Below are positions 1 through 64,000 of a stretch of DNA of 64,000 nt, piece after piece. Within the stretch, counting starts at the first letter, position 1; every line of letters begins with the position of its first letter. Under the pieces are notes generated by a model. The model was not told the origin of the DNA. It did not search any database and saw nothing but the letters and a program-made list of their open reading frames with translations. This stretch comes from Escherichia phage VTCCBPA_211. The stretch lies in sequence record PP989838.1; one strand, given 5' to 3'. The position numbers were made by a program, and so were the translations under genes.

Positions 1-239
1 GCGCTCGCCGCGTGTTTCTCAAAAAGGGGGAGTCCTCATTTAAAAAAAGGGTTATTGGCAATGCCTTTACCTTCCCTTTCAACGTTCCACCTTTCCCCGT
101 GCCTACTCCCCGTAATTATTCCCCCGTGTATACTACCCAATACATTACCTACCCGTTTATTTAGTTCCCCTTTACTGAGTGAGAGAAAGGCCAGCACTGT
201 ACAGGCCAACTGATTAGTCTGCTAATAATGCCATTAATG

Positions 240-500
240 ATGGTTGACAGCTACAGAGTAGCGTCGTATTCCCCCATAGTTACGTTGATAATAGTTTCAA
301 TAGTAATGATTATGAGTGCAATAATGATATATGTATTAATTAAGTGTATGATTGTATTTCTTTTAATTATTCTTTTAAGAATGATTGTTTTTATTTCTTT
401 TAATCTTTTCCTTTTTCAGCGTGCCTTTGTGAGCGTAGCGAACGTCTTTGATGTTTGAGTTAACGATTGATAGCTACGAAGTAGCGTTATACTAATTATT
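240..500. promoter_or_regulatory. AT-rich segment (approx 280-420) flanked by AGTAGCG-containing repeats; candidate origin or regulatory region
   Basis: Read directly: agctacagagtagcgtcgtat (approx 247-267), gagcgtagcgaacg (approx 436-449), agctacgaagtagcgttatac (approx 473-493) flank a very AT-rich stretch with no convincing ORF. Confidence 0.25.
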
Positions 501-649
501 TAAGTGGTATATTATTACCGCACTATCTGGCTATGTTCCCCCGTGGTCTGTTCTGCGGTTGTATGCCCCGTCCTATATAGTAGAAATAGTTTACCCGTGG
601 TCGCTTGTCTTCCTTGTTAAGTAATAGTAAATTGAAGCCTATCAATTGA

Positions 650-841
650 GTGATTGGAGTGATAGAAATGATTATTCTAGTAATGATGGCAATGGCTGTA
701 GTGTTTCCTTTACTTGTTCTGATCGTTTGTGAAGTAGTGGAATTGTTCACTGATAGCAAGTTAAGCCCAAGAAACAAACCTAGTAAGTTTGATGGCGCTA
801 CTTTTAGTAGAAAGAAAGTTAGAAAGATGGTTGCAATGTAA
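650..841 (+). CDS. small hydrophobic membrane protein (probable start ATG 668)
   Basis: ORF with one predicted TM helix (MIILVMMAMAVVFPLLVLIV); first + strand ORF of the early block. Confidence 0.3.
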   Translation: MIGVIEMIILVMMAMAVVFPLLVLIVCEVVELFTDSKLSPRNKPSKFDGATFSRKKVRKMVAM

Positions 842-894
842 GAAAGCGTGTCCTATTATATCCCTATCTGATACATATCAAAGAGGCTTCACAA

Positions 895-1386
895 ATGACT
901 AAACCAATGCAGATGATTAATCTGGCAAGTTATGCGCTAGTCGCCGCGATCGGTGTTAGCGCGCTGGTAACATCTCTTTCTGATAAGGCTATTGCTGGCC
1001 CTATTTCTGCAAATGATGCCGCTAGTGTTTTCGCTAGTTCCATCAATAAAGGTTGGATGATTTGCAATGGTGCGGATAGTGATGGAAGTGCCATTGTGTT
1101 AAAAGTGAAATTTAGCAACGTTACTAATGAGGGCGTTCTCTTTCAGTCTAAGACGTTGGACAATCAGCCGAACAATGATCTGGTACTCAAGCGCACTGAT
1201 AACGATGCGGATATGGTGACGTATGGCACTGTAAAACGTTATAAAGACGTTAAAGCTGTAACCAATCTAGTGAGTTATGGCCCGGTTAATCAGTCGATGA
1301 TTGCCACCACGGTTTACAATAACGCTGATAATGCTGTTTATACTGTTCACATTAATCTAGCCAACTGCATCAAGGCCAGTAAGTAA
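895..1386 (+). CDS. early secreted/periplasmic protein with N-terminal signal peptide, unknown function
   Basis: SD aaagagg before ATG; hydrophobic N-terminus ASYALVAAIGVSALV. Confidence 0.55.
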   Translation: MTKPMQMINLASYALVAAIGVSALVTSLSDKAIAGPISANDAASVFASSINKGWMICNGADSDGSAIVLKVKFSNVTNEGVLFQSKTLDNQPNNDLVLKRTDNDADMVTYGTVKRYKDVKAVTNLVSYGPVNQSMIATTVYNNADNAVYTVHINLANCIKASK

Positions 1387-1413
1387 ATAACCAATTTTCA
1401 GGAGTAACAAAAA

Positions 1414-1665
1414 ATGAGTAACGAAGCGATTAAATTATCCAGCGGTGTTTCTTGTTTTGTGTGTGATACTTTTATCTCGTTCGGCTTGGAAGAAGGTTGC
1501 GTTATAATCCCTACCGTTGCCTTTTGTTCCATGAGTTTTAGCGAGGCTAAAAGATGGCTCCAATTGGTGCGCATTGATATAAATCGCGATGACTTCCGTT
1601 CAATTTACAATGACGGTGGTTTGTCGCTTGCTGGTCTTCTGGATTGTGATTTGCCAAAATGGTGA
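1414..1665 (+). CDS. hypothetical early protein
   Basis: ORF with SD caggag upstream; Cys-rich. Confidence 0.5.
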   Translation: MSNEAIKLSSGVSCFVCDTFISFGLEEGCVIIPTVAFCSMSFSEAKRWLQLVRIDINRDDFRSIYNDGGLSLAGLLDCDLPKW

Positions 1666-1871
1666 TAAAAATGATTCATGATTATCTTTGGCGTTGCTTG
1701 TTCGTTGTTACAGTGGCGTTGTTCGTCGCTGATATGCTTTATTCTTACATCCTTTGAGGTCCGGTTGTGTTGTTTCTGTTTTTGTTTGCCATTGGCTTCA
1801 TTTCTTTAAATTATTTACTGATTGTTGCCGCTCTCGATGTTATTAATCTCACCATTAAAGGTTGATTGGCT

Positions 1872-1967
1872 ATGTGGTTTATTAGATTCGTCGTTAAAAC
1901 GGTTGTAGGCTTCTTTCTGGTCATTCTTCTGTTAGGTGTCCTTCTATCGGCTATGGGTAATGCTTAA
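1872..1967 (+). CDS. small hydrophobic peptide (31 aa), speculative
   Basis: ATG 1872, TAA 1965-1967; translation MWFIRFVVKTVVGFFLVILLLGVLLSAMGNA is one TM helix. Confidence 0.2.
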   Translation: MWFIRFVVKTVVGFFLVILLLGVLLSAMGNA

Positions 1968-2359
1968 ATCCATAGGCTTAATCTTTCTCCTGTATTGTGC
2001 CGTGGTCATGCCTATGGTCATAATCTATCTGATGCTCTAATCCTTCCTATAAGCGCCGCTATGGCGCTTTTCTGTTTTCTAAGGTGATTGTATTCCTTAC
2101 TCCCTTTTAGTTCGCTGTAGTGCGTTTTAGGCCGTTAAATATCGATTTACAAGCCGTTTCCTATGATGTACCGCGTGCGTGCGCTCTTTTACTCTCCCAC
2201 TATGAAAAAAGTTTAAAATATTTTGCTTTACCCTATTGCATCCCTCACTGATTAATGTATACTTCATTTCATCGGGTACGATGTAAAACATACAAGGCAA
2301 GAAATTGCCCCGCTCTTTAAAAATCAGGCTAGAAAGTGAAAATATTCTTAAAAAGAGTA

Positions 2360-2388
2360 TTGACACCAGAAAAAGCCTGATACATAAT
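2360..2388 (+). promoter_or_regulatory. sigma70-type early promoter P1
   Basis: TTGACA (2360-2365), 17-nt spacer, CATAAT (2383-2388); A-rich UP-like tract upstream. Confidence 0.6.
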
Positions 2389-2509
2389 TAGCACACAGTC
2401 AGCGATGACTTGAAAAATCCCGCTCTTTAAAAACTTATCATCTTGCCCTTTCGCACAGAATCACGCGAGAAAGAGGGATAGAAAAGAAAAGAAGATGATA
2501 AAAAAGAGA

Positions 2510-2538
2510 TTGCAAACGTGGTTAAAGTAGTTCATACT
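2510..2538 (+). promoter_or_regulatory. sigma70-type early promoter P2
   Basis: TTGCAA (2510-2515), 17-nt spacer, CATACT (2533-2538); upstream aaaaagaga tract. Confidence 0.5.
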
Positions 2539-2814
2539 AACCACAAGTTAGCAAAACATCGCTAACTAGTTCCCAAATCAACGTATCGCGGGAAAGGTGG
2601 CACATAGTGCAGCGAGTAGTTCGGGATTAGGCGCCCCGTTAATGAATAAGTAAGCCTTTAATGATGCAGTGATTAGCAGACACTATAAAAGGCTAAAAAC
2701 GCTCTTTAACAAAATGAATCATGAGTTAAGCCTTATCGCTTAATCTTCAACCCAACAAAGCGGGTTGATATATCCTCCCAATAGAGGGAACGACGAAAAA
2801 GATTAAAAAAGTGG

Positions 2815-2843
2815 TTGACGGCGAAAACATCATGGTCCATAAT
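2815..2843 (+). promoter_or_regulatory. sigma70-type early promoter P3
   Basis: TTGACG (2815-2820), 17-nt spacer, CATAAT (2838-2843); A-rich tract upstream. Confidence 0.6.
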
Positions 2844-3615
2844 GAGCACACTCAAGCAAAACACCGCTTCAGTGAAAAGCGAAACAACGGCTTACAGTTG
2901 CGTAGTGTGAGAAAGCACACTGACAGATTTACCGCTCTTTAATAATTTAAACATTCTCCTATATCGGTTGCATATGCTGGAAGATAATAACCATCGGAAA
3001 GCATACCAGATAAAACGGTGTAAGGCCCCTAAACTATCAGGGTAAACAGTCTTACAATCCCTTAACTGGAAACGTCACCACTGTTAAACGGATTCATTGA
3101 GTACACGCAACGGCTTAAACTAATCGCCCACGGTTAAAGGGTAGCGGCGGCCATCGCTAACAAGGTGCTACAATGAAAGAAGTTTATCAGGGTAGGCAAG
3201 TCCGACAAATTAACGCCCAATTGAGGGCGGCGGGGGATGGTTAAAAAGTGGCAAATTGCTATTTAACAATAAGGTTTAATGCGAACGTTTACGATGTGAA
3301 CGGCTTGAGATTCGTCTTATGACGGAAGTACATAGTCGGGTTATGTAGTAAACCCGCCGAAAGATATAAAACGCCGGAATATTAGGCGGTCAATGATCTC
3401 TTTCCGCAATAACCTCCCGTAGTGGGCGATGGTTAGCGGTTAGGAGTTGGCACAAAGGATAAGCGGGAGCGAAAACAAAGTAGACGATATTGCCGACGGT
3501 TACAGCAATGTAATTAAATAGAGTCGGACGCATAGCCTTATTGTGATGATTGATCATCGCTATCAGGTCGGCTTCGTTTATAGCGACTAATTAAAGATAC
3601 CAGATGAAACATCAC

Positions 3616-3664
3616 GGATAAGGGGGCGGCAAGGTTAACTCCTGATAAGACCGCCCCGCTTATC
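3616..3664. repeat. imperfect inverted repeat (about 13 bp arms, 21-nt spacer)
   Basis: ggataagggggcgg ... ccgccccgcttatc read directly. Confidence 0.35.
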
Positions 3665-3765
3665 AATAATTACTTAACAATGAGTGGTTATCGATAAGTC
3701 AACAGTGACTTAAAAAGCTCATAGAGAGCGGGGCATAGTGCCCTTACAATTGAAAGGTGAATATC

Positions 3766-4665
3766 ATGGCTAAAATCTTTACTCTGGTTAACGAATCTGG
3801 TTTTAATGCTCTGGCTAACAATATCCGTAGCAATAATGCAGCGATCAAACAGGATGTTTCTAATTTTCTGTTAGGGCACTTACAGCACTTCCGTAGCAAC
3901 GGTAAAAAGTTAGACGTATTGCAGTCGGCGGTTGATTTTCTGTTAACCGAACGTTTCCGCGATATGGATGTTATTGCTACCGCAATCACTTTCTTAACTC
4001 CTATCAAGTTTAACACTGATGCGGCGAATGGTCGTAAGAAGTGGATTAATCTGGAAGGTGAAGCGAAAGCGAAAGAAGATGCGAAAGAAGCGCAAATTAA
4101 AACCAAAATGGAGCAAAACCGCGCTCGCTGGTCAAACGCTTTCGAAAACTTCGCGTTAGGTCGTGAAATTGAAGTCGATAACCCTAACTTCTTCAAAGGT
4201 TGCAATGACAACGTAGCGGCACACCTGCAAATTCCGGCAAAGAATAAAGAAGACTTTAACCAAGATATTTACGCTTTGGTTGAACGCTTGAATGCAATCC
4301 GTATTGAAGCCAAATTACTGGCTGATGAGCGCAACGGCGCAACCAGTGATAATACTATCGCCTTAAGTGAAGAAGTGGGCAAGGTTAAAAAGTCCTTTGA
4401 TTCACTCATCAAGAAAGTCACGGCATCGACGGTAGCGATCTCAGATGATTATCTGATGAACGCATCAAGCAAGGAGCTGGAATCACTCGATTCATACGCT
4501 GATGAAATGGAAAAGACTGTTGCAGCTATGCAGGAGAAGTTAGAAAGTCTGCGCGGTCGTATCTCTTCAACGGTTGCTACCCGTACCGAACAAGCTGCGA
4601 AAGAAGAAGAGGAAGAAGTATTGCGTAAAGCTGCTGAAATTATGGCGGCACGTCAGGCGGCATAA
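3766..4665 (+). CDS. early protein, unknown function (acidic/coiled C-terminal half)
   Basis: ATG 3766 preceded by SD gaaaggtga; 299 aa ORF followed by intrinsic terminator. Confidence 0.7.
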   Translation: MAKIFTLVNESGFNALANNIRSNNAAIKQDVSNFLLGHLQHFRSNGKKLDVLQSAVDFLLTERFRDMDVIATAITFLTPIKFNTDAANGRKKWINLEGEAKAKEDAKEAQIKTKMEQNRARWSNAFENFALGREIEVDNPNFFKGCNDNVAAHLQIPAKNKEDFNQDIYALVERLNAIRIEAKLLADERNGATSDNTIALSEEVGKVKKSFDSLIKKVTASTVAISDDYLMNASSKELESLDSYADEMEKTVAAMQEKLESLRGRISSTVATRTEQAAKEEEEEVLRKAAEIMAARQAA

Positions 4666-4688
4666 GTAAGACAATCTAAATAAACATA

Positions 4689-4720
4689 AGGCGCTATCTT
4701 AACGGGTAGCGCCTTTTCTT
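4689..4720 (+). terminator. rho-independent terminator
   Basis: ggcgcta...tagcgcc hairpin followed by ttttcttt. Confidence 0.6.
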
Positions 4721-4766
4721 TATCAGTGCATTGATTCAGTGCATTAATCAAAGAATCTAATCAAAG

Positions 4767-4994
4767 GTGACGATCATGTTAATTACACATACCACGATTT
4801 ATCGGAATCTTGTCAACGGTCAACATTACCGCCTATCTAAAAAGTATGGCGTTGAATGTAAATGCGTTATTACCGGTGAATGGTATCCGTCACCAATGAA
4901 GATTGAAACGTTGGAACGTGAAGCGATCAGCTATATTATCACGCAAGAAACAACGTTAGGCCGTATCTTAAGAAAGCTGGGATTGAGAAAATGA
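4767..4994 (+). CDS. hypothetical small protein
   Basis: ORF; stop overlaps next start (ATGA) indicating translational coupling. Confidence 0.55.
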   Translation: MTIMLITHTTIYRNLVNGQHYRLSKKYGVECKCVITGEWYPSPMKIETLEREAISYIITQETTLGRILRKLGLRK

Positions 4995-5215
4995 TATTCA
5001 GTAATAATTTTGGCAAGTGTCCTATTTGTGAGAAGCATCGCAGCACGGGAAACCATCGCAAGTGTAGTAAGATATTACAGCGCCAACGTGATAACAACCA
5101 TTGGGATACTGTGCACACTAACCAGCGTAAAGAAGAAGTTAGGAAAATGGCTGTTAAAGCGTCGTTTGCTCAATCAACCCGTATCGAACATATTCAAAGG
5201 TATCAAGCATTATGA
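4991..5215 (+). CDS. hypothetical small protein with CxxC motif
   Basis: ATGA overlaps at both ends; GKCPICEKH. Confidence 0.5.
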   Translation: MIFSNNFGKCPICEKHRSTGNHRKCSKILQRQRDNNHWDTVHTNQRKEEVRKMAVKASFAQSTRIEHIQRYQAL

Positions 5216-5421
5216 TCACTAATATTTCAGAGTTTAAGAAAGCGCCATCTCGTTTGTTAGGTCGTCGTGTTATATATCTTTACAGCAATAAAGGTAAATG
5301 TACAACCGGACAAATTACAACGGTGAGTAGTACCAACAAAACATTACTAAAATTATGCGTAACTATGGATGATGGTACAATCCTGCTACGTAGTTGGAAG
5401 TCATTTAGTTTACTCGATTAA
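5212..5421 (+). CDS. hypothetical small protein
   Basis: ATGA overlap with upstream gene. Confidence 0.5.
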   Translation: MITNISEFKKAPSRLLGRRVIYLYSNKGKCTTGQITTVSSTNKTLLKLCVTMDDGTILLRSWKSFSLLD

Positions 5422-5490
5422 GTTATTTGTTCAAGCCTATCGCCTTGGTGGGCTTGCCCGATATAACTTATCACTGAAAGGAGTGAGATT

Positions 5491-5934
5491 ATGGCTAAAT
5501 CTAAAATCAGTATGAAGGGCGGGCGTTGTTTTTCTATCTCTGAACTGGAGAAAGAGAAGCCGAAGGCAACCAATTACATTAGTAAGCGCAGTTTAAAACG
5601 TCGTGCTGCAAAGGCTGAAGCTGAATCCTATATCCCTTCTAGTGTGGCAAAACGTGTAGGTCATCGCGTCCATCGTGCTGATGCGTTGTTGTTAGCTGAT
5701 CATAAACGTTCTTTGTTAAAGAGCGGGGGAGCTAAAACAGAAGAAGAGAAGAAATTAGAAATATTCTGTAATGGTCGCACCCGTGGTAAACAGAAGTTTA
5801 AGGGTAGCACGAAAGACCCTCAGGCTTTCCCTAAGACAAGCCAGTGTGCACCTGATGTTTTCTACGCAGACAGTAAACACAAGTGGGGCGTTGAAAAATA
5901 CATTGACCCTATCAAAGAGGCGAGGGTTAAGTAG
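5491..5934 (+). CDS. basic (Lys/Arg-rich) early protein, unknown function
   Basis: SD gaaaggag; 147 aa ORF. Confidence 0.6.
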   Translation: MAKSKISMKGGRCFSISELEKEKPKATNYISKRSLKRRAAKAEAESYIPSSVAKRVGHRVHRADALLLADHKRSLLKSGGAKTEEEKKLEIFCNGRTRGKQKFKGSTKDPQAFPKTSQCAPDVFYADSKHKWGVEKYIDPIKEARVK

Positions 5935-5947
5935 TAGGAATATATCC

Positions 5948-5979
5948 CCTCTTTTAGTACTATGACGCTCTTTCTGTAG
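5948..5979 (+). promoter_or_regulatory. conserved intergenic motif CCTCTTTTAGTACTATGACGC (copy 1; copy 2 at 11708-11740)
   Basis: Near-identical roughly 30-nt block immediately after stop codons at two loci. Confidence 0.35.
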
Positions 5980-6013
5980 CGTCGTGCCCTCTCCCCATTT
6001 GAAGCTTCCGCAT

Positions 6014-6037
6014 AGCCGCCTTTGAGCGGCTTTTTGC
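6014..6037 (+). terminator. putative intrinsic terminator
   Basis: agccgc...gcggct hairpin followed by ttttt. Confidence 0.45.
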
Positions 6038-6098
6038 GTTGCTGTAAGTGCATTTGCGAGTGTATTTATAGCAACGGTCATGTGTTGCTTTCAGGTTT

Positions 6099-6126
6099 GC
6101 CCCGGCTACGGCTGGGGCTTTTTTAT
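6099..6126 (+). terminator. intrinsic terminator
   Basis: gccccggc tacg gctggggc hairpin followed by tttttta. Confidence 0.6.
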
Positions 6127-6173
6127 GCCCGTAAAACAGGAGGTAGCAAGTTCTGATAACAACGGCACAGCTA

Positions 6174-6563
6174 ATGTTGACATTGACTATTTATTATGAG
6201 GCAGGGAATCAGCCAACCGCATGTAAAGCTATGGTTGCGGATACCGTGATAAATAGAATGGCCCAACGAAAACTGACCGCTGAACAGGTGATAAGACAAA
6301 AGAACCAGTTTGAGTGGATTCCGGTACTATTAAAACAGGAGAAACCTTATAAACGTTATGTAAAGCTGATTCGTGATAAAAATCCGATGACTAAGCAAGC
6401 CATTGGAGAAAGCGAGCGACTTGCTAAACGTGCCCTTAAGAAGAATTATGTTCCGCTGTACAGTGGGACTTACTTTCAGAGTAAGAGCGAAGGGGTGCCA
6501 AAATGGTATGCCAATCCCATGTATTGTGGTGATTTAGTGTTCGATAATAGCTCTAGGGAATAA
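6174..6563 (+). CDS. putative SleB-like cell-wall hydrolase domain protein
   Basis: Motifs EAGNQPTACKAMVADTVINRM and QKNQFEW resemble the SleB/Hydrolase_2 family (recollection). Confidence 0.45.
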   Translation: MLTLTIYYEAGNQPTACKAMVADTVINRMAQRKLTAEQVIRQKNQFEWIPVLLKQEKPYKRYVKLIRDKNPMTKQAIGESERLAKRALKKNYVPLYSGTYFQSKSEGVPKWYANPMYCGDLVFDNSSRE

Positions 6564-6762
6564 TCACTAGTGCCAGATTTGACAAACTAAATTCCTTTAT
6601 AAACCAACCACTTAGTAAATTTATTGAAAAAGATGGTAGTATTCTGGGACTATGAGTAATGCTCTGTATATAGACCCTTTGAAAATTTCTTAGAAAATAA
6701 GTTTACTAAATATAACTTACTTAAATAATATTACTTTTAATCTCTGATAAAGGGTAAATAAT

Positions 6763-7059
6763 ATGACTTTAGAAGTATATAAATTCCTTTTTGTAAGCTG
6801 TTTAACTATCAGCGTTATAGGATTTATTATCCTTAGAAACAAAGCAGCAAGCTGGGAGAGAATGTATAAATCCCTAGTCCGAGTGGATGAGATGTATAAT
6901 GAGAAAGTTAAAGTGACTCTTAACGATCTTATTATGCAAGTTGAAGACAGAAACAAACGTCTTCAGAACCTCAATCATGAAGTATTGCGCCTTGCTCGTG
7001 CTAATGAAGACTTGCGAGTGGCTATTGCTAAGCAGCAGGAGATTAACAGTGATAATTGA
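6763..7059 (+). CDS. membrane-anchored coiled-coil protein, unknown function
   Basis: N-terminal TM (FLFVSCLTISVIGFIIL) then helical region. Confidence 0.5.
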   Translation: MTLEVYKFLFVSCLTISVIGFIILRNKAASWERMYKSLVRVDEMYNEKVKVTLNDLIMQVEDRNKRLQNLNHEVLRLARANEDLRVAIAKQQEINSDN

Positions 7060-7060
7060 T

Positions 7061-7285
7061 ATGAACCATCCACCAAAGAAGTTAACTCTTGGGGATCTAG
7101 ATTCAGGTGATGTGTTCCAATTCTTTGTGAACTCTGATGATTTTTATATGGCTTCCTGTAGATTTAACAAATCGGATGGTTGTAGAAATTATATGAACCT
7201 TTCGAACGGTGTGATCTCAGCAGATCGTAATACTGTGGTTGTTAAGAAGATTAACAATGCTCGACTTACAGATAAGGTGGATTAA
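7061..7285 (+). CDS. small-protein paralog family A, member 1
   Basis: ATG 7061 right after upstream stop; motif LTLGDLDSGDVFQF shared with six other ORFs. Confidence 0.55.
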   Translation: MNHPPKKLTLGDLDSGDVFQFFVNSDDFYMASCRFNKSDGCRNYMNLSNGVISADRNTVVVKKINNARLTDKVD

Positions 7286-7287
7286 CA

Positions 7288-7524
7288 GTGAAAGTTAATA
7301 TTAAATCTGATCGTACAATGCTTCGATTAAATAACATGAAGCCGGGCGTTCTGTTTGAGCGTAAAGAGTCCCTTTATATTAGAACTGACACATTGTACGC
7401 AGATAACTATGTGAACTGTGTTGATGTGGTAACTGGAAAGCTAATGCCTATTAAACGAGATGAAGTCTGCCAAGTACGCAGTGATCTCCACATAACAAAC
7501 ATAGAGGCTAAAGATGAAGATTGA
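7288..7524 (+). CDS. small-protein paralog family A, member 2
   Basis: Tandem with 7061 and 7514 genes; similar size and motif layout. Confidence 0.5.
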   Translation: MKVNIKSDRTMLRLNNMKPGVLFERKESLYIRTDTLYADNYVNCVDVVTGKLMPIKRDEVCQVRSDLHITNIEAKDED

Positions 7525-7768
7525 TCTGAACCTTAAAGCTAAAGAATTGCGTGTGGGTGATTTGAAACTTGGTGATGTGTTCCAAGTTAAGGCAACATGT
7601 ATTGATTATTACATGATTGTTCAGCTATACACACCACATGTGTCAGAGACTGATCTTCGGAATGGTTGTGTAGTTCTTAGTTTAAGCACCAATCAAGTAA
7701 TGAAGCTAGATTCAAACTTACCTGTTTCAGTCATCCATGATGTAGTAATTACTAATAAAGAAAAGTAA
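7514..7768 (+). CDS. small-protein paralog family A, member 3
   Basis: LRVGDLKLGDVFQV motif. Confidence 0.55.
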   Translation: MKIDLNLKAKELRVGDLKLGDVFQVKATCIDYYMIVQLYTPHVSETDLRNGCVVLSLSTNQVMKLDSNLPVSVIHDVVITNKEK

Positions 7769-7776
7769 CATCGACT

Positions 7777-7880
7777 TATAGCCCTTGTGTTTATCAGAGG
7801 GCTATGTGAGGGTGTTCCTCATTAACTTATTAATTCAGGCATATGCCACACCGCTAGGGAGAGCTTGCTCGAACATCCGG
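7777..7880 (+). promoter_or_regulatory. conserved intergenic element (hairpin + GTGAG + GCTAGGG...AACATCCG), copy 1
   Basis: atagccct...agggctat hairpin at 7777-7805 then gctagggagagcttgctcgaacatccgg at 7853-7880; near-identical copy at 12041-12150. Confidence 0.4.
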
Positions 7881-8126
7881 TGTTAGACTAAAACCTGTTA
7901 ATTTTCGAAAGACTTTCTGATATGTAGGGGTACATATTGGTTTGGGATTCAGGAGACTTCCTAGGGGTAGGGAGTCTTCACCAGTTGGGATAAGAGATAG
8001 CTCTAGAACCTGAACTCTTAGGCAGAGAAGGTCGGCAATGAGTACGCGGTCAGAATTAGTCTACTGACTAGGGCTATCCCTTATATCAACTGGCAATAAT
8101 GCCTCCACTAACAAAGAGAGATAGAT

Positions 8127-8267
8127 ATGAAAGTATCAACCAAACGTATGAACCGCCCTGAACGTATGGATGCAGTAGCTAATGGTGCTCTGAAACTGGA
8201 AGGCTTCTGGATTCATGCGATGTCAGCCATCCGTAACAAGCAAGGCAATTGGACCTATGGTAACTAA
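8127..8267 (+). CDS. small ORF (46 aa), speculative
   Basis: SD aaagagag before ATG 8127. Confidence 0.3.
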   Translation: MKVSTKRMNRPERMDAVANGALKLEGFWIHAMSAIRNKQGNWTYGN

Positions 8268-8457
8268 CAAAGAACAAAAAGCTATCTGTCGTTGTGCTCC
8301 TTTCTTCTTTGCAGAAGACGGGGATGTGTTCAGTAAGCTTGCACAAGAGTTAGGTTGTTCTCGAACTGGTGCTAAGGTAGTCTTTCATAAGTGGCTTATC
8401 TATTCTGACTCTTACGTGGCTATCAAATTAAGAGAACTGCAAATACACACGCTTTGA
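8215..8457 (+). CDS. hypothetical small protein (start uncertain, possibly ATG 8257)
   Basis: ORF overlapping previous small ORF; contains GDVF like family A. Confidence 0.35.
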   Translation: MRCQPSVTSKAIGPMVTNKEQKAICRCAPFFFAEDGDVFSKLAQELGCSRTGAKVVFHKWLIYSDSYVAIKLRELQIHTL

Positions 8458-8538
8458 ATAAAAGGCTGCCCAATCGGGTGGCCTTTGTTGTTTTAATTAA
8501 GGGTCAGCTCTTACTTAAACTAACAAGAGGAAGCTCAA

Positions 8539-8715
8539 ATGTCTAAGCAAACAATCAAACATACGCAAGCTGGTTACTCTTATGTTAACTCTCCTTGTTG
8601 TGGCGCTCGTGTCAATATGGTTAAGGAAGAGGTTCGTATCGTTCAGCGTGGCGCTACTGTTGTTCGTTCATGCTGTGTCTGTGGTAATGATATTTTTATC
8701 AAAGGTAAAGTATGA
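8539..8715 (+). CDS. small zinc-ribbon-like protein (58 aa)
   Basis: SD aagagga; CC..., ...CCVC cysteine pairs; ATGA overlap with next gene. Confidence 0.45.
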   Translation: MSKQTIKHTQAGYSYVNSPCCGARVNMVKEEVRIVQRGATVVRSCCVCGNDIFIKGKV

Positions 8716-8963
8716 AAAACTTTCAAGCTGCACCAATTACTAAAGTGATTGCAGTTAATGATGTGATGATGGCTGTTCCTCTGAACACTCGTTACATTGC
8801 AATTGACAAGATGGGTTATGTATGGGCTTGGAAGATTAAGCCTAGCTATAACGCACTGTTTGATGAGTTTGTTTGTACTGGTACTTACAGTCCTACATTC
8901 TTGGGTTTGTTTAGTGAGTTTGATGGTCAGTATAAAATCATCACACTCCCTGCTTGTGCTTGA
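8712..8963 (+). CDS. hypothetical protein, paralog of 8971-9204
   Basis: YIAIDKMGYVWAWKIKP vs YLATDSNGEVYGFTHKPEI. Confidence 0.5.
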   Translation: MKNFQAAPITKVIAVNDVMMAVPLNTRYIAIDKMGYVWAWKIKPSYNALFDEFVCTGTYSPTFLGLFSEFDGQYKIITLPACA

Positions 8964-8970
8964 GGTTCTG

Positions 8971-9204
8971 ATGGAGACTAAAGAGGTTAAATATTTTGGT
9001 GAAGTTGTTAAAGTAGGTAACTCTATAAGATATTTAGCAACTGATAGCAACGGCGAAGTGTATGGCTTTACCCATAAGCCAGAAATTCGTGGATATGCTT
9101 GGGCACTCCCTTATGGAACTCCATTCGAGACTGGAGGAGCTGTTTATCTTAATGATAATGGACCTATGTTTGCATGGAAAACATCTCTCGTTGAGGTAGT
9201 GTAA
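8971..9204 (+). CDS. hypothetical protein, paralog of 8712-8963
   Basis: ATG 8971 in frame of the longer track ORF; shared motif with upstream gene. Confidence 0.5.
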   Translation: METKEVKYFGEVVKVGNSIRYLATDSNGEVYGFTHKPEIRGYAWALPYGTPFETGGAVYLNDNGPMFAWKTSLVEVV

Positions 9205-9206
9205 TT

Positions 9207-9371
9207 ATGTTCAAGTGGTTTAAACGTCTATTCCATCTGCACGATTGGGTAATCCTTGAAAAGTATACACTAAAGATCACTGATGATTATGGCGATACGA
9301 AACATAAAGGTTTACGCTACATCATGCAGTGTAAAACGTGTGGTCATATCACCAAGCGAGATATGATCTAA
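9207..9371 (+). CDS. small CxxC protein (54 aa), speculative
   Basis: ATG 9207 3 nt after upstream stop; CKTCGH. Confidence 0.35.
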   Translation: MFKWFKRLFHLHDWVILEKYTLKITDDYGDTKHKGLRYIMQCKTCGHITKRDMI

Positions 9372-9379
9372 ATAATTCT

Positions 9380-9456
9380 GCGCCCTTAGTTCAATTGGAC
9401 AGAACATCGGATTTCTAATCCGTCGGTTACAGGTTCGAATCCTGTAGGGTGCGCCA
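9380..9456 (+). tRNA. tRNA-Arg (anticodon UCU)
   Basis: Hand-folded cloverleaf: acceptor GCGCCCT/AGGGTGC, D-arm GTTC..GAAC, anticodon loop TTTCTAA, T-arm ACAGG TTCGAAT CCTGT, 3' CCA encoded. Confidence 0.8.
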
Positions 9457-9475
9457 AATCGAATAGGAGGTAGCC

Positions 9476-9775
9476 ATGAGTTGGGGTGGTGTAATATCCT
9501 TAATCTGTATCTTCCTTGTCTGCATAGCCCTTACAGGCTGCGTACAGAGCCGTCCTGATGGATGGTGTGCAGTAGCAGTGGATGGTATTTGTGTATCTCG
9601 CTGGCATAAGGGTGAGAAGATTCCTTCTGGTGAGATTAATATGCGCTGGAACGGAGCAACCTGTTCTAATGCTAACCCTTCTATCAACGAAGAGAAGTCT
9701 ACACCGGATAATGTTGTTATTGATACAGCATTGTGGTGTGGTGGCTCTACGATTACAACCGGTAAGGAGTGGTGA
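9476..9775 (+). CDS. lipoprotein (lipobox LTGC), possibly superinfection-exclusion-like
   Basis: SD aggaggt; signal peptide plus lipobox ALTG|C; Cys-rich mature part. Confidence 0.55.
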   Translation: MSWGGVISLICIFLVCIALTGCVQSRPDGWCAVAVDGICVSRWHKGEKIPSGEINMRWNGATCSNANPSINEEKSTPDNVVIDTALWCGGSTITTGKEW

Positions 9776-9776
9776 T

Positions 9777-9974
9777 ATGAATTACACATCTACAAAGGTG
9801 TTAATTGATTCAATTAATAGCTCCTCAGAAGCTGTACAGGAGCGTTTAATACAAGATGTTAGCAATGACATTAAGTTCTTTGTTAAACGACGCCTGTTAG
9901 GTTCTAAGGCTTATTACAGAGCTAAAGCAGAGCTTACAAAGAGGGTGTTTCTCTTACACGGATTAGTGTATTAA
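9777..9974 (+). CDS. hypothetical small protein
   Basis: ATG 9777 just after upstream stop, SD ggagtgg. Confidence 0.45.
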   Translation: MNYTSTKVLIDSINSSSEAVQERLIQDVSNDIKFFVKRRLLGSKAYYRAKAELTKRVFLLHGLVY

Positions 9975-10268
9975 GAGCTTATCGTGAAGGATTCTTACGA
10001 GAGTCCTTTGAGATAGGACTTCAGATCTCCTATCAAACTAACATTCATGTAACTAGCCCATAAGGGCGTTACCCTTTAATAACCCAGCCCACTAAGGGGG
10101 CGGGAGTTTAGTGCTGGATTGGCTTTACGCTTATCCCTACAAAGGCAACCGATTGTTAGATCTTACATGCAATATTAACTAATAGGATAAGGGAGGATTC
10201 GTCCCCTCCCCCTATTTATTGAATCTTTATCTAAGCAAGTCTTATATAAATGTTTAATTGGAGGGTAT

Positions 10269-10580
10269 ATGAAACCTGAAAGAATTAGATGGACTCCTGA
10301 AGTTATAAAACAGCTAGAAGTCTTGGTTAATAATTATTCTTTAGAAACAGTTGCAGATATTATGGAAACAAACAAATCAGTTATTAGCAGAGCCTGCTCT
10401 AGTTTCCAGATAAAACGTAAACGTCAAAGAAAAGTCTGGTCTGAAGAAGAAGATCAGTTCCTTATCCGTAATGCTGGGTTCATGCCCATTCAGAGAATGG
10501 CTGACATGCTCGGTAGAAGTTATGCTGCTGTACAGAACAGGGCATGTATGCACCTTAACATTAGCCTAAAACTTAAATAG
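10269..10580 (+). CDS. putative DNA-binding (HTH/Myb-like) protein
   Basis: W..EE.. motif and basic KRKRQRK stretch. Confidence 0.45.
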   Translation: MKPERIRWTPEVIKQLEVLVNNYSLETVADIMETNKSVISRACSSFQIKRKRQRKVWSEEEDQFLIRNAGFMPIQRMADMLGRSYAAVQNRACMHLNISLKLK

Positions 10581-10588
10581 GAGTCAAG

Positions 10589-10819
10589 ATGAATTTTGAA
10601 CTAGTACCAAAAAGCAAAACACCCTCCAAGACTTTCTCTGACTTGGAGAATGGAGATGTTTTTCGTTTTATTGGTGACGATGTAGTCCCTAAATTCTGGA
10701 TAAAAACAGGGGAACATTCTGCAATGTGTGTTCGGAACCCTAAAGATATTTTCTTTCCGGTCCCTTTGTCCAATACTGTTGATCTGTTCGAATCTAAACT
10801 TATTATTCAGGGTAAATAG
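10589..10819 (+). CDS. small-protein paralog family A, member 4
   Basis: TFSDLENGDVFRF motif. Confidence 0.55.
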   Translation: MNFELVPKSKTPSKTFSDLENGDVFRFIGDDVVPKFWIKTGEHSAMCVRNPKDIFFPVPLSNTVDLFESKLIIQGK

Positions 10820-10820
10820 T

Positions 10821-11069
10821 ATGAAGATTACTCACAAGAAAGAAGAAGTGACTACGGTTGATCTCAACTCCCTTCCCAGCGGAGCAGTATTTAAATTCCC
10901 TGAGAGTGCTACTCTCTATGTTAAAGGGTCTGTGTCTGAAAGTCCTCATGTAACCGTTAACTCTGATCGAGCAATTACCCTTCGTTTATCCGATGGTAAC
11001 GTAACAGCACCTTCTATCTGGTGCCGAGTTGTTCCTGTGTCGGCAGAACTTTTGGTGGATAACACATAA
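10821..11069 (+). CDS. small-protein paralog family A, member 5
   Basis: ATG 10821 immediately after upstream stop; LNSLPSGAVFKF. Confidence 0.55.
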   Translation: MKITHKKEEVTTVDLNSLPSGAVFKFPESATLYVKGSVSESPHVTVNSDRAITLRLSDGNVTAPSIWCRVVPVSAELLVDNT

Positions 11070-11314
11070 TGAAAATCATCCCAAAGAAAAAGGATAATAC
11101 GGTACGATTGGAAACAATCATTCCTGGAAATCCTTTCGTGGTTCAGAACGGAAGTGCTTCTCCTCAATATTACATGAGGGTTGAAAATGCTTCTTGTAAC
11201 ATCCGTATAGCCAGTGGTTGGGTTCCTGTGGTAAACCTTTTCACAGGTGTACTATCTGTTAAAGGTCTTGACGATCAGGTAGAAATGATTCGTATGTCTG
11301 TGGTTCAGGAGTAA
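11069..11314 (+). CDS. small-protein paralog family A, member 6
   Basis: RLETIIPGNPFVVQ. Confidence 0.5.
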   Translation: MKIIPKKKDNTVRLETIIPGNPFVVQNGSASPQYYMRVENASCNIRIASGWVPVVNLFTGVLSVKGLDDQVEMIRMSVVQE

Positions 11315-11321
11315 CAAGTAG

Positions 11322-11570
11322 ATGAGCACCATTAGTATTAAAGTTAAGCATAAGAAAGAGAACATCCTCAGGGTTATGGATTTATTCAGAGCCGACGTCT
11401 TTACTTTAAAACAGTGTCCAACTTCCCATACCTACATGCTAACGAACCCGAGCAATGGTCTTAAGCCCGCTGGGGCGGTTAATCTGGGAACTGGAGAACT
11501 TCGGACAATTGCTGGTGATATGGTTGTTGATGAGAAGTTTAGTAAAGTCGAAATGATCTTAACTCCTTAG
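11322..11570 (+). CDS. small-protein paralog family A, member 7
   Basis: RVMDLFRADVFTL. Confidence 0.5.
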   Translation: MSTISIKVKHKKENILRVMDLFRADVFTLKQCPTSHTYMLTNPSNGLKPAGAVNLGTGELRTIAGDMVVDEKFSKVEMILTP

Positions 11571-11801
11571 GAAAACAAATGAGACTTAAAGCATATTCTT
11601 ATGACGATATGATTAACCAAAAAGGCTTCGGTCAACGACAGCCTGATGGTTCAATTATCTGGTTCGTAAACGGACAGAAAAAGGTAGCTAAATAAGCCCT
11701 CTTCTCTCCTCCTTTTAGTACTATGACGCCTCTCTGTGGGCGGCCCAATTTGCGTAGGGAATTCCCTCTACGCAGCCATGACTTTTTAAGGAATTTCCCC
11801 T

Positions 11802-12035
11802 ATGTCTAAAGTAAGCGCAATTGATGCAATCCGTCAACCATTCCAGTTCCAATCTAAATCAACCCAAACCTTCAGTGAGCCTAAGCAAATTCGCTTGGGC
11901 GGCACAGAAAAAACTGTGTTTGATCTGGCTAAAAATAAGAGCGTTACCGTAGTTGATGGTGGCACTCTGGTTAACGTTTCCCATCGAATCCGAACTGGCA
12001 AAACTGCCAAAGATCGTGCTAAGAAAGGCGAGTAA
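11802..12035 (+). CDS. hypothetical protein
   Basis: ORF followed by the conserved hairpin element. Confidence 0.5.
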   Translation: MSKVSAIDAIRQPFQFQSKSTQTFSEPKQIRLGGTEKTVFDLAKNKSVTVVDGGTLVNVSHRIRTGKTAKDRAKKGE

Positions 12036-12040
12036 CGCCT

Positions 12041-12150
12041 ATAGCCTTCTTCGGAGGGCTATGTGAGTTATTCTGACTCAACTAACCTAATCTTAATATA
12101 TTTCCCGTATGGGGCCGATGCTAGGGCGAGGAGTGTTCCTCAAACATCCG
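12041..12150 (+). promoter_or_regulatory. conserved intergenic element, copy 2
   Basis: atagccttcttcggagggctat hairpin then gctagggcgaggagtgttcctcaaacatccg. Confidence 0.4.
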
Positions 12151-12217
12151 TCGGATAGATATTTTAAGAGCAGGTTATCCACAGATATTGGGTAATATCT
12201 TTTTGTATTTAAAGCTT

Positions 12218-12246
12218 GACTCTTTTCGGAGAGTCCTTTTTTAAAT
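12218..12246 (+). terminator. intrinsic terminator
   Basis: gactct...agagtc hairpin followed by cttttttaaatt. Confidence 0.55.
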
Positions 12247-12261
12247 TCAACGAGAGGAAAT

Positions 12262-12414
12262 ATGTCTAAATTAGATTTAAAACTGCTAGCAGCAGCGGTA
12301 GTGATTTGTGCACTAGCACTGGTAACGCAGAGAACATCTGGATTTATTCAGTGTTTCTTTTCTGGGCAATCCACTTATCAGTGGGTTATTGACGAGTGTA
12401 AACAACAGGAGTAA
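12262..12414 (+). CDS. small membrane/secreted peptide (50 aa), speculative
   Basis: SD gagagga; hydrophobic LLAAAVVICALALV. Confidence 0.35.
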   Translation: MSKLDLKLLAAAVVICALALVTQRTSGFIQCFFSGQSTYQWVIDECKQQE

Positions 12415-12416
12415 GT

Positions 12417-12779
12417 ATGAATACACGTCCCATCAAGGGCAACGTTAATATTGAAACTCTGAACAAGGTTGCATCAAACCTCGGTGGAATGTCCAACGAT
12501 GAGCTTGAGCAAGAACTTGCTTGGATTGCAAATGGTATCAAAGTTGCTAAAGGTAAGATTGCTCGTGAGCAAAGCAACATGAAAGCTCACAAGTATATCA
12601 TCCGTCGTGCAAATGTGTTACCAGAGCGGGTTGTACATCTTGCCCGTAAAAACTACGCAGAAGCAAAGAAAGCTCTGGAAGAAGCTACTTTCCAGAAGCA
12701 CCAATTTATGAACAACTATCGAAACTTCCGAGATATTCTTTATATCCGTAAGTCGATTGAGTTGATTAAAAACCAATAG
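12417..12779 (+). CDS. hypothetical protein, first gene of the ligase operon
   Basis: ATG 2 nt after upstream stop. Confidence 0.55.
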   Translation: MNTRPIKGNVNIETLNKVASNLGGMSNDELEQELAWIANGIKVAKGKIAREQSNMKAHKYIIRRANVLPERVVHLARKNYAEAKKALEEATFQKHQFMNNYRNFRDILYIRKSIELIKNQ

Positions 12780-12790
12780 AGGTTGGTATA

Positions 12791-13984
12791 ATGTTTCCAG
12801 TAACATTAGAAGATACTGAAGGTAATGTTTTAACGGTTAGTCCTCCTTGTTATGGGTTCCTTCAGCTTCGCAACTATAATGGTGGCGTTGATGAAGACGA
12901 CGAATATGATGACTACTTCGACCCTAACATGTATGAGGCAACTCATGGATGGAACATGCACGTTCGAGTGTGGCATGAAGATGCTAACGTTCGTAGTGCT
13001 GATGGGGAAGAGTTCTTATTAAGTCGAGAGATGGATATGAGCAGTATTAAGCATATCTGGAACTCCGGAACTCACATGAAGATGTTAGGTTTTAGACGTT
13101 GGCGTGATGAAAAACCTGTATCCGCAGCTTTAGGTTGGGGTGCTATTGATTACGAAGGCGAGCTTAAAAACAACATCGAACGTTGGAACGACAAAAACCC
13201 TGAACACCGAACCACACCTCGTGCTGTACTGGAAGCTATGGAAGCATTTGTGGACAAAGATCGTCCCTCCTGTTTACGCTGGCACGATAAAGGTTTTATG
13301 GGGGTAGCAACTGAGAACATCCCTGCTGATCGTTGTCTGTTCTATTTGATGTTAGATCGAACCTTCTATTGTGAAGATGAAGAGAGTCAGGTTGAAACCT
13401 TCCTTCATAAATGGTTAGTTGAAGGCTGGACAATCCTTCAGGCTTACGTTTACTCACGAATGGTTAGTACCTACACTAACCTCTTGGGTGAAACGAAAGC
13501 TACTTTGGTTGGTAACGATTGGGATGCTTGTATCTTCCCAGCGTCGCTGTTTACAGTTGGCATGGCTAATAAATATGCTGAAGCATTTCAAGTGCCTTGG
13601 CGTCAACAGTCATATAGAGATGGGTGTGGTCATTTCCGTGATGAAGATTTTAAGTGGATTCATTATGAGAATGATGAAACAGCAGAATTACGAGTTAATA
13701 ACTCGATGTTCTTGCCGGTGATGCACCCCGACTTAGTAGAAAGTGAATCAGAAATCCTGAAATGTGACAACCTTCTGATTAACTTTGCTCGTCGGGTATC
13801 TAAAGATGAAAGAACAGCTGACAGATTAGTCTACGCTTATCGCGCTGAGACTAAAGATATGTTCAATATTTATAACATTATTCAGCGATTTAGTAGTGGA
13901 ACTCTGGACCAAAGTTCGGAGTATTCAGTGATTCCATCCTCTGAGTGGGATGGTATTATGAGCGGATTATTTTTAGGAAAATAA
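12791..13984 (+). CDS. operon protein of unknown function (397 aa)
   Basis: SD gaggttgg; no family recognised by eye. Confidence 0.7.
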   Translation: MFPVTLEDTEGNVLTVSPPCYGFLQLRNYNGGVDEDDEYDDYFDPNMYEATHGWNMHVRVWHEDANVRSADGEEFLLSREMDMSSIKHIWNSGTHMKMLGFRRWRDEKPVSAALGWGAIDYEGELKNNIERWNDKNPEHRTTPRAVLEAMEAFVDKDRPSCLRWHDKGFMGVATENIPADRCLFYLMLDRTFYCEDEESQVETFLHKWLVEGWTILQAYVYSRMVSTYTNLLGETKATLVGNDWDACIFPASLFTVGMANKYAEAFQVPWRQQSYRDGCGHFRDEDFKWIHYENDETAELRVNNSMFLPVMHPDLVESESEILKCDNLLINFARRVSKDERTADRLVYAYRAETKDMFNIYNIIQRFSSGTLDQSSEYSVIPSSEWDGIMSGLFLGK

Positions 13985-13994
13985 AAGGTTAGTT

Positions 13995-14966
13995 ATGTCA
14001 ATCTCCACAACGATCGTACCTCTGAATCTTCAACAAGATTTAGGGGAACAGAAGTTCTTAGGTCGTGGATGCTTCGGTATCCACAACTACATGCAAGCCC
14101 AGTGTGTAAATGACATTAATGGTGAAGTTATCATGGGAGAAGAGCATTATCGACGCTTCAACCGTGATATCAACTTGCAGCTGGAGATGTTGAATTACTG
14201 GACTCACTCTTTTTATAATCACCTTCCATCTGATATTGAAAAGAACTTGATTGAAACAGCAGACATTATGAACTCCATGTCTTGCTATCGTGACGTATTT
14301 ACGATCACTTCAGCGAATAGTGTTGCTGTCAACCTTCGTGAGCATCCAGCAGATCAGATCTTCACAGGACTTATGCTCTTTCGTAGTATTCTGGAAGGGC
14401 AATATCGTGGAATGGATTTCCTAGCAGAAGGAATTGAAGACAGGGAAGAGTGGCTGAAGCGTAAACGCATCGGAATCGCTCTAGTGTTAGCTGGGTTGGG
14501 TCGTGACTTCTTCGGTGGATGGTCTCAACGAGGAAGAGCCAATGGGAGTAGTGAAAGCACCTCTATTGTTATTAACAACAATATGTCAGCAGCAGCTTTC
14601 CTTCCTTTGGTTGTAGACTCTGATGAATACACGAAACAAGTATGGGTTCAAAACCCCTTCGGTGTTGGCGACAACGAGAATGGTTATGTTCGTAACCATA
14701 ACCAAGAAGCCTTACGAAGATTTGCTCGTGCTAAAGATCAAGACCCGGACGAGTATGAAACAATGTCAGAGTGGTTAAGACTCTGGTCCAACTGTCATGG
14801 TCACAAACGTGAAGCAATAGATAATAAGTTGGAAAACATTACAGTCCAAAACTTTACAGCCCGACTGATTCAACGTACTGGACCAAACTCTGGTCTTACT
14901 ACTGAAGAAGTTGGTAACACAATCTCATCTCTCTTTTCTGAACTAGTGGAGTATTACAATGACTAA
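13995..14966 (+). CDS. operon protein of unknown function (323 aa)
   Basis: SD aaaagg; no family recognised. Confidence 0.7.
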   Translation: MSISTTIVPLNLQQDLGEQKFLGRGCFGIHNYMQAQCVNDINGEVIMGEEHYRRFNRDINLQLEMLNYWTHSFYNHLPSDIEKNLIETADIMNSMSCYRDVFTITSANSVAVNLREHPADQIFTGLMLFRSILEGQYRGMDFLAEGIEDREEWLKRKRIGIALVLAGLGRDFFGGWSQRGRANGSSESTSIVINNNMSAAAFLPLVVDSDEYTKQVWVQNPFGVGDNENGYVRNHNQEALRRFARAKDQDPDEYETMSEWLRLWSNCHGHKREAIDNKLENITVQNFTARLIQRTGPNSGLTTEEVGNTISSLFSELVEYYND

Positions 14967-15765
14967 GCGCAAATTCCTTATTGGGAGCGATCCCGAGATG
15001 TTCGTTCGTACCAGCAATGGCATTATCACCTCTGTAGCTGGTCTGTTAGGTTGTTCTAAGGACGATAAGATCACTCTGGCTAAGGATGTACGTCTTCAAG
15101 AGGACAATGTACTGGCTGAGTTTGATATCGACCCACAGAGCGGTTTTGACGCGTTTAATGATAACATGCAACGTGGTATTGATCTTACCAATAATGTCCT
15201 GAACAAACTGGACATGGAAGCAGCTCCGGGTGTTAGCTCTCACATCTTCACTGAAGAAGAGATGAAGACTTTCAATGAATCAGCGTTCATCTTCGGGTGT
15301 ACTCCTGATTTCAACGCTTTCACTGGTCAGAAGAATCCATCCCCGACTTCTCAGAATAAGGGACTTCGTACTGCCGGTGGTCACGTACATCTTGGCGTGG
15401 TTGGTGCTTTGGATATCACTCTGCAAACTCAGATGATGCTTGGTGTGCTGTGTGACTACTTCCTGTCTCTCCCAGCAGTGATTATGGACAAAGATACTCG
15501 CCGTAAAGAACTCTATGGCAAAGCATCTGCAATCCGCTATAAAGACTACGGTATCGAATACCGTTCACTGTCTAACTTCTGGATTAGCGATCGTGAAAAC
15601 CGTAAGTTTGTTTACGATCAGGTTGACAAGGTTGTTCAGCAGTGTGATATGTCCACTCTGATGGCATTGCACTCTCGCCTTCCGATTGAGAAGCTTCATG
15701 AAATCATTAACGGGAACAATGTTAAAGAAGCTGACCAGCAGATCAAACTCCTTCAGGTAGCATAA
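14959..15765 (+). CDS. putative GS/GCS2-like amidoligase (carboxylate-amine ligase), paralog 1
   Basis: Motifs GSDPEMF, GGHVHLG, GIEYRS fit the E-x-E / H-V-H / E-x-R pattern of YbdK-like ligases (pattern level only). Confidence 0.5.
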   Translation: MTKRKFLIGSDPEMFVRTSNGIITSVAGLLGCSKDDKITLAKDVRLQEDNVLAEFDIDPQSGFDAFNDNMQRGIDLTNNVLNKLDMEAAPGVSSHIFTEEEMKTFNESAFIFGCTPDFNAFTGQKNPSPTSQNKGLRTAGGHVHLGVVGALDITLQTQMMLGVLCDYFLSLPAVIMDKDTRRKELYGKASAIRYKDYGIEYRSLSNFWISDRENRKFVYDQVDKVVQQCDMSTLMALHSRLPIEKLHEIINGNNVKEADQQIKLLQVA

Positions 15766-15774
15766 GAGGTTATC

Positions 15775-16392
15775 GTGAGCTTAGTATCTGATTTTTCTCA
15801 TTACTATAATGGTACATGGATTGCTAAACGAGCAGGTAATATCAACCTTCCGTGTTTTGTGATTGGTGTTGAGCAGAGCGGTAACTTCCGCAGCGATGAC
15901 TTCTCGCATGAAGCAGAGCAGGCTCTGTATTTTGTTGTAGAGCAGTGGTACAAGAACGAGCATGGGAATCTCCGAAACACTACAATGAATATTCCAGTGT
16001 TCGACCCAACCTTGATTCTTGAATCACCTGACGTTGGTTATCTGTTTCACAACGGTAATACTGTAAGCTGGACTCATATTAACCCTGTTCGTCAGAGAGC
16101 GAAGGGTTTGATGGGTAACAAGATTCGAAACGCTCCGGGGATTGGTCGTTCGATCTCTGGTGAAATGGTTTACAGTCTGTTCAATCCTGAATTCGAAGGA
16201 TTGGTTACTCGTTATATTTACATCAACCCTACGGATGGTAAGGTGCATTATAAAGGTGCACTGGTAGGACAAGTAGATCTGGAAGCGCCTCGTGACTCTT
16301 ACGGTCAGCAATCAATGCGACTTCTGGAACACTTTCATCATATTTCTGAAAACCTTAGCAATTACAATATTACGTTGGTGGATTCGTTATGA
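15775..16392 (+). CDS. operon protein of unknown function (205 aa)
   Basis: GTG start with SD aagaggt; ATGA overlap with next gene. Confidence 0.6.
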   Translation: MSLVSDFSHYYNGTWIAKRAGNINLPCFVIGVEQSGNFRSDDFSHEAEQALYFVVEQWYKNEHGNLRNTTMNIPVFDPTLILESPDVGYLFHNGNTVSWTHINPVRQRAKGLMGNKIRNAPGIGRSISGEMVYSLFNPEFEGLVTRYIYINPTDGKVHYKGALVGQVDLEAPRDSYGQQSMRLLEHFHHISENLSNYNITLVDSL

Positions 16393-17492
16393 CAACTGTA
16401 GCGCAAACTTTTGGATATCGAGAAGGTCGTTTAACTGAGGAGCATAGTTCAATTGCACTTCAGTGCGGTGTCGGTATTGAACTTGAACTCGAAGGTTCCG
16501 ATCATATCGAAGCAGATATGTGGGATTGTACAGAGGATGGTTCCCTGCGTAATGGTTGTGAAATGGTATGTTCACGACCTTACAATGGACAGGAGTTGTT
16601 AGACGCTATCAACAACCTGAGTGAAGCAGTAGCTGAATCGCACGCCGAGGGGACTTGGCGTTGCTCTACTCACGTTCATATGGATATGAGGGATGCTGAT
16701 AGTAATATCCTCAAGAAAACCATTCTCGCTTGGACCTTCTATGAAAAGATGTTGTTCAAGTGTTCAGGCTATCATCGTTACCGTAGCAACTTCTGCCCTG
16801 CTTTTGCAGTGGTACAAGCACAGGTAATGAATGCCTCTGATGCATTTAACTACGATGGTGAAGAGTTCTTCAACCGTCTGGTGCGTTCATGGGATAAGTA
16901 TACATCCCTGAACCTTCTGCCACTTGCCCAATACGGTTCGATTGAGTTCCGTATCAGTGAGCCTAAGTGGAAACGTGGTCAACTTCTCAATCTGGTTAAC
17001 CGCTTCTTGATGTTGAAGAAGCTGGCTTTAGATAACGCAGATATGAGCAATGATCAGTTTATTGAGCACTTAAATACTGTACGATTCGCCCCAATGCTTC
17101 CTTATCTTCCTCTAGATTACAATCTGGATGAATCTGATTTGCATTCAGGGTATTGTATGGCCCGTGATGTTTTGTATTGCCGTTCTCATGAAGTAGAACA
17201 GTCTGGTCGTATTCGTTTACGTAGAACTAACTCCAACGGAGATGTTCTTGTTGACTTACGTCTTATGTCAGACTTCTATGGATTCCTTGGGTATGTCCGA
17301 GGGAACGCTAACAACTTGTACCAAGAGATTTTGGTTATGCTTCGTACAGCAGACCTATCTCAAGTAAGACACGCTCCAGAGCAACGTATTCGTGCTATTT
17401 TTGACTTACTACGTGAGTCAGGTCATAGTGATAGCAATATCACAGGGTACATTCCAGATCATCTGGAAAATCAGTTAGAGCAAGCGCTGTAA
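16389..17492 (+). CDS. putative GS/GCS2-like amidoligase, paralog 2
   Basis: GVGIELELEG, STHVHMD, GSIEFRIS motifs resemble YbdK/GCS2 carboxylate-amine ligases. Confidence 0.6.
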   Translation: MTTVAQTFGYREGRLTEEHSSIALQCGVGIELELEGSDHIEADMWDCTEDGSLRNGCEMVCSRPYNGQELLDAINNLSEAVAESHAEGTWRCSTHVHMDMRDADSNILKKTILAWTFYEKMLFKCSGYHRYRSNFCPAFAVVQAQVMNASDAFNYDGEEFFNRLVRSWDKYTSLNLLPLAQYGSIEFRISEPKWKRGQLLNLVNRFLMLKKLALDNADMSNDQFIEHLNTVRFAPMLPYLPLDYNLDESDLHSGYCMARDVLYCRSHEVEQSGRIRLRRTNSNGDVLVDLRLMSDFYGFLGYVRGNANNLYQEILVMLRTADLSQVRHAPEQRIRAIFDLLRESGHSDSNITGYIPDHLENQLEQAL

Positions 17493-17538
17493 TCAATGGG
17501 TGCCTCTGACAAAGGGGCACAATTTAAAGGTTAATTAG

Positions 17539-17568
17539 ATGAAAGGGTTTACCCTTCAGGTGGATTAG
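17539..17568 (+). other. 9-codon leader mini-ORF ending 3 nt before the GATase initiator
   Basis: ATG AAA GGG TTT ACC CTT CAG GTG GAT TAG; its codons contain the SD-like AGGTGGA for the downstream AUU. Confidence 0.3.
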
Positions 17569-17571
17569 AAA

Positions 17572-26848: not shown

Positions 26849-27382
26849 ATGAGTTTACTAGGAAGTATTGAACTGCACGATGTAATTGACAATGGCTATC
26901 TGAATGCGGAGCATAAATATGTTAACGCTGCTAGTGTGGATATCCGTATTGGTGATACTATCCTTGTTGAAGAACAGGCTGATGGCATCGTTGATATTGA
27001 TGCGAAAGAGAATCTTCAGTGGAAGGAAGTAAAGATTCCTGAAGAGGGTTTGGTTATCACTCCGGGTCAGTTCTTCTTGGCTCACTCCATGGAGGAGTTT
27101 AATCTTCCAGATAACATCTCAAGTCTGTTTGTCCTACGTTCATCTATGGCTCGTTGTGGTTTGAACCACCTCCACGCCGGGTGGGCAGACGCAGGGTTTA
27201 ACAGCAGTAAGCTGACATTTGAGTTCCATAACGTAACCAAGCATCATAGCTTACGAGTTCGTGCTGGTATGCGTGTTGGTCAGATGGTGATGTTTGAGCA
27301 CTCTCATGCAGGGGAACATTCCTATGCAGTGAAGGGTCGTTATAATAACTCTGAAGGTGTAGTTGCATCTAAAGGTGTGTAA
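26849..27382 (+). CDS. dcd: dCTP deaminase (dUTPase fold)
   Basis: VLRSSMARCGL and overall similarity to Dcd-family signature. Confidence 0.75.
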   Translation: MSLLGSIELHDVIDNGYLNAEHKYVNAASVDIRIGDTILVEEQADGIVDIDAKENLQWKEVKIPEEGLVITPGQFFLAHSMEEFNLPDNISSLFVLRSSMARCGLNHLHAGWADAGFNSSKLTFEFHNVTKHHSLRVRAGMRVGQMVMFEHSHAGEHSYAVKGRYNNSEGVVASKGV

Positions 27383-27589
27383 ATGACTGAAGAAGAGTTC
27401 CAAGAACTGAAAGGTTTGACTACCGAGGTTCAATTAAAAGCTATGACATTTGGTCGAGCATGTCATCGATTTGATACTTGTGATGAAAGCAGTAAAGAAG
27501 CTTGTAAGAGTTATATGGATAAGAAGCACCTTGAATGGGGTAAAGCTTCTAATGATCTTTATGACTACATGAAGGGTTTAGTAAAATGA
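27383..27589 (+). CDS. hypothetical small protein
   Basis: ATG overlaps upstream stop. Confidence 0.5.
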   Translation: MTEEEFQELKGLTTEVQLKAMTFGRACHRFDTCDESSKEACKSYMDKKHLEWGKASNDLYDYMKGLVK

Positions 27590-27783
27590 AAAAGTGGATT
27601 GTTCGTGTACATGATAACACGACTGGAGAGTTAGTAGCTGTAGATTTTGTTAATACTCGAGACCACGCCCGTAGGGTCAAAAACCAATACAAGTCTACTT
27701 TTAGACTCAATAAGGTTACAATAGGAAAAGCTTTCGTAAACAGTGAAGGTGCTTTTCTTTCCAATAGTAAGGTTTATTATTAA
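27586..27783 (+). CDS. small-protein paralog family B, member 1
   Basis: W.V...T.....F.TR.(E/H)AR..K..(K/Y) pattern, ends in YY. Confidence 0.55.
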   Translation: MKKWIVRVHDNTTGELVAVDFVNTRDHARRVKNQYKSTFRLNKVTIGKAFVNSEGAFLSNSKVYY

Positions 27784-27992
27784 TGAGACCAATCACTATG
27801 AGAAAATTTTGGTTAGCAAAGATTGAGTGGGCATCAGGTGGCATGACTATGACTGCACTACCCACTCGCCAACAAGCTCGAGATTTTAAAAAGACTATGC
27901 TTACTGGTGACGTGGTCAATAGTATCAGTATCCATAAGGCCAAGGAGTATTCTTCTGGTCGTGTTTATATCAGCGGAAAGGTGCATTACTAA
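27783..27992 (+). CDS. small-protein paralog family B, member 2
   Basis: PTRQQARDFKK; ends HY. Confidence 0.55.
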   Translation: MRPITMRKFWLAKIEWASGGMTMTALPTRQQARDFKKTMLTGDVVNSISIHKAKEYSSGRVYISGKVHY

Positions 27993-28201
27993 TGAAAAAG
28001 ATGTGGGCTATTCATGTTGTTTGGGATCTTGAGCAACACATGAGAAAAGATAGCATCAAATTGTTTGACACTCGCAAAGAGGCTCGTATTGCTAAGAAAC
28101 AGTTGAAGACTCTGGGCACAATAGTAAAAAGCGCTGACATACATCGCTGGTATGAAGGCCCTAACACTGGTTCTTTTATGTCTAAAGTAATTTACTACTG
28201 A
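27992..28201 (+). CDS. small-protein paralog family B, member 3
   Basis: DTRKEARIAKK; ends YY. Confidence 0.55.
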   Translation: MKKMWAIHVVWDLEQHMRKDSIKLFDTRKEARIAKKQLKTLGTIVKSADIHRWYEGPNTGSFMSKVIYY

Positions 28202-28273
28202 TTGGTAGTAGATATGATAACTCTCAAATGTATATAGAGTACAATAAGAATTTGTATTTTACAGGAGAGAGTT

Positions 28274-28603
28274 ATGTTAGATTTGAGTAAAGTGGCCCCG
28301 CCCACTGAAGAGATTACAAAATCCAAGGTGATGCAACAGTTTTATCATCGTGATATGCTTGGTCGCTTTATCAAGAATCGTGATGTTGTTGCTTGGTCTA
28401 TTGGTAATCAGGGGTATCTGTTGAAGGTTCTTCAGGTTACAGGTTCAACTGCTAAGCGAGTTAAGGTGTATGACCCTGAAATGGGGCGTTCTAAGTCAGT
28501 AGACCCACAGAACTGCATCGTAATTACCCAGCAGGTAATGGATAATATTGCACGTAACGTTGCTAACTCAGTTGAACTTGATGGAGAAAACCCAAATGCA
28601 TAA
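28274..28603 (+). CDS. hypothetical protein
   Basis: ORF; stop overlaps Dps-like start (ATGCATAA). Confidence 0.55.
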   Translation: MLDLSKVAPPTEEITKSKVMQQFYHRDMLGRFIKNRDVVAWSIGNQGYLLKVLQVTGSTAKRVKVYDPEMGRSKSVDPQNCIVITQQVMDNIARNVANSVELDGENPNA

Positions 28604-29159
28604 GAATGTCTTTGATTTACCTGAGATTGGTCGTGACAGTTATAGCATGTTAGACCGGTCCGACCTATCAATCTCTCGCCTTGAAACGATGCAAGGTATG
28701 ATTAGTGGAAACAGCCTAGAACACATCCTGAGCTGCTTACAAGCTAACATGGAACTCTTGCATATCAAAGCTAAAAACTACCACTGGAACGTCTCTGGTG
28801 CAGGATTTCAGGGTGTTCATGGTATGTTTGACGAGCTGGAAGATTACGCACGACAGGTAGGAGATCGTATTGCTGAACGTATGCGTTACCACTGTGTTAA
28901 AGTGGATGCTACAGCAGCTAACTACCTCTCTCATGCTTGGTTCTCAGAGGGTAATGCTGATCTAGACATGGACGGTATGCTCTCTGATATGTGCATGACC
29001 TTGATGTGTATTATTGAGAAGATGGATGAGTTTGATGGCGATTTAGCCACCTACCCTGTCGATCAGAGTATGCTTCAAGAAATTAATGAAGGTCTTGGCA
29101 AGTATTGCTACTTCGTCAAGAGCAACATGTCCCACTCAAGTGGTGATGTGTCTTACTAA
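28596..29159 (+). CDS. Dps/ferritin-like protein
   Basis: NYHWNVSGAGFQGVHGMFDELEDYA matches the Dps ferroxidase-site signature HWNV.G..F..LH..F.E. Confidence 0.7.
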   Translation: MHKNVFDLPEIGRDSYSMLDRSDLSISRLETMQGMISGNSLEHILSCLQANMELLHIKAKNYHWNVSGAGFQGVHGMFDELEDYARQVGDRIAERMRYHCVKVDATAANYLSHAWFSEGNADLDMDGMLSDMCMTLMCIIEKMDEFDGDLATYPVDQSMLQEINEGLGKYCYFVKSNMSHSSGDVSY

Positions 29160-29219
29160 AACCTCCGCCCTGTCTCCTAACCCGAGGTGGGGCGAACTTA
29201 TTTATAAGGATATAGATAT

Positions 29220-29399
29220 ATGTTATCAGCAATCGTATGGGGTATTTGGGCTATCTTTATTGGTGGTGGTATTTATTGGGCTTCTGGTAAGCTTATTGAA
29301 GAAACCCCTGATAAGAAAGGTGAGATTCAAACAGCATCAACTATCATGGTTATCGTAGCTGTTGTTATCCCATTCCTGCTTCACCTCCTGACTGCATAA
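29220..29399 (+). CDS. small two-TM membrane protein (59 aa)
   Basis: ATG 29220, TAA 29397-29399; two hydrophobic segments. Confidence 0.4.
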   Translation: MLSAIVWGIWAIFIGGGIYWASGKLIEETPDKKGEIQTASTIMVIVAVVIPFLLHLLTA

Positions 29400-29407
29400 G
29401 GATTTAC

Positions 29408-29680
29408 ATGACTAAAGTAATTAAGTTTTATAGTGATCAGTGTGCTCCATGTAAAGCAATGGCTCCTACCTTTGAGAAGGTTGTTAAGGAGTTTGATGTA
29501 GAAGTGGAAGAGATTAACATCCTTGAAGGTGATGGTCGTGAACAAGCTGTTAAGTATGGTGTACGAAGTATCCCTGCTTTCGTTGTACCTGACCGTAACA
29601 GTGGTGCACACTACAGCCTCTCTGGTATGCAGACCGAAGCAAACCTGAAAGCATTCTTAACTACTGCCCTAGGTGTTTGA
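29408..29680 (+). CDS. thioredoxin-like protein (CAPC active site)
   Basis: KVIKFYSDQCAPCKAMAP; thioredoxin-fold length (90 aa). Confidence 0.75.
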   Translation: MTKVIKFYSDQCAPCKAMAPTFEKVVKEFDVEVEEINILEGDGREQAVKYGVRSIPAFVVPDRNSGAHYSLSGMQTEANLKAFLTTALGV

Positions 29681-29886
29681 TTATGAAAAAATATTGGACG
29701 GTGGTATATTACCTCTACCAAGACCCGGCTATACCTGTTACAGAGCACTTTGCTACTCGTAAAGATGCTCGCCGTTTTAAGAAGGCTCTTAAGATGGCCC
29801 CAAAGATTTATAGTAAAGTAAGCTTACATAAATCAACATTGTCAGAGATGGGAACCTTAGTGGTTTATTATGTAAAAGAATATTAA
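29677..29886 (+). CDS. small-protein paralog family B, member 4
   Basis: ATRKDARRFKK; ends EY. Confidence 0.55.
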   Translation: MIMKKYWTVVYYLYQDPAIPVTEHFATRKDARRFKKALKMAPKIYSKVSLHKSTLSEMGTLVVYYVKEY

Positions 29887-29901
29887 TAAGGAAATTCACG
29901 G

Positions 29902-30558
29902 ATGAATGAACAATTACAAGCAACATTAATCGAAGCTATGGGAAGTGATCGTAGCGTAGTAAACGCAGCTCGAGTTTCCTTTGGCGTAACCCGTGAAGGT
30001 GATTTAAATGAACGTGATGAACGTCTCATCAACTTCCTCGCAAGAGAGAAGCATGTTACTCCATTCCGACACCCACAAGTCAGTTTCCGATGCAAAGCAC
30101 CTATCGCAATTGCGAGACAGTTGGGCAAGCATCAGGTTGGATTCTCGTGGAACGAAATGTCCCGGCGGTATAAAGATGGAGCAGTTGAAGTCTTCATCCC
30201 TAAAGAGATTTTTGCGAGACCTTCGGACCTCCATGCAGGTTCAGGGGTTCAACTCATCGATGGAGAACGAGCTGAAGCGTTAATGTTGATTAATGATGCA
30301 TATGAAGCTTCTCTAGCAGCATATGACAAGTTGATTGAATTCATTGCACCAGAGCAAGCTCGATTTGTTCTTCCTCAGGGGATGATCACTGAGTGGGTAT
30401 GGACTGGTTCTTTGTATGGCTGGTTTGAGTTATGTCGTCAGCGACTCTCCTCTCACGCTCAATATGAAGTTCGAGTGTTTGCTAAATCTCTGGATGAAGA
30501 GATGGCTAAACTTTACCCAATCTCATGGGCAGCTCTGAAGAAAACTTTGGAGAATTAA
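29902..30558 (+). CDS. thyX: FAD-dependent thymidylate synthase ThyX homolog with variant signature (KHQ in place of RHR)
   Basis: Collinear with ThyX as I recall it (AARVSF, TPF.H, KAPI..ARQ, S.NE.S.RY, SHAQ); RHR position reads KHQ. Confidence 0.8.
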   Translation: MNEQLQATLIEAMGSDRSVVNAARVSFGVTREGDLNERDERLINFLAREKHVTPFRHPQVSFRCKAPIAIARQLGKHQVGFSWNEMSRRYKDGAVEVFIPKEIFARPSDLHAGSGVQLIDGERAEALMLINDAYEASLAAYDKLIEFIAPEQARFVLPQGMITEWVWTGSLYGWFELCRQRLSSHAQYEVRVFAKSLDEEMAKLYPISWAALKKTLEN

Positions 30559-30692
30559 TGTTGGAAGAAGATGACGATGTGTTCTGCACCAAGTGTGGGA
30601 TGACAGTTGATGATGCATATGACCCAAGTGTAGAAATCTGCCCTTGTTGTGGAGTATGTGAATATTGCTGTTCCCACAACTCAGAGGATTAG
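30558..30692 (+). CDS. small zinc-ribbon peptide (44 aa), speculative
   Basis: ATG overlaps thyX stop; CTKCG...CPCCGVCEYCC. Confidence 0.3.
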   Translation: MLEEDDDVFCTKCGMTVDDAYDPSVEICPCCGVCEYCCSHNSED

Positions 30693-30704
30693 CAGGAATT
30701 TCTG

Positions 30705-30938
30705 ATGAAAATCAAACATATTACAGATATTCAGGAGGCATTTAGGATGCTTCCTCGAAGAGAGAAGGATAAGATTAAAAAGCTTATTCAAGTTTATGGT
30801 CATACATCTAAAGATGATGTAGACTATATGCCTTCTACTTTCGTAGAGTGTGGGATTGCTCGCGGTTTCACATTCGACCATAAAGTGTTTCAGCAATTCG
30901 TTGACCACTGGAGAAAAGATGGAAAAGAAAGTCTGTAG
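30705..30938 (+). CDS. hypothetical protein
   Basis: ORF. Confidence 0.5.
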   Translation: MKIKHITDIQEAFRMLPRREKDKIKKLIQVYGHTSKDDVDYMPSTFVECGIARGFTFDHKVFQQFVDHWRKDGKESL

Positions 30939-31104
30939 CTTCTGTAAGAAAGAAAAGCCGATCATCAATTTTAAGCCCAATCCTGTGACTGGTTTGTCTC
31001 ATGTTATGTGCCACTCCTGTAGGACATACCTTGAAACAAAGCACACTATCAATAGGTTGCACTATTATCACCCAACAACATTCAAATTTAAGGTTGTGAA
31101 ATGA
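30919..31104 (+). CDS. small CxxC protein
   Basis: ATG 30919; CSFC...CHSC. Confidence 0.45.
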   Translation: MEKKVCSFCKKEKPIINFKPNPVTGLSHVMCHSCRTYLETKHTINRLHYYHPTTFKFKVVK

Positions 31105-31304
31105 AAACTTTGTGGACTCTTGACTGCCAAGACGAGGACGGAGAGCGTTGGACTTGGAAATATTTCCTAGGGAAACCGACACCTGATAATCCTGCTTTGG
31201 ATTGTGCTTCATATGAAGACGCCAAGAAATTGGTAAACGGAGAGAAAGTTCGGTCTCCGGATAATGAAGTTATGTACTTTTTAACAGAACGGAAATTTTC
31301 ATAA
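31101..31304 (+). CDS. hypothetical small protein
   Basis: ATGA coupling with upstream gene. Confidence 0.5.
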   Translation: MKTLWTLDCQDEDGERWTWKYFLGKPTPDNPALDCASYEDAKKLVNGEKVRSPDNEVMYFLTERKFS

Positions 31305-31627
31305 TGATCGATGGTAATACATTTAGGACTTCAAATGGAAGTGAAATAAGTCCCGCTGAAGTAATCAATCGGCATAGAAGGCAATTGATCATCCATTCCT
31401 ATTTGTATTACTGGTTGGATGACCCTATCTGGTCTGATGATAAATGGCAACAAGTTGCTAATGATCTAGTGGAGCTACAAGCCCTGTATCCAGAACCTAC
31501 CGGAGTCTTTGACAACGAGTTTAAAGATTGGGATGGTTCTACAGGTATGCATCTCCCACATAACGAAGCTGTTGCTTGTATGGCGACAGCTGTTTACAGA
31601 CTTCATAAAGAGGTTAACGTCGCATGA
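31304..31627 (+). CDS. hypothetical protein
   Basis: ORF. Confidence 0.55.
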   Translation: MIDGNTFRTSNGSEISPAEVINRHRRQLIIHSYLYYWLDDPIWSDDKWQQVANDLVELQALYPEPTGVFDNEFKDWDGSTGMHLPHNEAVACMATAVYRLHKEVNVA

Positions 31628-31807
31628 GCGTAGTTTATGTTCTAGAAAGATACGCTGAAGATCGCAACAGTATTGTTGCCATATTTAAATATGCCCGGAT
31701 GTTGAGGACATTTTGAATGTGACTCACTTAACTGATGTTGATAAAATCAAAGACCTCATCAGGAATGACAATGCCCACATAGGTGACTCTCTGTGGTCTC
31801 TTACTGA

Positions 31808-32005
31808 ATGGACATTGTGGTGAAGTGCTCTAAATGTGAAGGAACAAACCTTCATTTAAGTAACAAGGTTATCAGAGAGCTTGCCAAAGGCTCTCCAACC
31901 AAAGGGAAGAACAAACGATTTACTAACGTCAGGGTTTACACAGCAATCTGTAAAGATTGTTTAACTACTGAGTGTCATTACGAAGAAATTGGAGAGCGTA
32001 AATGA
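31808..32005 (+). CDS. small CxxC protein (start uncertain)
   Basis: CSKCEG...CKDC; stop overlaps phoH start. Confidence 0.4.
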   Translation: MDIVVKCSKCEGTNLHLSNKVIRELAKGSPTKGKNKRFTNVRVYTAICKDCLTTECHYEEIGERK

Positions 32006-32745
32006 GTCGTCGTCAATCACGGAAAGAATCACGGAAAGACCTTCGTCGGGAAGCACTTGTCACTCGTAAGGGTAAGCGAGAGTTTGAAGAGGTGGTTTTA
32101 GCAAAGCCTGTAGTCCCTCAGAACCAGTTTCAGTCTGAGCTACTCAATGCTATTAAGACTAAACAAGTTGTGTTCACAGACGCTCCTGCGGGCTGTGGTA
32201 AGACCTTTGTAATCACTTCCACAGTTATTGATGCACTGAAGAGCGGTAAGATTCAGAAGATCATTCTGAGTCGACCTTCGGTTGGCATGGGCAATTCTCT
32301 TGGGCTACTTCCGGGAGGAATGCGTGAGAAGTTTGAACCATACCTGATGCCTATCATTGATGTTATCACTCAGCGATATGGTAAGGGGTTCTATGAATGC
32401 CAACTTGGTAACAGTAACATTGAGTTCGTACCTCTGGAATATCTCCGTGGTCGTTCTTTCAATGATGCTATTGTTATTGTTGATGAGTTCCAGAATACCA
32501 CTAAAGATGAAGCCTTCTCAATCATGACTCGATTGGGAGAAACCTCTCAGCTGTTCTGCATGGGTGATACAAACCAGCATGATATGCGTGGTCGTGAGAG
32601 TGGTCTTACTTGGGCTACTAATTTTATTGATGAACACGATCTGTATGAGTTCGCTGAGATTGTAGACGGCGAATCAGATGACATTGTTCGTTCTGGTTTC
32701 TGTAAAGCCATTGTTAAAGCTATGGAAAAGGAACAAGATAAATGA
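32002..32745 (+). CDS. phoH: PhoH-like ATPase
   Basis: Walker A DAPAGCGKTF and PhoH-family collinearity. Confidence 0.85.
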   Translation: MSRRQSRKESRKDLRREALVTRKGKREFEEVVLAKPVVPQNQFQSELLNAIKTKQVVFTDAPAGCGKTFVITSTVIDALKSGKIQKIILSRPSVGMGNSLGLLPGGMREKFEPYLMPIIDVITQRYGKGFYECQLGNSNIEFVPLEYLRGRSFNDAIVIVDEFQNTTKDEAFSIMTRLGETSQLFCMGDTNQHDMRGRESGLTWATNFIDEHDLYEFAEIVDGESDDIVRSGFCKAIVKAMEKEQDK

Positions 32746-32927
32746 AAGTCGCTTTAGTTATCCGAGATTGTGGTGATGGTTCAGCAACCATCGACTTCTA
32801 CAAAAATATCGAACGAGCGTGTTTTGAGTGTGAAGAGTTCAATGAAGACACCTGCATGAATGATGGAGAACCTACTATCATTGACGTTCCTGATGATTTT
32901 GTACCACCGGGAGGGTGGAGTGAATAG
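32742..32927 (+). CDS. hypothetical small protein
   Basis: ATGA coupling with phoH. Confidence 0.45.
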   Translation: MKVALVIRDCGDGSATIDFYKNIERACFECEEFNEDTCMNDGEPTIIDVPDDFVPPGGWSE

Positions 32928-33108
32928 CACTCAAGAGTTAGTGATAGAAGAGATTAAAGCTCAGATAGTTGATAAACTCTCTATCAGGGTTGATTCTAAA
33001 GACACCAAATGCTCTGGTATATTGAAGATAGAACTTCTTTACAATGGAGAAGTTATTTCCTTTGATGAGGTATATGCCTCTGATATTAAATACTTAGCAG
33101 AGTTTTAA
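32920..33108 (+). CDS. hypothetical small protein (GTG start)
   Basis: GTG 32920 preceded by SD gggaggg. Confidence 0.4.
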   Translation: MNSTQELVIEEIKAQIVDKLSIRVDSKDTKCSGILKIELLYNGEVISFDEVYASDIKYLAEF

Positions 33109-33117
33109 TAGCATCCA

Positions 33118-33126
33118 TAATGTATA
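33118..33126 (+). promoter_or_regulatory. TAATGTATA motif, candidate phage-sigma-dependent promoter element
   Basis: Exact TAATGTATA(CT) about 37 nt upstream of ATG 33163; same 9-mer at 39661 and on - strand at 49285. Confidence 0.4.
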
Positions 33127-33162
33127 CTCCTTAGTGTACACTGATATATTAAGGAGTTTTAA

Positions 33163-33486
33163 ATGGCAGATCATGTAGGAAAGAGAGATTATGCACAAGA
33201 AAGACGTACCGCAATTGCCCGTGGTGAAACAGGCGTTGGGAGCAAGAGCGGAGATGCTCAGCGCCACCGTGCACGTCGCATCGTTGAAAAGCGCGATGGA
33301 AAAGCTGCTGTCAGAGGTAAAGATGTTGGACACAAACGAGCCATCAAGTCAGGAGGCTCTAATGCGTCAAGCAACTTACGTGTTGAAACAGTCAGCGGAA
33401 ATCGTTCAGCTGGCGGCAAAAGTGGAGATCGAGCTGGGAAGGCAGCTGGTGCTGCTAAGCGAAAAGGAGCTTTAAGCTCATCGTAA
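33163..33486 (+). CDS. highly basic Gly/Lys/Arg-rich protein, unknown function
   Basis: Strong SD aaggag; RNY codon periodicity favours this frame over overlapping 33191 ORF; terminator follows. Confidence 0.55.
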   Translation: MADHVGKRDYAQERRTAIARGETGVGSKSGDAQRHRARRIVEKRDGKAAVRGKDVGHKRAIKSGGSNASSNLRVETVSGNRSAGGKSGDRAGKAAGAAKRKGALSSS

Positions 33487-33490
33487 TATA

Positions 33491-33520
33491 AGGCTACCCA
33501 AATGGGTGGCCTTTTCTTTT
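33491..33520 (+). terminator. intrinsic terminator
   Basis: aggctaccc...gggtggcct hairpin followed by tttcttttat. Confidence 0.6.
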
Positions 33521-33554
33521 ATATAAACCAAATTAAACTTCTTAGGTAATAAAT

Positions 33555-33806
33555 ATGTCTATTGTAAAATCTGTAAATATCATTGATGTAATGTCTAACA
33601 ATCGTATGGTTAAATGGAAGTTCACCAATAATCACGGCATTGCTAATATCATTGCAAACCAGATTAGTCATAACCCAAAAACAGCTCGTACTAACGTAAT
33701 CCTACGTGGTGCTGATGGTAAATTCATTTCTTATAAGAATAAAGGTGTAGAGAAAGAATTCCGTGTTGCAGTAGAAAACCTCATCCCATTCCCTAAAGGA
33801 TTTTAA
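33555..33806 (+). CDS. hypothetical protein, paralog pair C member 1
   Basis: KTARTNVILRGADGKFISYKNKG...LIPFPKGF. Confidence 0.55.
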   Translation: MSIVKSVNIIDVMSNNRMVKWKFTNNHGIANIIANQISHNPKTARTNVILRGADGKFISYKNKGVEKEFRVAVENLIPFPKGF

Positions 33807-33807
33807 T

Positions 33808-34092
33808 ATGAATAAATTAGCTATGGTTCAAATTCGAGACACTTTCCCTCTGCGTGAGAATATGAAACCACGCACTTGGTCTTACCTGCTAGCTGAGAGT
33901 AAGACTATCAACAAATATTTTGTAGAGATTGGTTGTATCCCAACCAGTATTACTTTGCTTCCTCATAAAACAGCTAGAACTCATGTGATGCTACGTGACA
34001 GCAAAGGTAAGTTTATCTCTTACCGTGATGAACGAATCAATAGCGATATCAAAAATGCTATGGAATCTTTAATGCCGTTCCCAAAAGGTTAA
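33808..34092 (+). CDS. hypothetical protein, paralog pair C member 2
   Basis: KTARTHVMLRDSKGKFISYRDER...LMPFPKG. Confidence 0.55.
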   Translation: MNKLAMVQIRDTFPLRENMKPRTWSYLLAESKTINKYFVEIGCIPTSITLLPHKTARTHVMLRDSKGKFISYRDERINSDIKNAMESLMPFPKG

Positions 34093-34095
34093 GTT

Positions 34096-34254
34096 ATGAA
34101 AGAGTACATCTATGTAGGACAGCGCTGGTTTGGTGATGAATGGGAAGGTGGTTACAGCGTTGTGAAAGCTTTTAAGTCTGAAGAAGATGCCAAGGCATGG
34201 GTCTTAAAAGATGACGTTGGCGAGAGAACTTACATTGAAGTAGAGGTGGAGTAA
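34096..34254 (+). CDS. small ORF (52 aa), speculative
   Basis: ATG 34096; tight spacing to neighbours. Confidence 0.35.
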   Translation: MKEYIYVGQRWFGDEWEGGYSVVKAFKSEEDAKAWVLKDDVGERTYIEVEVE

Positions 34255-34255
34255 A

Positions 34256-34678
34256 ATGCCATTACCAACTAGACACCAAAACCGTTTCCTAGTTCTTAAG
34301 TGGGATGATATCGAAATGAATCTCACTGAACATGAACTGGATTTGTTCCATGAGCTTTTGTCAGAGATTCGCTCTGGTATTCCTGAACGTCAGTATGTAG
34401 TTATCAGTGATAAACATCCTCAAGAGTTTGAAGAAGCTTGGGGTATGAAGTTAGCTTACATTCAGAGAGCTATCCGAGAAAGAGAAGAAGTCGCTAACCA
34501 AAGGGTTGTGGCTCATTTAGTACGAGAGCAACCTCGTGAAGCTAGGGCTAACCATGCACCACCTCCACCTACTCCTCGGATAGTTGTTAACGGGGCGGTT
34601 AGGGCTTACAGTTATGAAGCTACCATATCAGATATGATAGAAGATAACCAAGCATTTACAGATTTACTTTACCAATAA
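34256..34678 (+). CDS. hypothetical protein
   Basis: ORF. Confidence 0.55.
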   Translation: MPLPTRHQNRFLVLKWDDIEMNLTEHELDLFHELLSEIRSGIPERQYVVISDKHPQEFEEAWGMKLAYIQRAIREREEVANQRVVAHLVREQPREARANHAPPPPTPRIVVNGAVRAYSYEATISDMIEDNQAFTDLLYQ

Positions 34679-34694
34679 TTTAAAGGAGTATAAA

Positions 34695-36071
34695 GTGAGC
34701 AACCCGGACGCTCTTCCATTTTTGACAGAGATGACTGTCGCTGATATAATCTCTAAGCAAGCAAAGCACGGAGTGAGTTTCAACCGAAGAAATGCTCGGT
34801 GGTATGTTCACCTCCTTAAAGAGATTATTGTTAATATTGACAGAGAGTTGATTCCTCTCTTACCTAAGATGAGATTAGACGGCTCTACTTATATGAAGCC
34901 GTTTAAGAAGTCTGGAGCTTTACAGAAGTGGCCTCAAGCTTATTGTGATAGGGTTGGGCTGAAGAGAGAAGATATTGGTGGAGCTTTCACCTGTGTCGAA
35001 TATGTAGACTTTGACCCATCGAAAGATGCACGAGTTAAAGAAGCTCTTATGGATGAGGGCTTTCTTCCTCCAGAGTTTAATGTATCTAAGAAGCCTTGGA
35101 ATACTTTCGAAATTAAGAAAGATATGAGAAAGTATGGAACATACCAAGCATGGTATACTGCTTGGATGCGAGGCAATGCTAAGCAGAAGCAGACAGCCGA
35201 GATGGTTGACGCTGATATTAAGAAGTTCTTAGAAAAGCATTTCAGGTTTAAAACTAAGAACTATATGAAGGCTTACGTATTTGGTTTGGGATTAAACCCT
35301 AATCGTCGTAATCCTGTAACGTTTGATGAGATTAAGAAAGCGCTAGCCACATCAAACAAGTGGCCTACAGCTCCTACAAACCTCGAGGAGACTCTTGAAG
35401 AAGGGTTAGGGGGTGAGCTAGGGAGTGTCGGAAGTTTGCTTAAGAGACGCGTTGTAGCGGCTCACAGGCTAGGTCTTATCAGTGGACTTATAGCAAAGGA
35501 ACGCGAAGATGGTAAACTTTCGGCAGAAGCTAACAGCTGCGCTACGCCGACTTTTCGATTCAAACATCGTATCGTGGTTAATATTCCCTCCCGTGGTCTG
35601 TTTGGTCACGAGTGTCGCAGTTTGTTTGAGTCTGACTATAACTCAGACAGTGATCACTCTCGTCCTTTCGTTATTACTAACGCTGTTCCTGATGGTTGTT
35701 ATATACGAAAAGGTACTAACGTAATTTACGAGAAAGGTAAGCCGGGGAAGAAAGACAAACCTGTAGGCGCTTACAAATATTACATACCCGCTGGTAAAGA
35801 AGTATTCTTAGGGTATGATGGTTCTGGACTTGAACTTCGTATGTTAGTGCATTATCTTGTGAAAGAGTGCCTTGACATGATGGAAGAAGCCAAAGCAGAG
35901 AACGATAAAATTAAGTATCTAAGGGCTGAGAAAGGTTTAGAGGCTGCTTATACTTATCGAGAGGTTCTTCTCTCAGGTGATATCCATTCCCACAACCAGA
36001 AACTAGCTGGCCTACCAACTAGAGATAATGCAAAGACGTTTAACACAATGGGCGTCTATAAATTCCTTTAA
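34695..36071 (+). CDS. family A DNA polymerase, polymerase-domain 5' exon (coding likely ends near 36040-36041)
   Basis: Motif A GYDGSGLELRMLV; ORF ends ...PTRDNAKTF then runs into insertion. Confidence 0.8.
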   Translation: MSNPDALPFLTEMTVADIISKQAKHGVSFNRRNARWYVHLLKEIIVNIDRELIPLLPKMRLDGSTYMKPFKKSGALQKWPQAYCDRVGLKREDIGGAFTCVEYVDFDPSKDARVKEALMDEGFLPPEFNVSKKPWNTFEIKKDMRKYGTYQAWYTAWMRGNAKQKQTAEMVDADIKKFLEKHFRFKTKNYMKAYVFGLGLNPNRRNPVTFDEIKKALATSNKWPTAPTNLEETLEEGLGGELGSVGSLLKRRVVAAHRLGLISGLIAKEREDGKLSAEANSCATPTFRFKHRIVVNIPSRGLFGHECRSLFESDYNSDSDHSRPFVITNAVPDGCYIRKGTNVIYEKGKPGKKDKPVGAYKYYIPAGKEVFLGYDGSGLELRMLVHYLVKECLDMMEEAKAENDKIKYLRAEKGLEAAYTYREVLLSGDIHSHNQKLAGLPTRDNAKTFNTMGVYKFL

Positions 36072-36729
36072 TTCGGTGGACATCTAGAACAGATAATACC
36101 GAGCCAAGCCATCCAATCTGCCTTGAAGACAAGGAGGTGGATTATGATTTGCAGGATTTGTAAAGAAGATAAAAGCGAAGACAATTTCCACAGAAACAGA
36201 ACAAACGTGACTGGACTAGACTACAGGTGTAAAGCTTGTAGGAGAGAAGAAGCACGAATTGGAAGAGAGAGCAATTACTTCCAACACTACTGTAGAGGAA
36301 AGAAATCTGAATGTAAGATAAAGGGTTATGATTTTGACTTAACTCCAGAGTTCTTAGAAGAGATTTGGACAGGATATTGTCCAATATTTGGTGTAGAAAT
36401 CTCAAGAGCTTCGGAAGGAAGAGGATCTCACAACTCAGCACATTTGGACAGAATAGATTCAAGTAAGGGTTACCTAATAGGTAACGTATCTTGGATTAGC
36501 GGCAGAGCAAACCGTATAAAATATGATGCTACTGCTAAAGAGCTTAGATCTATTGCAGATTGGATGGAAGGTGTAACGACTAGTCGTGATGAGTTTAGCG
36601 ACGTAGGGCCAAGCGGCTCGAAACAAGGAACCTCTTAAAAGAGGAAGAGATAGTCTGCTCTGCATGGGGACATGCAGCAGTTCATAAGAGAACGGGGGGA
36701 GTGGTAGCGTACTCCCTTGAACATCAGGT
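36041..36729 (+). mobile_element. putative group I intron with HNH ORF splitting DNA polymerase motif B (boundaries approximate)
   Basis: Upstream exon ends RDNAKTF, downstream frame resumes IYGFLYGAGAAKIGEIVGGG, i.e. the contiguous T7-type motif B as I recall it. Confidence 0.5.
36144..36638 (+). CDS. HNH homing endonuclease
   Basis: SD aaggaggtgg; Cys-rich N-terminus and HLDRIDSSKGYLIGNVSWISGRAN. Confidence 0.8.
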   Translation: MICRICKEDKSEDNFHRNRTNVTGLDYRCKACRREEARIGRESNYFQHYCRGKKSECKIKGYDFDLTPEFLEEIWTGYCPIFGVEISRASEGRGSHNSAHLDRIDSSKGYLIGNVSWISGRANRIKYDATAKELRSIADWMEGVTTSRDEFSDVGPSGSKQGTS

Positions 36730-37227
36730 ATCTATGGATTTCTATATGGGGCAGGCGCAGCTAAGATTGGAGAGATTGTTGGAGGAGGCGCTCAAGAGGG
36801 TGAAATTCTCAGAGAACGTTTCTTAGCAGAATGCCCTTGTATCCCAATTGTCTTGGAGAGAGTACAAGCTCGTGCAGAAACAGGCACTCTTGAAGGTGTG
36901 GATGGTCGTAAGTTGACCATGAGACGGGATGCCACTGGTAAAGTTATGGTTCATAAAGCACTAAACACTTTACTTCAGAGTGCGGGTGCTATTGTCATGA
37001 AATATTCTATTCTCTTCACAAACAAGTGGGTAGATCAGCAGAACATTAGGGGTAACAAAGTAATTGACTACCATGATGAAGCTCAGTGGTCTGTTAACCG
37101 TAACGATGTTGATAAGATGAAAAAGATAGCTGAGACTTGTGTCAAGAAGGCGGGTGAGTACCTAAACATGCACTGTGAGCTAGCTTCTGATTGTAAAATC
37201 GGACTGAATTGGATGCAAACTCACTAA
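36709..37227 (+). CDS. family A DNA polymerase 3' exon (motif B remainder, motif C); splice acceptor likely near 36729
   Basis: Frame open from 36709: GIYGFLYGAG...VIDYHDEAQW (motif C HDE). Confidence 0.8.
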
Positions 37228-37397
37228 ACACAGAACTGAAAGAATAGAATACAAATGAACTAGTCTTATTGATTAGTTCATAATAAGGAGATTGAAGTGG
37301 AAGAGATGCCATCGGATTGGTGTTATCGTCAGAGCGCCATCTGTAATGAACAAGGACGTCCTGATGAAGCTGAGTTTTATTTAGAACTAGCTGAACT

Positions 37398-37592
37398 GTG
37401 GAAAGAACGAGAGGAGAAAGAGTGATGGAAGGTATCTACCGTAAGCCACCTCCGAAGTATAACATCCTTTACACTGACGCAACAGGTGAGTTTAGAAGTG
37501 TGTTAGTTTACACGGATGAAGAACGAAACCAAATGGTTGCTGCTATTGAAGCCAATGGTGGTACAATCATGCGAATTTATAACATAACATAA
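37398..37592 (+). CDS. hypothetical small protein (start uncertain)
   Basis: ORF. Confidence 0.4.
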   Translation: MERTRGERVMEGIYRKPPPKYNILYTDATGEFRSVLVYTDEERNQMVAAIEANGGTIMRIYNIT

Positions 37593-37601
37593 GGAATATC
37601 A

Positions 37602-37778
37602 ATGACTGCTTCTGAATTAAAAGAAACCCTATCCACCGAAGAAGGTAAAGCTTTCTTCTTATCTCAAGTACACTCTATGGGTAAAGATGCCCTTCGCCAA
37701 GCAGTCGTTGAGCTTACTGGTGTAGTGATTGACTTGAGTATTGAAAACGAAACACTTGAAGCTAAAGTGAACAGTTAA
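37602..37778 (+). CDS. small ORF (58 aa)
   Basis: SD aaggaa; followed by terminator. Confidence 0.4.
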   Translation: MTASELKETLSTEEGKAFFLSQVHSMGKDALRQAVVELTGVVIDLSIENETLEAKVNS

Positions 37779-37784
37779 ATAAGA

Positions 37785-37808
37785 AGCTGCCTTCGGGCGG
37801 CTTTTCTT
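37785..37808 (+). terminator. intrinsic terminator
   Basis: gctgcc ttcg ggcggc hairpin followed by ttttctt. Confidence 0.5.
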
Positions 37809-37824
37809 GTCTAAAGGATTTGAC

Positions 37825-38217
37825 ATGAATATTGGTTTAGATTACGATGACACTTACACCTCAGATAAAAAGCTGTGGCGCTCTGTGGTGGCATTAATGC
37901 AAGAAAAGGGCTACGATGTACGCTTTGTAACTTATCGCTTTGCAGAGCCTAATGGGTATGATAATTATGACATTAAGATTGATGCAGAGTGTTTGCAGAT
38001 TCCTATCATCTTTTGTAATGGTGTGCAGAAGGATGAGGTGTGTCGACAGTTAGGTTTCTTCGTCGATATCTGGATTGATGACTTCCCTGTTGGAATCCCC
38101 AAAAAGGACCACCTAGACGGTATGCTGAAGGGCGTAAGACTTAATGACCTTAGGGCAGCACCTCCTGTAGAAATAGCCGCTCCTGTGTACTCTGAAGAGC
38201 CTCTGGTTATACGTTAA
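37825..38217 (+). CDS. possible HAD-like phosphatase/nucleotidase
   Basis: N-terminal IGLDYDDT resembles HAD motif I (DxDxT); SD aaagga before ATG 37825. Confidence 0.4.
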   Translation: MNIGLDYDDTYTSDKKLWRSVVALMQEKGYDVRFVTYRFAEPNGYDNYDIKIDAECLQIPIIFCNGVQKDEVCRQLGFFVDIWIDDFPVGIPKKDHLDGMLKGVRLNDLRAAPPVEIAAPVYSEEPLVIR

Positions 38218-38229
38218 TAAGGAAATTAA

Positions 38230-38451
38230 ATGATTTGGATTCACACTTATAGAATTGGGAAGAAAGGGCTTACTACTATTCACACATCTGAAGATAGTGC
38301 TAAAGCATCTCAGGCTGTACTGAAAGGAAAAATCACACCTTATGTAGTCGCTGAAGAAAAGAAGAGTCCTCCAGTTCTGGAATACTTAGGAACAGGTAAA
38401 GCTTATACAGCACTGGATGTTATTAACAATAAACAAGGAGATGTGGCATAA
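38230..38451 (+). CDS. hypothetical small protein
   Basis: ORF. Confidence 0.5.
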   Translation: MIWIHTYRIGKKGLTTIHTSEDSAKASQAVLKGKITPYVVAEEKKSPPVLEYLGTGKAYTALDVINNKQGDVA

Positions 38452-38453
38452 AA

Positions 38454-38669
38454 ATGGAATACATTGATAAATACTCAAGTGAAGATTCAACAGACGCTGA
38501 AGTTTTGTTCATACTAAAAACTGACTGTCTTGAACATGGTCAACTTATCAATTTCATTGAGTTGGCAAAACTTAAAGAAGAGATAGATCAACTATACAGT
38601 GATGAGCAATCCAGATTACTTTCTCTATCCCTTCTAGGTGATTTAACTTGCGACGGGTGCACTATCTAA
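38454..38669 (+). CDS. hypothetical small protein
   Basis: ORF; C-terminal CDGC. Confidence 0.5.
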   Translation: MEYIDKYSSEDSTDAEVLFILKTDCLEHGQLINFIELAKLKEEIDQLYSDEQSRLLSLSLLGDLTCDGCTI

Positions 38670-38678
38670 GAGGTCTTT

Positions 38679-39182
38679 ATGGCTGAAGTTTATTTTGCAG
38701 GGGATGGTCACTTAGGCCATCGCAACATCTGTAGTTTTCGTAAGCAATTTAAAACCATCGAAGAACACGACAAAGCAATCCTAGCTGCATTTGATCATGT
38801 AACTAAGCGTGATAAAATCTTCTTTACCGGTGATTGGGTGTTTGAAAAGTATGCCCTTGATATCATCGCTGAAGTAAGAGGAGAGAAGCATCTAGTCTTA
38901 GGGAACCATGACAGGTTAGAACTTCTCCCTGATATGATGAAAGTCTTCCGTAGAATCTCTGGTGATTATAAATATAAAGAGTTTTGGGTAACTCATATTC
39001 CTATTCACACTGATGAGATGAGAGGGAAGTTTAATATTTATGCTCATACTCATAACCACGTAATTGATGATTGGAGATATTTCTGTACATCAATGGAGCA
39101 AATTAACTATAAAGCTGTTTCTCTGCAAGAGATTAGGAAGGTCTTTGATGAAAGAAGAAAAGAACAAGATCTCATTATTTAA
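38679..39182 (+). CDS. calcineurin-like metallophosphoesterase
   Basis: Motifs AGDGHLGH, FFTGDW, LGNHD, AHTHNH. Confidence 0.7.
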   Translation: MAEVYFAGDGHLGHRNICSFRKQFKTIEEHDKAILAAFDHVTKRDKIFFTGDWVFEKYALDIIAEVRGEKHLVLGNHDRLELLPDMMKVFRRISGDYKYKEFWVTHIPIHTDEMRGKFNIYAHTHNHVIDDWRYFCTSMEQINYKAVSLQEIRKVFDERRKEQDLII

Positions 39183-39588
39183 AGAACCTGTAGTTTATAA
39201 AGACTCTATCAGAGATCAGTATAATGAGATGTTAAAGAAACAATCTGATTCTAATCTTCGTTATCAGAGGATAGTAGAACAAACTAACTTTAAAGGTTTA
39301 CTTGAATGGTAACTTATATCCTTTACTTTTTAGCTTTCTTAGGAATAATCTTTTTATCTATTATTCTTGAATTTGGTTTAAGTAAGTTAGTTAATTATTT
39401 AGGTAATAAGTAATTATTATTCTTTTAAATAGAGAATCAAAGTCCCTAGGAGTCCCTACAACCTAAATCAAGGATTCCTTAATTCTCTATTTTTATCTCG
39501 CAGGTGGCTCCTGCCCTTCGGTACTTGCAAGGGATTCTGTGAATTGCCCAATATACAAGCCTGCAATAACTTTATCAGCTATACAATA

Positions 39589-39597
39589 TATACATTA
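39589..39597 (-). promoter_or_regulatory. reverse-orientation TAATGTATA motif (function unclear)
   Basis: + strand tatacatta; would drive antisense transcription. Confidence 0.2.
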
Positions 39598-39660
39598 CTA
39601 GTGTGATATATCTACTACCAAAGATACTTATATTATATAGTACTCTTATCGGTATAAGCG

Positions 39661-39669
39661 TAATGTATA
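39661..39669 (+). promoter_or_regulatory. TAATGTATA motif upstream of SSB gene, candidate phage-sigma promoter element
   Basis: Exact TAATGTATA(CT) about 60 nt upstream of ATG 39729. Confidence 0.4.
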
Positions 39670-39728
39670 CTATACATAACCGCTCAAAGAGAGCAACAAT
39701 CTTTCAAATTAAATAAGGAAATTAAAAT

Positions 39729-40475
39729 ATGTCTATGATTCCAACTATCGCAACTGCTTCCCGTAAATCCAACTACGATGTAATCCCTGATGGTGAGTAC
39801 GAAGCACGTATCGTTCGTGTAGTAGGTTTGGGTGTTCACAATCGTGACCCTTGGATTGACCCGAAGACCAAAGCAGTAACTCCTAAGAATCCGGCTTTCC
39901 GTATGGATTTAGCTTTCGAGCTGATTGGTGTTGATGCTACTGGTAAAGATTCCGATGGTAAGGCATTAGAACCACGTCCGGCTTGCCAGTTCAAGAGCTA
40001 TGATGTAAACCCACGAGCTAAGAACTCTGGTATTCTTGATCTTTGCAAGATGATTGACCCAAGTATTCAAGCACTGAAAGGTGATCTGTCTTGGTTCAAG
40101 GATGTTCTGTTAGGTCAGCCTGTTAACATTCTGGTTAACTCTTACACTAACAAAGCTGGTGAAGTTAAAAACTCCATCAAGACCATTTCTCCAATCCCAA
40201 CCAAATATCGTGCAGCAGTTGGTGAAGCTCGTAGTCCTCTGGTATTCTTCGAACCATATGCTGAAACCGACGAGAACGTAGCATCCTATCAACTGATGTT
40301 CCCGTTCCAGCGCAACCTGCTTACTCAAGCTAATGACGCTAAGAACATGCCTCTGGCTGGTCGTGAAATTACTCGTGCTTCTGAAACAGAGCAGAAAGAA
40401 GCTACTCCTTCAATCCCTACGATTGATAAAGAGCCTGCTTCTACTTACGAAGACGACAACGATAGCCCATTCTAA
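39729..40475 (+). CDS. single-stranded DNA-binding protein (acidic C-terminal tail)
   Basis: C-terminus ...YEDDNDSPF resembles the SSB acidic tail; flanked by promoter motif and strong terminator. Confidence 0.6.
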   Translation: MSMIPTIATASRKSNYDVIPDGEYEARIVRVVGLGVHNRDPWIDPKTKAVTPKNPAFRMDLAFELIGVDATGKDSDGKALEPRPACQFKSYDVNPRAKNSGILDLCKMIDPSIQALKGDLSWFKDVLLGQPVNILVNSYTNKAGEVKNSIKTISPIPTKYRAAVGEARSPLVFFEPYAETDENVASYQLMFPFQRNLLTQANDAKNMPLAGREITRASETEQKEATPSIPTIDKEPASTYEDDNDSPF

Positions 40476-40495
40476 GTAACTCTCCTTGTTATAGC

Positions 40496-40521
40496 TTAGC
40501 CACCTTCGGGTGGCTTTTTTC
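40496..40521 (+). terminator. intrinsic terminator
   Basis: agccacc ttcg ggtggct hairpin followed by tttttt. Confidence 0.65.
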
Positions 40522-40795
40522 GTTGGAGACAATATGCAAAGTACATTAAGTGATAATGTAGGGTTTATCATTTTCTCAGCTCTTGTATTCTTTGGTGGTA
40601 TGAAGTTTAACGAGTACCAAACAGACAGCAGTAATCTGGACAAAGAGAAGCACCAGCAAGAGTTAGAGATTGAAAGAAGTAGGGCAGCTGATGAAGTTGC
40701 TCAGAGGGTTCTTACCGGTTTGTCTAACTGGAAGAAGAACACGGAAACTATTTATAAAGAGATGCATTATGAGAAAACTAAACCAGTTTTTTATA

Positions 40796-42052
<1,257 letters not shown>

Positions 42053-42062
<10 letters not shown>

Positions 42063-42952
42063 ATGAAGAAGTAAAAGCTTTAAAGAAAGCTCTTGCAATT
42101 AAAATCAAACATTTAAATTTCATCAGAGATGAGTTGGAGGAGCTATCCAACTTATCAGGGTATGAGTTACAGAATGAGCTTGTAGAGTTTCAAATCAATA
42201 TTGATGGCGGTAAATACGTAGAAACAACTAGAGCGATTTTACCTAAAGTTACTGGTAACAAAACTTCTCCAGTAGACTACTCACATGACCACACGGAGCA
42301 ATTAGAAATGGAATCTCAAGGCAATTCAGCACTGACTAATATGGTGGAATGCTCCCAATATAAACCTTTAGTGGTAATTCTTAATGGGCCTCCGGGTTGT
42401 GGTAAAGATACGATAGCTAGTGCTTGGGTAAATGCACACTCACACCATCATGGATATTCAACCAAGTCTTTCAAGGAGCCGATGTATAATGTAGCTGCTG
42501 CTGCATTGGGTATGCCTATAGAAAACTTTCTAGCACTCTATGAAGATCGTGAATGGAAAGAAAAGCCTAGACCAGAATGGGGAGGGAAGTCTGTAAGAGA
42601 TTTGATGATCTCCACAAGTGAAGACTTCTTAAAACCTATGTTTGGCAACAACCATATGGGGAATCTTGCTGTAGAGAGCATCAAACAAGAAGGGCTGGGT
42701 CAGGACGACATTATTGTTTTCACTGACGGAGGCTTTGATGCAGAGGTACGAGAACTAGAAAAGAATTTCAATGTCCAAGTTGTCCAAGTGTTGAGGGATG
42801 GTTGTTCTTTCGATGGAGACTCTCGCTCGTACATTGAAGGAGAGCAGAGAAAAACATATCTGCTATTTAATGACTCAACTGTTGAATCAGCAGTGTCAGA
42901 TTTAGATTGGATTGTCGCTCAAGCTCAGGATGATATTTATGGAAGAAGTTAA
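42053..42952 (+). CDS. P-loop kinase/NTPase-like protein
   Basis: Walker A LNGPPGCGKDT in C-terminal two-thirds. Confidence 0.45.
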
Positions 42953-43757
42953 GCTCCCTGAAATTGCTCTAGTGGATGCTGACGTTCTTCGATATGAAGT
43001 AGGTGCTCTTACTCAGGAGCATCCCTTTCTTGACACAGGACGTGTTCCAGTTGATTACAATTTCATGATTGAACGGCTTCAGTATAAGATTGATACAATC
43101 ATAGCTCGGTCAGGTTGTAGTAAGGTTGTGTTCTACTTCAGCGAAGGTGGTAACTTCCGTTTCGATGTTGCTAAGCAACAAGACTACAAGGCAAACAGAC
43201 CTCCCGGAGAAAGACCTTTTCACTGGCAAAACGTTGGTGATTACATTAAAGGTAAATATGAATACATAGACGTATTTGGGAGAGAGGCTGATGATGCACT
43301 AGCTGAAAGGCAACGCAGAGATAAGAACACTATCATCTGTACTAGAGACAAGGATTTGTTGATAACTCCCGGATGGCACTACCGTTGGGCTTGTGGAGAA
43401 AGACAGAAAGAAGTTCCTCCTCACTATGTATCTGATTTAGTTTCATGGCAAAACTTCTTCTATCAAATGTTGATTGGAGATGGTACAGATAATATCCCCG
43501 GATGTGGAGAACGTAAAGAAGTTATGTGGGGTGGTAAGCTCCAGCTTCGACGTCAAGGAATAGGGAAGAAAGCAGCAGCTAAACTGTTGGCTGGTGTTAC
43601 AGATAAGTGGACCATGTATCATATAGTACGAATGGAATATTATAAGAAGTTCGATACTGAAGATGAAGAGAAGATGCTTGAGAATGCTCGGCTGCTCTTT
43701 GTTGGTCAGACTCCGGAAGACCTATTTGATTGGTCGTGGTTAAATAAATCTTGGTAA
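42939..43757 (+). CDS. 5'-3' exonuclease / flap endonuclease (FEN family)
   Basis: GREADDAL, YKANR, H3TH-like GDGTDNIPG...GIGKKAAAKLL. Confidence 0.75.
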   Translation: MEEVKLPEIALVDADVLRYEVGALTQEHPFLDTGRVPVDYNFMIERLQYKIDTIIARSGCSKVVFYFSEGGNFRFDVAKQQDYKANRPPGERPFHWQNVGDYIKGKYEYIDVFGREADDALAERQRRDKNTIICTRDKDLLITPGWHYRWACGERQKEVPPHYVSDLVSWQNFFYQMLIGDGTDNIPGCGERKEVMWGGKLQLRRQGIGKKAAAKLLAGVTDKWTMYHIVRMEYYKKFDTEDEEKMLENARLLFVGQTPEDLFDWSWLNKSW

Positions 43758-43770
43758 TAAGGATATTATA

Positions 43771-43950
43771 ATGGGTAAATTTGATTATCGTTCATATGAT
43801 GAAAACTCCTCCAATCGTGAATCTCGTAAAGACCAAAAAATCAAGCATCAACTGTTTGATCAGCGTACTGGTCGTATCCCTCGTGAGGGGAAAGTGAGTC
43901 ATCGTGTAAACAAACGAGTTTGGGAAGAAGCTGATTATGGCGAAGTCTGA
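43771..43950 (+). CDS. small ORF (59 aa)
   Basis: ATG 43771; stop overlaps next start. Confidence 0.4.
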   Translation: MGKFDYRSYDENSSNRESRKDQKIKHQLFDQRTGRIPREGKVSHRVNKRVWEEADYGEV

Positions 43951-44335
43951 GAAGACTCGTTGTAGTGGAATGTGGACTGAAGCTCGTTACAACTCTTTCA
44001 TCAAGTCAGGGATTCGCTCTCTGACTAGAAAGTGGAAGCCCATGTTCGATGCACTAGCAGACGCCAAGACAGAGCAGAAGGTTAATCCAAAGACAGGCAG
44101 ACTGGCAATGCACTTTAAGTGTGCCATGTGTGGTTCTGACCACCCTGTAAAGGATATGGCTATTGACCACATAGAGCCTATAGTTCCTCTTGACCATGAA
44201 GCAACTTGGGATGAAATCATCTCTCGTGCTCTGTGTGAGAAAGAAGGTTTTCAGGTTCTGTGTAAAGACCCTTGTCATAAGATTAAAACTAAGATGGAAA
44301 ATGATGCAAGAAAACAATTCAAAAAAGGAAATTAG
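43937..44335 (+). CDS. HNH nuclease
   Basis: CAMCG...AIDHIEPI...CKDPCH motifs. Confidence 0.65.
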   Translation: MAKSEKTRCSGMWTEARYNSFIKSGIRSLTRKWKPMFDALADAKTEQKVNPKTGRLAMHFKCAMCGSDHPVKDMAIDHIEPIVPLDHEATWDEIISRALCEKEGFQVLCKDPCHKIKTKMENDARKQFKKGN

Positions 44336-44558
44336 TGATGATCAAAAATCTACGCAACAAGTGCTTCGCTTTCGCTATCGCAATTGGAGAGGCGAGGTTG
44401 CTGACCGGTCCGTTATTCCACTCCGAACCTCCGTTGCTAGCTCCCGTTTTCATAACGGTGGCAAACCTTGTTGGATTATGACAGCAATAGATGTAGAGAA
44501 AGATGAGATTCGAGAGTTCAAGCTCTCAGATATTATTCAATATTATGATTTAATTTAG
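44301..44558 (+). CDS. hypothetical small protein (start uncertain)
   Basis: ORF overlapping end of HNH gene. Confidence 0.3.
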   Translation: MMQENNSKKEISDDQKSTQQVLRFRYRNWRGEVADRSVIPLRTSVASSRFHNGGKPCWIMTAIDVEKDEIREFKLSDIIQYYDLI

Positions 44559-44619
44559 GAGGGTATATGATTGAAGAATGCTGGGATGTATGACGAATTT
44601 GATGGTTTTTAAAACTTAG

Positions 44620-44662
44620 AAACAATAAAGCCCTCTTGGATTTCTCCTTGAGGGCTTTTCTT
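44620..44662. terminator. putative bidirectional terminator at convergent junction
   Basis: agccctc...gagggct stem with T-runs on both strands. Confidence 0.4.
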
Positions 44663-44665
44663 TTA

Positions 44666-47600
44666 TCACTCCTTAGGTCGAACTCTTACACGGAGTCTCG
44701 ATTGACGCTTACTGCGTTCAAGCTTCTCTGACAATGAGCCACGTTTAATCTTCGGCTTCCCTTCGTCATTAAACTTCTCCAAGAACTTCAAGTACTCAGT
44801 ACGATTCGTTGTCTTGTAAGAAGGAATCTTAACATCAGGGTTCTCTTCGATTACACGTCTCATCTTCGCTACATCATCCCTACCAAGCAACTTACTCTTA
44901 GCCTGTTCAGCTGTAGAACCAAAGATCTTCTCCAGTGCCCTAGATTTGTTACCACCTGCGGAAGAAGCACCAAGTTTAGCAATGGCAGAGTAATCATCAG
45001 CACTAAACCAAGCTACTGGATTATCACCATACTTCTTCTTGTTTTCAGCAGCAGTCTGCAATGCACGCACAAAGCGACGGTTGTTACCAGCCTTATCTGC
45101 ACCATGAACCCTGTCTAAAACTTCAGCCACACTAGCCAACTCATCCAAGCTCTTCCCACTCAAGAAAGCTTTCTCTACTTTATCAGCAAAGACCTCTTCT
45201 TGTTGTTTAATGCTTTCCAAGATATCAGAATTTGCTTGAGATTTTTCATCATCAGGCAGAGCAGAACGAATCTTCTCCATCTCCAACTCTTCCTCTTGCA
45301 GTTTCTTAATATCAGAGTCAACCTTCTGAGCCTCCTCAACAGCCTTCCTAGTATCCGAATCCAAGTTATCAAGCTTACCTTCAGTATTTCCAGTAACCTT
45401 AACAATCTCTTTCTCGATAGGAGTCATTGATTCGTACTTCTTAGCGAACTTCTCAACATCAGCTTCGATACGAGAGCGAGCATTCTGATGTTCAGTCGGA
45501 GTCATAGGCTTCTCAAGAAGTGCATAACGGTTATCCATATAGGAACCAGCAAACGCTTCAGCATCCTCTCTAGATATGCCCTTATCTTCCATAGTACGCA
45601 TCAGGCGGCGATGAATGTCATCACGTTGACGTTGTACTGCCATAAGGTCATTCTCACGCTCTTGGGCCGCTTTAAGCTCTTCACTGCGCTTAACTCTCTT
45701 GTCCACATCAAACTTACGGTTCATCTCTTCCGCTTGCTCATACATCTTGTTCCACTTAGCCTGACGAGCATCTTCCTCTGCATCAGTTAAACGACGCTGA
45801 CGATCAAGGTAATCTGACTCGGCGTTGTGGATACGTTCAATATAACTACGGAACTTCTCTGGAGGAACTGGAGAGTTCTTATCGTGGTGAGCAGCCAACT
45901 GTTTCAGTGTACGAGATTCCTGAGCCTTACGAACAGGTTTAGGTAAACCTTCCATCATCTTCTCAATCTCACTCTTCTGAGCTGCAATAGCCTCTAGAGT
46001 TTTACGTTCATTCTCAACAGCAGCTTTAGCATCCGAACGAGCCTGAGCCTTTTTCCTGAGTGTAGCAAGACGTTCTTCACGAGCCTGTAAATGCTTAGCA
46101 GCAGCTTCGTACTGAGAGTTCTTGTTAGCTTTGTTGAAGGCATTCACTTCTCTGTTATAGGTGTTAATAAACCCATCCCAAATATCCTTCATCTGACCAA
46201 CTTCCAAAGCCTCTTCCCTACCAGCCTTCTCTGAAGATTTAAACTTTCCATCTACAAAGTCATTCATCAATTTACGCATAGCGTCTTTCTGAGCAGGACG
46301 TAAAGGTTCTGCATCAATCAAAGTATCAATCTCAGACTGAAGCTCTTTCTTCTGGTCAACCAGCTTAGGAGCATTCTTGTTATCGAAAGCTTTATTCTCT
46401 TCTAGAGCTTGTTGGTACAGTCTATCAAACTCATCTTCACGCTGCTTCTGATACAACCTTTCAGCACGACGTTTCAGACTATCCAAGTTAGTTACGTTCC
46501 CACCTAAACCTTTCTCTTCAGCACGTAATGCCTTAGTAGCAATGTCTTCTGGCAGACCACGTTCTTTAACCCATTCAGCAAAGTTAGTTCGTACAGTGTT
46601 GTTCTTAGCAGTAGCAATACCTTGCTGAGAAGCCAGCTGGTTACGAGCCATCTCTTCATGACGTTCAGTGTTGATAGCATTATCTTCCCGACGAATACGC
46701 CGCATCAACTCCAAAGGGTCTCCCTTGTAAGCCAAGAAGTTTTCAGCAGTAGCTTTAGCTTTAGCAGCCTTAGAGTATAAAGATTTAGCAAAACGTGTTG
46801 CACGATCTTTAGCAACTTGACGAGCAGTGCTTGACATAGCAGCTAGGAATTCTACACCACTTTCCGGTTTAACATCCTGTACAGCTTCCTGAGGAGCTTT
46901 AGGGGAACGGGTAGGTAATGGATCAGCTTGTCTTAGAGAACTAGCTTTGACCATATCATTTGAGTCAACCAAATTATGGTTACGCAAAAACTGTTGCTCA
47001 GCCGGGGTGAACTGATTTAGGCGAAGGGCAATGTTGCCATTTAAATCTTGAGAAAGTATCCCATCTTCAGCATAGTGAGAGAGAGATTCTTTAGTAACAG
47101 AAGATGCATCCTCTGATGAAGCCTTTTGGCCCTCTTCTTGAGCACGTTGCTGCTCTGTTGCACGGCGCTCCTCTAAAGGATTACGAGCAGGAAGAGGTTC
47201 AGCCTGTGGAGCTTGTTCAACAGGAGCTTCTTGAGCAGCCAATGCCTCTTCTTCAGCGCGACGCTGTTCAGCCTGACGGATAGCACGTCTTTGAGCAACT
47301 AAATCACGAGCCGTAAGAGGGGCTTCTTGAGGAGCAGAAGAAGGAAGATTTTCTTCCGTCACAGTACTAGAAGAAGGCTCCCGAACCGGTTCGGTTTCCA
47401 CGTCATTTTGCGTCTTAAAATTAATGTCATCAACAGCTGGTTCTTCTTCCATCTTAGTGCGAGCTTCATCAGCAGCGGATTTAGCACGAGCAACTTCCAA
47501 ATCACCACGAGCTAGAGAGCGGATAGCTTCACTGTTAGATTCTTGTTGCTTAACACGTTGAGAGCGAGCACGCTGAGAAGAGAAGCGATTCAGAGCATAT

Positions 47601-49246
47601 TTAGCAGCACCAAGAGTGTTCATTACCAGACTAGGTGAAGAAGCCTCACGGAAGCCATCATCAGTCAGGGAAGTCCAGCCACGATCTTGGTTGCTCATGA
47701 ATTTAGCTGTATTGTTCAGAGTGTAAGCATCTTGGATAGGATTAAAACCTTCAGGCATACCTTTCAGTTTCTTCAACCCACCAATAGCTTTCTTCATCTC
47801 TGGAGAAACATTATCAGCCATCTTCTGTAGTTCAGCAGCTTTCTCTACAAAGTTATTAAAGTCTTCACCATCACGAGCTTTGAATCGATTTGCTTCATTA
47901 TAGAAAGTCTTGTAAGCATCAATGAAATCACGGTCAGCTTGTGTGCGATTCTTAACGTCAAGTGGACTACCGGTGAAGTGCCCAGATGCTCTAAGAGAAG
48001 TTAATTCACGATCTAGGTTGTCTAGAACATCTGTAAGGGCTTTCGTGTTGTCTTTGGTGTAATCAGCCATTGCATCCTTCATAGCAACAGCCTGCTTCTG
48101 GTTGTGCTCGTTATCAGCGAATGCTTTACCACGAGTCTTAGCAGGAGAAGCTAAAGGGTTGAGGCCCGGAATGTTGGAATGTTCTTTCTGAACGGAAGCA
48201 GCTTTCTCAGCACGAGCTTGGTCAGTATTAAGAATACGCTGAGCAGCAGGAGAATCTACAGCAACAGCATCTGTAATACGGAATCCATTCTCATCTAGAA
48301 GGTTCAGAGCAGAAGCAGCGTTAGCAGTTTCAGCTTTAGAGTAAGCCTCTTTCAGCTCATCAATATTCTTAGCACTACGAATCAGTTCATCATCAGCAGC
48401 AATATCAGTCTTCGCATACTCTGGAGTGTTCCTGAAGACAGCAGAATCCGGACGGCTAATCAAACCATGAACCCCACCAACTGCACCACCAAATGCAGCA
48501 CCCATAGCTCCTTCTTCGATAACACCTTCCAATGTCTTAGCTAGATCATTGTCATCACCATACTTGTTCTGCGCTTCAGCAGCACCTATAAGAGCTCCGC
48601 CCTTAGCACCAGCCACTGCGTTAGTAGCAACGTTCTGACCAATACGTCCAAGTGTGGACTCAGCTGTACCAACAGCACCCGGAAGGATTCTCATAGCCGC
48701 GTAGTTAGCACCACCAACTAAAGCTGCATCTAGAATAGACTTATCTTCTCCCTCTTCAGGGGTTTGGTCTGCATACGCACGACCTGTCTCACGACCTGCG
48801 ATGATAGCAGCAGCCGCCAATGGGTTAGCAACAGTCATGCCGATATCACCAGCAACGCCAGCATACTGACCAACAGTTTTACCAATCCCATCCTCAATCT
48901 TATCCATACGTTCTTTCAGAAGGTTCTGAGAGTTCTCTTGGATACGCTTACCATAACTAGTTTGTGCTCCAGCTAGATTCTCACCAATCTCAACTAAACC
49001 ACCAATACCTTTAGCAGCACTAGCTGCGATGTTTGCACCACCAGATTGAAGAGCATTTGACACACCTTGAGCAAACTCACCTATAGCACCACGTTCTTCT
49101 TGTTGTGGTTGTGCTGCTGGTTGTTCCTCAGGAATAGAGCCACCTGCTGCCTTATATTGTTCTCTCATTTGAGCCTGCTGCTCTGGAGAGGCATTCAGAT
49201 ACGCAGGAGCTTTGGAAGCTTCTTCCCACGGTTTAATGTTAGCCAT
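44666..49246 (-). CDS. large virion protein (internal/ejection or tape-measure-like), 1526 aa from ATG 49246
   Basis: Gly/Ala-rich N-terminal third then long coiled-coil-like region; SD aaggag before ATG 49246-49244. Confidence 0.7.
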   Translation of the reverse strand: MANIKPWEEASKAPAYLNASPEQQAQMREQYKAAGGSIPEEQPAAQPQQEERGAIGEFAQGVSNALQSGGANIAASAAKGIGGLVEIGENLAGAQTSYGKRIQENSQNLLKERMDKIEDGIGKTVGQYAGVAGDIGMTVANPLAAAAIIAGRETGRAYADQTPEEGEDKSILDAALVGGANYAAMRILPGAVGTAESTLGRIGQNVATNAVAGAKGGALIGAAEAQNKYGDDNDLAKTLEGVIEEGAMGAAFGGAVGGVHGLISRPDSAVFRNTPEYAKTDIAADDELIRSAKNIDELKEAYSKAETANAASALNLLDENGFRITDAVAVDSPAAQRILNTDQARAEKAASVQKEHSNIPGLNPLASPAKTRGKAFADNEHNQKQAVAMKDAMADYTKDNTKALTDVLDNLDRELTSLRASGHFTGSPLDVKNRTQADRDFIDAYKTFYNEANRFKARDGEDFNNFVEKAAELQKMADNVSPEMKKAIGGLKKLKGMPEGFNPIQDAYTLNNTAKFMSNQDRGWTSLTDDGFREASSPSLVMNTLGAAKYALNRFSSQRARSQRVKQQESNSEAIRSLARGDLEVARAKSAADEARTKMEEEPAVDDINFKTQNDVETEPVREPSSSTVTEENLPSSAPQEAPLTARDLVAQRRAIRQAEQRRAEEEALAAQEAPVEQAPQAEPLPARNPLEERRATEQQRAQEEGQKASSEDASSVTKESLSHYAEDGILSQDLNGNIALRLNQFTPAEQQFLRNHNLVDSNDMVKASSLRQADPLPTRSPKAPQEAVQDVKPESGVEFLAAMSSTARQVAKDRATRFAKSLYSKAAKAKATAENFLAYKGDPLELMRRIRREDNAINTERHEEMARNQLASQQGIATAKNNTVRTNFAEWVKERGLPEDIATKALRAEEKGLGGNVTNLDSLKRRAERLYQKQREDEFDRLYQQALEENKAFDNKNAPKLVDQKKELQSEIDTLIDAEPLRPAQKDAMRKLMNDFVDGKFKSSEKAGREEALEVGQMKDIWDGFINTYNREVNAFNKANKNSQYEAAAKHLQAREERLATLRKKAQARSDAKAAVENERKTLEAIAAQKSEIEKMMEGLPKPVRKAQESRTLKQLAAHHDKNSPVPPEKFRSYIERIHNAESDYLDRQRRLTDAEEDARQAKWNKMYEQAEEMNRKFDVDKRVKRSEELKAAQERENDLMAVQRQRDDIHRRLMRTMEDKGISREDAEAFAGSYMDNRYALLEKPMTPTEHQNARSRIEADVEKFAKKYESMTPIEKEIVKVTGNTEGKLDNLDSDTRKAVEEAQKVDSDIKKLQEEELEMEKIRSALPDDEKSQANSDILESIKQQEEVFADKVEKAFLSGKSLDELASVAEVLDRVHGADKAGNNRRFVRALQTAAENKKKYGDNPVAWFSADDYSAIAKLGASSAGGNKSRALEKIFGSTAEQAKSKLLGRDDVAKMRRVIEENPDVKIPSYKTTNRTEYLKFLEKFNDEGKPKIKRGSLSEKLERSKRQSRLRVRVRPKE

Positions 49247-49284
49247 AACGTCTCCTTTTATAAATAAAAATGTCCTACCCCCTA

Positions 49285-49293
49285 TATACATTA
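49285..49293 (-). promoter_or_regulatory. TAATGTATA motif upstream of large virion gene
   Basis: - strand TAATGTATA about 39 nt upstream of ATG 49246. Confidence 0.4.
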
Positions 49294-49313
49294 TAGAAGG
49301 CAGGACTTAGGTC

Positions 49314-50993
49314 TTATTGAGTGAACCAGCTAGTATCTGAAGAATCGGATAAAGCACCACCCTTCAATTTAGGAGGCTTGTCATCAGGGAATGTTTTATC
49401 ATGAACTTTACTGTGTCCACGAGACCATTCTTTAAACTCTTCAGTAGTGAGTCGAACAGAGCCAGGAGCAAAAATAGAGTTAGCAGCTCTGATAGCATTT
49501 TCAGGAGCCAAACCACTGTCAAGAATCAAAGATTCCACTAGAGGGGCTACTTGGTATTTAGTTGCCTCTTTATCAATTTCTTGAATCTCTGTACCAAGTG
49601 CTTTAAGCCACTTAATGTTTGCTTCGGTTGGGCCTTGACCTGCCATCATCTGAATCTTGTTCAACTTGTTGTTAACCCAATCTGGATCACCTGTAAGCTC
49701 ATTCATAACTTCTCCGTTAATAGAAGCTAAACCACCCTGAATAAGTTTAGTCAAGTTCTCAATAGCAGCACGTTGCTGAGCTGAGTTCTCTTGAGAGTTT
49801 GCACCAGTTCCTAGTTTAGAAATAGCAGCTTCTGTAGGAGCCATCCACTTGTTTCGAGAAGCTAGGACATTAATAACAGGACGATAAGATTGCTGTAGCT
49901 TATCTCGTAAGTTAGGGGTAATACCACCAAGCTCCTCTGTTTTTTCCCACTTGGGAGATGTTCTACGAACATTGTGTTCCTTCTTGAACAAAAGGTTGTC
50001 ACGAACAATCTCACCACGAGCTTCTGCCAGAGCTAATTGGTTTTCCAAAGTAGCCTTACGATTTCTCTCAGCAGATTCTTCACTGATAGCTTGACGTCTA
50101 TCCCACTCAGCATTCTGACGTCTTTCACGCTCAGCGTATAAAGCTTCCTGTTGAAGAGGGTCTTTAGCTCTCATCTTCAGAAGAGAAGGGTCTCCGCTTG
50201 CGATAGCAGCAGCAATGGAGTCTTGAGAGAAACCTTGTTCAACCAATGCATCACGGTTAGCTTCTAGTTGTTTCTTAGTCTCATCTTGGTTAGCCATACC
50301 TTGACCAATTTGGAAAGCTTCAATTGGAGACTTACCTGACATGATTGAAAGACCTACACCCATTAAGCCTGTGTAGAAACTAGAGTTCTGATAGAACGGC
50401 TCTTTCTGTAACTTATTCCAAGCCTCTGAAGGGTCTTTAGCTTTTGCAATCTGCATGATATCAGAGTTAACACGTTCTTGATCTTTTGCACGAGTAGCCC
50501 CAGCCATGCCTTCACTAGTGTCCTGACTTTGAGCAAGAGTGGTAACAACACCTTGTGCCTGCTCTACTTGAGAAGGAGTAAACTCTGTAGGACCATCTTC
50601 GAGAGGCTTAGTCGGAGGCGTCACCGGAAGAGGGTCGCTAGGCATAAGTCCCGCATCTTGTAAACCTTGATCAGTGGATAGGTTAGGATTAGCTGCTACA
50701 GGAGCTGGTTCCCCAACATCAATGCCCTGAAGGCTTGTTGGAGTTCCTCGATTCTGTTGTTCCATAAGACGTTGCTGGAATCCCGGATTCACCATAGCAT
50801 TCTGATCTTCTTCTGCCTGAGAGACAAGGCCAGCAAGAGATGAAGGTACAGCAGGACGTTGGTACATAGAAACATCTGATGTCTGAATAGGTCTAGCCAT
50901 ATAAGGAGAGGCCGAAGCCGCTCCCGGATTAACACCATAGAAAGTATTTCTCGGGTCACGACTCCTGACCTGAGCGTAAGTTGTCTGTTGCAT
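49314..50993 (-). CDS. virion-associated protein, Q/P/A-rich
   Basis: SD aggag before ATG 50993; part of contiguous - strand block. Confidence 0.65.
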   Translation of the reverse strand: MQQTTYAQVRSRDPRNTFYGVNPGAASASPYMARPIQTSDVSMYQRPAVPSSLAGLVSQAEEDQNAMVNPGFQQRLMEQQNRGTPTSLQGIDVGEPAPVAANPNLSTDQGLQDAGLMPSDPLPVTPPTKPLEDGPTEFTPSQVEQAQGVVTTLAQSQDTSEGMAGATRAKDQERVNSDIMQIAKAKDPSEAWNKLQKEPFYQNSSFYTGLMGVGLSIMSGKSPIEAFQIGQGMANQDETKKQLEANRDALVEQGFSQDSIAAAIASGDPSLLKMRAKDPLQQEALYAERERRQNAEWDRRQAISEESAERNRKATLENQLALAEARGEIVRDNLLFKKEHNVRRTSPKWEKTEELGGITPNLRDKLQQSYRPVINVLASRNKWMAPTEAAISKLGTGANSQENSAQQRAAIENLTKLIQGGLASINGEVMNELTGDPDWVNNKLNKIQMMAGQGPTEANIKWLKALGTEIQEIDKEATKYQVAPLVESLILDSGLAPENAIRAANSIFAPGSVRLTTEEFKEWSRGHSKVHDKTFPDDKPPKLKGGALSDSSDTSWFTQ

Positions 50994-51006
50994 ATTTATC
51001 TCCTAA

Positions 51007-51975
51007 TTAAGAACTAGCCATCCCGCCAATCACCCCTCCAGCCAAAGCACCCCAAGGACCAAAGGAAGAGCCAGCTGCTGCACCACTCATAGCTCCACCA
51101 AGGAAACCACCACTCCCACCAGATGTTTTAGTAGTTGTAGTTTGTCCGAGAGCACCGTTAAGTACACCTGCTGCACCGAGTTGGTTGTTGATATCTTGCC
51201 ATCCCCAATTAGCTGCGTTCTGAGCATTCTGGTAGGCATTATCATATTCATTCTGTTGTTGCTGTTGTTGCTGCAACCCAGCCTTCCATTGGTTTAATAT
51301 TTGCTGTTGAGATAAATCAGCACCTTGTTGACCTAAGTTGGAAAGGTTAGAACCGATAGTAGAAAGACCTGATAGAGCAGCTGCCTGATTCTGTCTATTA
51401 CCAGATAGGATGCTTTCAGCTTGACTGATAGCTGAGTTATAGGCACTGTTGGTAATATCTGTTGCTTGACTTTGCATCTGATTCAGAGCATCGCCTTGGG
51501 CAAAAGATTTAGCCATACGAGCACCTGAACCTTGTTGACCGGCAAACTGTTGAGCCAACTGAGGAAGAGCATTACGTGCCAAGTTCTGTTGAACCTGTTC
51601 ATTATTAGCTGTAATGGCTGCTTGCACAGCGTCATCATCATACAGTTGACCAGCGAGAGCACCAATCTGTTCTCCAGTAATCCCACCTTGTCCAGAGAGG
51701 CTCTGATAGCCTTTATAGGCATTATCTAGATAACCCAAGCCTTGACCTGCTGCATCCATGTATTGCTGTGAGAGAGTGCCTAGAGCGCCAGATTGTGCTA
51801 GGTTATTAAGTGCCTCTGTCTGATTGTTATTAAACCCTACATTATCTCGATAAACATAATCCCCTGAACTAGTATTGCCAATTTGCTTGTTAAGCTGGTC
51901 GATATACTGTTGAATGTATTCAGGGCGAATCATTTGGGAAGTAGTTTTACTACCTCCGCCTCCGAATAAAGCCAT
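51007..51975 (-). CDS. Gly/Gln/Ala-rich low-complexity virion protein
   Basis: ORF; low-complexity composition. Confidence 0.65.
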   Translation of the reverse strand: MALFGGGGSKTTSQMIRPEYIQQYIDQLNKQIGNTSSGDYVYRDNVGFNNNQTEALNNLAQSGALGTLSQQYMDAAGQGLGYLDNAYKGYQSLSGQGGITGEQIGALAGQLYDDDAVQAAITANNEQVQQNLARNALPQLAQQFAGQQGSGARMAKSFAQGDALNQMQSQATDITNSAYNSAISQAESILSGNRQNQAAALSGLSTIGSNLSNLGQQGADLSQQQILNQWKAGLQQQQQQQNEYDNAYQNAQNAANWGWQDINNQLGAAGVLNGALGQTTTTKTSGGSGGFLGGAMSGAAAGSSFGPWGALAGGVIGGMASS

Positions 51976-51987
51976 ATTAAATCTCCT

Positions 51988-53040
51988 TTAGTTTGCTCCG
52001 AATGCCCCTAAGACACCGCCTAAGATATTATTACCCGTTGTGGATAACCAGTTAGACTGACCTCTCTGTTGAGAAAGATTAGAACCTCCAATCATAGGTC
52101 CAGCCATTCCAGATTGCCCACCTGAGTTGTTATAGGAACTCCAAGCATTCTGAGTCTGTTGATTAGGAGAGAAAGCACCCATACGACCTGCAATACCTAA
52201 CCCAGTGATACCAGCACCGAGAATCTGCTGCCCTGTGTTAATGCCCGGAGCGGCATTCTTAATTGTGTACCCAGCCATCGGGCTTACACTGTTTAATACA
52301 TTAAGTTGGTTGTTAAGCTGATTCCACCCATACTGTTGAGAGCCAATAGCGTTCTGCCAATTAATATCAGCTTGAGCCTGAGCTTGTTGCTGTTGTAGAT
52401 TACCAGCCATGAGTTGATTCTGGATAGCTTGTTGAGTTGCCTGAACACCTTGAGCACCAAGATTGAGATTCTGTCCAGCCAATCCTGACTGAGCACCAAG
52501 TAACCCTCTCTGGAAGTTTTGGTCTTGTTGAAGAGCGTTGATTCCCATATTCTTGCCGCTAATAGTACGAGCTAAGTTTGTATTAGCACTATTCAGAGCA
52601 GCACCTTGAGCAGCAGCTCTACGGAGAGAACCTGAATCAGAACCATTTCCGAGAGACACGTTGGAAGCTGCCTTACTAGTAGCTTGGGCAAGAGCTGAGC
52701 TATTCAAACCTTTACTAAAGTTATTAACCCCTTCAGCCGTTACTCCACCACCATTGACAATATTTTGATACTGCTGTGCAAGAGAGTTTAATTGGTCCAA
52801 CCCTTGCTGTGTACGTGGTGTATACATATCAGCCAATTGCTTTTGAGTAGTAGAAGCTGCTAAGTTGTTCAGAGCACCTTGTTGGTTGCCATTAAACCCA
52901 GCCAGCTGTTGGGAGATGAATCCCGGATCGTTGTTCTGCATATTCTGAGCATTAGCAACAATCTGCTTCAGCAGGGCATCAACCTGAGAGGAAGGAGCCA
53001 CTGTGGTTTTGCTAGAAGCCGATTTTCCAAATAAAGACAT
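51988..53040 (-). CDS. Gln/Asn/Gly-rich low-complexity virion protein
   Basis: ORF; compositional similarity to neighbour. Confidence 0.65.
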   Translation of the reverse strand: MSLFGKSASSKTTVAPSSQVDALLKQIVANAQNMQNNDPGFISQQLAGFNGNQQGALNNLAASTTQKQLADMYTPRTQQGLDQLNSLAQQYQNIVNGGGVTAEGVNNFSKGLNSSALAQATSKAASNVSLGNGSDSGSLRRAAAQGAALNSANTNLARTISGKNMGINALQQDQNFQRGLLGAQSGLAGQNLNLGAQGVQATQQAIQNQLMAGNLQQQQAQAQADINWQNAIGSQQYGWNQLNNQLNVLNSVSPMAGYTIKNAAPGINTGQQILGAGITGLGIAGRMGAFSPNQQTQNAWSSYNNSGGQSGMAGPMIGGSNLSQQRGQSNWLSTTGNNILGGVLGAFGAN

Positions 53041-53059
53041 AAGTCCTCCTTAATGACTA

Positions 53060-53842
53060 TTACTTAACACCAATGCTAGCCAAACGTCTAAGCACTGCTT
53101 GTGTTTGTGGACTGTACTGAGAACCTGCCGCATGTGGTGCACTTGCTCTCTGAACTGTTTGAGAAGTAGGAGGTTTACCAGCAAGCATAGCAGCTACTCC
53201 TAATACTGCATTACCAAAGTTCTGTTGGGGCTTCTGGTCTTCACCTTCCTGCACTTCATCAGAGTAAAATTCTACTGGATTTCCACCTAAAGCGCCTGTC
53301 TTAGAAGCAGCAATCTCTGCCTGAGTTGGAGCTTGTGCGGCCTTCTCTCTATCTAGCAAGTCAGGGCTAAATTGATTGGCTGGTTGAACAGCTTGTAAAG
53401 CCCCTACAGGGTTAGCAATCTGAGAAGCTGCATCACCATAGAAAGGAAGAAAGTGTTTATTGTTCATGGAGTCAAGAGCCTGAGGGGTAAACCCTTTCTT
53501 ACCAGCGAACATCTGCTTAGCACCACCAGTTCCCTCTGAGTAGCCAACCATTGCCTTCTTAACATCGCCATTAAAAGCTTTCAGGTTGTCTCTGATGTAA
53601 CGAGCACCCATATCGATATTCTTGGCTGGGTCAAGCCTATCTTCTAACTTGTAACCATAATCTTTAGCTAACCCTTTACTGATCTGCATCAAACCAACAG
53701 GACCAGTTCCGGAAGCCACCTTAGGACGACCACTAGACTCCCTTTGAATTACAGCATGAATCAAAGCAGCTGGAATACCATACTTCTTTGAAGCCTGTTG
53801 AACCATCGGGTCTAGTTCTTCTATACCCATTCTAATTGCCAT
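53060..53842 (-). CDS. lytic transglycosylase (SLT domain), likely virion-associated
   Basis: QRESSG...GLMQI signature near N-terminus. Confidence 0.75.
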   Translation of the reverse strand: MAIRMGIEELDPMVQQASKKYGIPAALIHAVIQRESSGRPKVASGTGPVGLMQISKGLAKDYGYKLEDRLDPAKNIDMGARYIRDNLKAFNGDVKKAMVGYSEGTGGAKQMFAGKKGFTPQALDSMNNKHFLPFYGDAASQIANPVGALQAVQPANQFSPDLLDREKAAQAPTQAEIAASKTGALGGNPVEFYSDEVQEGEDQKPQQNFGNAVLGVAAMLAGKPPTSQTVQRASAPHAAGSQYSPQTQAVLRRLASIGVK

Positions 53843-53851
53843 AAGTTCTCC

Positions 53852-54886
53852 TTATTGTATGCTTCTAAAAATTTTCCTAGCATCTAGGACTGGAACCTGA
53901 AGGGAGATAGCCCCACCACCACCCATATCGTAGTTTCTATCCCACTGGAACATATATCGACCATACCCTGTACCAAAAGAAGAGCCGTTCATCGTATGAG
54001 ATCTAGCATGTTGGAAATACCAACTCCCCGCCTGACCTCTAATAGAACCTGCTCCGTTTGTCAGAGGTATCATAGGATATGTAAGTCCAGTATTCCCTCC
54101 ACTCATAGCCATAAAACGATCAACCATAAAAGGTGTTCTGTAAGTAGAAAATACACACTGAGAACCATTAGGTGAATATATGTTTAATCCACCATTGTGA
54201 GTAGGAACACCAGCCCCATTACAGAACACTGCAACTCTCACATTATTGATTGTTCCTGTTTGGTTGTTGTTTCCGTTATTGTAGGTTCTGTTTTGGTAAA
54301 CCCTGATATTACGACTCCCAGCATCATAGAGTAAACCTTGTCCTCCAGACCAGTTAGCAAATACGGAAGCTCTAGACATATCAAAACCACTGATTGCTGG
54401 TATTTTCATAGAGCCATTAATATTTCCTTCCCAAGCCCAAATACATTGACCAACAACTCCAGCATCTGATATAGAGAAGTAATCAGCTGTGTTTGAAAAT
54501 GTTATCCCGTAGTTTCTATTAGCTCTGGGCCATATTTGATATACATTGAAAGCCACGTCAAACAATGGGTTACTTCCCGGATTCATATTTAAACTAACCC
54601 TGAAAGTCGAGTTATTAATGATGCTGATGTTATTCACAACATACACATCAGGGACAAGGTTAGGAGGAACCTCCCATTGCCAACACAGAGAGCCAGTAGG
54701 GACTACAACTATTTGACCTGAGCCATTCCATCCAGAAATAGGGAAATCCCTACTTCCTCCGTTAAAGTTATAATTACCGCTTACTCTGTTCTTAAATTGA
54801 GGGAAAGTAGAACCACTGTCAATAAAAAGCTCAGCCGGAGAAGCTGGTCCCGGCCCGGCTGGCGTTGTCCATATTCCATATGCCAT
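53852..54886 (-). CDS. tail-associated protein, unknown function
   Basis: ORF in tail module. Confidence 0.55.
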   Translation of the reverse strand: MAYGIWTTPAGPGPASPAELFIDSGSTFPQFKNRVSGNYNFNGGSRDFPISGWNGSGQIVVVPTGSLCWQWEVPPNLVPDVYVVNNISIINNSTFRVSLNMNPGSNPLFDVAFNVYQIWPRANRNYGITFSNTADYFSISDAGVVGQCIWAWEGNINGSMKIPAISGFDMSRASVFANWSGGQGLLYDAGSRNIRVYQNRTYNNGNNNQTGTINNVRVAVFCNGAGVPTHNGGLNIYSPNGSQCVFSTYRTPFMVDRFMAMSGGNTGLTYPMIPLTNGAGSIRGQAGSWYFQHARSHTMNGSSFGTGYGRYMFQWDRNYDMGGGGAISLQVPVLDARKIFRSIQ

Positions 54887-54887
54887 A

Positions 54888-55859
54888 TTACCAAGTCCCT
54901 ATTCTAATACGAAGCGTACCACTTCCATCATAGAAGTCTATACGGCTACCATTCATCCACAACCGGTTACTACCAGAACCAGCCCCTAATTGGAAATCAC
55001 CACCAACAGTCAGTCTCCAGTTTGTACCACTCATGGCCCCTGCTGTAATCTTATTAGCTGATAGGCTTACAATCTGAGCATTCTGTATTGATACATTATC
55101 AATCTGTGCCCATTGAATCCTAGCATTAGCAATCATAGCAGTTGTGATATTGACATTCTTTATGTCAGCGAACTCCATTCTAGCTCTTCCATTCTCAAAT
55201 ACAAAAGGGGTATTCCCTGTCGTACCATTACCTACGATGAACTTGTTAGCTGTTACTTGGAATTGGCTGTTTGTTCCATTGTTAGTTAACTTGACCCCAG
55301 CATATCTTCCGTTGACTGTAGAGTTAACACCCCACGTAGCTTCATACTCAGAAAGCTTCATATATTGAGAGAGGCTTCCATTAATATTTTGAATCTCTGT
55401 CTGAACTAAAGCAATCTCTTGACCTTGGTCGTTGACAATACCTTCTACCGTTTGAATCTTAGTTGTGTTACCTTCAATACTTGTTTTAAAGCCAGATACA
55501 GTGCTTTCTAATTTTACAGGAGGTTGAACAGAATTATCCCAAATATCTTCAGTGGAGAGATTCCCCATCTGTGTTATAATATCTGCGATAGCTGTTTCAA
55601 TCTCTGTGGTAATTCTGTTCTCAAGCTCATCAAATTGTAGATTCATCGCATGAAGAGCTTTGATACGAACATCAATCTCATCGTGAATCTCATCAATAGC
55701 TTGGAACATTTGGTTAGTAGCTGTACTGACTTTCTGTAGCTCGTCATATACGGCTACGTTATATGTTTCTGTGTCCTGTACATTATTGAGAAACCCAACG
55801 TTGTACGGGAGTGTGGTGTTATTACGACCAGTGTTCTTACGAAAACCACCTGCACCCAT
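54888..55859 (-). CDS. tail fiber-like protein (start at ATG 55859)
   Basis: SD ggagg before ATG 55859-55857; track N-terminal extension overlaps upstream gene and a hairpin. Confidence 0.55.
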   Translation of the reverse strand: MGAGGFRKNTGRNNTTLPYNVGFLNNVQDTETYNVAVYDELQKVSTATNQMFQAIDEIHDEIDVRIKALHAMNLQFDELENRITTEIETAIADIITQMGNLSTEDIWDNSVQPPVKLESTVSGFKTSIEGNTTKIQTVEGIVNDQGQEIALVQTEIQNINGSLSQYMKLSEYEATWGVNSTVNGRYAGVKLTNNGTNSQFQVTANKFIVGNGTTGNTPFVFENGRARMEFADIKNVNITTAMIANARIQWAQIDNVSIQNAQIVSLSANKITAGAMSGTNWRLTVGGDFQLGAGSGSNRLWMNGSRIDFYDGSGTLRIRIGTW

Positions 55860-55880
55860 AAGTTCCTCCAAAACAATAAA

Positions 55881-55897
55881 AGGGGCACGAAGCCCCT
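55881..55897 (-). terminator. terminator/attenuator-like hairpin inside tail operon
   Basis: ggggcttcgtgcccc followed by ttttattgtttt on - strand. Confidence 0.4.
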
Positions 55898-55902
55898 TGT
55901 TG

Positions 55903-58900
55903 TTATCTCCGTCCGCCAACAGCAAACTCTATCGTTAACCCATTGATAGCAGCATTACTGTTAACATCATTATCTATAACATTATAGAAAAGGTATGGAT
56001 GGTTCAGTCTCACTGAGACATGCCTGTCAACACCGATTGTATAAGTCTTAGATATGTGTGGGTGTCCATATTCATTTGAGAATTGACTACCTCCAGCTTC
56101 AAAGGTATAAGTGCCTGAGCCGGTTGTCTGAGGACGGAATCTGTTAATATGCTTCTGATTCCACTCATTTGTCACATTATCAAAATCTAGACCAGTTCTC
56201 TCCAACCTCATCTCCAGAGGCTTCTCTATAACAACATCATTTAACCTGTCATAGAAATAATCAAGAGCACCTACATCCACTTGGTAGAATCCCCTCAAGA
56301 ACGAACCTACTACCGTAACCCTCTGTCTAAAGTTTGTTGCATCCTTTCTCCAAACAAGCTCTTTGATGGATTGGTCATCCCAAGTGATTTCTTGGAAGTC
56401 AGACCAGATTGGACCTCTTTCTAAAACAGGAGGATCAACCAGACCAATACACTGAGCATATGGGATAGTACGGAAAGACCAGGTATCAAACTCATAATTC
56501 CATACAGCAGCTTTGGTGCAAGCGAAGCTTTCTTTTGGTTCTCCCGGACCTACATACAGAACCCAAACTTCTTTTTTATCCTGATGCAAGTGTACTCGAG
56601 TTGCTAGAGGGTTAACCAGACACACCTCGTTAATCAGCATGTTCTTGACACGATTAGATGCAATTGACTTCTTGGTTGCACCATTGTGTAAGATTACATC
56701 GTTCTGAGTAACTACGAAGTGGCTACCTTCTACTTCAACCACACACTCAGGAGCAAGGATACCAGAATCGTTAAAGAGCTTCTTGAACATTAGAGGCTGG
56801 TACGTGTTATTAGTCGGAGAACCAATATACGTTTCAAACTCTGTATAAACGAACAAGTAGTCTTTAAGAGGTAAGATATCAATCAAGCTGCCGTTAGAGT
56901 CAGCTAAGTCAATGTAACCAGCATATCCATTTTCTAAAGCCTGAGTCTGTCCTACGATGTTAGAAGCTAAGTCTGAAGACACAACTCGATCATAGGCAAA
57001 GTCATCCCACAGTGTAGGGGCTTTGTTCTCGTTGGCAAAGTTAGACCAACGAAGACGAAGCGGGTAGTTAGTGGTAACACCAGAAGCATTAGCCTCTCTC
57101 ATATTCAGAGCAAAAAGACGGTTGTTAAAAGATCTTACTCTCTCACATTTCCAGTTAAACTTCTTGACTGAAGGGTTTCCATCATTATCAACAACTGTTT
57201 GCTCACCCCACCCCGGAAGGTCTACAAAGTATTCTGATTCGAATTCTTTTACCTGAGGAGTTTCATAGTGAGTTGTAGCAACTGCACAGTTAGAGATAAC
57301 AGCGTGATACCAAGGATAGTCATCAAAAGCATCGTAATCCTTCTGAGTCATCTGACTGACAGTACATGTTACGTTAATCTCTCCTTTACGAAGAGCAACC
57401 AGTTTGATAGATTTACCAGTAACTGAGGTTGTAGAAACATAACCAGTTTTATCAACAGACCACTGATAAGAGTAATCACCTTCTGGAGAAGCCGTAGCTG
57501 TAATGACAATCTCTTCACCAACGTCAAGAGAAGCGCTGACAATATCTAAGGTTACAGATGACAGAGGGGTTGCCAGTAAAGAAGCTCTTGCAAAACCTTC
57601 AATGTCATTCACGTTAGAGTAATCATAGAAGTTGTTACCTTCATACATCCCTGACGTATCTATACCAGATGTAGGCTCAGCAAAATAGGTTACTTCCTCG
57701 CTTTCAGGAGGAGTTACTACTTCCTCGTCTTGAGTTTCTACTGACTCTGGCACAGGAGCAGCAAATGCCATAGCACTTGTTCTCATTGCCCTTCCAGCTA
57801 AATCCACACGTACAGTACAGACAGCAACTCTGTTACCTTCTTCAGTGGTAGCTGTAATCTCAGTAAAGCCAGCAAGTAAAGCATTTATTGTCCCTTGTGT
57901 GCTAGTCCCCGATACTGTTGCAATATTTGGATTAGAAGAGGTCCAAGTAATATTTTGATTAGGGGCGTTAGCAGGAGAAAGGGTAGCAGTTAAGATGTAC
58001 TGAGAACCTCTACTCACAGTAACATCTGACTGGCTTAAAGAGATACTATCAATCTGAGGGATAGAAACAATCTCACAAGAAGCAGTCTTAGTCCCGTTAT
58101 CAGCAGTGATTGTTACATTACCTTCTCCATTCGCTGTAATGACAGCAGTTAAAGAGTTGGCGTTAGGAGTTACAGATACAATAGAAGCGTTATTGCTGGA
58201 CCAAGTTACAGGAGTTTTGCCAGTAACAGCCGTGAGAGTAGTAGTCCCTCCTTTACGAATTGTAACAGTGTCTTGACTCAAGAAGATGCCTGAATCACCA
58301 TCGATGATATTAACAGCAATCTGAGCCACTACAGAGTCATCAGCAGTAGAGATAGTTACTACAAGATTACCTTCTCTCTCAAAAGATGTTAGAGTAGCAA
58401 GTTTAGAATCGTTAGGGTCTACTGTAATACTTCCATAAGATGAGTTACTAACTTCCCAAACAAGATCGATATTATTAGCATCAGCAGGAAGAAGAGAAAC
58501 CTCTAGATTCTTGGTCTGATTGAAGTTCATTGAGATAGTTGATTCTTTAGGAACGATCTGAGAAACAACTGGATAAATCTTAATTGAGGCAGAAGCCTTC
58601 TTAGTGACTGTAGCAACCTTACGGCTAATATCAGTCAAGCTTTCATCTGTCAGTTTGTATAACTTCTTATCCGTACCTACAACAAGAAAGCTATTACCTG
58701 CGCTATAATAATCGAAAGGCATAGAAACGAAAGACAGAGGGGTTAAATCCTTATCTTCATCTACATAAGAAAGAGGGGCATTGCCCCCCGTCTTAAATAC
58801 TCTCTGCTCAACAAATCGAGCATTTATAGCATTAGTGAAAGCATTAGGAGCTAAGTCTGTCGGAGCCTGATCAGCGATAACGCCTACAGCACCTAGTGAC

Positions 58901-58920
58901 TTTATTGGATACAGCGCCAT
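55903..58920 (-). CDS. large structural protein with bacterial Ig-like (Big_2-type) repeats; putative adhesin/tail spike
   Basis: Several roughly 80-aa Ig-like repeats in the middle region. Confidence 0.65.
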   Translation of the reverse strand: MALYPIKSLGAVGVIADQAPTDLAPNAFTNAINARFVEQRVFKTGGNAPLSYVDEDKDLTPLSFVSMPFDYYSAGNSFLVVGTDKKLYKLTDESLTDISRKVATVTKKASASIKIYPVVSQIVPKESTISMNFNQTKNLEVSLLPADANNIDLVWEVSNSSYGSITVDPNDSKLATLTSFEREGNLVVTISTADDSVVAQIAVNIIDGDSGIFLSQDTVTIRKGGTTTLTAVTGKTPVTWSSNNASIVSVTPNANSLTAVITANGEGNVTITADNGTKTASCEIVSIPQIDSISLSQSDVTVSRGSQYILTATLSPANAPNQNITWTSSNPNIATVSGTSTQGTINALLAGFTEITATTEEGNRVAVCTVRVDLAGRAMRTSAMAFAAPVPESVETQDEEVVTPPESEEVTYFAEPTSGIDTSGMYEGNNFYDYSNVNDIEGFARASLLATPLSSVTLDIVSASLDVGEEIVITATASPEGDYSYQWSVDKTGYVSTTSVTGKSIKLVALRKGEINVTCTVSQMTQKDYDAFDDYPWYHAVISNCAVATTHYETPQVKEFESEYFVDLPGWGEQTVVDNDGNPSVKKFNWKCERVRSFNNRLFALNMREANASGVTTNYPLRLRWSNFANENKAPTLWDDFAYDRVVSSDLASNIVGQTQALENGYAGYIDLADSNGSLIDILPLKDYLFVYTEFETYIGSPTNNTYQPLMFKKLFNDSGILAPECVVEVEGSHFVVTQNDVILHNGATKKSIASNRVKNMLINEVCLVNPLATRVHLHQDKKEVWVLYVGPGEPKESFACTKAAVWNYEFDTWSFRTIPYAQCIGLVDPPVLERGPIWSDFQEITWDDQSIKELVWRKDATNFRQRVTVVGSFLRGFYQVDVGALDYFYDRLNDVVIEKPLEMRLERTGLDFDNVTNEWNQKHINRFRPQTTGSGTYTFEAGGSQFSNEYGHPHISKTYTIGVDRHVSVRLNHPYLFYNVIDNDVNSNAAINGLTIEFAVGGRR

Positions 58921-58929
58921 AATTCCTCC

Positions 58930-59733
58930 TTAGCTAATACGTCTCCAAATGTGAGCTGCTCTGAATGGTGGCAAAGTGTTAATAGGTTGACGAGAGATAT
59001 CATCACGACCAAGACTTACACTACCAGAGATTGTATGAGTGTGAGTATCATTATCAGTTCTCTGACTATATCCACCACCCGGACTATACCAGTTTGGCGA
59101 GCTGTTATGACCACTAGCATCTCCACGACCAAATACCATATTGTGACTGTGAGTATTACTGGATAGAGAGAAGCTGGAGCCATTAACTGTCATCAAAGGT
59201 ACGTTCTCAGTTCGAATGGTATTGAAGACACGACCACCAGTACCACCTGCTTGGAACTCAACTCTCTGAGCATTAGGAACAGAGCCATCAGGGTTTACTA
59301 CACCAGTACCCATAATGACACCAGTCACTTTAGCCCAAGAACCAAACCCTAAGGAGATTGAGTCACCGGGGTTAATATCTTCTTCAGTGATGTAGTAAGA
59401 ACCAATTCGATAGAGCTTATTCTCCATCCAGTTCTTCATGAACGCTTCCATCTGACCTTTAGTAACAACGTCCTTGTCACCAGTTCCCGGAGTAACGTTC
59501 TTGATCATAAGACCACCAACATCCATTGCATCACCAGTAAACTTGAGCTTCTCTGACATAATCTTAAAGGTGTCAGAATCTATATCAACCGGTTCTGTAA
59601 CATTGGGGAATGTGTTCTGTAACGTTTGTTTAATGAGGCGGATTTGAGCCGCCCCTTCGTAGATGTAATCCCTGTCTCTAGGATAGAGTGGGTTTAAGTC
59701 GGTAATAACTACCGCATTAGTTTCGATAGCCAA
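58930..59733 (-). CDS. tail fiber protein with phage tail-collar-like motif
   Basis: TDNDTHTHTISGS and LPPFRAAHIW resemble the tail collar domain (recollection). Confidence 0.6.
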   Translation of the reverse strand: MAIETNAVVITDLNPLYPRDRDYIYEGAAQIRLIKQTLQNTFPNVTEPVDIDSDTFKIMSEKLKFTGDAMDVGGLMIKNVTPGTGDKDVVTKGQMEAFMKNWMENKLYRIGSYYITEEDINPGDSISLGFGSWAKVTGVIMGTGVVNPDGSVPNAQRVEFQAGGTGGRVFNTIRTENVPLMTVNGSSFSLSSNTHSHNMVFGRGDASGHNSSPNWYSPGGGYSQRTDNDTHTHTISGSVSLGRDDISRQPINTLPPFRAAHIWRRIS

Positions 59734-59745
59734 AAGGCACCTCCA

Positions 59746-60237
59746 TTAATATTTACCTTCGGTGTAAAGATTAGCTTCTGCAACTCTTCTATTATGAAGA
59801 CCCTGACTTCTCTGCTTCTCTCCCTTGACCGTTATTTTATCCCAACGAAGAAATTCGGAATAAACATCCCCCTTAACATCTCCATTGATTACCTTCCTTA
59901 ACTTAGATGTGCTCAAAGCCCCACTGCCAACATTGAAGTTGAAAGAAGTGAGTGCATCAAACTCATGAACTAGTAAAGGAACCTTTATGTTCTTCTGAGT
60001 AGCACGAACAGAGTCTTGTGTGTCTCTATCTAGCAGAGCTAGACAATCCTCTATAGAATACGTTAATCCTTGTCTAACCGGATAACCATTCATATCGCGC
60101 GTAGCCCCTACACATATAGTCCAGATACCTGCGGAATCTTTATAAGCCTTGGTTCTCATACCCTCATGCTTCATGATGAATTCCATTCCAGCTGGGCTTA
60201 AGTTTAGTTGTACAGGTGGCAATGCGACGTTATCCAT
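59746..60237 (-). CDS. endolysin, GH24 phage lysozyme
   Basis: EGMRTKAYKDSAGIWTICVGAT and VPLLVHEFDALTSFNFNVG match P22/lambda-type lysozyme motifs. Confidence 0.85.
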   Translation of the reverse strand: MDNVALPPVQLNLSPAGMEFIMKHEGMRTKAYKDSAGIWTICVGATRDMNGYPVRQGLTYSIEDCLALLDRDTQDSVRATQKNIKVPLLVHEFDALTSFNFNVGSGALSTSKLRKVINGDVKGDVYSEFLRWDKITVKGEKQRSQGLHNRRVAEANLYTEGKY

Positions 60238-60266
60238 TTCTAACCTCCTTTTGTAGTCCCTTTAAA

Positions 60267-60485
60267 TTAAGGTAGTATCTTTCTCAGAGCGTTAGATTCA
60301 GCATCAGGGCAAATAACAACCAAGTTGTTTTGAATAGTTCTCTGCTTACATTGAGAACTAAGCTTCTCAACAGGAGCTGGTGCTGTGACTAATGGATGGA
60401 CTGCGTTAACAGGAACTGCTGTAGAAACCACAACCCCTGCACCTAAACAGACTAAACCGTAAACAGCTTGTTTCATCATTTTCAT
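60267..60485 (-). CDS. small membrane/secreted protein next to endolysin (possible holin or lysis accessory)
   Basis: Hydrophobic N-terminus AVYGLVCLGAGVVVSTAV. Confidence 0.35.
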   Translation of the reverse strand: MKMMKQAVYGLVCLGAGVVVSTAVPVNAVHPLVTAPAPVEKLSSQCKQRTIQNNLVVICPDAESNALRKILP

Positions 60486-60558
60486 TTACGTATCTCCTAT
60501 GTATTAACCTCTTGGGATATATTAGTTTCATTACCTACTAGCTCTAGTTACTACTAAA

Positions 60559-60573
60559 GCCCCCGAAGGGGCA
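60559..60573 (-). terminator. stem-loop after tail fiber gene
   Basis: gcccc cgaa ggggc hairpin 3' of gene stop at 60579. Confidence 0.35.
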
Positions 60574-60578
60574 ATAGA

Positions 60579-62759
60579 TTATTTACCAGATTTTAACTCT
60601 GATACCTCTTTCTTAAGATCTTCGATCTGTTTCATAAGTTCGAGGATAGCTTCGTGATGGAGGGCGGCAGCAACACCATAAGTATCAACTGCTTTAGTGT
60701 CTTCTACAACTGTACCATCAACAAGTTCTGTCTCCCCAATATTCTTAACTGCATCAGGGAATACAGTTTCAACATCCTGAGCAACAAAGCCAAAACCAGT
60801 AGGGTTGCCAGTAGTTTTGAGGTTCCAAGAAACACCTTTAATCTGCTTCATCTTATCCAGAGGGTTATCTATCCGTTGGATGTTCTCTTTAATTCGAATA
60901 TCAGAAGAAGGGTTTACTGTAGCGTACACAGCACCAGCAAAACGAGTCTGGTACGTACCATCGCTCATCAGCTGAGAGTAATAAGCATAGCTGCTACCAA
61001 TCTTCAATTCTACAACTGAGACTCGAGTTTTGTCAGCACCTGTACCAAAACTATTACCCCAATGTTCAAACCAAGCTTGATCTCTAGCTCTGCTCCCTCC
61101 AGGTATTACTGACATACCTAAAGTCTGGGTTCCGGGTTCCGTACTCGTAATTCTCAGTCTCCCTGTGCCTACATAAATCTCATTGGTACTATTAGAGAAG
61201 TCAAACTTCATATTACCACTTCGAATAGAACCACCACTTGGGAGTACGAAAACTCCACCATCGGTAAAATCATAAACCTGAGTAACATTCTTGGTTTTAT
61301 TAAAGACGTTCATACGTCCTACGTAAGTACCGCCAACCTCACCATTAGCTCTTAAAGAAACCTGAGCTTCAGTGTCCCCACCTACTAGGTACTGAGAACG
61401 CAGTTCTCCACCATTTACAGTTGTTCCAGAATTAGGAAGGGTAGTATCTTGATTAATAACAGCCCAAGACGTATTAGCAGCAGTAAATCCACCGTGTGCA
61501 CGGATAGTCCAAACACCAACAACGTGACTTGGGTAAACTTCGGTTGTAGAATCACGCCCGTATACGGAGTTGCCGTCGGATAGCTTGAATGTAACGGAAC
61601 CTGTGGCGATCGTCCCTCCGCTGGTTATATGTGCGGTGTTAAGCAGTCCTGGTTTGAATGCCCCGCTGGCTGCCGATGGACCCATGGTTTGGAATAGCCC
61701 TGCTACATTGGGAGCAGCGTTCTCCCTAATCATACCATTGTTATTCGACACACCACCGTCACCACGAGCAAACAGGCCAGAGACAGAATCAGCCCCCGTG
61801 AACCCGTTAACGCCGTTCTTCTGAACACCGTTCCTGTCAGGTACACGGAACGTTGTTTCTCCGTCACCAAGTGAATACTTGCCGCGATTGGCTGGGTCTG
61901 CAAGCCACTCCGCATCACTGACAGGAGTTAGAAGCTGTGCATAAGCCCACAAGTCAGGGTAATCAGCACGATTAAGAAGTTGTCCATCAGACAGCACTTC
62001 AAAAGCTGGGATAAAAGCTCGACTATCTCGTAAGTGGAAATCACCAATACCAAAGTTAGAGATACCACTCATCGTAGGACCACCAGAGCCACCACCACTG
62101 TTTCGAAGCTGTCTCAAAGTAACCGCATCACAATCACCAACTGCATCAGGGACGGTTACTGGTTGAGTGAAAGTAACTTTCTGTGTGAGCTGTTTGATAT
62201 CAGAGTTAATTCCTGTACGAGTAACACCAATAGTCCGACCTTTGGAGTCTTTAACGTAAGAACCAATCGCAGCGAAAGGTAAATCCTCAATCTCAGGGCG
62301 GTATCGTTTAGAATAAACAGGGTACTTAGTTTCTACCCCAGAGTCATTCTGGTCAACAACCTGAAGACGACCAGCGGAATGAATCTCTACACCTTGAACT
62401 GAAGAGGCATAACTACCAATCTTGATTGAGTTATCAGTAGTCACTTTCATCATATCCACAGACTCTACACCATTAGCACCAGTAGAGCGGAATGGAGTAT
62501 CATTAACAACCCAAGGGTCTTCTCGGAACAAAGCACCGGACATGATAGGTTGAATTGAATCCAGCACAAAATCTTTAGATGCACCTTCTGCTTTAGTTTG
62601 GTAAGTAGCAGCTGCGTCAGTTTTCTGTAAATATTTTCCGGTGAGATCAACAGCACCAGCCTGTCCATCTACAGTAGAAACACCAACAACAGCCGCATCT
62701 CTGGTTACAACTACATGAGGCATCATTATGCCAGATTTGGGCATTAATTCTCTAGACAT
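60579..62759 (-). CDS. tail fiber with C-terminal intramolecular chaperone (peptidase S74-like) domain
   Basis: C-terminal SDIRIKENI...GVSWN...GFVAQDVETVFPDAV; collar-like LLNRADYPDLWAYA. Confidence 0.8.
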   Translation of the reverse strand: MSRELMPKSGIMMPHVVVTRDAAVVGVSTVDGQAGAVDLTGKYLQKTDAAATYQTKAEGASKDFVLDSIQPIMSGALFREDPWVVNDTPFRSTGANGVESVDMMKVTTDNSIKIGSYASSVQGVEIHSAGRLQVVDQNDSGVETKYPVYSKRYRPEIEDLPFAAIGSYVKDSKGRTIGVTRTGINSDIKQLTQKVTFTQPVTVPDAVGDCDAVTLRQLRNSGGGSGGPTMSGISNFGIGDFHLRDSRAFIPAFEVLSDGQLLNRADYPDLWAYAQLLTPVSDAEWLADPANRGKYSLGDGETTFRVPDRNGVQKNGVNGFTGADSVSGLFARGDGGVSNNNGMIRENAAPNVAGLFQTMGPSAASGAFKPGLLNTAHITSGGTIATGSVTFKLSDGNSVYGRDSTTEVYPSHVVGVWTIRAHGGFTAANTSWAVINQDTTLPNSGTTVNGGELRSQYLVGGDTEAQVSLRANGEVGGTYVGRMNVFNKTKNVTQVYDFTDGGVFVLPSGGSIRSGNMKFDFSNSTNEIYVGTGRLRITSTEPGTQTLGMSVIPGGSRARDQAWFEHWGNSFGTGADKTRVSVVELKIGSSYAYYSQLMSDGTYQTRFAGAVYATVNPSSDIRIKENIQRIDNPLDKMKQIKGVSWNLKTTGNPTGFGFVAQDVETVFPDAVKNIGETELVDGTVVEDTKAVDTYGVAAALHHEAILELMKQIEDLKKEVSELKSGK

Positions 62760-62773
62760 TTAAATCTCCTTAA

Positions 62774-62790
62774 AGCTCCCCGAAGGGAGC
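62774..62790 (-). other. intercistronic stem-loop between tail fiber genes
   Basis: agctcccc gaa gggagc hairpin followed by SD aaggag and ATG 62759. Confidence 0.3.
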
Positions 62791-62799
62791 GTTGTTAGT

Positions 62800-64000
62800 T
62801 TACTCAGAAGGCATTTCAACACGAACTGAGATAAAAGCATCACTCGGGATATCAATAGGATCACCGTCAGAGAAACCTTCTATCTCATTTCTAGCAAAAA
62901 CCGGAGAGGTTGGATGGGTTCTGTGATAGGTTTTAACTAAAATAGAACCATCTTCTTTAATCCCATAATCCAGCCAAACCCTAGGTTGTTTGTTGCGATC
63001 AGTAGGAATTTCAAAGCCGCCGTCGATGCCTCCCCATTTTGCATCTGCGTTTAAGCCAAGGCAGCCGGTAATCAAGTACTCACCAACACCTTGCCGAATG
63101 ACATTAACCCCCTCAGATTCCTCGTTCGTCTCATATCGACCGTTTGAGTAAATATTAACTATCGGAGATGCCGCTTTGATAAATCCGTTTACATCAGTAG
63201 TGGTGTTTTTGTTTGTAAGACAATGGACATATTTTATTGTTCCGTCTGCAATCTTTATTGCGTAAGATATACGACCATATCCTGAGGCTTCGCCACCAGA
63301 TCCTGCATAGGACACACCGTGGGCAATCCAGAAGTTAGTATCCTCTGGCTGCATATACCAGTAGCAGTTAAACATATCTAAAGTAAACAGGCCATTCCCG
63401 GAGGCATGTTGGACACGATCACCAGCACCACCTACGCCTGAATTTGCTGGAGTGTTACTTAGCGCTCCAATATTGAACCTTGCACCAGCAGCATCTCCAG
63501 CCCCTGTCCCACCATTAGCAACAGGTACATTATCCAGAGTAGAAACACTTCCCAACCCTAAATTAGATCGGGCACTAGCAGTATTATTCGCTCCAGTACC
63601 ACCATTGGCAATTGGTATGATATCTAGAGTAGCTGTTGGACCTAAACCAAGGTTAGCAAGTGCCTCACTGGCTGTAGATGCTCCAGTACCACCCGCTTCT
63701 ATAGATACTGGATTAGGTGTCCAGCTCTCAGAGGAGAGATCACTTCTCTCTTGTACAATAAAGTACCCATCATCCCTTAATACAATCCTGTTTAACAGGT
63801 TCGGGGAGAAGATAAATGCATGATTGTTTTGACTGGTAAATGGGTTTATTTTTAAAACATCACGAATCCCATCTACGGTTGTAGATCCAGTCCCTCCTTG
63901 AGAGATGGATAACGGCGTTGTGAGTCCAGATAAAGATGTAATGTCAGAGTTTGCACCAGAAGCGGCAGCACCTAAGATAGATCTGGAGATGTTTACGTTT
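62800..64000 (-). CDS. tail fiber with tandem phage tail-fibre repeats; 5' end lies beyond window
   Basis: - frame has no stop from 63556 to 64000 (checked codon by codon); repeats STLDxxPxANGGTGAxxxAxARxNLGLG. Confidence 0.6.
   Translation of the reverse strand, partial: NVNISRSILGAAASGANSDITSLSGLTTPLSISQGGTGSTTVDGIRDVLKINPFTSQNNHAFIFSPNLLNRIVLRDDGYFIVQERSDLSSESWTPNPVSIEAGGTGASTASEALANLGLGPTATLDIIPIANGGTGANNTASARSNLGLGSVSTLDNVPVANGGTGAGDAAGARFNIGALSNTPANSGVGGAGDRVQHASGNGLFTLDMFNCYWYMQPEDTNFWIAHGVSYAGSGGEASGYGRISYAIKIADGTIKYVHCLTNKNTTTDVNGFIKAASPIVNIYSNGRYETNEESEGVNVIRQGVGEYLITGCLGLNADAKWGGIDGGFEIPTDRNKQPRVWLDYGIKEDGSILVKTYHRTHPTSPVFARNEIEGFSDGDPIDIPSDAFISVRVEMPSE

Follow-up and report, generated by a model that had tools for sequence, protein, structure and literature searches.

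A predicted boxA-headed, rRNA-operon-like early transcription unit with a large structured RNA in a phiEco32-like Escherichia phage

The region upstream of the gene starting at 3766 in Escherichia phage VTCCBPA_211 (PP989838.1) is probably an rRNA-operon-like early unit, in which boxA elements would make RNA polymerase resistant to Rho over 0.9-1.4 kb of untranslated, structured RNA; we put the probability of this reading, which was drawn from sequence and comparative analysis, at roughly three in four. The window analysed is a stretch of 64,000 nt of this genome, one strand. The phage is a phiEco32-like (Gordonclarkvirinae) podophage, and the region heads its early transcription unit. An original prediction for this DNA had described tandem promoters, a repeated motif and a stretch poor in open reading frames (ORFs), and this observation was confirmed as a whole; the interpretation attached to it was partly supported, as set out below.

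Tandem promoters and the limits of the unit

The promoters, and the terminators on either side of the unit, are as follows.

2051..2077, + strand: intrinsic terminator closing the upstream small-gene operon, stem AAGCGCCGCTATGGCGCTT followed by a T-run
2236..2263, + strand: P0, candidate promoter TTGCAT-16-TATACT (8/12) with an A/T-rich tract upstream, read from the sequence
2360..2388, + strand: P1, TTGACA-17-CATAAT (11/12) with an A-rich upstream tract, found by promoter scan and conserved in relatives
2510..2538, + strand: P2, TTGCAA-17-CATACT (8/12), read from the sequence
2815..2843, + strand: P3, TTGACG-17-CATAAT (10/12) with the A-rich tract GAAAAAGATTAAAAAAG upstream, from promoter scan and conservation
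4688..4715, + strand: strong intrinsic terminator 3' of the gp124-like gene, predicted from the sequence

P1 and P3 are the top two sigma70-like sites within the first 6 kb, and P3 is the best-conserved promoter in the alignment of relatives. The description of three near-consensus sigma70 promoters therefore suits these two and overstates P2, which matches at 8/12 and is under the scanner threshold. The -10/start regions of P2 and P3 are paralogous (2530-2563 against 2835-2868, 74% identical), and in relatives that lack the module at 2545-2690, P2 reads TTGACA-16-TAAGCT. P0 is conserved in relatives as TTGCAT or TTGCAA, a 16-nt spacer and TATACT or TATATT; it would serve the first boxA copy and is probably a fourth promoter of the tandem. 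What argues for the promoters being real is the quality of their matches, the A-rich upstream tracts, which had been pointed out from the start, their conservation and the SU10 report, and not the number of sites, as the region holds no more promoter-like sites in total than chance would give (14 against 14.3). In SU10, three sigma70 promoters were reported in the same spacer, 'like phage phiEco32' (PMC4281155). The distant relative L050 has three TTGACA promoters, each 50-75 nt before a boxA.

A terminator is annotated at the position equivalent to 2051..2077 in phages 4E8 and SU7. No + strand terminator was predicted between 2077 and 4688, and the one at 4688..4715 is the first predicted on that strand downstream of the promoters; a terminator after the gp124-like gene is also found in L050 and in the SU7 annotation.

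As in a T7-type early promoter cluster, strong host promoters lie in tandem near a genome end, read inwards and carry boxA on the leader. This layout, analogous to A1-A3 and boxA near the left end of T7, and the distance of ~3.3 kb between the phiEco32 promoters and the right end of that phage's linear record, would fit transcription-driven genome entry, with host RNA polymerase pulling in the DNA from promoters near the leading end and the untranslated stretch being simply the first DNA available. Entry of this kind would explain the promoters but not an RNA fold upheld by compensatory changes, and as an account of the region it is unlikely. It is compatible with the rRNA-operon-like unit rather than exclusive of it.

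Four copies of boxA on the transcribed strand

The repeated motif occurs at four places.

2311..2323, + strand: boxA copy 1 (CGCTCTTTAAAAA), from motif search, kept in relatives
2421..2433, + strand: boxA copy 2 (CGCTCTTTAAAAA), from motif search
2700..2712, + strand: boxA copy 3 (CGCTCTTTAACAA), from motif search; the T7 copy is identical, and E. coli rrn has TGCTCTTTAACAA
2933..2945, + strand: boxA copy 4 (CGCTCTTTAATAA), from motif search

The sequence CGCTCTTTAA is present exactly on the + strand at 2311, 2421, 2700 and 2933, and GCTCTTTAANAA has five matches in 64 kb against 0.10 expected, a number reached in 0 of 100 shuffles. The fifth match, on the - strand at 5713-5724, is not conserved and was treated as chance. 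All four + strand copies fit GYTCTTTAANA exactly (5 matches in the window against 0.59 expected), which is the functional gamma-proteobacterial boxA consensus (PMC5725501); the core of the rrn boxA is UGCUCUUUA. Judged by its sequence, the motif is boxA, the site at which NusB/NusE loads in the antitermination of rRNA operons. One of the roles first suggested for it, that of a binding site, thus fits, since it equals the consensus that NusB/NusE would bind on the RNA. It had not been recognised as boxA at that stage. rrn antitermination depends on boxA, to which NusB:NusE binds, and Rho acts on long non-coding RNAs (PMC6614797). The E. coli rrn leader sequence TGCTCTTTAACAATTTA was confirmed in a set of 5,426 genomes, where it precedes 16S at a median of 7 sites per genome.

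The copies lie on the transcribed strand, close to the promoters and ahead of a long transcription unit, the promoters being sequence-predicted here and taken from the literature for SU10 and phiEco32. From the end of the -10 hexamer to boxA there are 33 nt (P1), 162 nt (P2) and 90 nt (P3), all on the same strand, which bears out the expectation of a copy 30-160 nt after each promoter and a fourth upstream of P1. Seventeen annotated relatives have 4-5 boxA copies; eight of the nine distant relatives have 2-3, and the ninth, a 5'-truncated locus (L057), has one. The copies are on the + strand only in the four distant relatives checked on both strands, and the last of them is 870-936 nt before the start codon in all nine. 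boxA is kept among relatives while its flanks diverge; around copy 4, the flanks GATTTAC...TTTAAAC are invariant among close relatives.

One boxA following P3 would be enough for every promoter upstream of it, which is how rrn and T7 are arranged, so one copy per promoter is not explained by antitermination alone. This excess (4-5 copies per phage), and the fact that every copy is a high-affinity consensus and not a weak boxA of the lambda type, would be expected of a sponge for Nus factors, in which boxA on abundant early transcripts titrates NusB and S10 (with SuhB) from the seven host rrn operons and stops host ribosome synthesis. Competition for NusB has been reported where consensus boxA is transcribed from a multicopy plasmid. 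However, the copies are at the normal antiterminator position, promoter-proximal and after a hairpin, and the phage itself depends on the host translation apparatus. Each copy also heads an untranslated stretch of ~75 to 830 nt, so early loading is enough to account for them, and we regard titration as distinctly unlikely. The promoter/operator decoy proposed originally, of which the sponge is a close variant, found no direct support.

Stem-loops beside boxA

The region upstream of P3, and the leader between P3 and copy 4, contain the following further elements.

2296..2309, + strand: stem-loop GGCAA-GAAA-TTGCC, directly 5' of boxA copy 1
2397..2410, + strand: stem-loop AGTCA-GCGA-TGACT, 10 nt 5' of boxA copy 2
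2435..2501, + strand: long imperfect hairpin between boxA copy 2 and P2, from the minimum-free-energy fold
2545..2690, + strand: variable transcribed module, in only some relatives (alignment presence/absence)
2903..2922, + strand: boxB-like stem-loop UAGUGUG-AGAAAG-CACACUG, from covariation

A stem-loop is located 5' of nearly every boxA copy, which is the boxB-boxA order of rrn. The stem at 2903..2922 (helix 4) has three pairs with compensatory changes, and its GAGAAAG loop, which is similar to the loop of rrn boxB (GAGAAAAAG), is conserved in all but two cases. The hairpin at 2435-2501 is kept in all relatives and shows one compensatory change (ATCGTCTT/AAGACGAT in L011). The Rfam scan gave no match for the 2545-2690 module. 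No GU-rich, boxC-like element was seen after the boxA copies in the window; neither boxB nor boxC is required for rrn antitermination.

Stem-loops beside boxA, two of them with GNRA-type loops (GAAA and GCGA), could also be read as lambda-like nut sites that recruit a phage N-like antiterminator and not host factors alone, and many early genes are without an assigned function. Against this, the order is hairpin then boxA as in rrn, whereas lambda has boxA first (PMC6614797). The hairpin sequences vary among copies and among phages, so there is no common protein-binding loop, and the units would act on the very first transcripts, before any phage protein. The boxA copies are moreover full consensus, which in lambda biology lowers N dependence. 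Recruitment of an N-like protein is accordingly quite improbable.

Open reading frames and the downstream gene

On the + strand the ORFs are a 43-codon GTG frame (2811-2942), a 31-codon TTG frame and others of at most 28 codons, and on the - strand there are ORFs of 42-79 codons (up to 55 within the RNA stretch, 79 counting the promoter region). The earlier statement that no ORF exceeds about 25 codons before 3766 was therefore roughly right, with the 43- and 31-codon frames on the + strand and the 42-79-codon frames on the - strand as exceptions. These short ORFs, and the hypothetical proteins annotated here by some depositors, are what would speak for a hidden protein-coding gene or small peptides. 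None of the ORFs is conserved, the longest stop-free stretches of 27 relatives being in shifting frames and on shifting strands. Indels in the RNA stretch are mostly of 1 nt, and there is no 3-base periodicity, with variable columns spread evenly over the phases (139/141/148). The ATG at 3173 is GTG, or is interrupted by a stop, in relatives. A protein-coding gene in the RNA stretch was rejected on these grounds (shifting frames, 1-nt indels and even phases), and such a gene is hardly credible. The 'hypothetical protein' annotations that several deposited genomes have here are thus spurious.

The first gene of the unit is the gp124-like gene.

3753..4665, + strand: ribosome-binding site (AAAGGTGA), ATG at 3766 and the gp124-like gene (phrog_13018)

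Its product has 299 aa and no informative Pfam or PHROG matches, and the AlphaFold model is poor (pLDDT 63) and mostly helical. In the nine distant relatives the downstream gene is 48-70% identical.

A structured RNA of about 900 nt

From about 2850 to 3744, the stretch free of ORFs specifies a structured RNA of ~900 nt on the + strand, with the following parts.

2946..3245, + strand: RNA domain 1, closed by the long-range helices 2946-2959/3232-3245 and 2964-2967/3202-3205
3246..3264, + strand: inter-domain hairpin AAGUGGCA-AAU-UGCUAUUU, from the consensus structure
3266..3544, + strand: RNA domain 2, closed by 3266-3283/3529-3544
3545..3744, + strand: eight 3' hairpins in series, from the consensus structure

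RNAalifold on the distinct sequences of 27 relatives gave 239 consensus pairs, 77 of them with compensatory changes, and 99.1% of the cells in these pairs are paired across the 27 sequences. Double changes were found in 77 pairs and 365 cells; with shifted partners the figures were 7-12 pairs and 11-41 cells, and 0 of 500 shuffles reached the observed values. There are 672 G-U cells and only 18 A-C cells, which indicates that the folded molecule is on the + strand; together with compensatory changes above controls, these strand-specific pairs mark a structured RNA. The single-sequence folding energy has a z of -5.74. Within domain 2 the long-range helices 3286-3292/3480-3486 and 3353-3358/3462-3467 are nested, and the 3' hairpin at 3623-3657 has a near-invariant loop, CAAGGUUAACUCCUGAUAAGA.

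Close relatives served to derive the structure, which was then checked against nine distant relatives, in which 69.3% of the cells are paired (37-43% in shifted controls), with 465 double-changed paired cells (56-82 in shifted controls). The long-range helices are kept at 76-96% in these phages; the closing helices of domain 1 are paired at 76% and 92%, with compensatory changes, and the interior of this domain is poorly kept, or misaligned, in the most distant of them. The nhmmer match reaches into domain 2 in all four distant relatives searched. The RNA is under purifying selection, being more conserved than the 4-fold-degenerate sites of the adjacent gene (e.g. 88-91% against 49.5%), and the arrangement of promoters, boxA, RNA and gene is conserved in the distant relatives. 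Repeats are present inside the RNA (GGTTA eight times, AACGGCTT three times, TATCAGG three times and GATAAG four times).

The suggestion that the region may produce non-coding RNAs is upheld by this covariation as far as a ~900-nt + strand RNA is concerned, but rather than discrete small RNAs it appears to be one large two-domain RNA running into the gene at 3766. If transcript mapping gave a single long 5' UTR for this gene, a functional RNA would not be refuted by it, as that leader may well be the structured RNA itself.

The RNA could be a leader acting in cis only, that is, a structured 5' UTR that protects the early polycistronic mRNA from 5'-end-dependent decay or supplies sites for processing by RNase III/E. 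It is contiguous with the first gene with no terminator between them, its ribosome-binding site is unpaired in the consensus structure, which fits ordinary translation of the downstream gene, and in T7 there is likewise an early leader after A1-A3, which is processed. Yet stabilisation would need a few hairpins and not two long-range-closed domains, kept where the downstream gene is only 48-70% identical. The unpaired positions are also conserved as much as the paired ones, with long near-invariant loops, pointing to tertiary or protein contacts. A role confined to cis is possible but on balance doubtful.

Strong promoters followed by a long structured untranslated RNA would likewise suit a replication origin, whose transcript primes or activates replication, and none is annotated in the records of relatives that were examined. 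Precedents are RNA II of ColE1 and the primary origin of T7 behind promoters 1.1A/B. The region has no AT-rich unwinding region (GC 0.40-0.45), no iterons, boxA being the only repeat family, and no DnaA-box array was seen in it. There is no GC-skew inflection at 2.3-3.8 kb either, the sole switch, near 44 kb, coinciding with the change of gene strand. An origin here is very improbable.

Rfam 15 gave no credible match (1-8000, and 2280-3790 with permissive settings), the best E values being >= 0.1 and far below gathering scores; the sub-threshold matches were MicX, outside the region, and snoRNA and U7 fragments. GOLLD, ROOL, OLE, RNase P, tmRNA, 6S, introns, riboswitches and phage motifs were considered and had no covariance-model match, and ARAGORN found no tRNA or tmRNA. 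The RNA had no BLAST match in 5,426 E. coli genomes, and an invariant RNA motif had 0 matches in bacterial genomes. Scans of IMG/VR and metagenomes with the gene product and the context of boxA copy 4 found only close relatives and two unrelated freshwater contigs. No transcriptome studies of phiEco32-like phages were found in the literature searched. The logic of promoters and boxA is known biology, and no description of the RNA itself was found in the same literature, the phiEco32 papers Savalia 2008 and Pavlova 2012 being outside its coverage.

Proposed mechanism

In the proposed rRNA-operon-like unit, host sigma70 RNA polymerase would fire from the tandem promoters P1-P3 and the probable P0, and each transcript would carry a stem-loop and then a consensus boxA within 30-160 nt of its promoter. 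By analogy with rrn and lambda, NusB/NusE(S10) would bind every boxA on the nascent RNA and, with NusA, NusG and SuhB, would make the polymerase processive and resistant to Rho. Antitermination would be needed here: the 0.9-1.4 kb that follows is not translated, and Rho could otherwise act on it. The Nus complex may also aid co-transcriptional folding, as in rRNA synthesis. With no predicted terminator in the RNA, transcription would continue into the first gene, at 3766, and the RNA may work either as the 5' domain of that early mRNA or as a separate species released from it by processing. We take it to be a functional RNA, interacting with protein or with itself, and made in large amounts at the very start of infection.

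Comparison with known systems

The E. coli rrn leader consists of P1-P2 and boxB-boxA-boxC and assembles an antitermination complex of NusA/B/E/G, SuhB and S4. Like this leader, the phage region has strong sigma70 promoters in tandem, with upstream tracts rich in A. Its boxA is likewise of consensus type (GCTCTTTAACAA, in several relatives extended to GCTCTTTAACAATTTA) and is preceded by a stem-loop; the untranslated RNA downstream is long and highly structured, and the GAGAAAG loop before copy 4 is similar to that of rrn boxB. It differs in having one boxA per promoter, whereas rrn has one per leader, and in lacking boxC; furthermore, its RNA is 0.9 kb, is unrelated to rRNA or any E. coli sequence and is directly followed by protein genes.

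The early region of T7 also has three tandem strong host promoters near a genome end. Its transcript carries the identical CGCTCTTTAACAA 63 nt downstream of the A3 start site, preceding gene 0.3, the first early gene. T7, however, has one boxA for three promoters, only 175 nt from the A3 start site (750) to gene 0.3 (925), and no counterpart of the 900-nt structured RNA. With lambda nutL/nutR the region has in common a boxA and an adjacent hairpin on an early transcript and, as predicted here, the use of host Nus factors. The order of the elements is reversed, the phage boxA is full consensus and no hairpin sequence is common to the copies; the lambda sites are N-dependent, whereas the units described here presumably act before any phage protein.

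Among large RNAs, GOLLD, ROOL and OLE are 'ornate' RNAs, several hundred nt long and multi-domain, with GOLLD and ROOL associated with phages (PMC12286853). The RNA reported here is like them in size, in its covariation-backed multi-domain structure, in its long conserved loops and (for GOLLD and ROOL) in its phage association. It has no sequence or covariance-model similarity to them, belongs to lytic podophages of gamma-proteobacteria and is a fixed 5' leader of an early operon behind boxA.

The Salmonella phage 7-11 group (Grimontviridae) has two strong sigma70 promoters and ~1.15 kb free of ORFs before the first early gene, and its leader also has a strongly negative folding z (-5.15). In the 7-11 study, its authors suspected antitermination by some undefined strategy (PMC8948821). 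Unlike the region described here, the 7-11 leader has no boxA consensus, so boxA is not universally needed for such long structured leaders. nhmmer found no homology between the two leaders, and none was detectable between the two downstream proteins. A covariance model of 3072-3200 (R1) matched itself and, weakly, L046 and L047 only. With only three sequences, covariation in the 7-11 group is uninformative.

We suggest tentatively, and at somewhat less than even odds, that the RNA at 2946-3744 founds a new class of large multi-domain phage RNA. Such an RNA would be made in rRNA-like amounts by a boxA/Nus unit in the first minutes of infection and would act in its own right and not only as an mRNA leader, for example through self-assembly or by serving some protein of host or phage as a scaffold or decoy; the 7-11 group would then have an analogous, non-homologous solution.

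Significance

To our knowledge, bacteria and phages have few large structured RNAs, and new biology has come from every class added to them. The RNA described here is found in a common, poorly studied group of coliphages, in a fixed genomic context, and appears from its sequence to be wired to the host machinery for rRNA antitermination. As members of the group infect E. coli K-12 (BASEL phages Bas86-94, PMC11990801), it is directly testable. The question of how very long early transcripts escape termination was raised in the 7-11 study (PMC8948821), and for phiEco32-like phages boxA is a concrete and testable answer. The region may also be a naturally occurring model in which to study how the Nus complex assists the folding of a non-ribosomal RNA. 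If the RNA does represent a new class and the 7-11 leader is its analogue, structured early leaders of kilobase length would occur generally in these prolate-headed (C3 morphotype) podophages and would have been overlooked there.

Setting and coding content

A sequence search with window positions 2200-3800 matched 97 phage records at 73-95% identity. These were phiEco32-like podophages throughout (Gordonclarkvirinae: Kuravirus and Suseptimavirus) and include phiEco32, SU10, ECBP2, ES17 and the BASEL phages. In those genomes the stretch is flanked on one side by a small gene annotated as 'terminase' and a terminator, and on the other by a conserved gene (phi32_124) for a 299-aa protein with no assigned function, and most depositors' records leave it without annotation. 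It is laid out as tandem promoters and boxA sites followed by a folded, conserved RNA of the + strand.

The longest ORFs of the stretch reach 43 codons (+ strand) and 79 codons (- strand), so the predicted ceiling of about 25 codons is roughly right; none of these ORFs is conserved among relatives. Hidden coding was considered as an alternative, and a protein-coding reading was rejected as the coding signal is absent from the relatives' alignment. No tRNA was found in the stretch, and the RNA has neither an Rfam match nor similarity to E. coli genomes.

BoxA sites

The repeated motif of the original prediction is real: CGCTCTTTAA occurs exactly at four + strand sites (starting at 2311, 2421, 2700 and 2933), GCTCTTTAANAA is matched 5 times in the 64 kb (0.10 expected), and a repeat search returned it as the sole repeat family of the region. 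By its sequence this motif is boxA. The functional gamma-proteobacterial consensus, GYTCTTTAANA (PMC5725501), is fitted by all four + strand copies and has 5 matches in the window against 0.59 expected. BoxA, whose core is UGCUCUUUA, serves as the NusB:NusE site; antitermination in rRNA operons (rrn) depends on it, and it shields long untranslated RNA from Rho (PMC6614797).

Annotated relatives (17) keep 4-5 copies per phage. A stem-loop lies 5' of nearly every copy in the window and its relatives, which is the rrn order, and the stem at copy 4 shows covariation. In E. coli the rrn leader, found at 100% identity just upstream of 16S rRNA in 5,426 genomes (median seven per genome), runs from the boxB hairpin through TGCTCTTTAACAATTTATCAG to boxC, and its boxB loop is resembled by the loop before copy 4 (GAGAAAG). 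T7 carries CGCTCTTTAACAA 63 nt downstream of the A3 start, the same promoter and boxA arrangement as in the window, and is therefore a direct precedent for this logic. Much less probably, the copies are N-type nut sites or act as a Nus sponge.

The fifth exact consensus match (5713-5724, - strand) lies inside ORF 5491-5934, was present only in the window and phage NJ01 among the relatives checked, and probably reflects chance. Separately, GCTATTTAACAA at 3259-3270 is boxA with C-to-A at position 4. This site hardly varies in any of the relatives, distant ones included, and sits exactly where domain 1, together with its hairpin, meets domain 2, a placement recalling the spacer boxA between 16S and 23S. 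It probably does not work as a boxA, since it is base-paired in the predicted structure and the change falls at a position that boxA function requires.

Promoters

Three near-consensus promoters had been proposed. This holds for P1 (2360-2388, 11/12 sigma70 match) and P3 (2815-2843, 10/12), the top two sites of the first 6 kb, and less well for P2 (2510-2538, 8/12). The region contains 14 promoter-like sites against 14.3 expected; with the total at chance level, what supports the promoters is how well they match, the A-rich tracts upstream of them, their conservation and the literature. The boxA copy described as upstream of P1 is present, and has a candidate promoter of its own, P0 (2236-2263), which is kept in relatives. 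Downstream of the promoters, the first predicted + strand terminator lies at 4688. The promoters could alternatively serve as an entry motor (transcription-driven genome entry).

P2 and P3 belong to paralogous cassettes whose -10/start regions are 74% identical (2530-2563 and 2835-2868), and a roughly 150-nt transcribed module downstream of P2 (2545-2690) is found in some relatives and absent in others; promoter-hairpin-boxA units therefore appear to be cassettes that duplicate and shuffle. In TH34 the module is located at a different place.

Structure of the RNA

Twenty-seven distinct close-relative sequences were aligned from the P3 start to the ATG (86% mean column identity). The features of the consensus structure are as follows.

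2850-2945, + strand: leader hairpins and boxA copy 4
2946-3245, + strand: domain 1
3246-3264, + strand: hairpin between domains
3266-3544, + strand: domain 2
ending at 3744, + strand: eight 3' hairpins
ATG at 3766, + strand: preceded by an unpaired ribosome-binding site

This structure has 239 pairs, with 99.1% of cells paired and compensatory changes in 77 pairs. Double changes affected these 77 pairs and, counted by cell, 365 cells; controls with partners shifted by 1-3 columns gave 7-12 pairs and 11-41 cells, and none of 500 shuffles attained any of the five observed structure measures. G-U cells (672) far outnumber A-C cells (18), which shows that the folded molecule is the + strand, transcribed from P1-P3. 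The folding z was -5.74 for the window RNA sequence alone and -4.24 for the P1-P3 segment. The RNA is far more conserved than the neighbouring gene is at its 4-fold-degenerate sites, and within the RNA unpaired positions are conserved to the same degree as paired ones.

Within 2850-3770, GGTTA occurs eight times (1.5 expected), and AACGGCTT (3x), TATCAGG (3x), GATAAG (4x) and ATACCAGAT(A/G)AAAC (2x) are also over-represented; such repeats may mark multiple binding sites or be left over from internal duplication.

Distant relatives and the downstream gene

The first gene after the RNA (gp124-like, 3766-4665, 299 aa) is followed by a strong terminator and always adjoins the RNA, in distant relatives too. 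Pfam and PHROG gave no informative match for its product, which has a poor, mostly helical AlphaFold model (pLDDT 63) and could be a partner of the RNA.

Homologues of this protein down to 48% identity were found on Logan contigs. In all nine distant loci the region upstream of the gene is free of called genes over at least about 0.9-3 kb, and over 1.4-3 kb in the seven whose upstream sequence is long enough. Copies of the boxA consensus number 2-3 in eight of the loci, and L057, truncated at its 5' end, shows one; in the four loci checked on both strands they are confined to the + strand. The last boxA lies 870-936 nt upstream of the ATG (832 in the window). Contig L050 has three TTGACA promoters, each with boxA 50-75 nt beyond, and a terminator after the gene.

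The close-relative profile matched all four distant loci searched (E 1e-102 to 1e-22), with most of the match falling in domain 2 and the 3' part. When the close-relative structure was mapped onto the nine distant sequences, 69.3% of cells were paired (37-43% in shifted controls) and 465 paired cells were double-changed (56-82). Long-range closing helices were retained at 76-96%, most positions showing compensatory changes; the domain 1 interior is less well kept, or misaligned.

In L046, L048, L050, L052 and L055 another 1.5 kb above the first boxA is without called genes (about 950-2500), and in L046, the one examined, its longest ORF is 69 codons. The equivalent space in the window, unlike these, holds several small genes (895-2040).

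Possible analogues elsewhere

In the 7-11 group (Grimontviridae), too, about 1.15 kb without ORFs separates two strong sigma70 promoters from the first early gene (Salmonella phage 7-11, L042:8865-9917, - strand, joined to L043:1-222; also L044 and L045). This stretch has a folding z-score of -5.15 and a very conserved 3' core but lacks a boxA consensus, has no similarity to the window RNA that could be detected, and may be an analogous large leader RNA. In unrelated freshwater metagenome contigs (Ga0315903/Ga0315904; L031, about 4070-4570, reverse strand, and L026), a hairpin comes after two tRNA-like 3' ends and is itself followed by a perfect CGCTCTTTAACAATTTAAAC and then a hammerhead-like core (CTGATGAGGCC...GGCCGAAAC), which may represent another mobile element or phage with boxA ahead of a ribozyme.

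Proposed role

By analogy with rrn, lambda and T7, NusB/S10 would load on each boxA and, with NusA, NusG and SuhB, would render RNA polymerase Rho-resistant while it makes 0.9-1.4 kb of untranslated RNA and continues into the early genes. The Nus complex may also chaperone folding, as for rRNA. The RNA could alternatively be a cis-only stabilising leader or, much less probably, an origin or primer RNA; most likely it has a function of its own, as a leader domain or after processing.

Promoters in this spacer are already known and boxA-type antitermination is textbook knowledge. The literature searched, which did not extend to the two primary phiEco32 papers, contains no description of boxA in phiEco32-like phages or of the structured RNA. 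We rate the RNA as a new family, attached to a transcription unit of a known type.

Follow-up and report, generated by a model that had tools for sequence, protein, structure and literature searches.

The window, meaning the whole 64,000-nucleotide stretch of Escherichia phage VTCCBPA_211 DNA that was analysed (PP989838.1), derives from a phiEco32-like coliphage, a Kuravirus. An 18-mer, CTTTTAGTACTATGACGC, is repeated exactly at positions 5951–5968 and 11712–11729, both times on the plus strand. The first-pass annotation had described near-identical blocks of roughly 30 nt at these positions. The repeat is present there, but the block common to both copies spans only ~22 nt and the exact string 18 nt. 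Upstream of the 18-mer, a CCTC tract can be aligned between the copies with a 1-nt indel; past ...GACGC, they have only scattered pyrimidines and CTGT in common.

The first copy (site 1; 5951..5968, plus strand) reads CTTTTAG-TACTATGAC-GC, with the core TACTATGAC at 5958–5966, and lies 14 nt past the stop codon of a phi32_120 homologue (5491..5934). The second (site 2; 11712..11729, plus strand) has the same sequence, with its core at 11719–11727, and is flanked by homologues of phi32_94 (11579..11695) and phi32_93 (11802..12035).

Extending the motif search beyond the two reported copies revealed a third member at 47356–47373 on the minus strand. With up to three mismatches allowed, a 17-mer search of the window returned 3 matches against 0.13 expected, a number reached in none of 100 shuffles. 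The third copy, CTTCTAGTACTGTGACG (47373–47357, minus strand), has the 17-mer CTTYTAGTACTRTGACG in common with the others. Read on the minus strand, site 3 (47356..47373) is CTTCTAG-TACTGTGAC-GG, with its core running from 47366 to 47358. It lies within a 1541-aa late open reading frame (44666..49291; phi32_26 homologue), where it encodes part of ..S S T V T E.. in a linker rich in Pro, Ser, Ala and Glu. A link of the motif to gene ends or terminators was rejected, as this copy is internal to a late gene and lies on the strand opposite to that of the other two.

The degenerate core TACTRTGMC occurs only at these three places in the window, and a 13-mer, TAGTACTRTGACG, is common to all of them. 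Two sites are on the plus strand and one on the minus strand, each being the sense strand of its transcription arm. By count alone the core is not over-represented: three copies compare with ~1.9–2.3 expected in the window, phiEco32, KBNP1711 and SU7, which is not above chance. The case for Kuravirus rests instead on orthology, flanks and relatives. Near-cognate variants of the motif were weakly depleted (3rd to 11th percentile of permuted controls).

Conservation of the motif and its match to mapped nicks

The complete genomes of phiEco32, KBNP1711 and SU7, which represent three genera, each contain exactly three copies of TACTRTGMC, located at the same three orthologous places within diverged flanks. 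The phiEco32 site orthologous to site 1 reads TACTGTGAC, and KBNP1711 and SU7 also have an ortholog of this site. Around site 3, the identity of KBNP1711 is about 74%. Here, the string 'xxT ACT GTG ACG GAA' was kept in 10 genomes of the three genera, with variable neighbouring codons and indels. The amino acid preceding the core is S, A or T across these 10 genomes, and its codon always ends in T. Judged from these alignments, site 3 is maintained at silent codon positions inside a variable linker.

The four bases just upstream of the core vary between genera and agree within each genome (TAG in Kuravirus; AAC, AGC or TAC in the others). Such coordinated variation suggests a single reader acting in trans. 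The same comparison indicates that the conserved unit is the asymmetric TACTRTGACG and not the palindrome AGTACT. The palindrome is present in the window and is lost in KBNP1711 and SU7, where CAAC-TACT, TAAC-TACT or CTAC-TACT retain the core without the dyad; a palindromic operator or restriction-type site was rejected on these grounds. The annotated suggestion that a palindromic AGTACT core is a protein-binding or cleavage site is probably right as to a cleavage site that a protein recognises; the palindrome itself is not conserved, and the target would be DNA, not RNA.

The core coincides with 5'-TACT/RTGMC-3', the consensus mapped experimentally at 14 nicks in virion DNA of Pseudomonas phage tf (PMC3517423) and also annotated in the tf sequence record. 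All three window sites fit this consensus, two as TACTATGAC and one as TACTGTGAC. The near-identical WACTRTGAC has been linked to nicks detected by nanopore sequencing in phage Rembedalsseter, and most copies of the motif in related phages are intragenic (PMC11780129). The agreement extends to the G that follows the 9-mer core, found at 3/3 sites in the window, 8/9 in LUZ24, 12/14 in tf, 12/13 in phage 7-11 and 9/9 in PJNS034. Because the core equals the mapped tf consensus, a single-strand DNA nick, and not an RNA cut, is the likely event at the motif. Furthermore, phiEco32 has ~20 core proteins and a syntenic amidoligase–replication module in common with LUZ24 and tf, which by sequence marks Kuravirus, tf and LUZ24 as being of common ancestry.

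More distant relatives carry the motif in larger numbers. In phage 7-11, where 2.35 sites are expected, there are 13 (P about 1e-6), and all but one of these lie on one strand (12 of 13); PJNS034 has nine, all on one strand and all reading acTACTRTGACg. Canonical sites are absent from LAh_9; there, the 9-mer with the strongest over-representation is ACTACGGTG, which differs by one base and was observed 10 times against 0.17 expected. In the remoter relative CVT22, neither the motif nor, by tblastn, a homologue of the HNH-like protein discussed below was found.

We consider the motif to be, with somewhat better than even probability, the Kuravirus counterpart of the signal for site-specific DNA nicks ('localized single-strand interruptions') in tf/LUZ24-like phages. 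The two agree in the 9-nt core, with A or G allowed at its fifth position, in the G after it and in being asymmetric, and they occur in genomes that correspond in layout and about 20 core genes (Glukhov et al. 2012, PMC3517423; Dougherty et al. 2025, PMC11780129). They differ in that Kuravirus has three sites per genome, on both strands and each on the local sense strand, whereas tf and LUZ24 have 9–14, all on one strand. In Kuravirus, moreover, the conserved context is longer (17 nt), the positions are fixed across genera, and the nicks are predicted.

Neighbouring signals and alternative readings

Several other signals surround the intergenic sites. A small inverted repeat, GACGCT-N8-AGCGTC (5964..5983, plus strand), uses the 3' end of site 1 as its 5' arm. 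In Paul, in Ptacy1479 and at KBNP1711 site 1, uncompensated changes in its 3' arm disrupt the pairing, and the repeat is probably separate or accessory, outside the conserved core. Two intrinsic-terminator-like hairpins with T runs (6014–6031 and 6099–6118, plus strand) lie 50–140 nt downstream of site 1, the first being kept in KBNP1711 and SU7. These are neighbouring transcription signals, not the motif. Site 2 is followed by hairpins at 11727–11742 and about 11751–11775. Hairpin/T-run terminators had been annotated after each block, which holds for site 1; at site 2 the scan found none. The motif as an intrinsic (Rho-independent) terminator was discarded, since no terminator was called at the motif itself or after site 2. 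Neither a gp36-dependent promoter (tAATGTAtA) nor a sigma-70 promoter fits, as sites 1 and 2 show no TAATGTATA-like and no sigma-70-type match.

This setting raises the question of whether the motif acts in early transcripts, as a signal for processing, stability or a termination-associated event, for instance as an RNase site or as a pyrimidine tract pairing with the downstream ribosome-binding site. In favour of this, hairpins come after sites 1 and 2, which themselves lie just past stop codons, and every site in the window has the orientation of the local transcript. At SU7 site 1 and KBNP1711 site 2, a hairpin with a T run behind it has GACGC as its 5' arm. The lowest-energy fold at site 2 joins UCCUU to the AAGGA of the following gene; however, the fold around this site is no better than those of shuffled sequences (z = −0.9). 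The uncompensated variation of the hairpin arm, the location of site 3 inside a late gene and the antisense orientation of some tf and LUZ24 sites to their local genes all speak against an RNA role, and no Rfam family matched the motif. In its intergenic position it resembles intrinsic terminators and T7-type RNase III sites, but it contains no GC-rich hairpin with a U run and no long duplex. RNase III processing was rejected because only stems of 5–6 bp adjoin the motif, compared with the duplex of about 20 bp that RNase III requires, and the stem is not kept in relatives. Taken together, there is little support for reading the motif as a terminator, an RNase III site or another RNA element, and we regard an RNA signal as improbable.

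Alternatively, a phage protein without nicking activity could bind the motif as a conserved site in double-stranded DNA. Such a site could be a signal for replication or priming, a checkpoint in packaging or ejection, or a roadblock to transcription. Orthology, silent-site conservation and concerted flanks indicate a sequence-specific reader but not its chemistry, and the low number and two-strand distribution of the Kuravirus sites are unlike those of tf and LUZ24. We nevertheless judge such a site unlikely, given that nicks in tf were mapped to this very core and nanopore-detected breaks in Rembedalsseter have been associated with it, that both phages are evolutionary relatives, and that the sequence has no documented origin function or other binding protein. 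It seems very improbable that the motif has no function of its own and marks a recombination event or mosaic junction, or is a relic of the duplication of an intergenic cassette. In several relatives, similarity to the window does begin at or just before the motif (query positions 8–18), and different genes are inserted on either side, such as an extra 57-aa open reading frame in Paul and Ptacy1479 and phi32_119 in phiEco32. Yet a relic would not persist at three orthologous places in three genera with diverging flanks, nor at silent codon positions, and it would not show the strand-biased enrichment seen in 7-11 and PJNS034. Any recombination at the site may itself result from nicking, in which case the two readings would not compete.

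Predicted nicks and a candidate nickase

Under the favoured reading of the motif as a nick signal, a phage-encoded nicking endonuclease of the middle or late period would recognise the asymmetric site, here CTTYTAG-TACTRTGAC-G with the family core TACTRTGACG, and would cleave the strand that bears the motif, and no other, with the break between TACT and RTGAC. Each packaged genome would accordingly have nicks at three fixed positions, two on the early-gene sense strand (T5961/A5962 at site 1 and T11722/A11723 at site 2, plus strand) and one on the opposite strand in the giant late gene (T47363/G47362 at site 3, minus strand). In all three cases, the predicted cut falls on the non-template strand of local transcription. 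We infer nicking of Kuravirus DNA from the motif; the searchable literature yielded no report of nicks being detected physically in a Kuravirus. Ligation-kit nanopore preparation normally includes a nick-repair step. A ligation kit was used in a study of YF01 (PMC9965538), so that the full-length nanopore reads recovered there say little either way about nicks.

For decades, the genomes of several phages (T5, phiKMV, tf/LUZ24) have been known to contain nicks at specific sites. The nicks of coliphages T5 and BF23 occur at about R/GCGCRGG and those of phiKMV-like phages at CGACxxxxxCCTA/CTCCGG, in both cases strand-specifically and in virion DNA (PMC3517423). The likeness to Kuravirus lies in strand-specific breaks at a consensus in virion DNA, as predicted here, while the consensus sequences and phage lineages are unrelated. 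If the prediction holds, the tf-type system reaches well-studied coliphages, namely phiEco32 and about 100 sequenced relatives, as well as 7-11-, PJNS034- and LAh_9-like phages. Kuravirus would then offer a minimal case of three fixed-position sites, each open to silent mutation, with one small candidate gene named for the nickase. Nicks skew strand-specific coverage and read ends in phage genome sequencing, and they may affect recombination and the engineering of therapeutic Kuravirus phages.

The candidate gene (33163..33486, plus strand) encodes a 107-aa HNH-like protein homologous to phi32_58. A gp36-type middle/late promoter element, TAATGTATA, lies directly upstream (33118..33126, plus strand), and a gp36 promoter has been reported upstream of phiEco32 gene 58 (PMC4331800). 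With 61–62% identity to LUZ24 and tf open reading frames, this is the best-conserved protein that the phages have in common. Its family, called HNH or McrA by some sources, has the invariant motif D-x-x-H...GG-x-N...NL...N, and H57, N67, N71 and N80 are invariant. Weak matches to Pfam HNH were obtained for 16 of 22 family members, the HNH and HNH_3 scores being below thresholds. An AF2 model (pLDDT 68) places a beta-beta-alpha fold at residues 54–82. Foldseek searches with this model returned mostly HNH nucleases as top matches, none of them significant; the best was the Gme HNH nicking endonuclease (PDB 4h9d; E = 0.83). The candidate resembles this enzyme and N.phiGamma of phage Gamma, both small HNH nicking endonucleases, in its size of about 100 aa and its D-H...N...N beta-beta-alpha core as modelled, and differs from them by an N-terminal RGETGxGSxSGDAxRHRARR particular to its family. 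In the phage collection, no small HNH homologue was seen outside the LUZ24/phiEco32/7-11 supergroup, and co-occurrence of the HNH protein with the motif is confounded by phylogeny.

We tentatively suggest, at rather less than even probability, that the phi32_58/LUZ24 'gp26-frame' HNH family is the nickase behind tf/LUZ24-type nicks and has co-evolved with a 10–17-nt asymmetric site across this podophage supergroup, with the Kuraviruses pared down to three fixed-position nicks in the non-template strand. If so, the role of the nicks would depend on where they lie and not just on their density, as might be the case in ejection, packaging or recombination. Kuravirus would also serve as a tractable model in E. 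coli for asking what purpose phage nicks have, a question some 50 years old. The site variants that such co-evolution would have to accommodate are TACTRTGACG in most members and TACGGTGACG in Aeromonas phage LAh_9. At the −1 position, the base is G in Kuravirus and C in the sister genera.

Three copies of a conserved motif

The first-pass annotation had placed near-identical blocks of about 30 nt after two genes, each block succeeded by hairpin/T-run terminators. The repeat is real and lies where it had been placed, but the exact string common to both positions is shorter than the proposed blocks, comprising the 18 nt CTTTTAGTACTATGACGC at 5951–5968 (+; site 1) and 11712–11729 (+; site 2). 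Upstream of this string, a CCTC tract can be aligned between the two sites with one indel; downstream, they share only a loose pyrimidine-rich likeness. A scan of the window with the 17-mer, allowing up to three mismatches, returned 3 matches against 0.13 expected, the third of which (47356–47372, minus strand) resembled noise at first sight. TAGTACTRTGACG is nevertheless exact in all three sites, and CTTYTAGTACTRTGACG is common to them if pyrimidine/purine choices are allowed. TACTRTGMC occurs in the whole window only at these three places, which adds to the two copies originally described a third on the minus strand, inside a 1541-aa late ORF (site 3, 47356–47373). The terminators were borne out at site 1, where a small inverted repeat is followed by two terminator-like hairpins, but not at site 2, after which the scan called none.

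Megablast with window positions 5000–13000 matched 110 phage records, almost all of them Escherichia phages, and the best matches (~93% identity) include phiEco32 of the genus Kuravirus. The plus strand carries the early and middle genes up to ~44.5 kb and the minus strand the late genes beyond, and each of the three sites lies on the non-template strand of its transcription arm. This placement would spare the transcribed strand; any selective reason for it is speculation. A homologue of phi32_120 precedes site 1, while homologues of phi32_94 and phi32_93 flank site 2. The complete genomes of phiEco32, KBNP1711 (genus Nieuwekanaalvirus) and SU7 (genus Suseptimavirus) were compared, and each was found to contain exactly three TACTRTGMC sequences. 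Their places are orthologous, one downstream of the phi32_120 homologue, one in the gap that separates the 94 and 93 homologues and one within the phi32_26 homologue, and the strand relationship is identical.

In five site 1 sequences the 18-mer is invariant except at the R position (G in phiEco32), and alignments show TACTRTGACG intact amid diverged, indel-bearing flanks. The four bases upstream of the core are genus-specific, yet agree among the three sites of any one genome, reading TAG in Kuravirus and, in the other genera, AAC, AGC or TAC. Because these bases differ between genera, the AGTACT palindrome that had been taken for the core of the motif is incidental. The concerted upstream change argues that all three sites are read by a single trans-acting factor. 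Site 3 falls within a Pro/Ser/Ala/Glu-rich linker, where the codons xxT ACT GTG ACG GAA recur in 10 genomes while the surrounding codons vary; the preceding residue is Ser, Ala or Thr, and the last base of its codon is T throughout. This pattern is a constraint on the DNA and not on the protein alone. A count of three sites in Kuravirus is not in itself significant; the evidence for them is their orthology, their flanks, the silent-site conservation and the family-wide pattern. Avoidance of near-cognate sequences was treated as a weak signal: single-mismatch variants of the core had observed/expected ratios of 0.5–0.67, a depletion that is no more than suggestive once calibrated on permuted motifs (3rd to 11th percentile).

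Correspondence with mapped nick sites

In virion DNA of the Pseudomonas phage tf, 14 ligatable single-strand interruptions have been mapped, with the consensus 5'-TACT/RTGMC-3' (Glukhov et al., PMC3517423), and the tf sequence record carries the nick positions as annotation. TACTATGAC is the main predicted nick-site form in LUZ24 and PaP3 (PMC3517423). In phage Rembedalsseter, WACTRTGAC has been tied to breaks detected by nanopore sequencing, and this motif is enriched in 61 related Pseudomonas phages (Dougherty et al., PMC11780129). The window core, TACTATGAC, equals the tf consensus, and the agreement reaches beyond the published 9-mer, with a G directly after the core at 8 of 9 LUZ24 sites, 12 of 14 tf sites and all three window sites. 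Compared with those of tf and LUZ24, however, the window sites are few and divided between the two strands.

When phiEco32 ORFs were compared by BLASTP with those of LUZ24 and tf, the common proteins were the large terminase, portal, scaffold, capsid and tail proteins, a 5'-3' exonuclease, DNA polymerase, primase-helicase and separate 3'-5' exonuclease subunit, and an amidoligase/ATP-grasp/amidotransferase cluster. By these matches, the phiEco32-like phages are related to LUZ24 and tf. Genomes for comparison were taken from annotated GenBank phage entries, as scans of IMG/VR gave just 3–4 relevant contigs. Among more distant relatives, Salmonella phage 7-11 carries 13 sites where 2.35 are expected (P ~1e-6), flanked as aC-TACTGTGAC-G; 12 of the 13 lie on the strand that is sense for the early/middle arm, and the early region holds a cluster of seven. 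The nine sites of Escherichia phage PJNS034 are confined to one strand and all read acTACTRTGACg. A genome scan of Aeromonas phage LAh_9 found no canonical site. The top over-represented 9-mer in LAh_9 is ACTACGGTG (10 observed against 0.17 expected), within a motif, TTAC-TACGGTGAC(G), that is one base off the nick consensus; the copies of this variant lie on the sense strand of each arm, one of them in the homologue of the giant late gene that bears site 3. The genome of Citrobacter phage CVT22, which is more remotely related and carries the same amidoligase module, contains no such motif.

We hold with high confidence that the motif is genuine and has a function at the DNA level. That it is the Kuravirus counterpart of the tf/LUZ24 nick site is our prediction, and on balance the favoured one; a feature of known type would thereby be extended to a new, experimentally convenient phage group. 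Preparation with a nanopore ligation kit normally has a repair step that seals nicks. For this reason, the genome-length nanopore reads obtained in the YF01 study (PMC9965538) neither support nor refute nicking. The literature searched, which did not include the studies of phiEco32 transcription and genome (Pavlova 2012; Savalia 2008), contained no report of nicks in phiEco32-like phages.

For the two intergenic copies, a role at the RNA level is a less likely reading. At SU7 site 1 and at KBNP1711 site 2, a hairpin followed by a T run has the motif's GACGC as its 5' arm. As a common function, such a role is opposed by the mid-gene position of site 3 and by the antisense copies in tf and LUZ24. 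A conserved hairpin after the motif was rejected, as the few variants after site 1 alter its 3' arm without compensation and KBNP1711 site 1 has no such hairpin. Among close relatives the intergenic stretches are 97–100% identical, which shows constraint; this identity leaves no covariation to analyse, so that a formal model was not worthwhile. The sole Rfam match in the window is a tRNA (9380–9453). Site 1 is followed by CGCTCTTT, which resembles a lambda nut boxA, but site 2 has no copy of it and relatives do not conserve it. The CCUCC tract pairs as an anti-Shine-Dalgarno signal in the minimum-energy fold of site 2 only; that fold is no better than those of shuffled sequences, and SU7 site 1 has no such tract. 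As for promoters, TACTAT is a possible −10 element, but it has no acceptable −35 and the sites gave no scan match to sigma-70; nor does site 1 or site 2 match tAATGTAtA, the published phiEco32 promoter element of the phage sigma factor gp36 (PMC4331800).

Two side observations concern individual genomes. At position 83744 of 7-11, the ATG within the motif is an annotated gene start codon, as at several tf nick sites. The top over-represented 9-mers of CVT22 are TGGAGAATGA-type strings (14 copies), a fixed Shine-Dalgarno and start-codon arrangement reused by many genes.

A candidate nickase

Of the proteins in common with LUZ24 and tf, the most strongly conserved is the phi32_58 homologue, a 107-aa product of 33163..33486 (+), at 61–62% identity against 25–47% for the others. 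It belongs to a family of ~100-residue proteins (small HNH), some members of which are named HNH endonuclease or McrA in some sources. Alignment revealed invariant H57, N67, N71-L72 and N80, in the pattern D-x-x-H...GG-x-N...NL...N, and an invariant N-terminal RGETG-x-GS-x-SGDA-x-RHRARR. Pfam HNH was matched below threshold by 16 of 22 members. In an AlphaFold model (pLDDT 68), residues 54–82 form a beta-beta-alpha unit, and the Foldseek matches of this model, none of them significant, are nearly all HNH nucleases, with the Gme HNH nicking endonuclease at the top. The family occurs in 246 records of the phage collection, all within this supergroup: LUZ24-like Pseudomonas phages together with Escherichia, Salmonella, Proteus, Cronobacter, Aeromonas and a few Vibrio members. 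In the motif-free CVT22, tblastn found no homologue.

A gp36-type element, TAATGTATA, lies directly upstream of the gene (33118–33126), as a gp36 promoter is reported to do upstream of phiEco32 gene 58 (PMC4331800), and fits middle or late expression. Nicks of phage phikF77 are reported to be repaired early and to be back late (PMC3517423). As a reasoned guess, we propose small HNH as the predicted nickase, a hypothesis in which the link is confounded by shared ancestry. A second HNH gene of the window (43937..44335, phrog_3106) was ranked below it because no LUZ24 or tf homologue was detectable.

The conserved small-HNH-like ORF of LUZ24 (15622–15933) and tf (16129–16416) is in another frame than the annotated gp26 (15668..15937) and tf_29 (16115..16429), whose records state 'contains transmembrane domain/region'. 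The window likewise has two overlapping open frames here (33163–33486 and 33191–33475). Either the LUZ24 and tf annotations are in the wrong frame, or both frames are coding. A terminator-like hairpin, AATAAAAGGCTGCCCAATCGGGTGGCCTTT, is present in two copies that are 79% identical (8457–8495 and 33485–33523); with the second directly 3' of it, the small HNH gene appears to be a self-contained promoter–gene–terminator unit.

Neighbouring features

The region after site 1 (window 5935–6173, phiEco32 1930–2940) is a mosaic junction. phiEco32 has ~770 extra bases after the second terminator, annotated as phi32_119 ('adhesin/tail protein') and phi32_118; the start assigned to phi32_119 overlaps with the conserved hairpin/terminator region and may have been set too far upstream. 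In phages Paul and Ptacy1479 the motif is preceded by an extra 57-aa ORF that, by annotation, ends on the motif's own TAG. A strong AGGAGG at 6139–6144, ~30 nt upstream of the ATG (6174) of a cell-wall-hydrolase-like gene (6174..6563), is too distant to be its ribosome-binding site.

Two near-consensus sigma-70-type promoters in a long non-coding stretch, TTGACA-17-CATAAT (2360–2388) and TTGACG-17-CATAAT (2815–2843), are probably the strong early promoters described for phiEco32-like phages. Exact TAATGTATA gp36-type elements were also found at 2253–2261 (+), as a divergent pair near 39.6 kb (39589–39597, minus strand; 39661–39669, plus strand) and at the start of the giant late gene (49285–49293, minus strand).

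Follow-up and report, generated by a model that had tools for sequence, protein, structure and literature searches.

A small gene in the early region of Escherichia phage VTCCBPA_211 very probably encodes a SleB-fold, peptidoglycan-directed protein. From comparative sequence analysis we propose that this protein may act as a conserved accessory lysin of prolate (C3-morphotype) podophages, of the lytic-transglycosylase type and dependent on the holin, a functional reading to which we give about even weight. The window analyzed is a stretch of 64,000 nucleotides of this phage (sequence record PP989838.1), and the coordinates of the features discussed are collected in Table 1. A preliminary description of the window had called an open reading frame (ORF) of 129 residues, which is present as described; our analysis points to a longer product of 136 residues with a predicted mass of 15.8 kDa and a pI of 9.7. 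Residue numbers refer to the 136-residue form throughout, so that Glu16 corresponds to Glu9 of the 129-residue form.

Table 1 Features of the SleB-like gene, its surroundings and the other lysis-related genes in the window.
Feature	Position	Strand	Remarks
Strong sigma-70-like early promoters (2360-2388 and 2815-2843)	2360..2843	+	Best sites upstream
Terminator-like hairpin 3' of 302-aa early gene	4688..4723	+	
Second terminator-like hairpin, 3' of 147-aa gene	6014..6039	+	Terminator annotated in 4E8
Intrinsic-terminator-like hairpin, 8 bp (7 G-C), followed by TTTTTT	6099..6125	+	About 15 nt 5' of the Shine-Dalgarno site
Shine-Dalgarno site AGGAGGT, 8 nt 5' of CTG 6153	6139..6145	+	
SleB-like protein, proposed full CDS, CTG start, 136 aa	6153..6563	+	Stop included
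SleB-like ORF, 129-aa form, ATG start	6174..6563	+	Preliminary description and most GenBank records
Codon GAG, Glu16, putative catalytic Glu in Y-x-E-A	6198..6200	+	
Codon of Cys24, co-varies with Cys125	6222..6224	+	
Codon of Arg35 (N-R motif), catalytic-groove Arg	6255..6257	+	
Codon of Cys125, partner of Cys24 (putative disulfide)	6525..6527	+	
Codon TTA, Leu128, at the SleB groove-His position	6534..6536	+	
AT-rich spacer (28% GC), about 200 bp, promoter-like element	6564..6762	+	Strongly conserved even in distant relatives
Rz-like spanin, middle region	40510..40884	+	phrog_1152, E 2.4e-37
SLT-domain ejection protein, equivalent to SU10 gp20	53060..53842	-	PF01464, E 2e-24
GH24 (Phage_lysozyme) endolysin	59746..60237	-	PF00959, E 3.6e-32
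Holin, 72 aa, just upstream of GH24 gene	60267..60485	-	phrog_11161, E 6.7e-48

VTCCBPA_211 is a phiEco32/SU10-like coliphage. Region 5000-8000 of the window matches 99 phage records at 80-99% identity, nearly all of them from Kuravirus-group podophages of Escherichia or Shigella, including phiEco32, SU10, Paul, YF01 and BASEL Bas86-94. Orthologues of the SleB-like ORF are gp117 in phiEco32 and CDS116 in SU10. The assignment of the gene to the early region, made in the preliminary description, agrees with SU10, where CDS69-125 are classed as early, and the region that holds the gene is also classed as early in phiEco32 and YF01. The gene occurs in essentially all of the approximately 99 Kuravirus-group records. 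Of 21 distinct sequence contexts that were read, 19 have an undisrupted ORF, and the 136-residue frame is intact in 98 records, as judged by identity bands and not by each sequence. Pairwise dN/dS values of 0.07-0.2 (about 0.1), at a lineage dS of 0.2-1.8, indicate that the gene is under strong purifying selection. Its base composition is unremarkable (44% GC), and recent horizontal acquisition was rejected on this ground. An Rfam scan of the window returned a tRNA-Arg and no other RNA element.

The assignment to the SleB family draws on both sequence profiles and the predicted fold. In Pfam, the protein scores 33.5 bits (E 6.9e-8) with PF07486 (Hydrolase_2, 'Cell Wall Hydrolase', the catalytic domain of SleB and CwlJ), above the gathering cut-off of 27, and this is its sole domain match. 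In PHROGs it has a family of its own, phrog_12974, together with a weaker match to an endolysin family. A word-indexed homologue search returned close relatives only, and PDB sequences compared with the single sequence or with a shallow profile of 13 close relatives gave nothing meaningful; an AlphaFold2 model built on that shallow alignment had a pLDDT of 46.6 and was discarded. When 1.84 billion cluster representatives were searched exhaustively with HMMER, a small family emerged, with 74 sequences at E <= 1e-3, of which 5 reach E <= 1e-10. With a deeper alignment (A3), in which all 33 members match PF07486, the family profile finds the SleB catalytic domains 4F55 (E 3e-17) and 4FET (E 1e-16) in the PDB, and AlphaFold2 returns a confident model (pLDDT 92, pTM 0.88). 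Both the gathering threshold and the SleB catalytic-domain fold therefore place the protein in PF07486. The SleB/Hydrolase_2 domain of the preliminary description is thus backed by Pfam, family profile and fold, and the profile search, which could have spoken against a hydrolase fold, supported it.

Membership in the domain family does not make the protein a SleB orthologue, as it consists of a single domain with no hydrophobic N-terminus. The hallmarks of SleB proper, namely a signal peptide, an N-terminal PG_binding_1 domain and a YpeB partner, were looked for with the 136-residue protein and not found. Compared with Bacillus SleB/CwlJ (4FET, 4F55), to which it is about 15% identical, the phage protein also has an additional helical segment, inserted between Q-F-x-W and the A-x-x-A helix. 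Hydrolase_2 is among the catalytic domains that dominate the lysins of phages on Gram-negative hosts, and a basic pI such as that predicted here is typical of these Hydrolase_2 lysins (PMC8223927). The domain in exactly this gene is already annotated publicly, and the domain call itself adds little: the orthologue in phage Paul is named 'cell wall hydrolase' with a note citing PF07486, the same name is used in XT18, ShigP1 and EcP-vB, Ptacy1532 has 'hydrolase', and the UniProt entry for SU10, which is the top BFVD match, reads 'Cell wall hydrolase SleB domain-containing protein'.

At the SleB catalytic groove the picture is mixed. [quoted passage not shown] Glu16 aligns with the glutamate of the SleB Y-G-E-S motif and is invariant in 33/33 family members. 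Arg35 is likewise invariant (33/33), at a Glu-to-Arg spacing of +19 that is the same as that of E203/R222, and the aromatic pair Y107/F108 is conserved. The position of the groove His, however, is occupied by Leu128, such that the SleB motif G-x-H-x-F reads G-D-L-V-F here; 20 of the 33 family members have His at this position, and the Kuravirus clade shares the Leu with its nearest relatives. Because the Glu, Arg and aromatic residues are kept but the His is replaced, catalysis is plausible, not assured, and the substitution could have altered or abolished activity.

Translation probably starts at CTG 6153, 21 nt upstream of the annotated ATG 6174, with AUA 6156 as a less likely alternative. 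Relatives with 136 residues (69-74% identical, encoded on syntenic phage contigs) have seven extra residues at the N-terminus, and so do most members of the wider family. Read in frame, positions 6153-6173 of the window encode L-I-T-T-A-Q-L, and across 21 distinct contexts these codons show only synonymous third-position variation (ACA/ACG, ACG/ACA, GCA/GCC, CTA/CTG), while ATG 6174 is replaced by CTT in the SU7, 4E8, ECBP2 and NC-B lineages. The codon homologous to the start of the relatives is CTG in 18/18 Kuravirus/Suseptimavirus contexts, TTG in three 136-residue relatives and ATG in 7-11. As an in-frame stop lies just upstream of CTG 6153, there is no canonical start further 5'.

The Shine-Dalgarno site in front of this codon is kept as AGGAGG or GGGGG in 21/21 distinct sequence contexts. 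Its calculated pairing with the 16S anti-Shine-Dalgarno sequence (-11.6 kcal/mol) falls in the top 0.3% of random positions and ranks second among 22 genes of the window, whereas the corresponding value for ATG 6174 and TTG 6177 (-1.7 kcal/mol) is no better than that of random positions. Additionally, in the AlphaFold2 model the extra residues begin helix 1 (residues 4-17, pLDDT ~94), the helix that bears the catalytic Glu. The conserved codons, the lost ATG, the homologous starts, the Shine-Dalgarno site and helix 1 together lead us to place the coding sequence as proposed in Table 1. E. coli seldom initiates translation at CUG, and a Shine-Dalgarno site conserved together with such a start codon would represent, for a coliphage, a rare example of near-cognate initiation. 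Most of the roughly 100 Kuravirus records list the product as a 'hypothetical protein' of 129, 128 or 101 residues, and the start codon in these is probably wrong.

The surroundings of the gene suggest that it is weakly expressed. The two early promoters in Table 1 are the only plausible sources of a transcript that reaches it, and one of them (site 2815-2850) matches the published SU10 early promoter 73511 with 4 substitutions. Three terminator-like hairpins, at 4688-4715, 6014-6031 and 6099-6118, stand between these promoters and the gene. The hairpin closest to the gene has been preserved, in the SU7 clade through a compensatory change from G-C to T-A, and the Paul, 4E8 and SU7 records mark it as a terminator. 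Folding of region 6085-6180 as a whole is not unusual (z -0.72), and the terminator hairpin itself is stable. The layout of terminator, Shine-Dalgarno site and gene is shared with the 7-11 homologue. On the downstream side, the AT-rich spacer carries annotated promoter features in the SU7 and 4E8 records, and a sigma-70 consensus scan of it gives weak matches only, so that its promoter nature rests on its conservation and on the calls of other annotators; it would mark the downstream limit of the transcription context. Since the gene lies alone between the terminators and the downstream promoter region, it would be transcribed only via read-through, and the upstream terminators combined with a near-cognate start codon suggest low expression. 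A proteome of SU10 lysate and virions, a survey that is not exhaustive, identified 34 proteins, several early and middle products among them; the absence of CDS116 from this list fits a low abundance.

The window also encodes a complete canonical lysis set. The GH24 endolysin and the virion SLT transglycosylase that the preliminary description listed are both present, the latter as the equivalent of SU10 gp20, which has been described as a transglycosylase ejection protein (PMC9509320). The SleB-like gene is, as had been stated, far from the lysis genes (59.7-60.5 kb for holin and GH24 endolysin, 40.5 kb for the spanin), and the profile, fold and context checks agree with its proposed standing as a third peptidoglycan-active function. 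A comparison of this window with 7-11 and GAP52 shows no conserved holin or spanin adjacent to the gene, and the three neighborhoods share the SleB-like protein only; across these lineages no membrane protein is conserved among its neighbors. Of the features of a canonical endolysin, the gene thus has the muralytic catalytic domain and lacks the linkage to holin and spanin. Virulent phages commonly encode a muralytic enzyme apart from the holin, and T5-like phages and 7-11 likewise combine a main endolysin with a stand-alone SleB-like gene.

With no export signal, the product is predicted to stay in the cytoplasm. The earlier statement that it has neither signal peptide nor transmembrane segment is borne out by a maximum Kyte-Doolittle 19-residue mean of 0.61, as against about 2.1 for the SAR endolysins P1 Lyz and phage 21 R21, and by the lack of a basic N-terminal region, the first 24 residues containing neither Lys nor Arg. 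Export by a SAR domain, a transmembrane segment or a signal peptide was accordingly rejected on hydropathy and charge. The protein resembles SAR endolysins in that an N-terminal helix precedes or carries the catalytic Glu and in having cysteines potentially under redox control. Unlike them, its N-terminus is too weakly hydrophobic for an anchor and the helix is integral to the SleB fold, and it is not a SAR endolysin.

The cysteines in question, Cys24 and Cys125, co-vary. Among 84 family members, 26 have both, 57 have neither and 1 is discordant, counts that are not independent events as the sequences are related, and the alternative to the Cys/Cys pair is a Gly plus a bulky hydrophobic residue. 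This pattern suggests that the two residues are in contact and form a disulfide in some lineages. Because a disulfide forms only outside the reducing cytoplasm, the pair would support action on murein after release.

When 50,697 phage records were searched by tblastn, the gene also turned up beyond the Kuravirus group, at 28-38% identity, in other prolate podophages, among them Salmonella phages 7-11 and SeKF_80, Cronobacter phages GAP52 and CsaP_009, Proteus phage P59 and Aeromonas phages. Homologues outside the Kuravirus group are mostly annotated as endolysin; that of 7-11 is 31% identical (pairwise E 1e-14) and matches phrog_12974 too. The main endolysin beside the gene is of the GH24 type in Kuraviruses, M15 in 7-11 and T5-like phages, and GH19 in LNA4. 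The second endolysin of 7-11 is a Peptidase_M15_4 protein (Pfam E 7e-7; phrog_465 E 3e-46) encoded beside a Ser/Thr phosphatase, and the 'endolysin endopeptidase' of the Privateer paper (PMC7881722) is evidently this M15 enzyme, not the SleB-like protein. Because the gene co-exists with main endolysins of differing types, we regard it as accessory.

Together, these observations can be arranged into a model for an accessory lysin. Early sigma-70 promoters would be read through up to three terminator hairpins into the gene, where the strong Shine-Dalgarno site and the weak CUG would yield the basic protein at a low level. The protein, kept in the cytoplasm by its predicted lack of an export signal, would meet the murein alongside the GH24 endolysin once the late holin permeabilizes the inner membrane. 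Glu16 would then act as the general acid in cleaving MurNAc-GlcNAc bonds, and Cys24-Cys125 could oxidize at the murein to a stabilizing disulfide. The bond chemistry expected is that of a lytic transglycosylase, which gives anhydro-muropeptides, as opposed to that of the hydrolytic GH24 lysozyme. As the gene lies in the early region of a phage that already has a complete canonical lysis set, its contribution to lysis may be redundant. Counting against a lysin role, Bacillus SleB needs a muramic-delta-lactam cortex substrate, which E. coli lacks; in comparison with SleB, the protein described here is phage-encoded and cytoplasmic.

Soluble cytoplasmic muralytic enzymes that are encoded outside the lysis cassette and expressed before the late genes occur in virulent coliphages, as in T7 gp3.5 (T7 lysozyme) and T4 gpe; the former, an amidase, doubles as a regulator of T7 RNA polymerase. 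The folds of these two enzymes (amidase_2 and GH24, respectively) are unrelated to that of the SleB-like protein, for which no regulatory function is indicated, and the comparison is one of analogy only.

It is unlikely, in our analysis, that the SleB-like protein would instead serve a non-lytic, moonlighting purpose in the cytoplasm, whether as an early binding or regulatory factor or as an enzyme acting on a cytoplasmic sugar-containing substrate. The early-region location, the lack of an export signal and the replacement of the groove His by Leu would all suit such a protein, and its retention beside different main endolysins (GH24, M15) would suggest a role that is not redundant with them. 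However, the catalytic Glu and groove Arg are invariant family-wide and the co-varying Cys pair points to an oxidizing compartment; moreover, neither a partner nor a cytoplasmic glycan substrate is known, and no conserved neighbor gene hints at a pathway.

We consider it quite unlikely that the protein is a trace-expressed, redox-latent lytic transglycosylase, a lineage-wide accessory module of prolate podophages whose function is distinct from bulk lysis whichever main endolysin (GH24 or M15) is present. The trace expression may come from the conserved strong Shine-Dalgarno site, the CUG start and the upstream terminators in combination, and the latency may arise because Cys24-Cys125 is reduced in the cytoplasm and oxidized after release. 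If true, the candidate functions would be those of a fail-safe or timing device for lysis, a processor of murein to anhydro-muropeptides, or a factor with an early intracellular role.

The loss of the groove His bears on a decidedly unlikely proposal, in which the protein is a catalytically impaired binder or modulator of murein or muropeptides. Leu replaces His throughout the Kuravirus clade and in the relatives closest to it (P0016, P0018 and P0019), at a position (H301) that is counted among the SleB catalytic-groove residues (PMC13556211). Yet the essential Glu is strictly retained under strong purifying selection, the His is missing in other family members also (e.g. P0049), and in the sources on SleB we found no demonstration of a role for this His in catalysis.

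Comparably little probability attaches to the gene being a relic of an ancestral endolysin that was replaced by an acquired holin/GH24 cassette and is now barely expressed and on its way out. According to the SU10 paper, 7-11 and GAP52 lack holin and lysozyme (PMC4281155; see also PMC7881722), the GH24 enzyme is at least 80% identical within Kuraviruses only and about 42% identical elsewhere, and the start codon weakens from ATG in 7-11 through TTG in the 136-residue relatives to CTG in Kuraviruses. A gene in decay would nevertheless be difficult to reconcile with the low dN/dS, the largely intact ORF and the conserved strong Shine-Dalgarno site. In addition, 7-11 carries its own M15 endolysin besides the SleB-like gene, for which reason we rejected the gene as the sole ancestral endolysin of 7-11/GAP52/Privateer-type phages.

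Finally, a virion-associated enzyme that helps the ejected DNA through the murein is highly improbable and was rejected, for although BFVD shows Hydrolase_2 within very large virion-type proteins (1191-1385 aa) of other phages, the product here is a small protein of an early gene with no structural-module context, is absent from the SU10 virion and lysate proteins and from the ejection set gp20-24, in which gp20 (SLT) is given the peptidoglycan-degrading role, and finds no support in the SU10 proteomics or the cryo-EM paper (PMC9509320).

The accessory lysin proposed here has its closest counterparts in the stand-alone Hydrolase_2 'endolysins' or 'cell wall hydrolases' of other phages on Gram-negative hosts (7-11 AEK82026.1, GAP52_091, the T5-like 'SleB', Erwinia Y2, Goslar and GAP31). 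Like it, these proteins are small (~130-190 aa) and basic, consist of one domain and lack a signal sequence; their genes often lie apart from the holin, in phages that encode another endolysin as well, and our literature search found no biochemical characterization of them. The Kuravirus clade differs from these phages in its CTG rather than ATG start and in having Leu rather than the groove His, and it has the Cys pair, which is absent from 7-11 and GAP52. That virulent phages tend to carry an extra stand-alone Hydrolase_2 gene is already on record. What the present comparison appears to add is modest: the probable CUG start with its strong Shine-Dalgarno site, the terminator-flanked position, the replacement of His by Leu, the co-varying Cys pair and the conservation beside different main endolysins. 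Unrelated virulent groups (Kuravirus, 7-11-like, T5-like and rV5/phapecoctavirus-like) keep a stand-alone SleB-like gene as well as a main endolysin, and as Kuraviruses are therapeutic phage candidates, their full muralytic inventory is relevant to enzybiotic mining.

In Suseptimavirus, orthologues of the SleB-like gene are annotated at only 101 aa (SU7, locus L003 982-1287; ECBP2, locus L005 971-1276; protein entry P0013). These calls begin at an internal Met, 3' of the putative catalytic Glu codon, while the full 136-codon frame is intact. The active-site helix is consequently lost from the annotated proteins, and it is this truncation that explains why the Suseptimavirus entries return no Pfam match.

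The site directly 5' of the Shine-Dalgarno sequence of the SleB-like gene is an insertion hot spot. In phiEco32, the insertion (locus L002 1536-2469, gp119-gp118) carries an additional gene for a 265-aa 'agglutinating adhesin' together with a small ORF, and these replace the terminator found at 6099-6118 in the window with a different hairpin. Insertions of 400-820 bp occur at the same site in other phages, and phiEc_1, SR02, KM01, SGF2 and 172-1 all give two-piece matches.

On its 3' side, the SleB-like gene is followed by an AT-rich spacer of 200 bp (6564-6762) that is far more conserved than the synonymous sites of the gene itself, even in comparison with a distant metagenomic relative (L090). 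The conserved blocks include GGTGCCAgaTTGACAAACTAAATTCCTTTATAAACCA and TGGTAGTA...GTAATG..CTGTATATAGACC, the second of which is similar to ttggtagtagatatgataactctcaaatgtatatagag, the 'middle promoter' of SU10 at 47227. The spacer probably serves the early genes downstream as a regulated promoter or operator. The 98-aa ORF that follows is named 'DNA helicase' in phrog_12154 and in several GenBank records; this name is implausible given the size and make-up of the protein, and looks like a propagated misannotation. In GAP52, the second gene 3' of the SleB-like gene (GAP52_089; L094 3627-4175) encodes a 182-aa protein that is not conserved in the window. Its N-terminus is a lipoprotein-type signal (MRKIAIIGACIGSMFLLGC), and the protein may be an outer-membrane lipoprotein or a spanin-like component.

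The envelope-disruption genes of the window are spread over four places in the genome. In phage 7-11, the position of the Rz-like spanin is taken by an M15 endolysin beside the phosphatase. The 1540-aa ORF, which has no Pfam match at E <= 1e-3, is the counterpart of Bas90_0020, a large 'hypothetical protein' encoded after the ejection proteins.

Coordinates and setting of selected features in the window
Feature	Position	Strand	Setting or character
SleB-like gene	6153-6563	+	early region
98-aa ORF	6763-7059	+	hydrophobic N-terminal segment (KD 1.65), then coiled-coil-like sequence
tRNA-Arg (anticodon TCT)	9380-9456	+	early region; single tRNA
Rz-like spanin	40510-40884	+	middle region, beside sigma factor and phosphatase genes
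1540-aa ORF	44666-49291	-	late region
SLT	53060-53842	-	ejection module
Holin and GH24	59746-60485	-	among tail genes

ORFs of 100 aa or more are sparse in a stretch of about 2.3 kb (1400-3750). The region's strongest sigma-70-like promoters lie there, at 2360-2388 (11/12 matches) and 2815-2843, as do several terminator-like hairpins on both strands. The counterpart of this stretch in SU10 is the CDS120-CDS121 spacer, with three early promoters. Phage Paul likewise has a single tRNA-Arg (TCT) in its early region.

Follow-up and report, generated by a model that had tools for sequence, protein, structure and literature searches.

A conserved two-copy structured RNA in the early region of a phiEco32-like phage: a possible operator associated with a small basic protein

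Two intergenic gaps of Escherichia phage VTCCBPA_211 begin with similar strong hairpins directly behind a stop codon, which raises the question of what these sequences are and whether they act as DNA or as RNA. The stretch analysed here (the window) covers 64,000 nucleotides of record PP989838.1, belongs to a phiEco32-like Kuravirus and is oriented along early transcription; all features given below lie on the + strand. A reading made without database searches (the sequence-only reading) had proposed a conserved element of roughly 100 nt, present at least twice, that might be a structured RNA, a processing site or a specialised promoter. The features it named are located where it placed them, namely the stop codons TAA at 7766-7768 and 12033-12035 and the hairpin behind each, here called H1 (7777-7806 and 12040-12063). 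Its copy number can be sharpened to exactly two, given that a covariance model for the core assigns 79.4 bits to copy 1 and 60.2 bits to copy 2, with the next-best match in the 64 kb at 12.3. Simple patterns give the same count: CTAGGG-N(8-22)-AACATC occurs 2 times compared with 0.10 expected by chance, GGGCTATGTGAG has exactly two occurrences, GCTAGGGNGAG begins at 7853 and 12120, and AACATCCG at 7872 and 12143. Sequence comparison thus indicates that 7764-7902 and 12030-12177 are paralogous copies of one cis-encoded, sense-strand structured RNA, and both presumably belong to the long sigma-70-dependent early transcript. Neither copy matches a family of Rfam 15 at the gathering threshold, where the only match in the window is a tRNA-Arg (9380-9453); at E<=10 there is nothing in 7700-8200 and only a 13-bit chance match in 11990-12300. 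On these comparisons, the element is a previously undescribed, evolutionarily conserved folded RNA.

Both copies share a layout of two hairpins near the stop codon (H1 and H2), an AU-rich linker, a short hairpin H3 with a RUAU loop, and a longer stem H4. The 5′ boundary of copy 1 (7764-7769) holds the stop codon of the upstream open reading frame inside a conserved RGTRAC motif. This boundary is followed by H1 (AUAGCCCUU...GAGGGCUAU, with no U-tract behind it), H2 (7806-7822, GUGAGG-GUGUU-CCUCAU), the linker (7823-7837, consensus UAACYUAWU), H3 (7838-7847, GGC-AUAU-GCC) and H4 (7848-7883). The outer stem of H4 (ACACCG/CGGUGU) leads to an internal loop formed by CUAGGGA (7854-7860) opposite GAACAUC (7871-7877) and then to an inner hairpin, GAG-CUUG-CUC (7861-7870). 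A pairing designated P1, AUUAAC (7821-7826) with GUUAAU (7897-7902), is tentative at this site, as it appears only in the minimum-free-energy fold of SU7. Structure continues beyond H4 through a leader (7884-8126) that reaches the ribosome-binding site of the next gene, gp112, and contains H5 (7917-7940) and H6 (7952-7979), each with a UA-GGGG-UA apex, H7 (7982-8093), a long stem that can carry a 58-nt insertion, and H8 (8092-8103). Ten pairs of this leader show compensatory changes.

At copy 2, the 5′ boundary reads GAGTAAC (12030-12036, including the stop codon), and its AGUAAC segment has an alternative pairing with GUUAUU (12067-12072). H1 is UAUAGCCUUC-UUCG-GAGGGCUAUG, and H2 (12064-12080) is UGAGUUA-UUC-UGACUCA, in which one U-A pair becomes C-G in SU7-type phages. 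P1 is well defined here: the linker strand (12083-12096), comprising UAACCU (12083-12088) and UCUUAA (12091-12096), pairs with a 3′ flank (12164-12177) comprising UUAAGA (12164-12169) and AGGUUA (12172-12177). This helix shows covariation and closes a three-way junction around H3 (12104-12113, CCC-GUAU-GGG) and H4 (12115-12154, outer stem CCGAUG/CGUCGG). Within H4, CUAGGGC (12121-12127) lies opposite AAACAUC (12142-12148), and the inner hairpin GAGGA-GUGU-UCCUC (12128-12141) carries a hypervariable tetraloop that differs in almost every related phage at this position (ACAC, GUAA, AUAC, AUAU, ACAG and others).

These assignments alter two details of the sequence-only reading. The block GTGTTCCTCA, taken there to be homologous between the sites, is a coincidence: site 1 has it as loop and 3′ arm of H2 (7812-7821), site 2 as loop and 3′ arm of the H4 inner hairpin (12133-12142), so that it falls in different helices, one instance including the hypervariable loop. 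A unit of about 100 nt is also too short, as the repeat opens at the stop codon, takes in H4 and extends as far as a further hairpin on the 3′ side whose base, ..AGUC(C)UU.., is conserved. This hairpin is H6 at site 1 (base ..GGGAGUCUUCA), where it lacks a U-tract, and a terminator hairpin at site 2.

Evolutionary evidence strongly supports the structured-RNA claim. Three core helices carry compensatory changes in at least eight phage lineages, and related phages thus supplied both the further copies and the compensatory changes on which that claim had been made to depend. Among 29 distinct sequences, pairing is kept in 95.6% of cells, as opposed to 30-44% when partners are slid by 1-3 columns, and both partners have changed in 7 of the 14 pairs. 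None of 500 shuffles reached the covariation score of 0.447 (0.156 in shuffles). The H4 7x7 internal loop with its flanks, GCUAGGG-M-GAG...CUC-R-AACAUCCG, is invariant in the same 29 sequences except at M/R, which are only A/G, C/A or A/A and never C/G; the flanking G-C and GAG-CUC pairs never vary.

We consider it very unlikely that the element is a signal acting as DNA, whether as promoter, palindromic operator, single-strand initiation site or DnaA-box-dependent origin. Such a signal could draw on a perfect DnaA box, TTATCCACA (12175-12183), that is invariant in all copy-2 elements, on a weak sigma-70-like match, and on the base of H1, where an inverted repeat stays unchanged across Kuravirus and 7-11. 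However, the DnaA box is missing from copy 1, the spacing of the H1 half-sites varies between 10 and 16 nt while the complementarity of the arms is kept, and H1 has an unrelated sequence in the L052 member. G.U pairs are tolerated on the sense strand only, and the GC skew has no inflection near either site. Promoters recognized by gp36, the phage sigma factor of phiEco32, have just one element, tAATGTAtA, which precedes the transcription start by 6-8 bp (PMC8948821), and no match to it with at most one mismatch exists in 7764-8126 or 12030-12245. Judged against -35 and -10 hexamers 16-18 bp apart that relatives should share, the best sigma-70 candidate, CTGACT-18-TATATT (12073-12102), matches 9 of 12 positions, its hexamers degrade in SU7, 7-11 and pSal, and site 1 has none. 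The reading as a specialised promoter is thus not supported.

The fold begins at the stop codon of whichever gene is upstream, and upstream genes vary among related phages right up to its 5′ edge. This mosaic junction recalls the PeSL elements of T4-type phages, which likewise mark the exact places where early genes are shuffled between related phages. A PeSL, however, is a short stem-loop combined with a sigma-70 early promoter and is present in many copies, whereas the element described here has one or two copies (only two in this window), no conserved promoter, a much larger core and invariant loops, and was therefore not assigned to that group. The same position would also suit an RNA processing or stability signal that needs no phage protein, in which H1 and H2 protect the upstream 3′ end, the linker is cut (for example by RNase E) and H3 and H4 protect the downstream 5′ end. 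The RNase III sites conserved in early RNA of T7 provide a precedent for this reading, and it accords with the exact start at stop codons where genes are swapped, with a conserved single-stranded AU-rich linker between two structured halves, and with an H1 that is stable and has no U-tract. Indeed, GUGAG.. rather than a U-run follows H1 at both sites, and H1 was rejected as an intrinsic terminator. Plain end-protecting hairpins, however, need neither 14 fixed loop nucleotides nor an invariant GAG/CUC stem, and the copy 2 linker is base-paired in the covarying P1 and hence not freely accessible. Processing also leaves unexplained both the association with gp112 and the co-conservation of a terminator, and we regard it as unlikely.

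The terminator in question (12218-12242, GACUCU-UUUCGG-AGAGUC-C-UUUUUU) fits the intrinsic definition (a GC-rich hairpin with a U-tract directly behind it), with a hairpin at 12218-12235 followed by six U nucleotides and an A-rich tract upstream. It follows copy 2 at a distance of 63 nt, the next start codon (12262) comes 19 nt after it, and Kuravirus, Suseptimavirus and 7-11-like phages conserve it together with copy 2. Between E. coli phages and Salmonella phages with different flanking genes, copy 2 and the terminator together keep about 70% identity across 210 nt, and the whole 221-nt copy 2 stretch has a folding z-score of -4.9. An aptamer formed by the P1/H3/H4 junction and the invariant loop could, in principle, bind a small molecule and tune this terminator at copy 2 or gp112 translation at copy 1. 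Aptamers typically combine stems that vary with loop nucleotides that do not, and the closing P1 and the terminator 40 nt beyond it also fit such an architecture. By inspection, however, no antiterminator pairing between the P1 3′ strand and the terminator 5′ arm is conserved (at most 4-5 bp, and not even that in pSal and L047), no Rfam family matches even at the relaxed threshold given above, and copy 1 lies about 240 nt away from the ribosome-binding site, so that ligand sensing appears very improbable. A new self-cleaving ribozyme that would cut the early polycistronic RNA is suggested by the position, between phage operon genes, of a compact junction of several helices in which about 20 nucleotides are invariant. 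This idea comes solely from architectural resemblance, the RNA is not similar to any Rfam ribozyme family, and we consider it extremely unlikely.

The 3′ part of copy 2 also resembles a host sequence. Nucleotides 12162-12203, within which the DnaA box lies, share 86% identity (36/42 nt) with the strand antisense to the 5′ leader of E. coli nrdD; nrdD encodes the anaerobic ribonucleotide reductase. In 5423 of 5426 E. coli genomes the segment has a single match, which lies in antisense orientation immediately before the start codon of nrdD; the identity is 85.7% over 42 nt among the matches listed, and a separate local alignment gives 39 of 46 positions identical. Salmonella-phage versions retain 17-27 nt identical to Salmonella nrdD. 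Copy 2 might accordingly be a stable, 3′UTR-derived small RNA of about 200 nt that ends at the terminator and pairs through a single-stranded part with the nrdD leader, copy 1 being a related non-coding RNA or leader. The U-tailed terminator with its A-rich tract and the folding score of the 221 nt would suit such a molecule. As in Hfq/ProQ-type small RNAs of this origin, copy 2 alone combines a conserved 3′UTR ending in a Rho-independent, U-tailed terminator with a long stretch complementary to the host nrdD mRNA leader; unlike them, the shared module also occurs, as copy 1, without a terminator and without any host match. Because site 1 has no host match, the module common to both copies cannot have nrdD pairing as its function. 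Furthermore, half of the match (UUAAGA..AGGUUA) is already accounted for by P1 pairing, the best DnaA-box consensus occupies its central 11 nt, where the likeness could be convergent, and 7-11 itself shares just 17/18 nt. On present sequence evidence, we judge a small-RNA function unlikely.

The gene that follows copy 1 provides a candidate protein partner. The gp112 homologue (8127-8267) has 46 aa and a basic N-terminus, KRMNRPERMD..NGALK, and members of its family are 44-59 aa long and, by residue counts on the alignment, carry a net charge of about +5 to +8. The Arg/Lys-rich N-terminus (MNRRNTRAFRKTAHKRMNRPERMD) is predicted to be disordered and is followed by one predicted helix (the structure model has low confidence, pLDDT 67). 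Neither lambda N nor anything in Pfam or PDB shows detectable similarity to gp112. Homologues of gp112 were detected only in phages that carry the element, and the element lies directly upstream of the gene in Kuravirus and Suseptimavirus. When four metagenomic lineages were reached by using the gp112 protein alone, each held the element 100-470 nt upstream of the gene, at 44-58 bits; overall, this order is found in six lineages, over the same range of distances. GAP52 has no gp112 homologue, element or terminator in the 41 kb examined. The L052 member carries the element, with no gp112 homologue found in the 8 kb examined, and gp112 adjoins no element copy in 7-11 and pSal. Co-occurrence partly reflects shared ancestry, and the element could simply be the gp112 5′UTR.

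Because the element accompanies a tiny basic protein and copy 2 stands just before a terminator, it may serve to regulate read-through of the long early operon in these phages. About 16 kb of early genes past the terminator have no known promoter, and the first gp36-type promoter motif downstream is near 28226 (see also table S2 for SU10). In 7-11, validated early promoters number only two, both at the genome end, and the authors of that study consider an antitermination strategy, still to be defined, very likely (PMC8948821). By analogy with lambda nut, we tentatively favour, as a possibility, an operator RNA that is recognized by gp112 and controls both gp112 expression and terminator read-through. 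In this model, the invariant internal loop of H4 would be the docking site for gp112, copy 1, as the leader of gp112 itself, would serve for loading and/or autoregulation, and copy 2 would decide whether polymerase stops at the terminator or continues through the ~16 kb of early genes that follow. Several strong terminator-like hairpins (at 4688, 6014 and 6099) precede copy 1, which therefore cannot be what brings polymerase there.

The resemblance to the N/nutL/nutR-tR1 system of lambda is one of arrangement. Two related RNA sites lie in early operons, one in the leader of a gene for a small Arg-rich protein (copy 1 and gp112) and the other between an early gene's stop codon and an intrinsic terminator (copy 2); stems vary and recognition nucleotides are fixed. 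Together, the two copies show this nut-type layout, an analogy that implies no membership. The element lacks a boxA (CGCUCUUA / GCUCUUUAACAA) for NusB-NusE, the closest stretch by inspection being UGCUCGAACAUCC or CCUCAAACAUCC, with no U-run. It also has no boxB, a 5-bp stem with a GNRA-like pentaloop that the Arg-rich motif of N recognizes; its own inner hairpin loop is hypervariable, and its conserved nucleotides form the 7x7 internal loop instead. Unlike the ~35 nt of nut, the element spans ~140-200 nt with five helices, gp112 has no sequence similarity to N, and the carrier is a virulent C3 podophage. Should gp112 and a ~140-nt junction RNA indeed gate the terminator, a 45-aa Arg-rich peptide and an invariant-loop RNA would constitute a hitherto unknown transcription-control system of these phages; that this protein-RNA control exists and that the ~200-nt copy 2 product doubles as an nrdD-leader antisense-like RNA is, taken together, rather improbable.

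Two other read-through RNAs invite comparison. EAR, the eps-associated RNA of Bacillus, is likewise a structured RNA in an intergenic gap of a long operon, with a proposed role in read-through of internal terminators, but is bacterial, single-copy and structurally unrelated, with no partner protein gene alongside. The putL and putR RNAs of HK022 are two-stem structures that act in cis without a phage protein near early promoters, whereas the five-helix element has an unrelated fold and sequence, co-occurs with a specific small protein, and lies well away from the promoter-like sites at 2360 and 2815 (about 5 kb for one copy and 10 kb for the other). Like the copies described here, however, putL and putR are two paralogous multi-helix RNAs upstream of terminators in the early transcripts of one phage, and they too were recognized from compensatory differences between copies.

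The sequence-only reading had described an intergenic element present at least twice, and all of the motifs that it drew on were found at the positions given. A covariance search of the 64-kb window with a model of the core (R1, filters off) yields 79.4 bits at 12100–12161 and 60.2 bits at 7833–7890, and no third site exceeds 12.3 bits. These two matches stand far above the rest, demonstrating that the element is real and that there are exactly two copies: copy 1 (7764–7902) and copy 2 (12030–12177), both on the + strand. The pattern CTAGGG-N(8-22)-AACATC likewise occurs twice in the window, against 0.10 occurrences expected. A gapless direct-repeat search of the window did not report the element, because its copies differ by indels. 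One block that had been taken as conserved, GTGTTCCTCA, is a coincidence of non-homologous positions, lying within the second hairpin (H2) at site 1 and, at site 2, across the hypervariable loop and the 3′ arm of the inner hairpin.

We compared the window copies with those of phiEco32, SU7/ECBP2 (Suseptimavirus), the Salmonella phages 7-11 and pSal-SNUABM-01, and metagenomic relatives. The element starts at the stop codon of the upstream gene, which lies inside an RGTRAC motif, and continues through a hairpin following the stop codon (H1), H2 on its 3′ side, an AU-rich linker (UAACYUAWU) and a hairpin of 3–4 bp with a RUAU loop (H3). The last part, H4, has an outer stem of 6–7 bp closing a 7 × 7 internal loop (5′ CUAGGG-M, 3′ R-AACAUC), and its apex is a short hairpin that always starts with GAG and ends with CUC. 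The invariant core reads GCUAGGG.GAG...CUC.AACAUCCG. Two variable loop positions carry A/G (18 sequences), C/A (9) or A/A (2) and no other combination, which looks like isosteric non-canonical pairing. The inner-hairpin tetraloop of copy 2 (12133–12136) differs in almost every phage (GUGU, ACAC, GUAA, AUAC, AUAU, ACAG and AUAA), and around it the stem and flanking loops are invariant.

Pairing is kept as the stems change. The outer stem of H4 occurs as ACACCG/CGGUGU, UCACCG/CGGUGA, CCGAUG/CGUCGG, UCGGUG/CGCCGA, AAUAGCG/CGCUAUU and AUACCG/CGGUAU, H3 as GGC/GCC, GCC/GGC and CCC/GGG, and the inner hairpin as GAGC/GCUC, GAGAC/GUCUC and GAGGA/UCCUC. Among 29 distinct sequences in a model-guided alignment, paired cells amount to 95.6%, compared with 30–44% when partners are slid by 1–3 columns, and both partners have changed in 7 of 14 pairs. 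Covariation scores 0.447 in this alignment and 0.156 in shuffles, and none of 500 shuffles reaches the observed value. The fitting of the alignment to the model favours structure, but plain MAFFT alignments also show these compensatory pairs. These compensatory changes bear out the earlier suggestion of a structured RNA. Because G·U pairs are confined to the + strand, the structure belongs to the sense transcript. We consider it highly probable that the element is a functional RNA structure of the sense strand, and very unlikely that it acts as a signal at the DNA level.

At copy 2, RNAalifold and single-sequence folding pair the linker (UAACCU, UCUUAA) with the 3′ flank (UUAAGA, AGGUUA) in a further, long-range helix (P1), which wraps H3 and H4 into a three-way junction and shows compensatory differences in 7-11, pSal and the related locus L028. 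The 221-nt copy-2 region has a folding z-score of −4.9. AGUAAC of the stop-codon motif can also pair with GUUAUU, an alternative that competes with H2; a double change in SU7 favours H2, and one-sided changes are compatible with either. A closing helix between 5′ GUAAC and downstream GUUAU/UGUUA was rejected, since better partners exist at copy 2 (GUUAUU in H2, as the alternative fold, and the linker with AGGUUA, as P1) and the pairing at copy 1 is unconserved in phiEco32 and NJ01.

Checked by hand, the K-turn, the sarcin-ricin motif and the 11-nt tetraloop-receptor do not fit the consensus of the internal loop or H3, and a CsrA-type GGA-loop sponge is discounted because half of the variants lack GGA in the GGGG and UAGGG loops. 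A riboswitch-style antiterminator was rejected because the alternative pairing is not conserved, and we judge it very unlikely that the element is a ligand aptamer. Rfam returned no matching family at gathering or permissive (E ≤ 10) thresholds, and a self-cleaving ribozyme has hardly any claim on our belief. ARAGORN calls only a tRNA-Arg at 9380 in the window, and a tRNA or tmRNA was rejected on this ground. The idea of a specialised promoter is not supported either: PMC8948821 and PMC4331800 give the motif of gp36, the phage sigma factor of phiEco32, as tAATGTAtA, which is absent from both copies, and the sole sigma-70-like match, a weak one within copy 2, is not conserved. H1 lacks the U-tract of a terminator, and cumulative GC skew merely tracks transcription direction rather than marking an origin of replication. 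RNAduplex without length limits returned full-length duplexes only and was uninformative. The published SU10 promoter/terminator table mentions neither site, and the element goes unmentioned in sections of the 7-11 and phiEco32 literature. The element belongs to no described family; its kind is known, namely structured regulatory RNAs of phage early operons, here possibly with a small basic protein as partner.

Around 100 phiEco32-like coliphages (Kuravirus, Gordonclarkvirinae) share 91–95% identity with the 4.8 kb around both sites. The window runs in the direction of early/middle transcription, opposite to the GenBank orientation. In phiEco32, site 1 corresponds to the gap between genes 113 and 112 and site 2 to that between genes 91 and 90, and neither gap carries an annotation there or in most relatives. 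Among phages that are collinear elsewhere, the genes 5′ of both copies (ending at 7764–7769 and 12030–12036) vary, and site 1 shows at least six different C-termini. Since the point of divergence coincides exactly with the stop codon inside RGTRAC, the element marks a recombination or mosaic junction. Its start at a stop codon would also suit a role in punctuating the transcript for RNA processing and stability, the processing site of the sequence-only reading, which we regard as unlikely. In the early control region (2051–2843), a terminator at 2051 is followed by strong sigma-70-like promoters at 2360 and 2815, as in the published SU10 table. The early genes hold further strong terminator-like hairpins at 4688, 6014 and 6099 (4688–4715 and 6014–6118). 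Two others, at 8457–8495 and 33485–33523, share 79% identity over 39 nt (AATAAAAGGCTGCCCAATCGGGTGGCCTTTGTTGTTTTA), the first lying about 580 nt 3′ of copy 1, past two small genes.

Both copies continue into distinct 3′ structures. From copy 1, a structured leader of four hairpins (H5–H8) runs on for about 240 nt, up to the ribosome-binding site of gene 112, with two-sided changes at 10 pairs. H5 and H6 (7917–7979) share the apex UA-GGGG-UA, kept in Kuravirus and Suseptimavirus, H7 is a long stem and H8 is the last hairpin. An optional 58-nt insertion at the H7 tip (8006–8065) is carried by the window, phiEco32 and KBNP1711-type phages and is missing in NJ01, SU7 and ECBP2 types, whose stems have very different, compensating sequences. 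UAGGG occurs four times in 250 nt (in H5, H6, the CUAGGG of H4 and CUAGGGC at 8068) and could represent a set of repeated protein sites or loop–loop contacts.

At copy 2, the structures that come next are a short GGGU-loop hairpin and an intrinsic terminator, GACUCU-UUUCGG-AGAGUC-C-U6 (12218–12242), the latter 19 nt before the next start codon. This terminator might define the 3′ end of a small RNA, which we hold to be unlikely, slightly more so than processing. The base of the terminator hairpin (..AGAGUCCUU..) resembles that of H6 at copy 1 (..GGGAGUCUUCA) and that of a hairpin 3′ of the element in newly found lineages (..GGGAGUCCUUCAG). From this likeness, a length of about 200 nt is probable for the ancestral repeat. 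The unit is longer than the roughly 100 nt first proposed.

Exact-motif scans covered IMG/VR, metagenome contigs and GTDB genomes. Real members comprise Kuravirus and Suseptimavirus, with two copies each, and 7-11-like Moazamivirus, which has a single copy, of the copy-2 type, together with the terminator. The scans added one real new member, L052 (JBOFGJ010000684.1), a contig binned to a Flavobacterium MAG that encodes an Srd-like sigma-70 decoy and evidently comes from a phage of the same broad group. A contig binned to a Peptococcaceae MAG, L056 (CALKAR010000070.1), also carries the element and is essentially Kuravirus sequence; both are probably mis-binned phage contigs. The remaining motif matches, mostly outside the phage group, are due to chance (12–22 bits with the full model). 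No element was found at 44 loci of more distant relatives, anchored on the COOH.NH2-ligase gene. Over 210 nt, copy 2 with its terminator is about 70% identical in E. coli phages and Salmonella phages, genomes in which PMC8948821 reports only around 27–32% of ORFs to be homologous.

According to a tblastn profile of small genes near both sites, phiEco32 and 7-11 share gp112, gp99 and gp92, and the region examined of Cronobacter phage GAP52 has none of the three. That region has no copy of the element and no terminator either, and the homologous gap holds only a hairpin without a U-tract. Encoded directly 3′ of copy 1 (8127–8267), gp112 is a strongly basic protein of 46 amino acids with the invariant motif KRMNRP..M....NG..K, and its longer homologues start with MNRRNTRAFRKTAHKRMNRPERMD. 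It has no match in Pfam, PHROG function or PDB, and in the AlphaFold prediction (mean pLDDT 67) its N-terminal segment is coil and leads into one helix.

A profile search recovered distant gp112 homologues on metagenomic phage contigs, with about 46–56% identity to the protein of the window. These loci were reached via the protein alone and scanned with the RNA model afterwards. All four new lineages (L115–117, L118–120, L121 and L122–123) carry the element 100–470 nt 5′ of gp112, at 44–58 bits. Two pSal-like contigs (L124 and L125) have the 7-11 arrangement, with gp112 apart from any copy; in complete genomes of this arrangement, the sole copy is of the copy-2 type, about 12 kb 3′ of gp112. 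Thus, every fully examined gp112-bearing lineage has the element; this statement leaves out L052, of whose contig 8 kb were covered. This co-occurrence could reflect the element simply being the 5′ untranslated region of gp112.

The layout recalls that of phage lambda, in which nutL-N and nutR-tR1 serve as reference. As with nutL and N, the gene for a small Arg-rich protein, gp112, closely follows one copy of the structured RNA, whose loop nucleotides are invariant, and, as with nutR and tR1, copy 2 lies between an early-gene stop codon and an intrinsic terminator. Unlike lambda nut, the element has neither boxA nor boxB, and gp112 shows no recognisable homology to N. On the 3′ side of the copy-2 terminator, the first gp36-type promoter motif in the window is near 28226, which may be compared with the middle promoter between CDS68 and CDS69 in the published SU10 table, and sigma-70-like matches 3′ of the terminator are no more frequent than in shuffled sequence. 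Consequently, the intervening early-class genes, about 16 kb in all, seem to rely on read-through. In 7-11, PMC8948821 reports the validation of only two early promoters, at the genome end, and its authors consider an antitermination strategy likely, yet to be defined. On the strength of the nut-like layout, the apparent read-through dependence and this view, we rank first, tentatively and at less than even odds, an operator RNA recognised by gp112: copy 1 would govern gp112 expression and copy 2 would govern read-through of the terminator. Against this operator reading, besides the differences from lambda and the alternative of a 5′ untranslated region, strong terminator-like hairpins sit 5′ of copy 1.

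Work on phage-encoded sigma factors and RNA polymerase inhibitors uses phiEco32 and 7-11 as models. The gap addressed here is how host polymerase passes over tens of kilobases of early/middle genes, past intrinsic terminators, and the candidate set is concrete and inexpensive to test: an RNA with precise invariant nucleotides, a 46-amino-acid candidate partner and a specific terminator. If the antitermination idea is wrong, there is still an undescribed structured RNA motif with clear covariation, residing in more than 100 sequenced coliphages used in therapy collections, where it is currently unannotated or mis-annotated as small ORFs.

Proteins with a ProQ/FinO domain are RNA chaperones of a type that binds structured RNAs and terminator hairpins. 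Element-carrying 7-11-like phages encode such a protein (L115 19454–19894, L116 10741–11181, L118 17080–17517 and L003 13041–13769), which is another possible partner of the element. In Salmonella phage 7-11 (L002), an unannotated 712-nt gap 3′ of the gp112 homologue (7072–7784) holds two tRNA-like T-arm/acceptor pieces (GGTTCGAATCC.. and GGTTCGACTCC..), neither called by ARAGORN, and its match to permuted tmRNA (RF04321) stays below threshold, at 29.6 bits where the gathering score is 47 (E = 4.5e-4).

A 42-nt stretch directly 3′ of H4 at copy 2 (12162–12203) is 86% identical to the antisense strand of the E. coli nrdD 5′ leader; for site 1, no match to the host was found. In 5,423 of 5,426 complete E. 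coli genomes the stretch matches one place, immediately 5′ of the nrdD start codon and antisense to it. Local alignment of Kuravirus with E. coli nrdD gives 39/46 identities, and Salmonella-phage versions have 17/18 to 27/29 identities with Salmonella nrdD. Being antisense, the copy-2 transcript would complement some 35 nt in the nrdD leader, up to a point just short of the Shine–Dalgarno sequence. This likeness to the leader suggests possible phage interference with host nucleotide metabolism. The same stretch contains a perfect, high-affinity DnaA box (12175–12183; TTATCCACA, within GGTTATCCACAG) that is invariant in all copy-2 elements and whose 5′ half is also the 3′ strand of P1. Because the stretch is partly a P1 strand and its core is the optimal DnaA box, the likeness to nrdD may be due to convergence or to host DNA captured long ago; candidate readings of the stretch are an antisense seed, a mimic of a DnaA box and captured host DNA.

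Follow-up and report, generated by a model that had tools for sequence, protein, structure and literature searches.

The gene at 9476–9775 of Escherichia phage VTCCBPA_211 (PP989838.1) specifies a small lipoprotein of the outer membrane that belongs to the Rtp45 family, and we consider it likely that this protein brings about superinfection exclusion by docking on the LPS exporter LptDE and blocking the phage's own receptor. The phage is a Kuravirus (phiEco32-like podophage), and all coordinates refer to the stretch of 64,000 nucleotides that was analysed (the window). An earlier note on this DNA had proposed an exclusion lipoprotein that blocks the phage's own receptor. This proposal gains support from the homology of the lipoprotein to Rtp45 and from the presence, in the same genome, of a homologue of the cognate receptor-binding protein (RBP).

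Results

A lipoprotein gene next to a tRNA gene

The open reading frame at 9476–9775 is a real gene and the orthologue of phi32_106 of phiEco32. The locus contains the following features:

9380..9456, + strand: tRNA-Arg(UCU), anticodon tct (ARAGORN; Rfam RF00005, 67.6 bits)
9465..9470, + strand: Shine–Dalgarno sequence AGGAGG, 5 nt before the ATG (read from the sequence)
9476..9775, + strand: lipoprotein gene, ATG start, 99 aa plus stop (ORF call)
9476..9538, + strand: signal peptide, aa 1–21, ending in the lipobox LTG/C (rule-based scan)
9539..9661, + strand: lipid-anchor Cys22 and conserved core, aa 22–62 (alignment A1)
9662..9739, + strand: kuravirus-specific hypervariable insertion bracketed by Cys63 and Cys88 (alignment, AF2 model)
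9740..9772, + strand: C-terminal strand GGS.ITTGKEW, common to Rtp45 (SGSVRDYGSKEW; alignment A1)
9777..9974, + strand: 65-aa ORF, phrog_13462 (function unknown), E=2.7e-30
10191–10210: terminator-like hairpin 3′ of the 65-aa ORF

The earlier note had described a strong Shine–Dalgarno sequence and a position beside a tRNA gene, and both descriptions hold. An in-frame TAG at 9464–9466, 5′ of the ATG, excludes a longer N terminus. The tRNA-Arg(UCU) gene, which was the only find in an Rfam scan of the window, ends 20 nt upstream of the lipoprotein gene, and the two are probably co-transcribed. Kuraviruses keep this arrangement: the tRNA gene lies 5′ of the lipoprotein gene in five of five kuravirus loci, as it does in phiEco32. 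The three Arg codons of the lipoprotein gene are CGT or CGC and none is AGA, which indicates that the link between tRNA and lipoprotein is one of position and not of codon supply. The other neighbours are small early ORFs. With TGATATG at the junction, the 65-aa ORF starts in overlap with the lipoprotein gene region and is therefore probably on the lipoprotein transcript.

The leader, residues 1–21 (MSWGGVISLICIFLVCIALTG), is strongly hydrophobic (best 12-residue Kyte–Doolittle mean 3.4) and aligns with the leader of Rtp45 and its lipid-anchor Cys20. It runs into the lipobox L-T-G-C, with Cys22 at 9539–9541. The signal peptide and canonical lipobox that had been read from the sequence were thus recovered by the rule-based scan, with the caveat that the n-region is not basic: the first seven residues contain no Lys or Arg, here or in any kuravirus homologue, whereas siphophage homologues carry one to three in the n-region. 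Under the standard Lol sorting rule, the residue at +2 governs sorting to the outer membrane. Because this residue is Val and not Asp, outer-membrane sorting is predicted.

The mature lipoprotein comprises 78 aa and contains, besides Cys22, four further cysteines (31, 39, 63 and 88), in agreement with the small Cys-rich domain described before. All five are invariant among kuravirus homologues. The core of the protein is under purifying selection, with dN/dS values of 0.09–0.51 over codons 1–62 in 10 of 10 pairwise comparisons of five kuravirus genes.

The lipoprotein belongs to the Rtp45 family

The lipoprotein is a clear member of Pfam family PF24052, which it matched over residues 3–99 (E=2.3e-33; 114.4 bits against a cutoff of 27). 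Its best sequence match in the PDB by phmmer was Rtp45 (chain 9rps_D, E=5.9e-13), and BLASTP aligned residues 6–60 with Rtp45 at 41% identity (56-aa alignment, E=2e-16). Rtp45 (Q333D9), a lipoprotein of siphophage Rtp, is the only structurally characterised member of the family (PDB 9RPS). The 41% identity over this alignment is above the 35% reported for Rtp45 against the exclusion protein of Oekolampad, a proven LptD phage. An AF2 model of the lipoprotein, which was moderately confident (pLDDT 74), placed 9rps_D at rank 1 in a Foldseek search of the PDB (probability 1.00, TM 0.75 normalised to target). The RMSD was 7.7 Å, and the predicted fold agrees with Rtp45 in topology only. All other matches to the model had E >4. 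The authors of the Rtp45 study described AlphaFold3 models of these proteins and their complexes as unreliable.

Homologues of the lipoprotein were found in 369 phage records. Searched by profile, 1.84 billion representative proteins yielded 21 matches at E <= 0.001. Some 16 of them were 64–109 aa long; the rest were long proteins that matched weakly, partially and repeatedly. The family is narrow and offers no wider function to borrow.

On LptDE, the LPS exporter of the outer membrane, Rtp45 occupies the periplasmic face, between LptE and LptM, and pushes a hairpin up the LptD lumen (9RPS). It displaces the LptD loop EL4, with the result that the phage RBP cannot bind. The published accounts provided the structure of the complex; we found no in vivo exclusion assay for Rtp45 in them. 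Residues 30–35 of Rtp45 form a β-sheet with LptD 318–323, and Cys30 and Cys38 form a disulphide.

The corresponding part of the kuravirus protein, aa 22–62, has the core motif RPDGWC31...C39V..W..G..IPSGEI.MRW.G. Nine of its residues (P27, G29, W30, C31, C39, G46, G52, R57 and G60) are invariant in kuravirus and siphophage members in alignment A1. C31 and C39, which correspond in the alignment to the Cys30–Cys38 disulphide of Rtp45, are invariant in 17 of 17 aligned sequences, and R26 and D28 are at least 90% conserved. The C-terminal strand is similarly constrained in alignment A1: G90, E98 and W99 are invariant, and S91, G96 and K97 are at least 90% conserved.

The stretch between these two conserved parts is variable. 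Cys63 and Cys88 are separated by 24 residues here and by 8 to 33 among kuravirus homologues, with little sequence conservation, and nucleotide similarity to phiEco32 ends at position 9645 of the window. No siphophage member has the insertion or its two extra cysteines. The AF2 model shows the insertion as a loop between strands 52–65 and 86–98, and pLDDT falls below 50 at residues 69–76. We infer that a further disulphide, between Cys63 and Cys88, staples the loop at the tip of a long hairpin.

Position of the gene and candidate promoters

The lipoprotein gene would be expressed early, judging by its position. The genome end with the early cluster is 9.5 kb away, and this cluster is transcribed in the direction of the lipoprotein gene; the position is what backs the label 'early' in the earlier note. 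According to a published summary, the early cluster has four sigma-70 promoters at its start. A consensus scan of the window identified one region of interest:

2360..2843, + strand: two near-consensus sigma-70-type promoter-like sites (consensus scan only)

The sites at 2360–2388 and 2815–2843 have 11 and 10 of 12 consensus matches, respectively, and fall in a region that matches the non-coding gap that separates phiEco32 genes 124 and 125. They are candidate early promoters, directed rightward in window coordinates, towards the lipoprotein gene. Promoter-like sites were not in excess in the window (24 found, 31 expected from shuffled sequence). Terminator-like hairpins at 4688, 6014, 6099 and 8461 lie between the two sites and the lipoprotein gene, so read-through or internal promoters must be assumed. 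The frequency of the phage sigma-factor promoter motif TAATGTATA in the window was not above chance, and none was present on the + strand just upstream of the lipoprotein gene.

A DUF6453 protein at the tail needle of the same phage

Two genes on the opposite strand bear on the receptor of this phage:

53852..54886, − strand: DUF6453 protein, 344 aa, orthologue of phi32_21 and SU10_019
54888..55859, − strand: tail-needle gene, orthologue of SU10 gp18

A tblastn search with Rtp44 identified the first of these genes (E=1.9e-8). Its product matched Pfam PF20051 with 89 bits (cutoff 25), a family in which Rtp44 scores 379 bits, and its sequence matched PDB 9rpt_C, the Oekolampad RBP on open LptDE (E=2.7e-9). 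For the AF2 model (pLDDT 83, pTM 0.85), 9rpt_C was the only Foldseek match at E <= 0.001 (E=1.3e-11, TM 0.80 normalised to target). The DUF6453 protein is therefore predicted to be a monomeric receptor-binding protein of the LptD-binding Rtp44/RBP_Oeko family and is the probable functional partner of the lipoprotein. Kuravirus DUF6453 proteins are 21–28% identical to siphophage RBPs. The proteins of the FhuA-type RBP locus of T1 gave no match to DUF6453.

The DUF6453 gene lies between the tail-needle and ejection-protein genes, directly downstream of the tail needle. The needle itself matched PDB 7z4b_EA (E=3e-192, alignment from ORF residue 23) and the Phage_Tail_Tip family PF09327 (E=1e-25), and its residues 72–340 aligned with residues 905–1116 of the J-like protein of Rtp (BLASTP E=4e-7). 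Towards its C terminus the needle is similar to the distal fibre of lambda-J-like proteins, and this part is predicted to be the docking platform for the DUF6453 protein. The orthologue SU10 gp19 is not mentioned among the virion proteins of SU10, in either the protein gel or the reconstructions.

Finding a relative of Rtp45 and a matching tail protein of the LptD-binding type in one genome suggests that LptD is the final receptor. LptD would then probably be an unrecognised final receptor of phiEco32-like phages in general. The published kuravirus receptor is the O-antigen, with short tail fibres assumed to find a terminal receptor, and in the searchable literature we did not find LptD named as a kuravirus receptor. 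The essentiality of lptD would hide such a receptor from knock-out and transposon screens. Phage JNUWD, which has been cited as an 'unrelated' LptD-dependent phage, is a 44-kb siphophage and not a kuravirus.

Co-occurrence and gene order across phages

An Rtp44-like gene follows the lipoprotein gene within 5 nt in 13 of 14 siphophage loci. Adjacency to the DUF6453 RBP gene was found in none of five kuravirus loci; in VTCCBPA_211 the two genes are not neighbours but lie ~44–45 kb apart. They are also separated, by ~10 kb, in Klebsiella T1-like phages. Adjacency of the two genes is typical of the family but not part of the mechanism.

At least 15 kuravirus-group genomes were among the matches listed for both the lipoprotein and the DUF6453 protein. 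The lipoprotein, the DUF6453 protein and the J-like needle are all missing from the distant C3 podophage 7-11. The nearest non-kuravirus relatives of both proteins come from Klebsiella T1-like phages. We did not observe co-variation of lipoprotein type and RBP type across kuraviruses, in which the variants assort independently: compared with the proteins of the window, those of XT73 have 93% (lipoprotein) and 69% (RBP) identity, and those of SU7 have 54% and 69%. As the target LptD would be shared, independent assortment neither supports nor contradicts the model.

Discussion

Homology to Rtp45 suggests that the target of the lipoprotein is most likely LptDE. We propose that its gene would be transcribed with the early genes, and that the preprotein would be exported, lipidated at Cys22 and delivered by the Lol system to the inner leaflet of the outer membrane. 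There it would dock on LptDE, the LPS translocon, from the periplasmic side. The core stapled by Cys31–Cys39 would pair with the base of an LptD barrel strand, and the long β-hairpin would extend up the LptD lumen and hold EL4 where the phage RBP cannot fit; the Cys63–Cys88 loop would sit at the hairpin tip, probably enlarging the plug. Because the tail-needle tip is predicted to carry an LptD-type DUF6453 RBP, such a plug would make cells refractory to the phage itself. Infected cells, and membrane debris after lysis, would then resist not only this phage but also others that depend on LptD. Tomograms of SU10 show many phages delivering DNA into one cell, which indicates that exclusion is not immediate. 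We lean slightly towards a fuller version, in which a single DUF6453 protein at the needle tip recognises LptD as the kuravirus receptor, the early lipoprotein is the phage's own plug and the stapled hairpin tip reaches further up the lumen than that of Rtp45, possibly meeting the RBP.

A plug on LptDE might instead serve solely to shut out LptD-dependent siphophages, with the kuraviruses not using LptD and the DUF6453 protein having a role elsewhere. The separation of the lipoprotein gene from the RBP gene, the lack of co-variation between their variants, the absence of SU10 gp19 from the virions as described, a kuravirus literature with only glycan receptors and the low identity of kuravirus DUF6453 proteins to siphophage RBPs would all fit. 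This is nonetheless unlikely, given that the DUF6453 gene comes directly after a J-like tip gene homologous to the siphophage RBP platform, that RBP_Oeko is the sole PDB match to the predicted DUF6453 fold, and that phage 7-11 is without all three genes together. The kuravirus-specific insertion of 8–33 residues and its two extra cysteines could also reflect retargeting of this branch to another outer-membrane protein, or an envelope role other than exclusion. Cor of T1, which blocks FhuA, gave a weak match to PF24052 below threshold, suggesting that related small lipoproteins may differ in target. We consider such a change of target quite unlikely, however, as both parts outside the insertion are conserved with Rtp45, including the segment that pairs with LptD strand β-6, as Cor lacks the PDGWC motif and aligns poorly, and as the partner RBP is of the LptD type and not the FhuA type.

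Inhibition of LptDE might itself be the selected function, stopping export of LPS and O-antigen or weakening the outer membrane before lysis, with exclusion as a side effect. The gene has host-takeover genes around it in the early region, kuravirus adsorption depends on O-antigen, and the Rtp45 hairpin fills the LptD lumen and should hinder the passage of LPS. Yet LPS already on the surface would be expected to persist through one lytic cycle, cells in which Rtp45 and LptDE were expressed together grew well enough for the complex to be obtained, and the location of the siphophage homologues in RBP loci indicates selection for receptor masking; takeover by this route is very unlikely. A small outer-membrane lipoprotein could also be an o-spanin or a unimolecular spanin, but the phage encodes its own overlapping spanin pair:

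40510–40884: i-spanin, overlapping the o-spanin gene
~40769–41029: o-spanin, lipobox LSAC

This separate pair at 40510–41029 effectively refutes a role of the lipoprotein in lysis. phiEco32 is also catalogued with a two-component spanin, and the lipoprotein gene, in the early region, is 31 kb from the pair, making a spanin hardly credible.

Exclusion from the phage's own receptor through LptDE would have several implications. LptD is essential, conserved and an antibiotic target, and the lipoprotein, with its variable stapled loop, would represent a second, divergent natural LptD plug and a template for the study and design of LptD blockers. If the paired reading of the RBP is correct, a terminal receptor can be named for a common group of therapy candidates (ES17, SU10 and phiEco32 relatives), and kuraviruses would be the first podophage group tied to LptD. 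The model of SU10, which has the needle just touching or piercing the membrane, would need revision, and the DUF6453 tip protein would have been missed by structural and genetic studies so far. Cross-exclusion and cross-resistance are predicted between kuraviruses and LptD-dependent siphophages, which bears on phage cocktails. Described materials include BASEL kuraviruses that infect K-12 with O16 antigen and characterised lptD loop mutants.

Comparison with known lipoproteins

Rz1-type o-spanins are likewise small outer-membrane phage lipoproteins, but they are encoded with or within an i-spanin gene and are used for lysis. LptM (YifL), compared here by description only and with no claim of homology, is a small lipoprotein that inserts into LptDE from the periplasm; it differs in being a host assembly and maturation factor that mimics LPS. 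Cor of T1, phi80 and N15 is a small lipoprotein linked to exclusion at FhuA and is encoded in the T1-like RBP locus. It lacks the PDGWC motif and the paired-cysteine pattern, and its partner proteins in that locus are not DUF6453 proteins. We rejected membership of the Cor family, as Cor scored 17.7 bits against the PF24052 cutoff of 27 and aligned little beyond the leader. T5 Llp is similar in outline, being a small early lipoprotein that binds its phage's outer-membrane receptor from the periplasmic side and prevents RBP binding. Its target is FhuA, however, and its action relies on long-range allostery, in contrast to the physical displacement of loops by Rtp45. No Llp chain was among the PDB matches of the lipoprotein at E up to 10, and membership of the Llp family was rejected for lack of sequence similarity.

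Rtp45 itself is the closest counterpart. It has 76 aa, compared with 99 in the kuravirus protein, which alone has the two extra invariant cysteines and the hypervariable insertion and whose leader is without a basic residue. The Rtp45 gene lies just upstream of the RBP gene, whereas the kuravirus gene has a tRNA gene as its neighbour in the early region, ~45 kb from the RBP gene, and Rtp is a T1-like siphophage whereas kuraviruses are prolate podophages. The two lipoproteins nevertheless share homology over their full length, including the lipobox cysteine, the Cys30–Cys38 pair, the RPDGWC core, the hairpin strands and the C-terminal GxKEW, and their folds match in prediction. Like Rtp, VTCCBPA_211 encodes a DUF6453 RBP homologue and a J-like tip alongside the lipoprotein in one genome.

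A lipoprotein gene beside tRNA-Arg(UCU)

An earlier note on this DNA had described an early lipoprotein gene next to the tRNA gene, with a strong ribosome-binding site, signal peptide, lipobox and small Cys-rich domain, and we found all of its structural elements at the locus:

9476–9775, +, lipoprotein gene, an ATG-initiated ORF of 99 codons
9465–9470, +, Shine–Dalgarno sequence AGGAGG, 5 nt 5' of the start codon

The tRNA-Arg(UCU) gene ends at 9456, 20 nt 5' of the lipoprotein gene, and an in-frame TAG at 9464–9466 rules out a longer form of the ORF. Residues 1–21 are very hydrophobic and terminate in L-T-G-C (Cys22), leaving a mature part of 78 residues with four further cysteines (31, 39, 63 and 88). 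Residue +2 is valine, which under the usual Lol rule sorts a lipoprotein to the outer membrane, so that destination is predicted here. No Lys or Arg lies near the N terminus, as in all homologs from kuraviruses (phiEco32-like podophages) and unlike siphophage homologs. The match to Pfam PF24052 (E = 2.3e-33), homologs in 369 phage records and dN/dS of 0.09–0.51 across codons 1–62 (five kuravirus genes compared) show that the ORF is not a chance one; the protein is already within PF24052, and phiEco32 record NC_010324.1 labels it a lipoprotein. This is a narrow family: when 1.84 billion representative proteins were searched with a profile, 21 matched at E ≤ 0.001, about 16 of them proteins of 64–109 aa and the remainder long sequences in which weak, partial matches recur.

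The region is 88–95% identical to phiEco32-like phages (Kuravirus, Gordonclarkvirinae), and blastn mapped the window start to the right end of the phiEco32 genome as reverse complement. The phiEco32 ortholog, phi32_106 ('putative phage lipoprotein'), likewise directly follows a tRNA-Arg gene, and the pairing of tRNA and lipoprotein was seen in all five kuravirus loci from IMG/VR. Published summaries assign genes at this phiEco32 end to the early class and place, at the cluster start, the promoters from which host sigma-70 RNA polymerase reads them. A sequence scan revealed two near-consensus promoter-like sites on the correct strand for the cluster:

2360–2388, +, promoter-like site
2815–2843, +, promoter-like site

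Judging from its position, the lipoprotein gene is probably expressed early.

Window 1–12500 also contains an excess of terminator-like hairpins (22 on both strands versus 8.7 ± 2.6 in shuffles; 12 of the 22 on the + strand), which suggests that early transcription is divided into several short units or involves antitermination. Four strong + strand hairpins (4688–4715, 6014–6031, 6099–6118 and 8461–8486) separate the candidate early promoters from the lipoprotein gene. Seven small paralogous ORFs (73–83 aa, 16–32% identical, with the motif L..L..GDVF near the N terminus) form two tandem + strand clusters, 7061–7768 and 10589–11570, that flank the tRNA–lipoprotein locus, and a 54-aa ORF directly 5' of the tRNA (9207–9371, +) has a CxxC motif (QCKTCGH) and matches phrog_8294.

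Homology to the LptDE-binding lipoprotein Rtp45

The closest solved relative of the window protein was PDB 9RPS chain D (E = 5.9e-13), which has exactly the sequence of rtp45 from siphophage Rtp. The alignment runs from the leader to the C terminus and retains the anchor Cys, both disulphide Cys, the RPDGWC core, the terminal GxKEW and a strand W..G..(I/V)P.GE(I/V).(M/V)R(W/Y).G. Identity was 41% over a 56-aa BLASTP alignment, higher than the 35% that Rtp45 is reported to share with the exclusion protein of Oekolampad, a phage whose LptD dependence is proven (PMC12685063). For the AlphaFold2 model (pLDDT 74), the only meaningful Foldseek match was 9rps_D (probability 1.00; TM 0.75 normalised to target).

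The mechanism of Rtp45 was published in 2025 with the structure of LptDE–LptM–Rtp45 (Dunbar et al., bioRxiv 10.1101/2025.07.07.663478; PNAS, PMC12685063). Rtp45, roughly 6 kDa and with a Cys30–Cys38 disulphide, lies on the periplasmic side of LptD near strands 5–8, where its residues 30–35 form a beta-sheet with LptD 318–323; its long hairpin extends up the LptD lumen, and the extracellular loop EL4 is displaced outward by up to 20 Å (PMC12685063). The phage receptor-binding protein (RBP) needs open LptD, and the Rtp45-bound state precludes its binding (PMC12685063). The papers on Rtp45 that we consulted report the complex structure, and we found no plating assay with Rtp45 there.

Relative to siphophage homologs, which have a short Gly-rich turn at this site, every kuravirus homolog carries two additional cysteines, both invariant (Cys63 and Cys88 here). 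They enclose 8 to 33 poorly conserved residues (24 in the window protein); the flanking core is 85–95% conserved. In the AlphaFold2 model the insertion is the loop linking the two longest strands (52–65 and 86–98), and confidence is lowest there. By alignment it would form the tip of the hairpin that in Rtp45 rises through the LptD lumen, from which we infer that a second disulphide may staple an enlarged, fast-evolving tip.

The nucleotide sequence diverges at the same place. Similarity to phiEco32 ends near codon 57 of the lipoprotein gene and returns only at 10269 (window 9646–10268), and where phiEco32 carries genes 100–105 the window has one 65-aa ORF and non-coding DNA; the early region is therefore mosaic, with a recombination boundary where the variable hairpin tip begins. 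Within this stretch, 9975–10268 (+) comprises 294 nt that lack any ORF of ≥30 aa on either strand and that blastn did not match to phiEco32. Its fold is more stable than those of shuffled sequences (−86 kcal/mol, z = −2.7); it ends with a GC-rich hairpin (10191–10210) and had no match in an Rfam search. A terminator/promoter region and a small RNA are both conceivable.

A predicted LptD-binding partner in the same genome

Searching the window by tblastn with Rtp44, the proposed LptD-binding RBP of phage Rtp, gave a minus-strand match at 54781–53888 (E = 1.9e-8) within the first of two adjacent genes:

53852–54886, −, DUF6453 (PF20051) protein gene, 344 aa, ortholog of phi32_21 and SU10_019
54888–55859, −, tail-needle gene, ortholog of the SU10 needle (7z4b_EA, E = 3e-192), directly 5' of the DUF6453 gene

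The first product scored 89 bits against DUF6453 (cutoff 25), a family that includes Rtp44 (379 bits), and matched 9rpt_C, the Oekolampad RBP in complex with open LptDE (E = 2.7e-9). Its AlphaFold2 model (pLDDT 83, pTM 0.85) had 9rpt_C as sole Foldseek hit at E ≤ 0.001 (E = 1.3e-11; TM 0.80 normalised to target). The C-terminal part of the needle belongs to Pfam Phage_Tail_Tip. It resembles lambda-J-like proteins in their distal portion and aligns with residues 905–1116 of the J-like protein from Rtp (E = 4e-7).

The match lists for the lipoprotein and DUF6453 genes share at least 15 kuravirus-group genomes (for example SU10, ES17, EP335, SU7, ECBP2 and EcoN5), and outside kuraviruses the nearest relatives of both proteins are in Klebsiella T1-like phages. 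Salmonella phage 7-11, a distant prolate podophage, has nozzle and short-fibre genes in common with kuraviruses; six-frame profile searches (E up to 10) found no lipoprotein, DUF6453 protein or J-like tip there. The FhuA-type RBP-locus proteins of T1 did not match DUF6453, in agreement with the published statement that receptor-specific RBP families are mutually unrelated.

Alternative roles

A lysis role was excluded, as a separate, overlapping spanin pair is present, as catalogued for phiEco32:

40510–40884, +, i-spanin with an N-terminal membrane segment
about 40769–41029, +, o-spanin, out of frame and overlapping the i-spanin, lipobox LSAC

A PDB sequence search detected no similarity to T5 Llp. 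T1 Cor, an FhuA-linked exclusion lipoprotein (T1 9624–9851), matched PF24052 below threshold (17.7 bits, E = 0.0035), which may reflect a very distant common origin of exclusion lipoproteins or a shared leader only.

The proposal of a superinfection-exclusion factor gained support and can be sharpened: with Rtp45 homology and a DUF6453 RBP in the same genome, this Rtp45-family lipoprotein most likely plugs LptDE and so excludes superinfecting phages. Among kuraviruses, variants of the lipoprotein and of the RBP sort independently of each other, which counts against tight functional coupling. It is possible that the lipoprotein excludes competitors only, or that its insertion has retargeted it; inhibition of LptDE for host takeover is a further possibility.

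Relation to known systems

In the kuravirus literature the O-antigen is the receptor and short tail fibres are assumed to reach the terminal receptor; in the SU10 study the needle meets the membrane. The SU10 ortholog of the DUF6453 protein, gp19, goes unmentioned in that study, and the published virion model does not include it. A 2025 paper describes 'hand-like' Kuravirus proteins, maybe averaged out in cryo-EM, and does not mention LptD. Searchable literature yielded nothing linking LptD to Kuravirus, Gordonclarkvirinae, phiEco32, SU10 or DUF6453; LptD is essential and hence invisible to knock-out screens. We lean slightly towards LptD as the kuravirus terminal receptor, a larger implication that is directly testable.

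A J-like tip, a DUF6453 RBP and a PF24052 lipoprotein make up the module by which small siphophages recognise their host through LptD, and the window encodes all three. In Rtp the lipoprotein gene is directly 5' of rtp44, beside the J-like tail-tip gene, and an Rtp44-like gene follows within 5 nt in 13 of 14 siphophage loci, whereas the window lipoprotein gene has moved to the early region, about 44 kb from the DUF6453 gene. The window lipoprotein is a structural and genomic variant of the type described in 2025.
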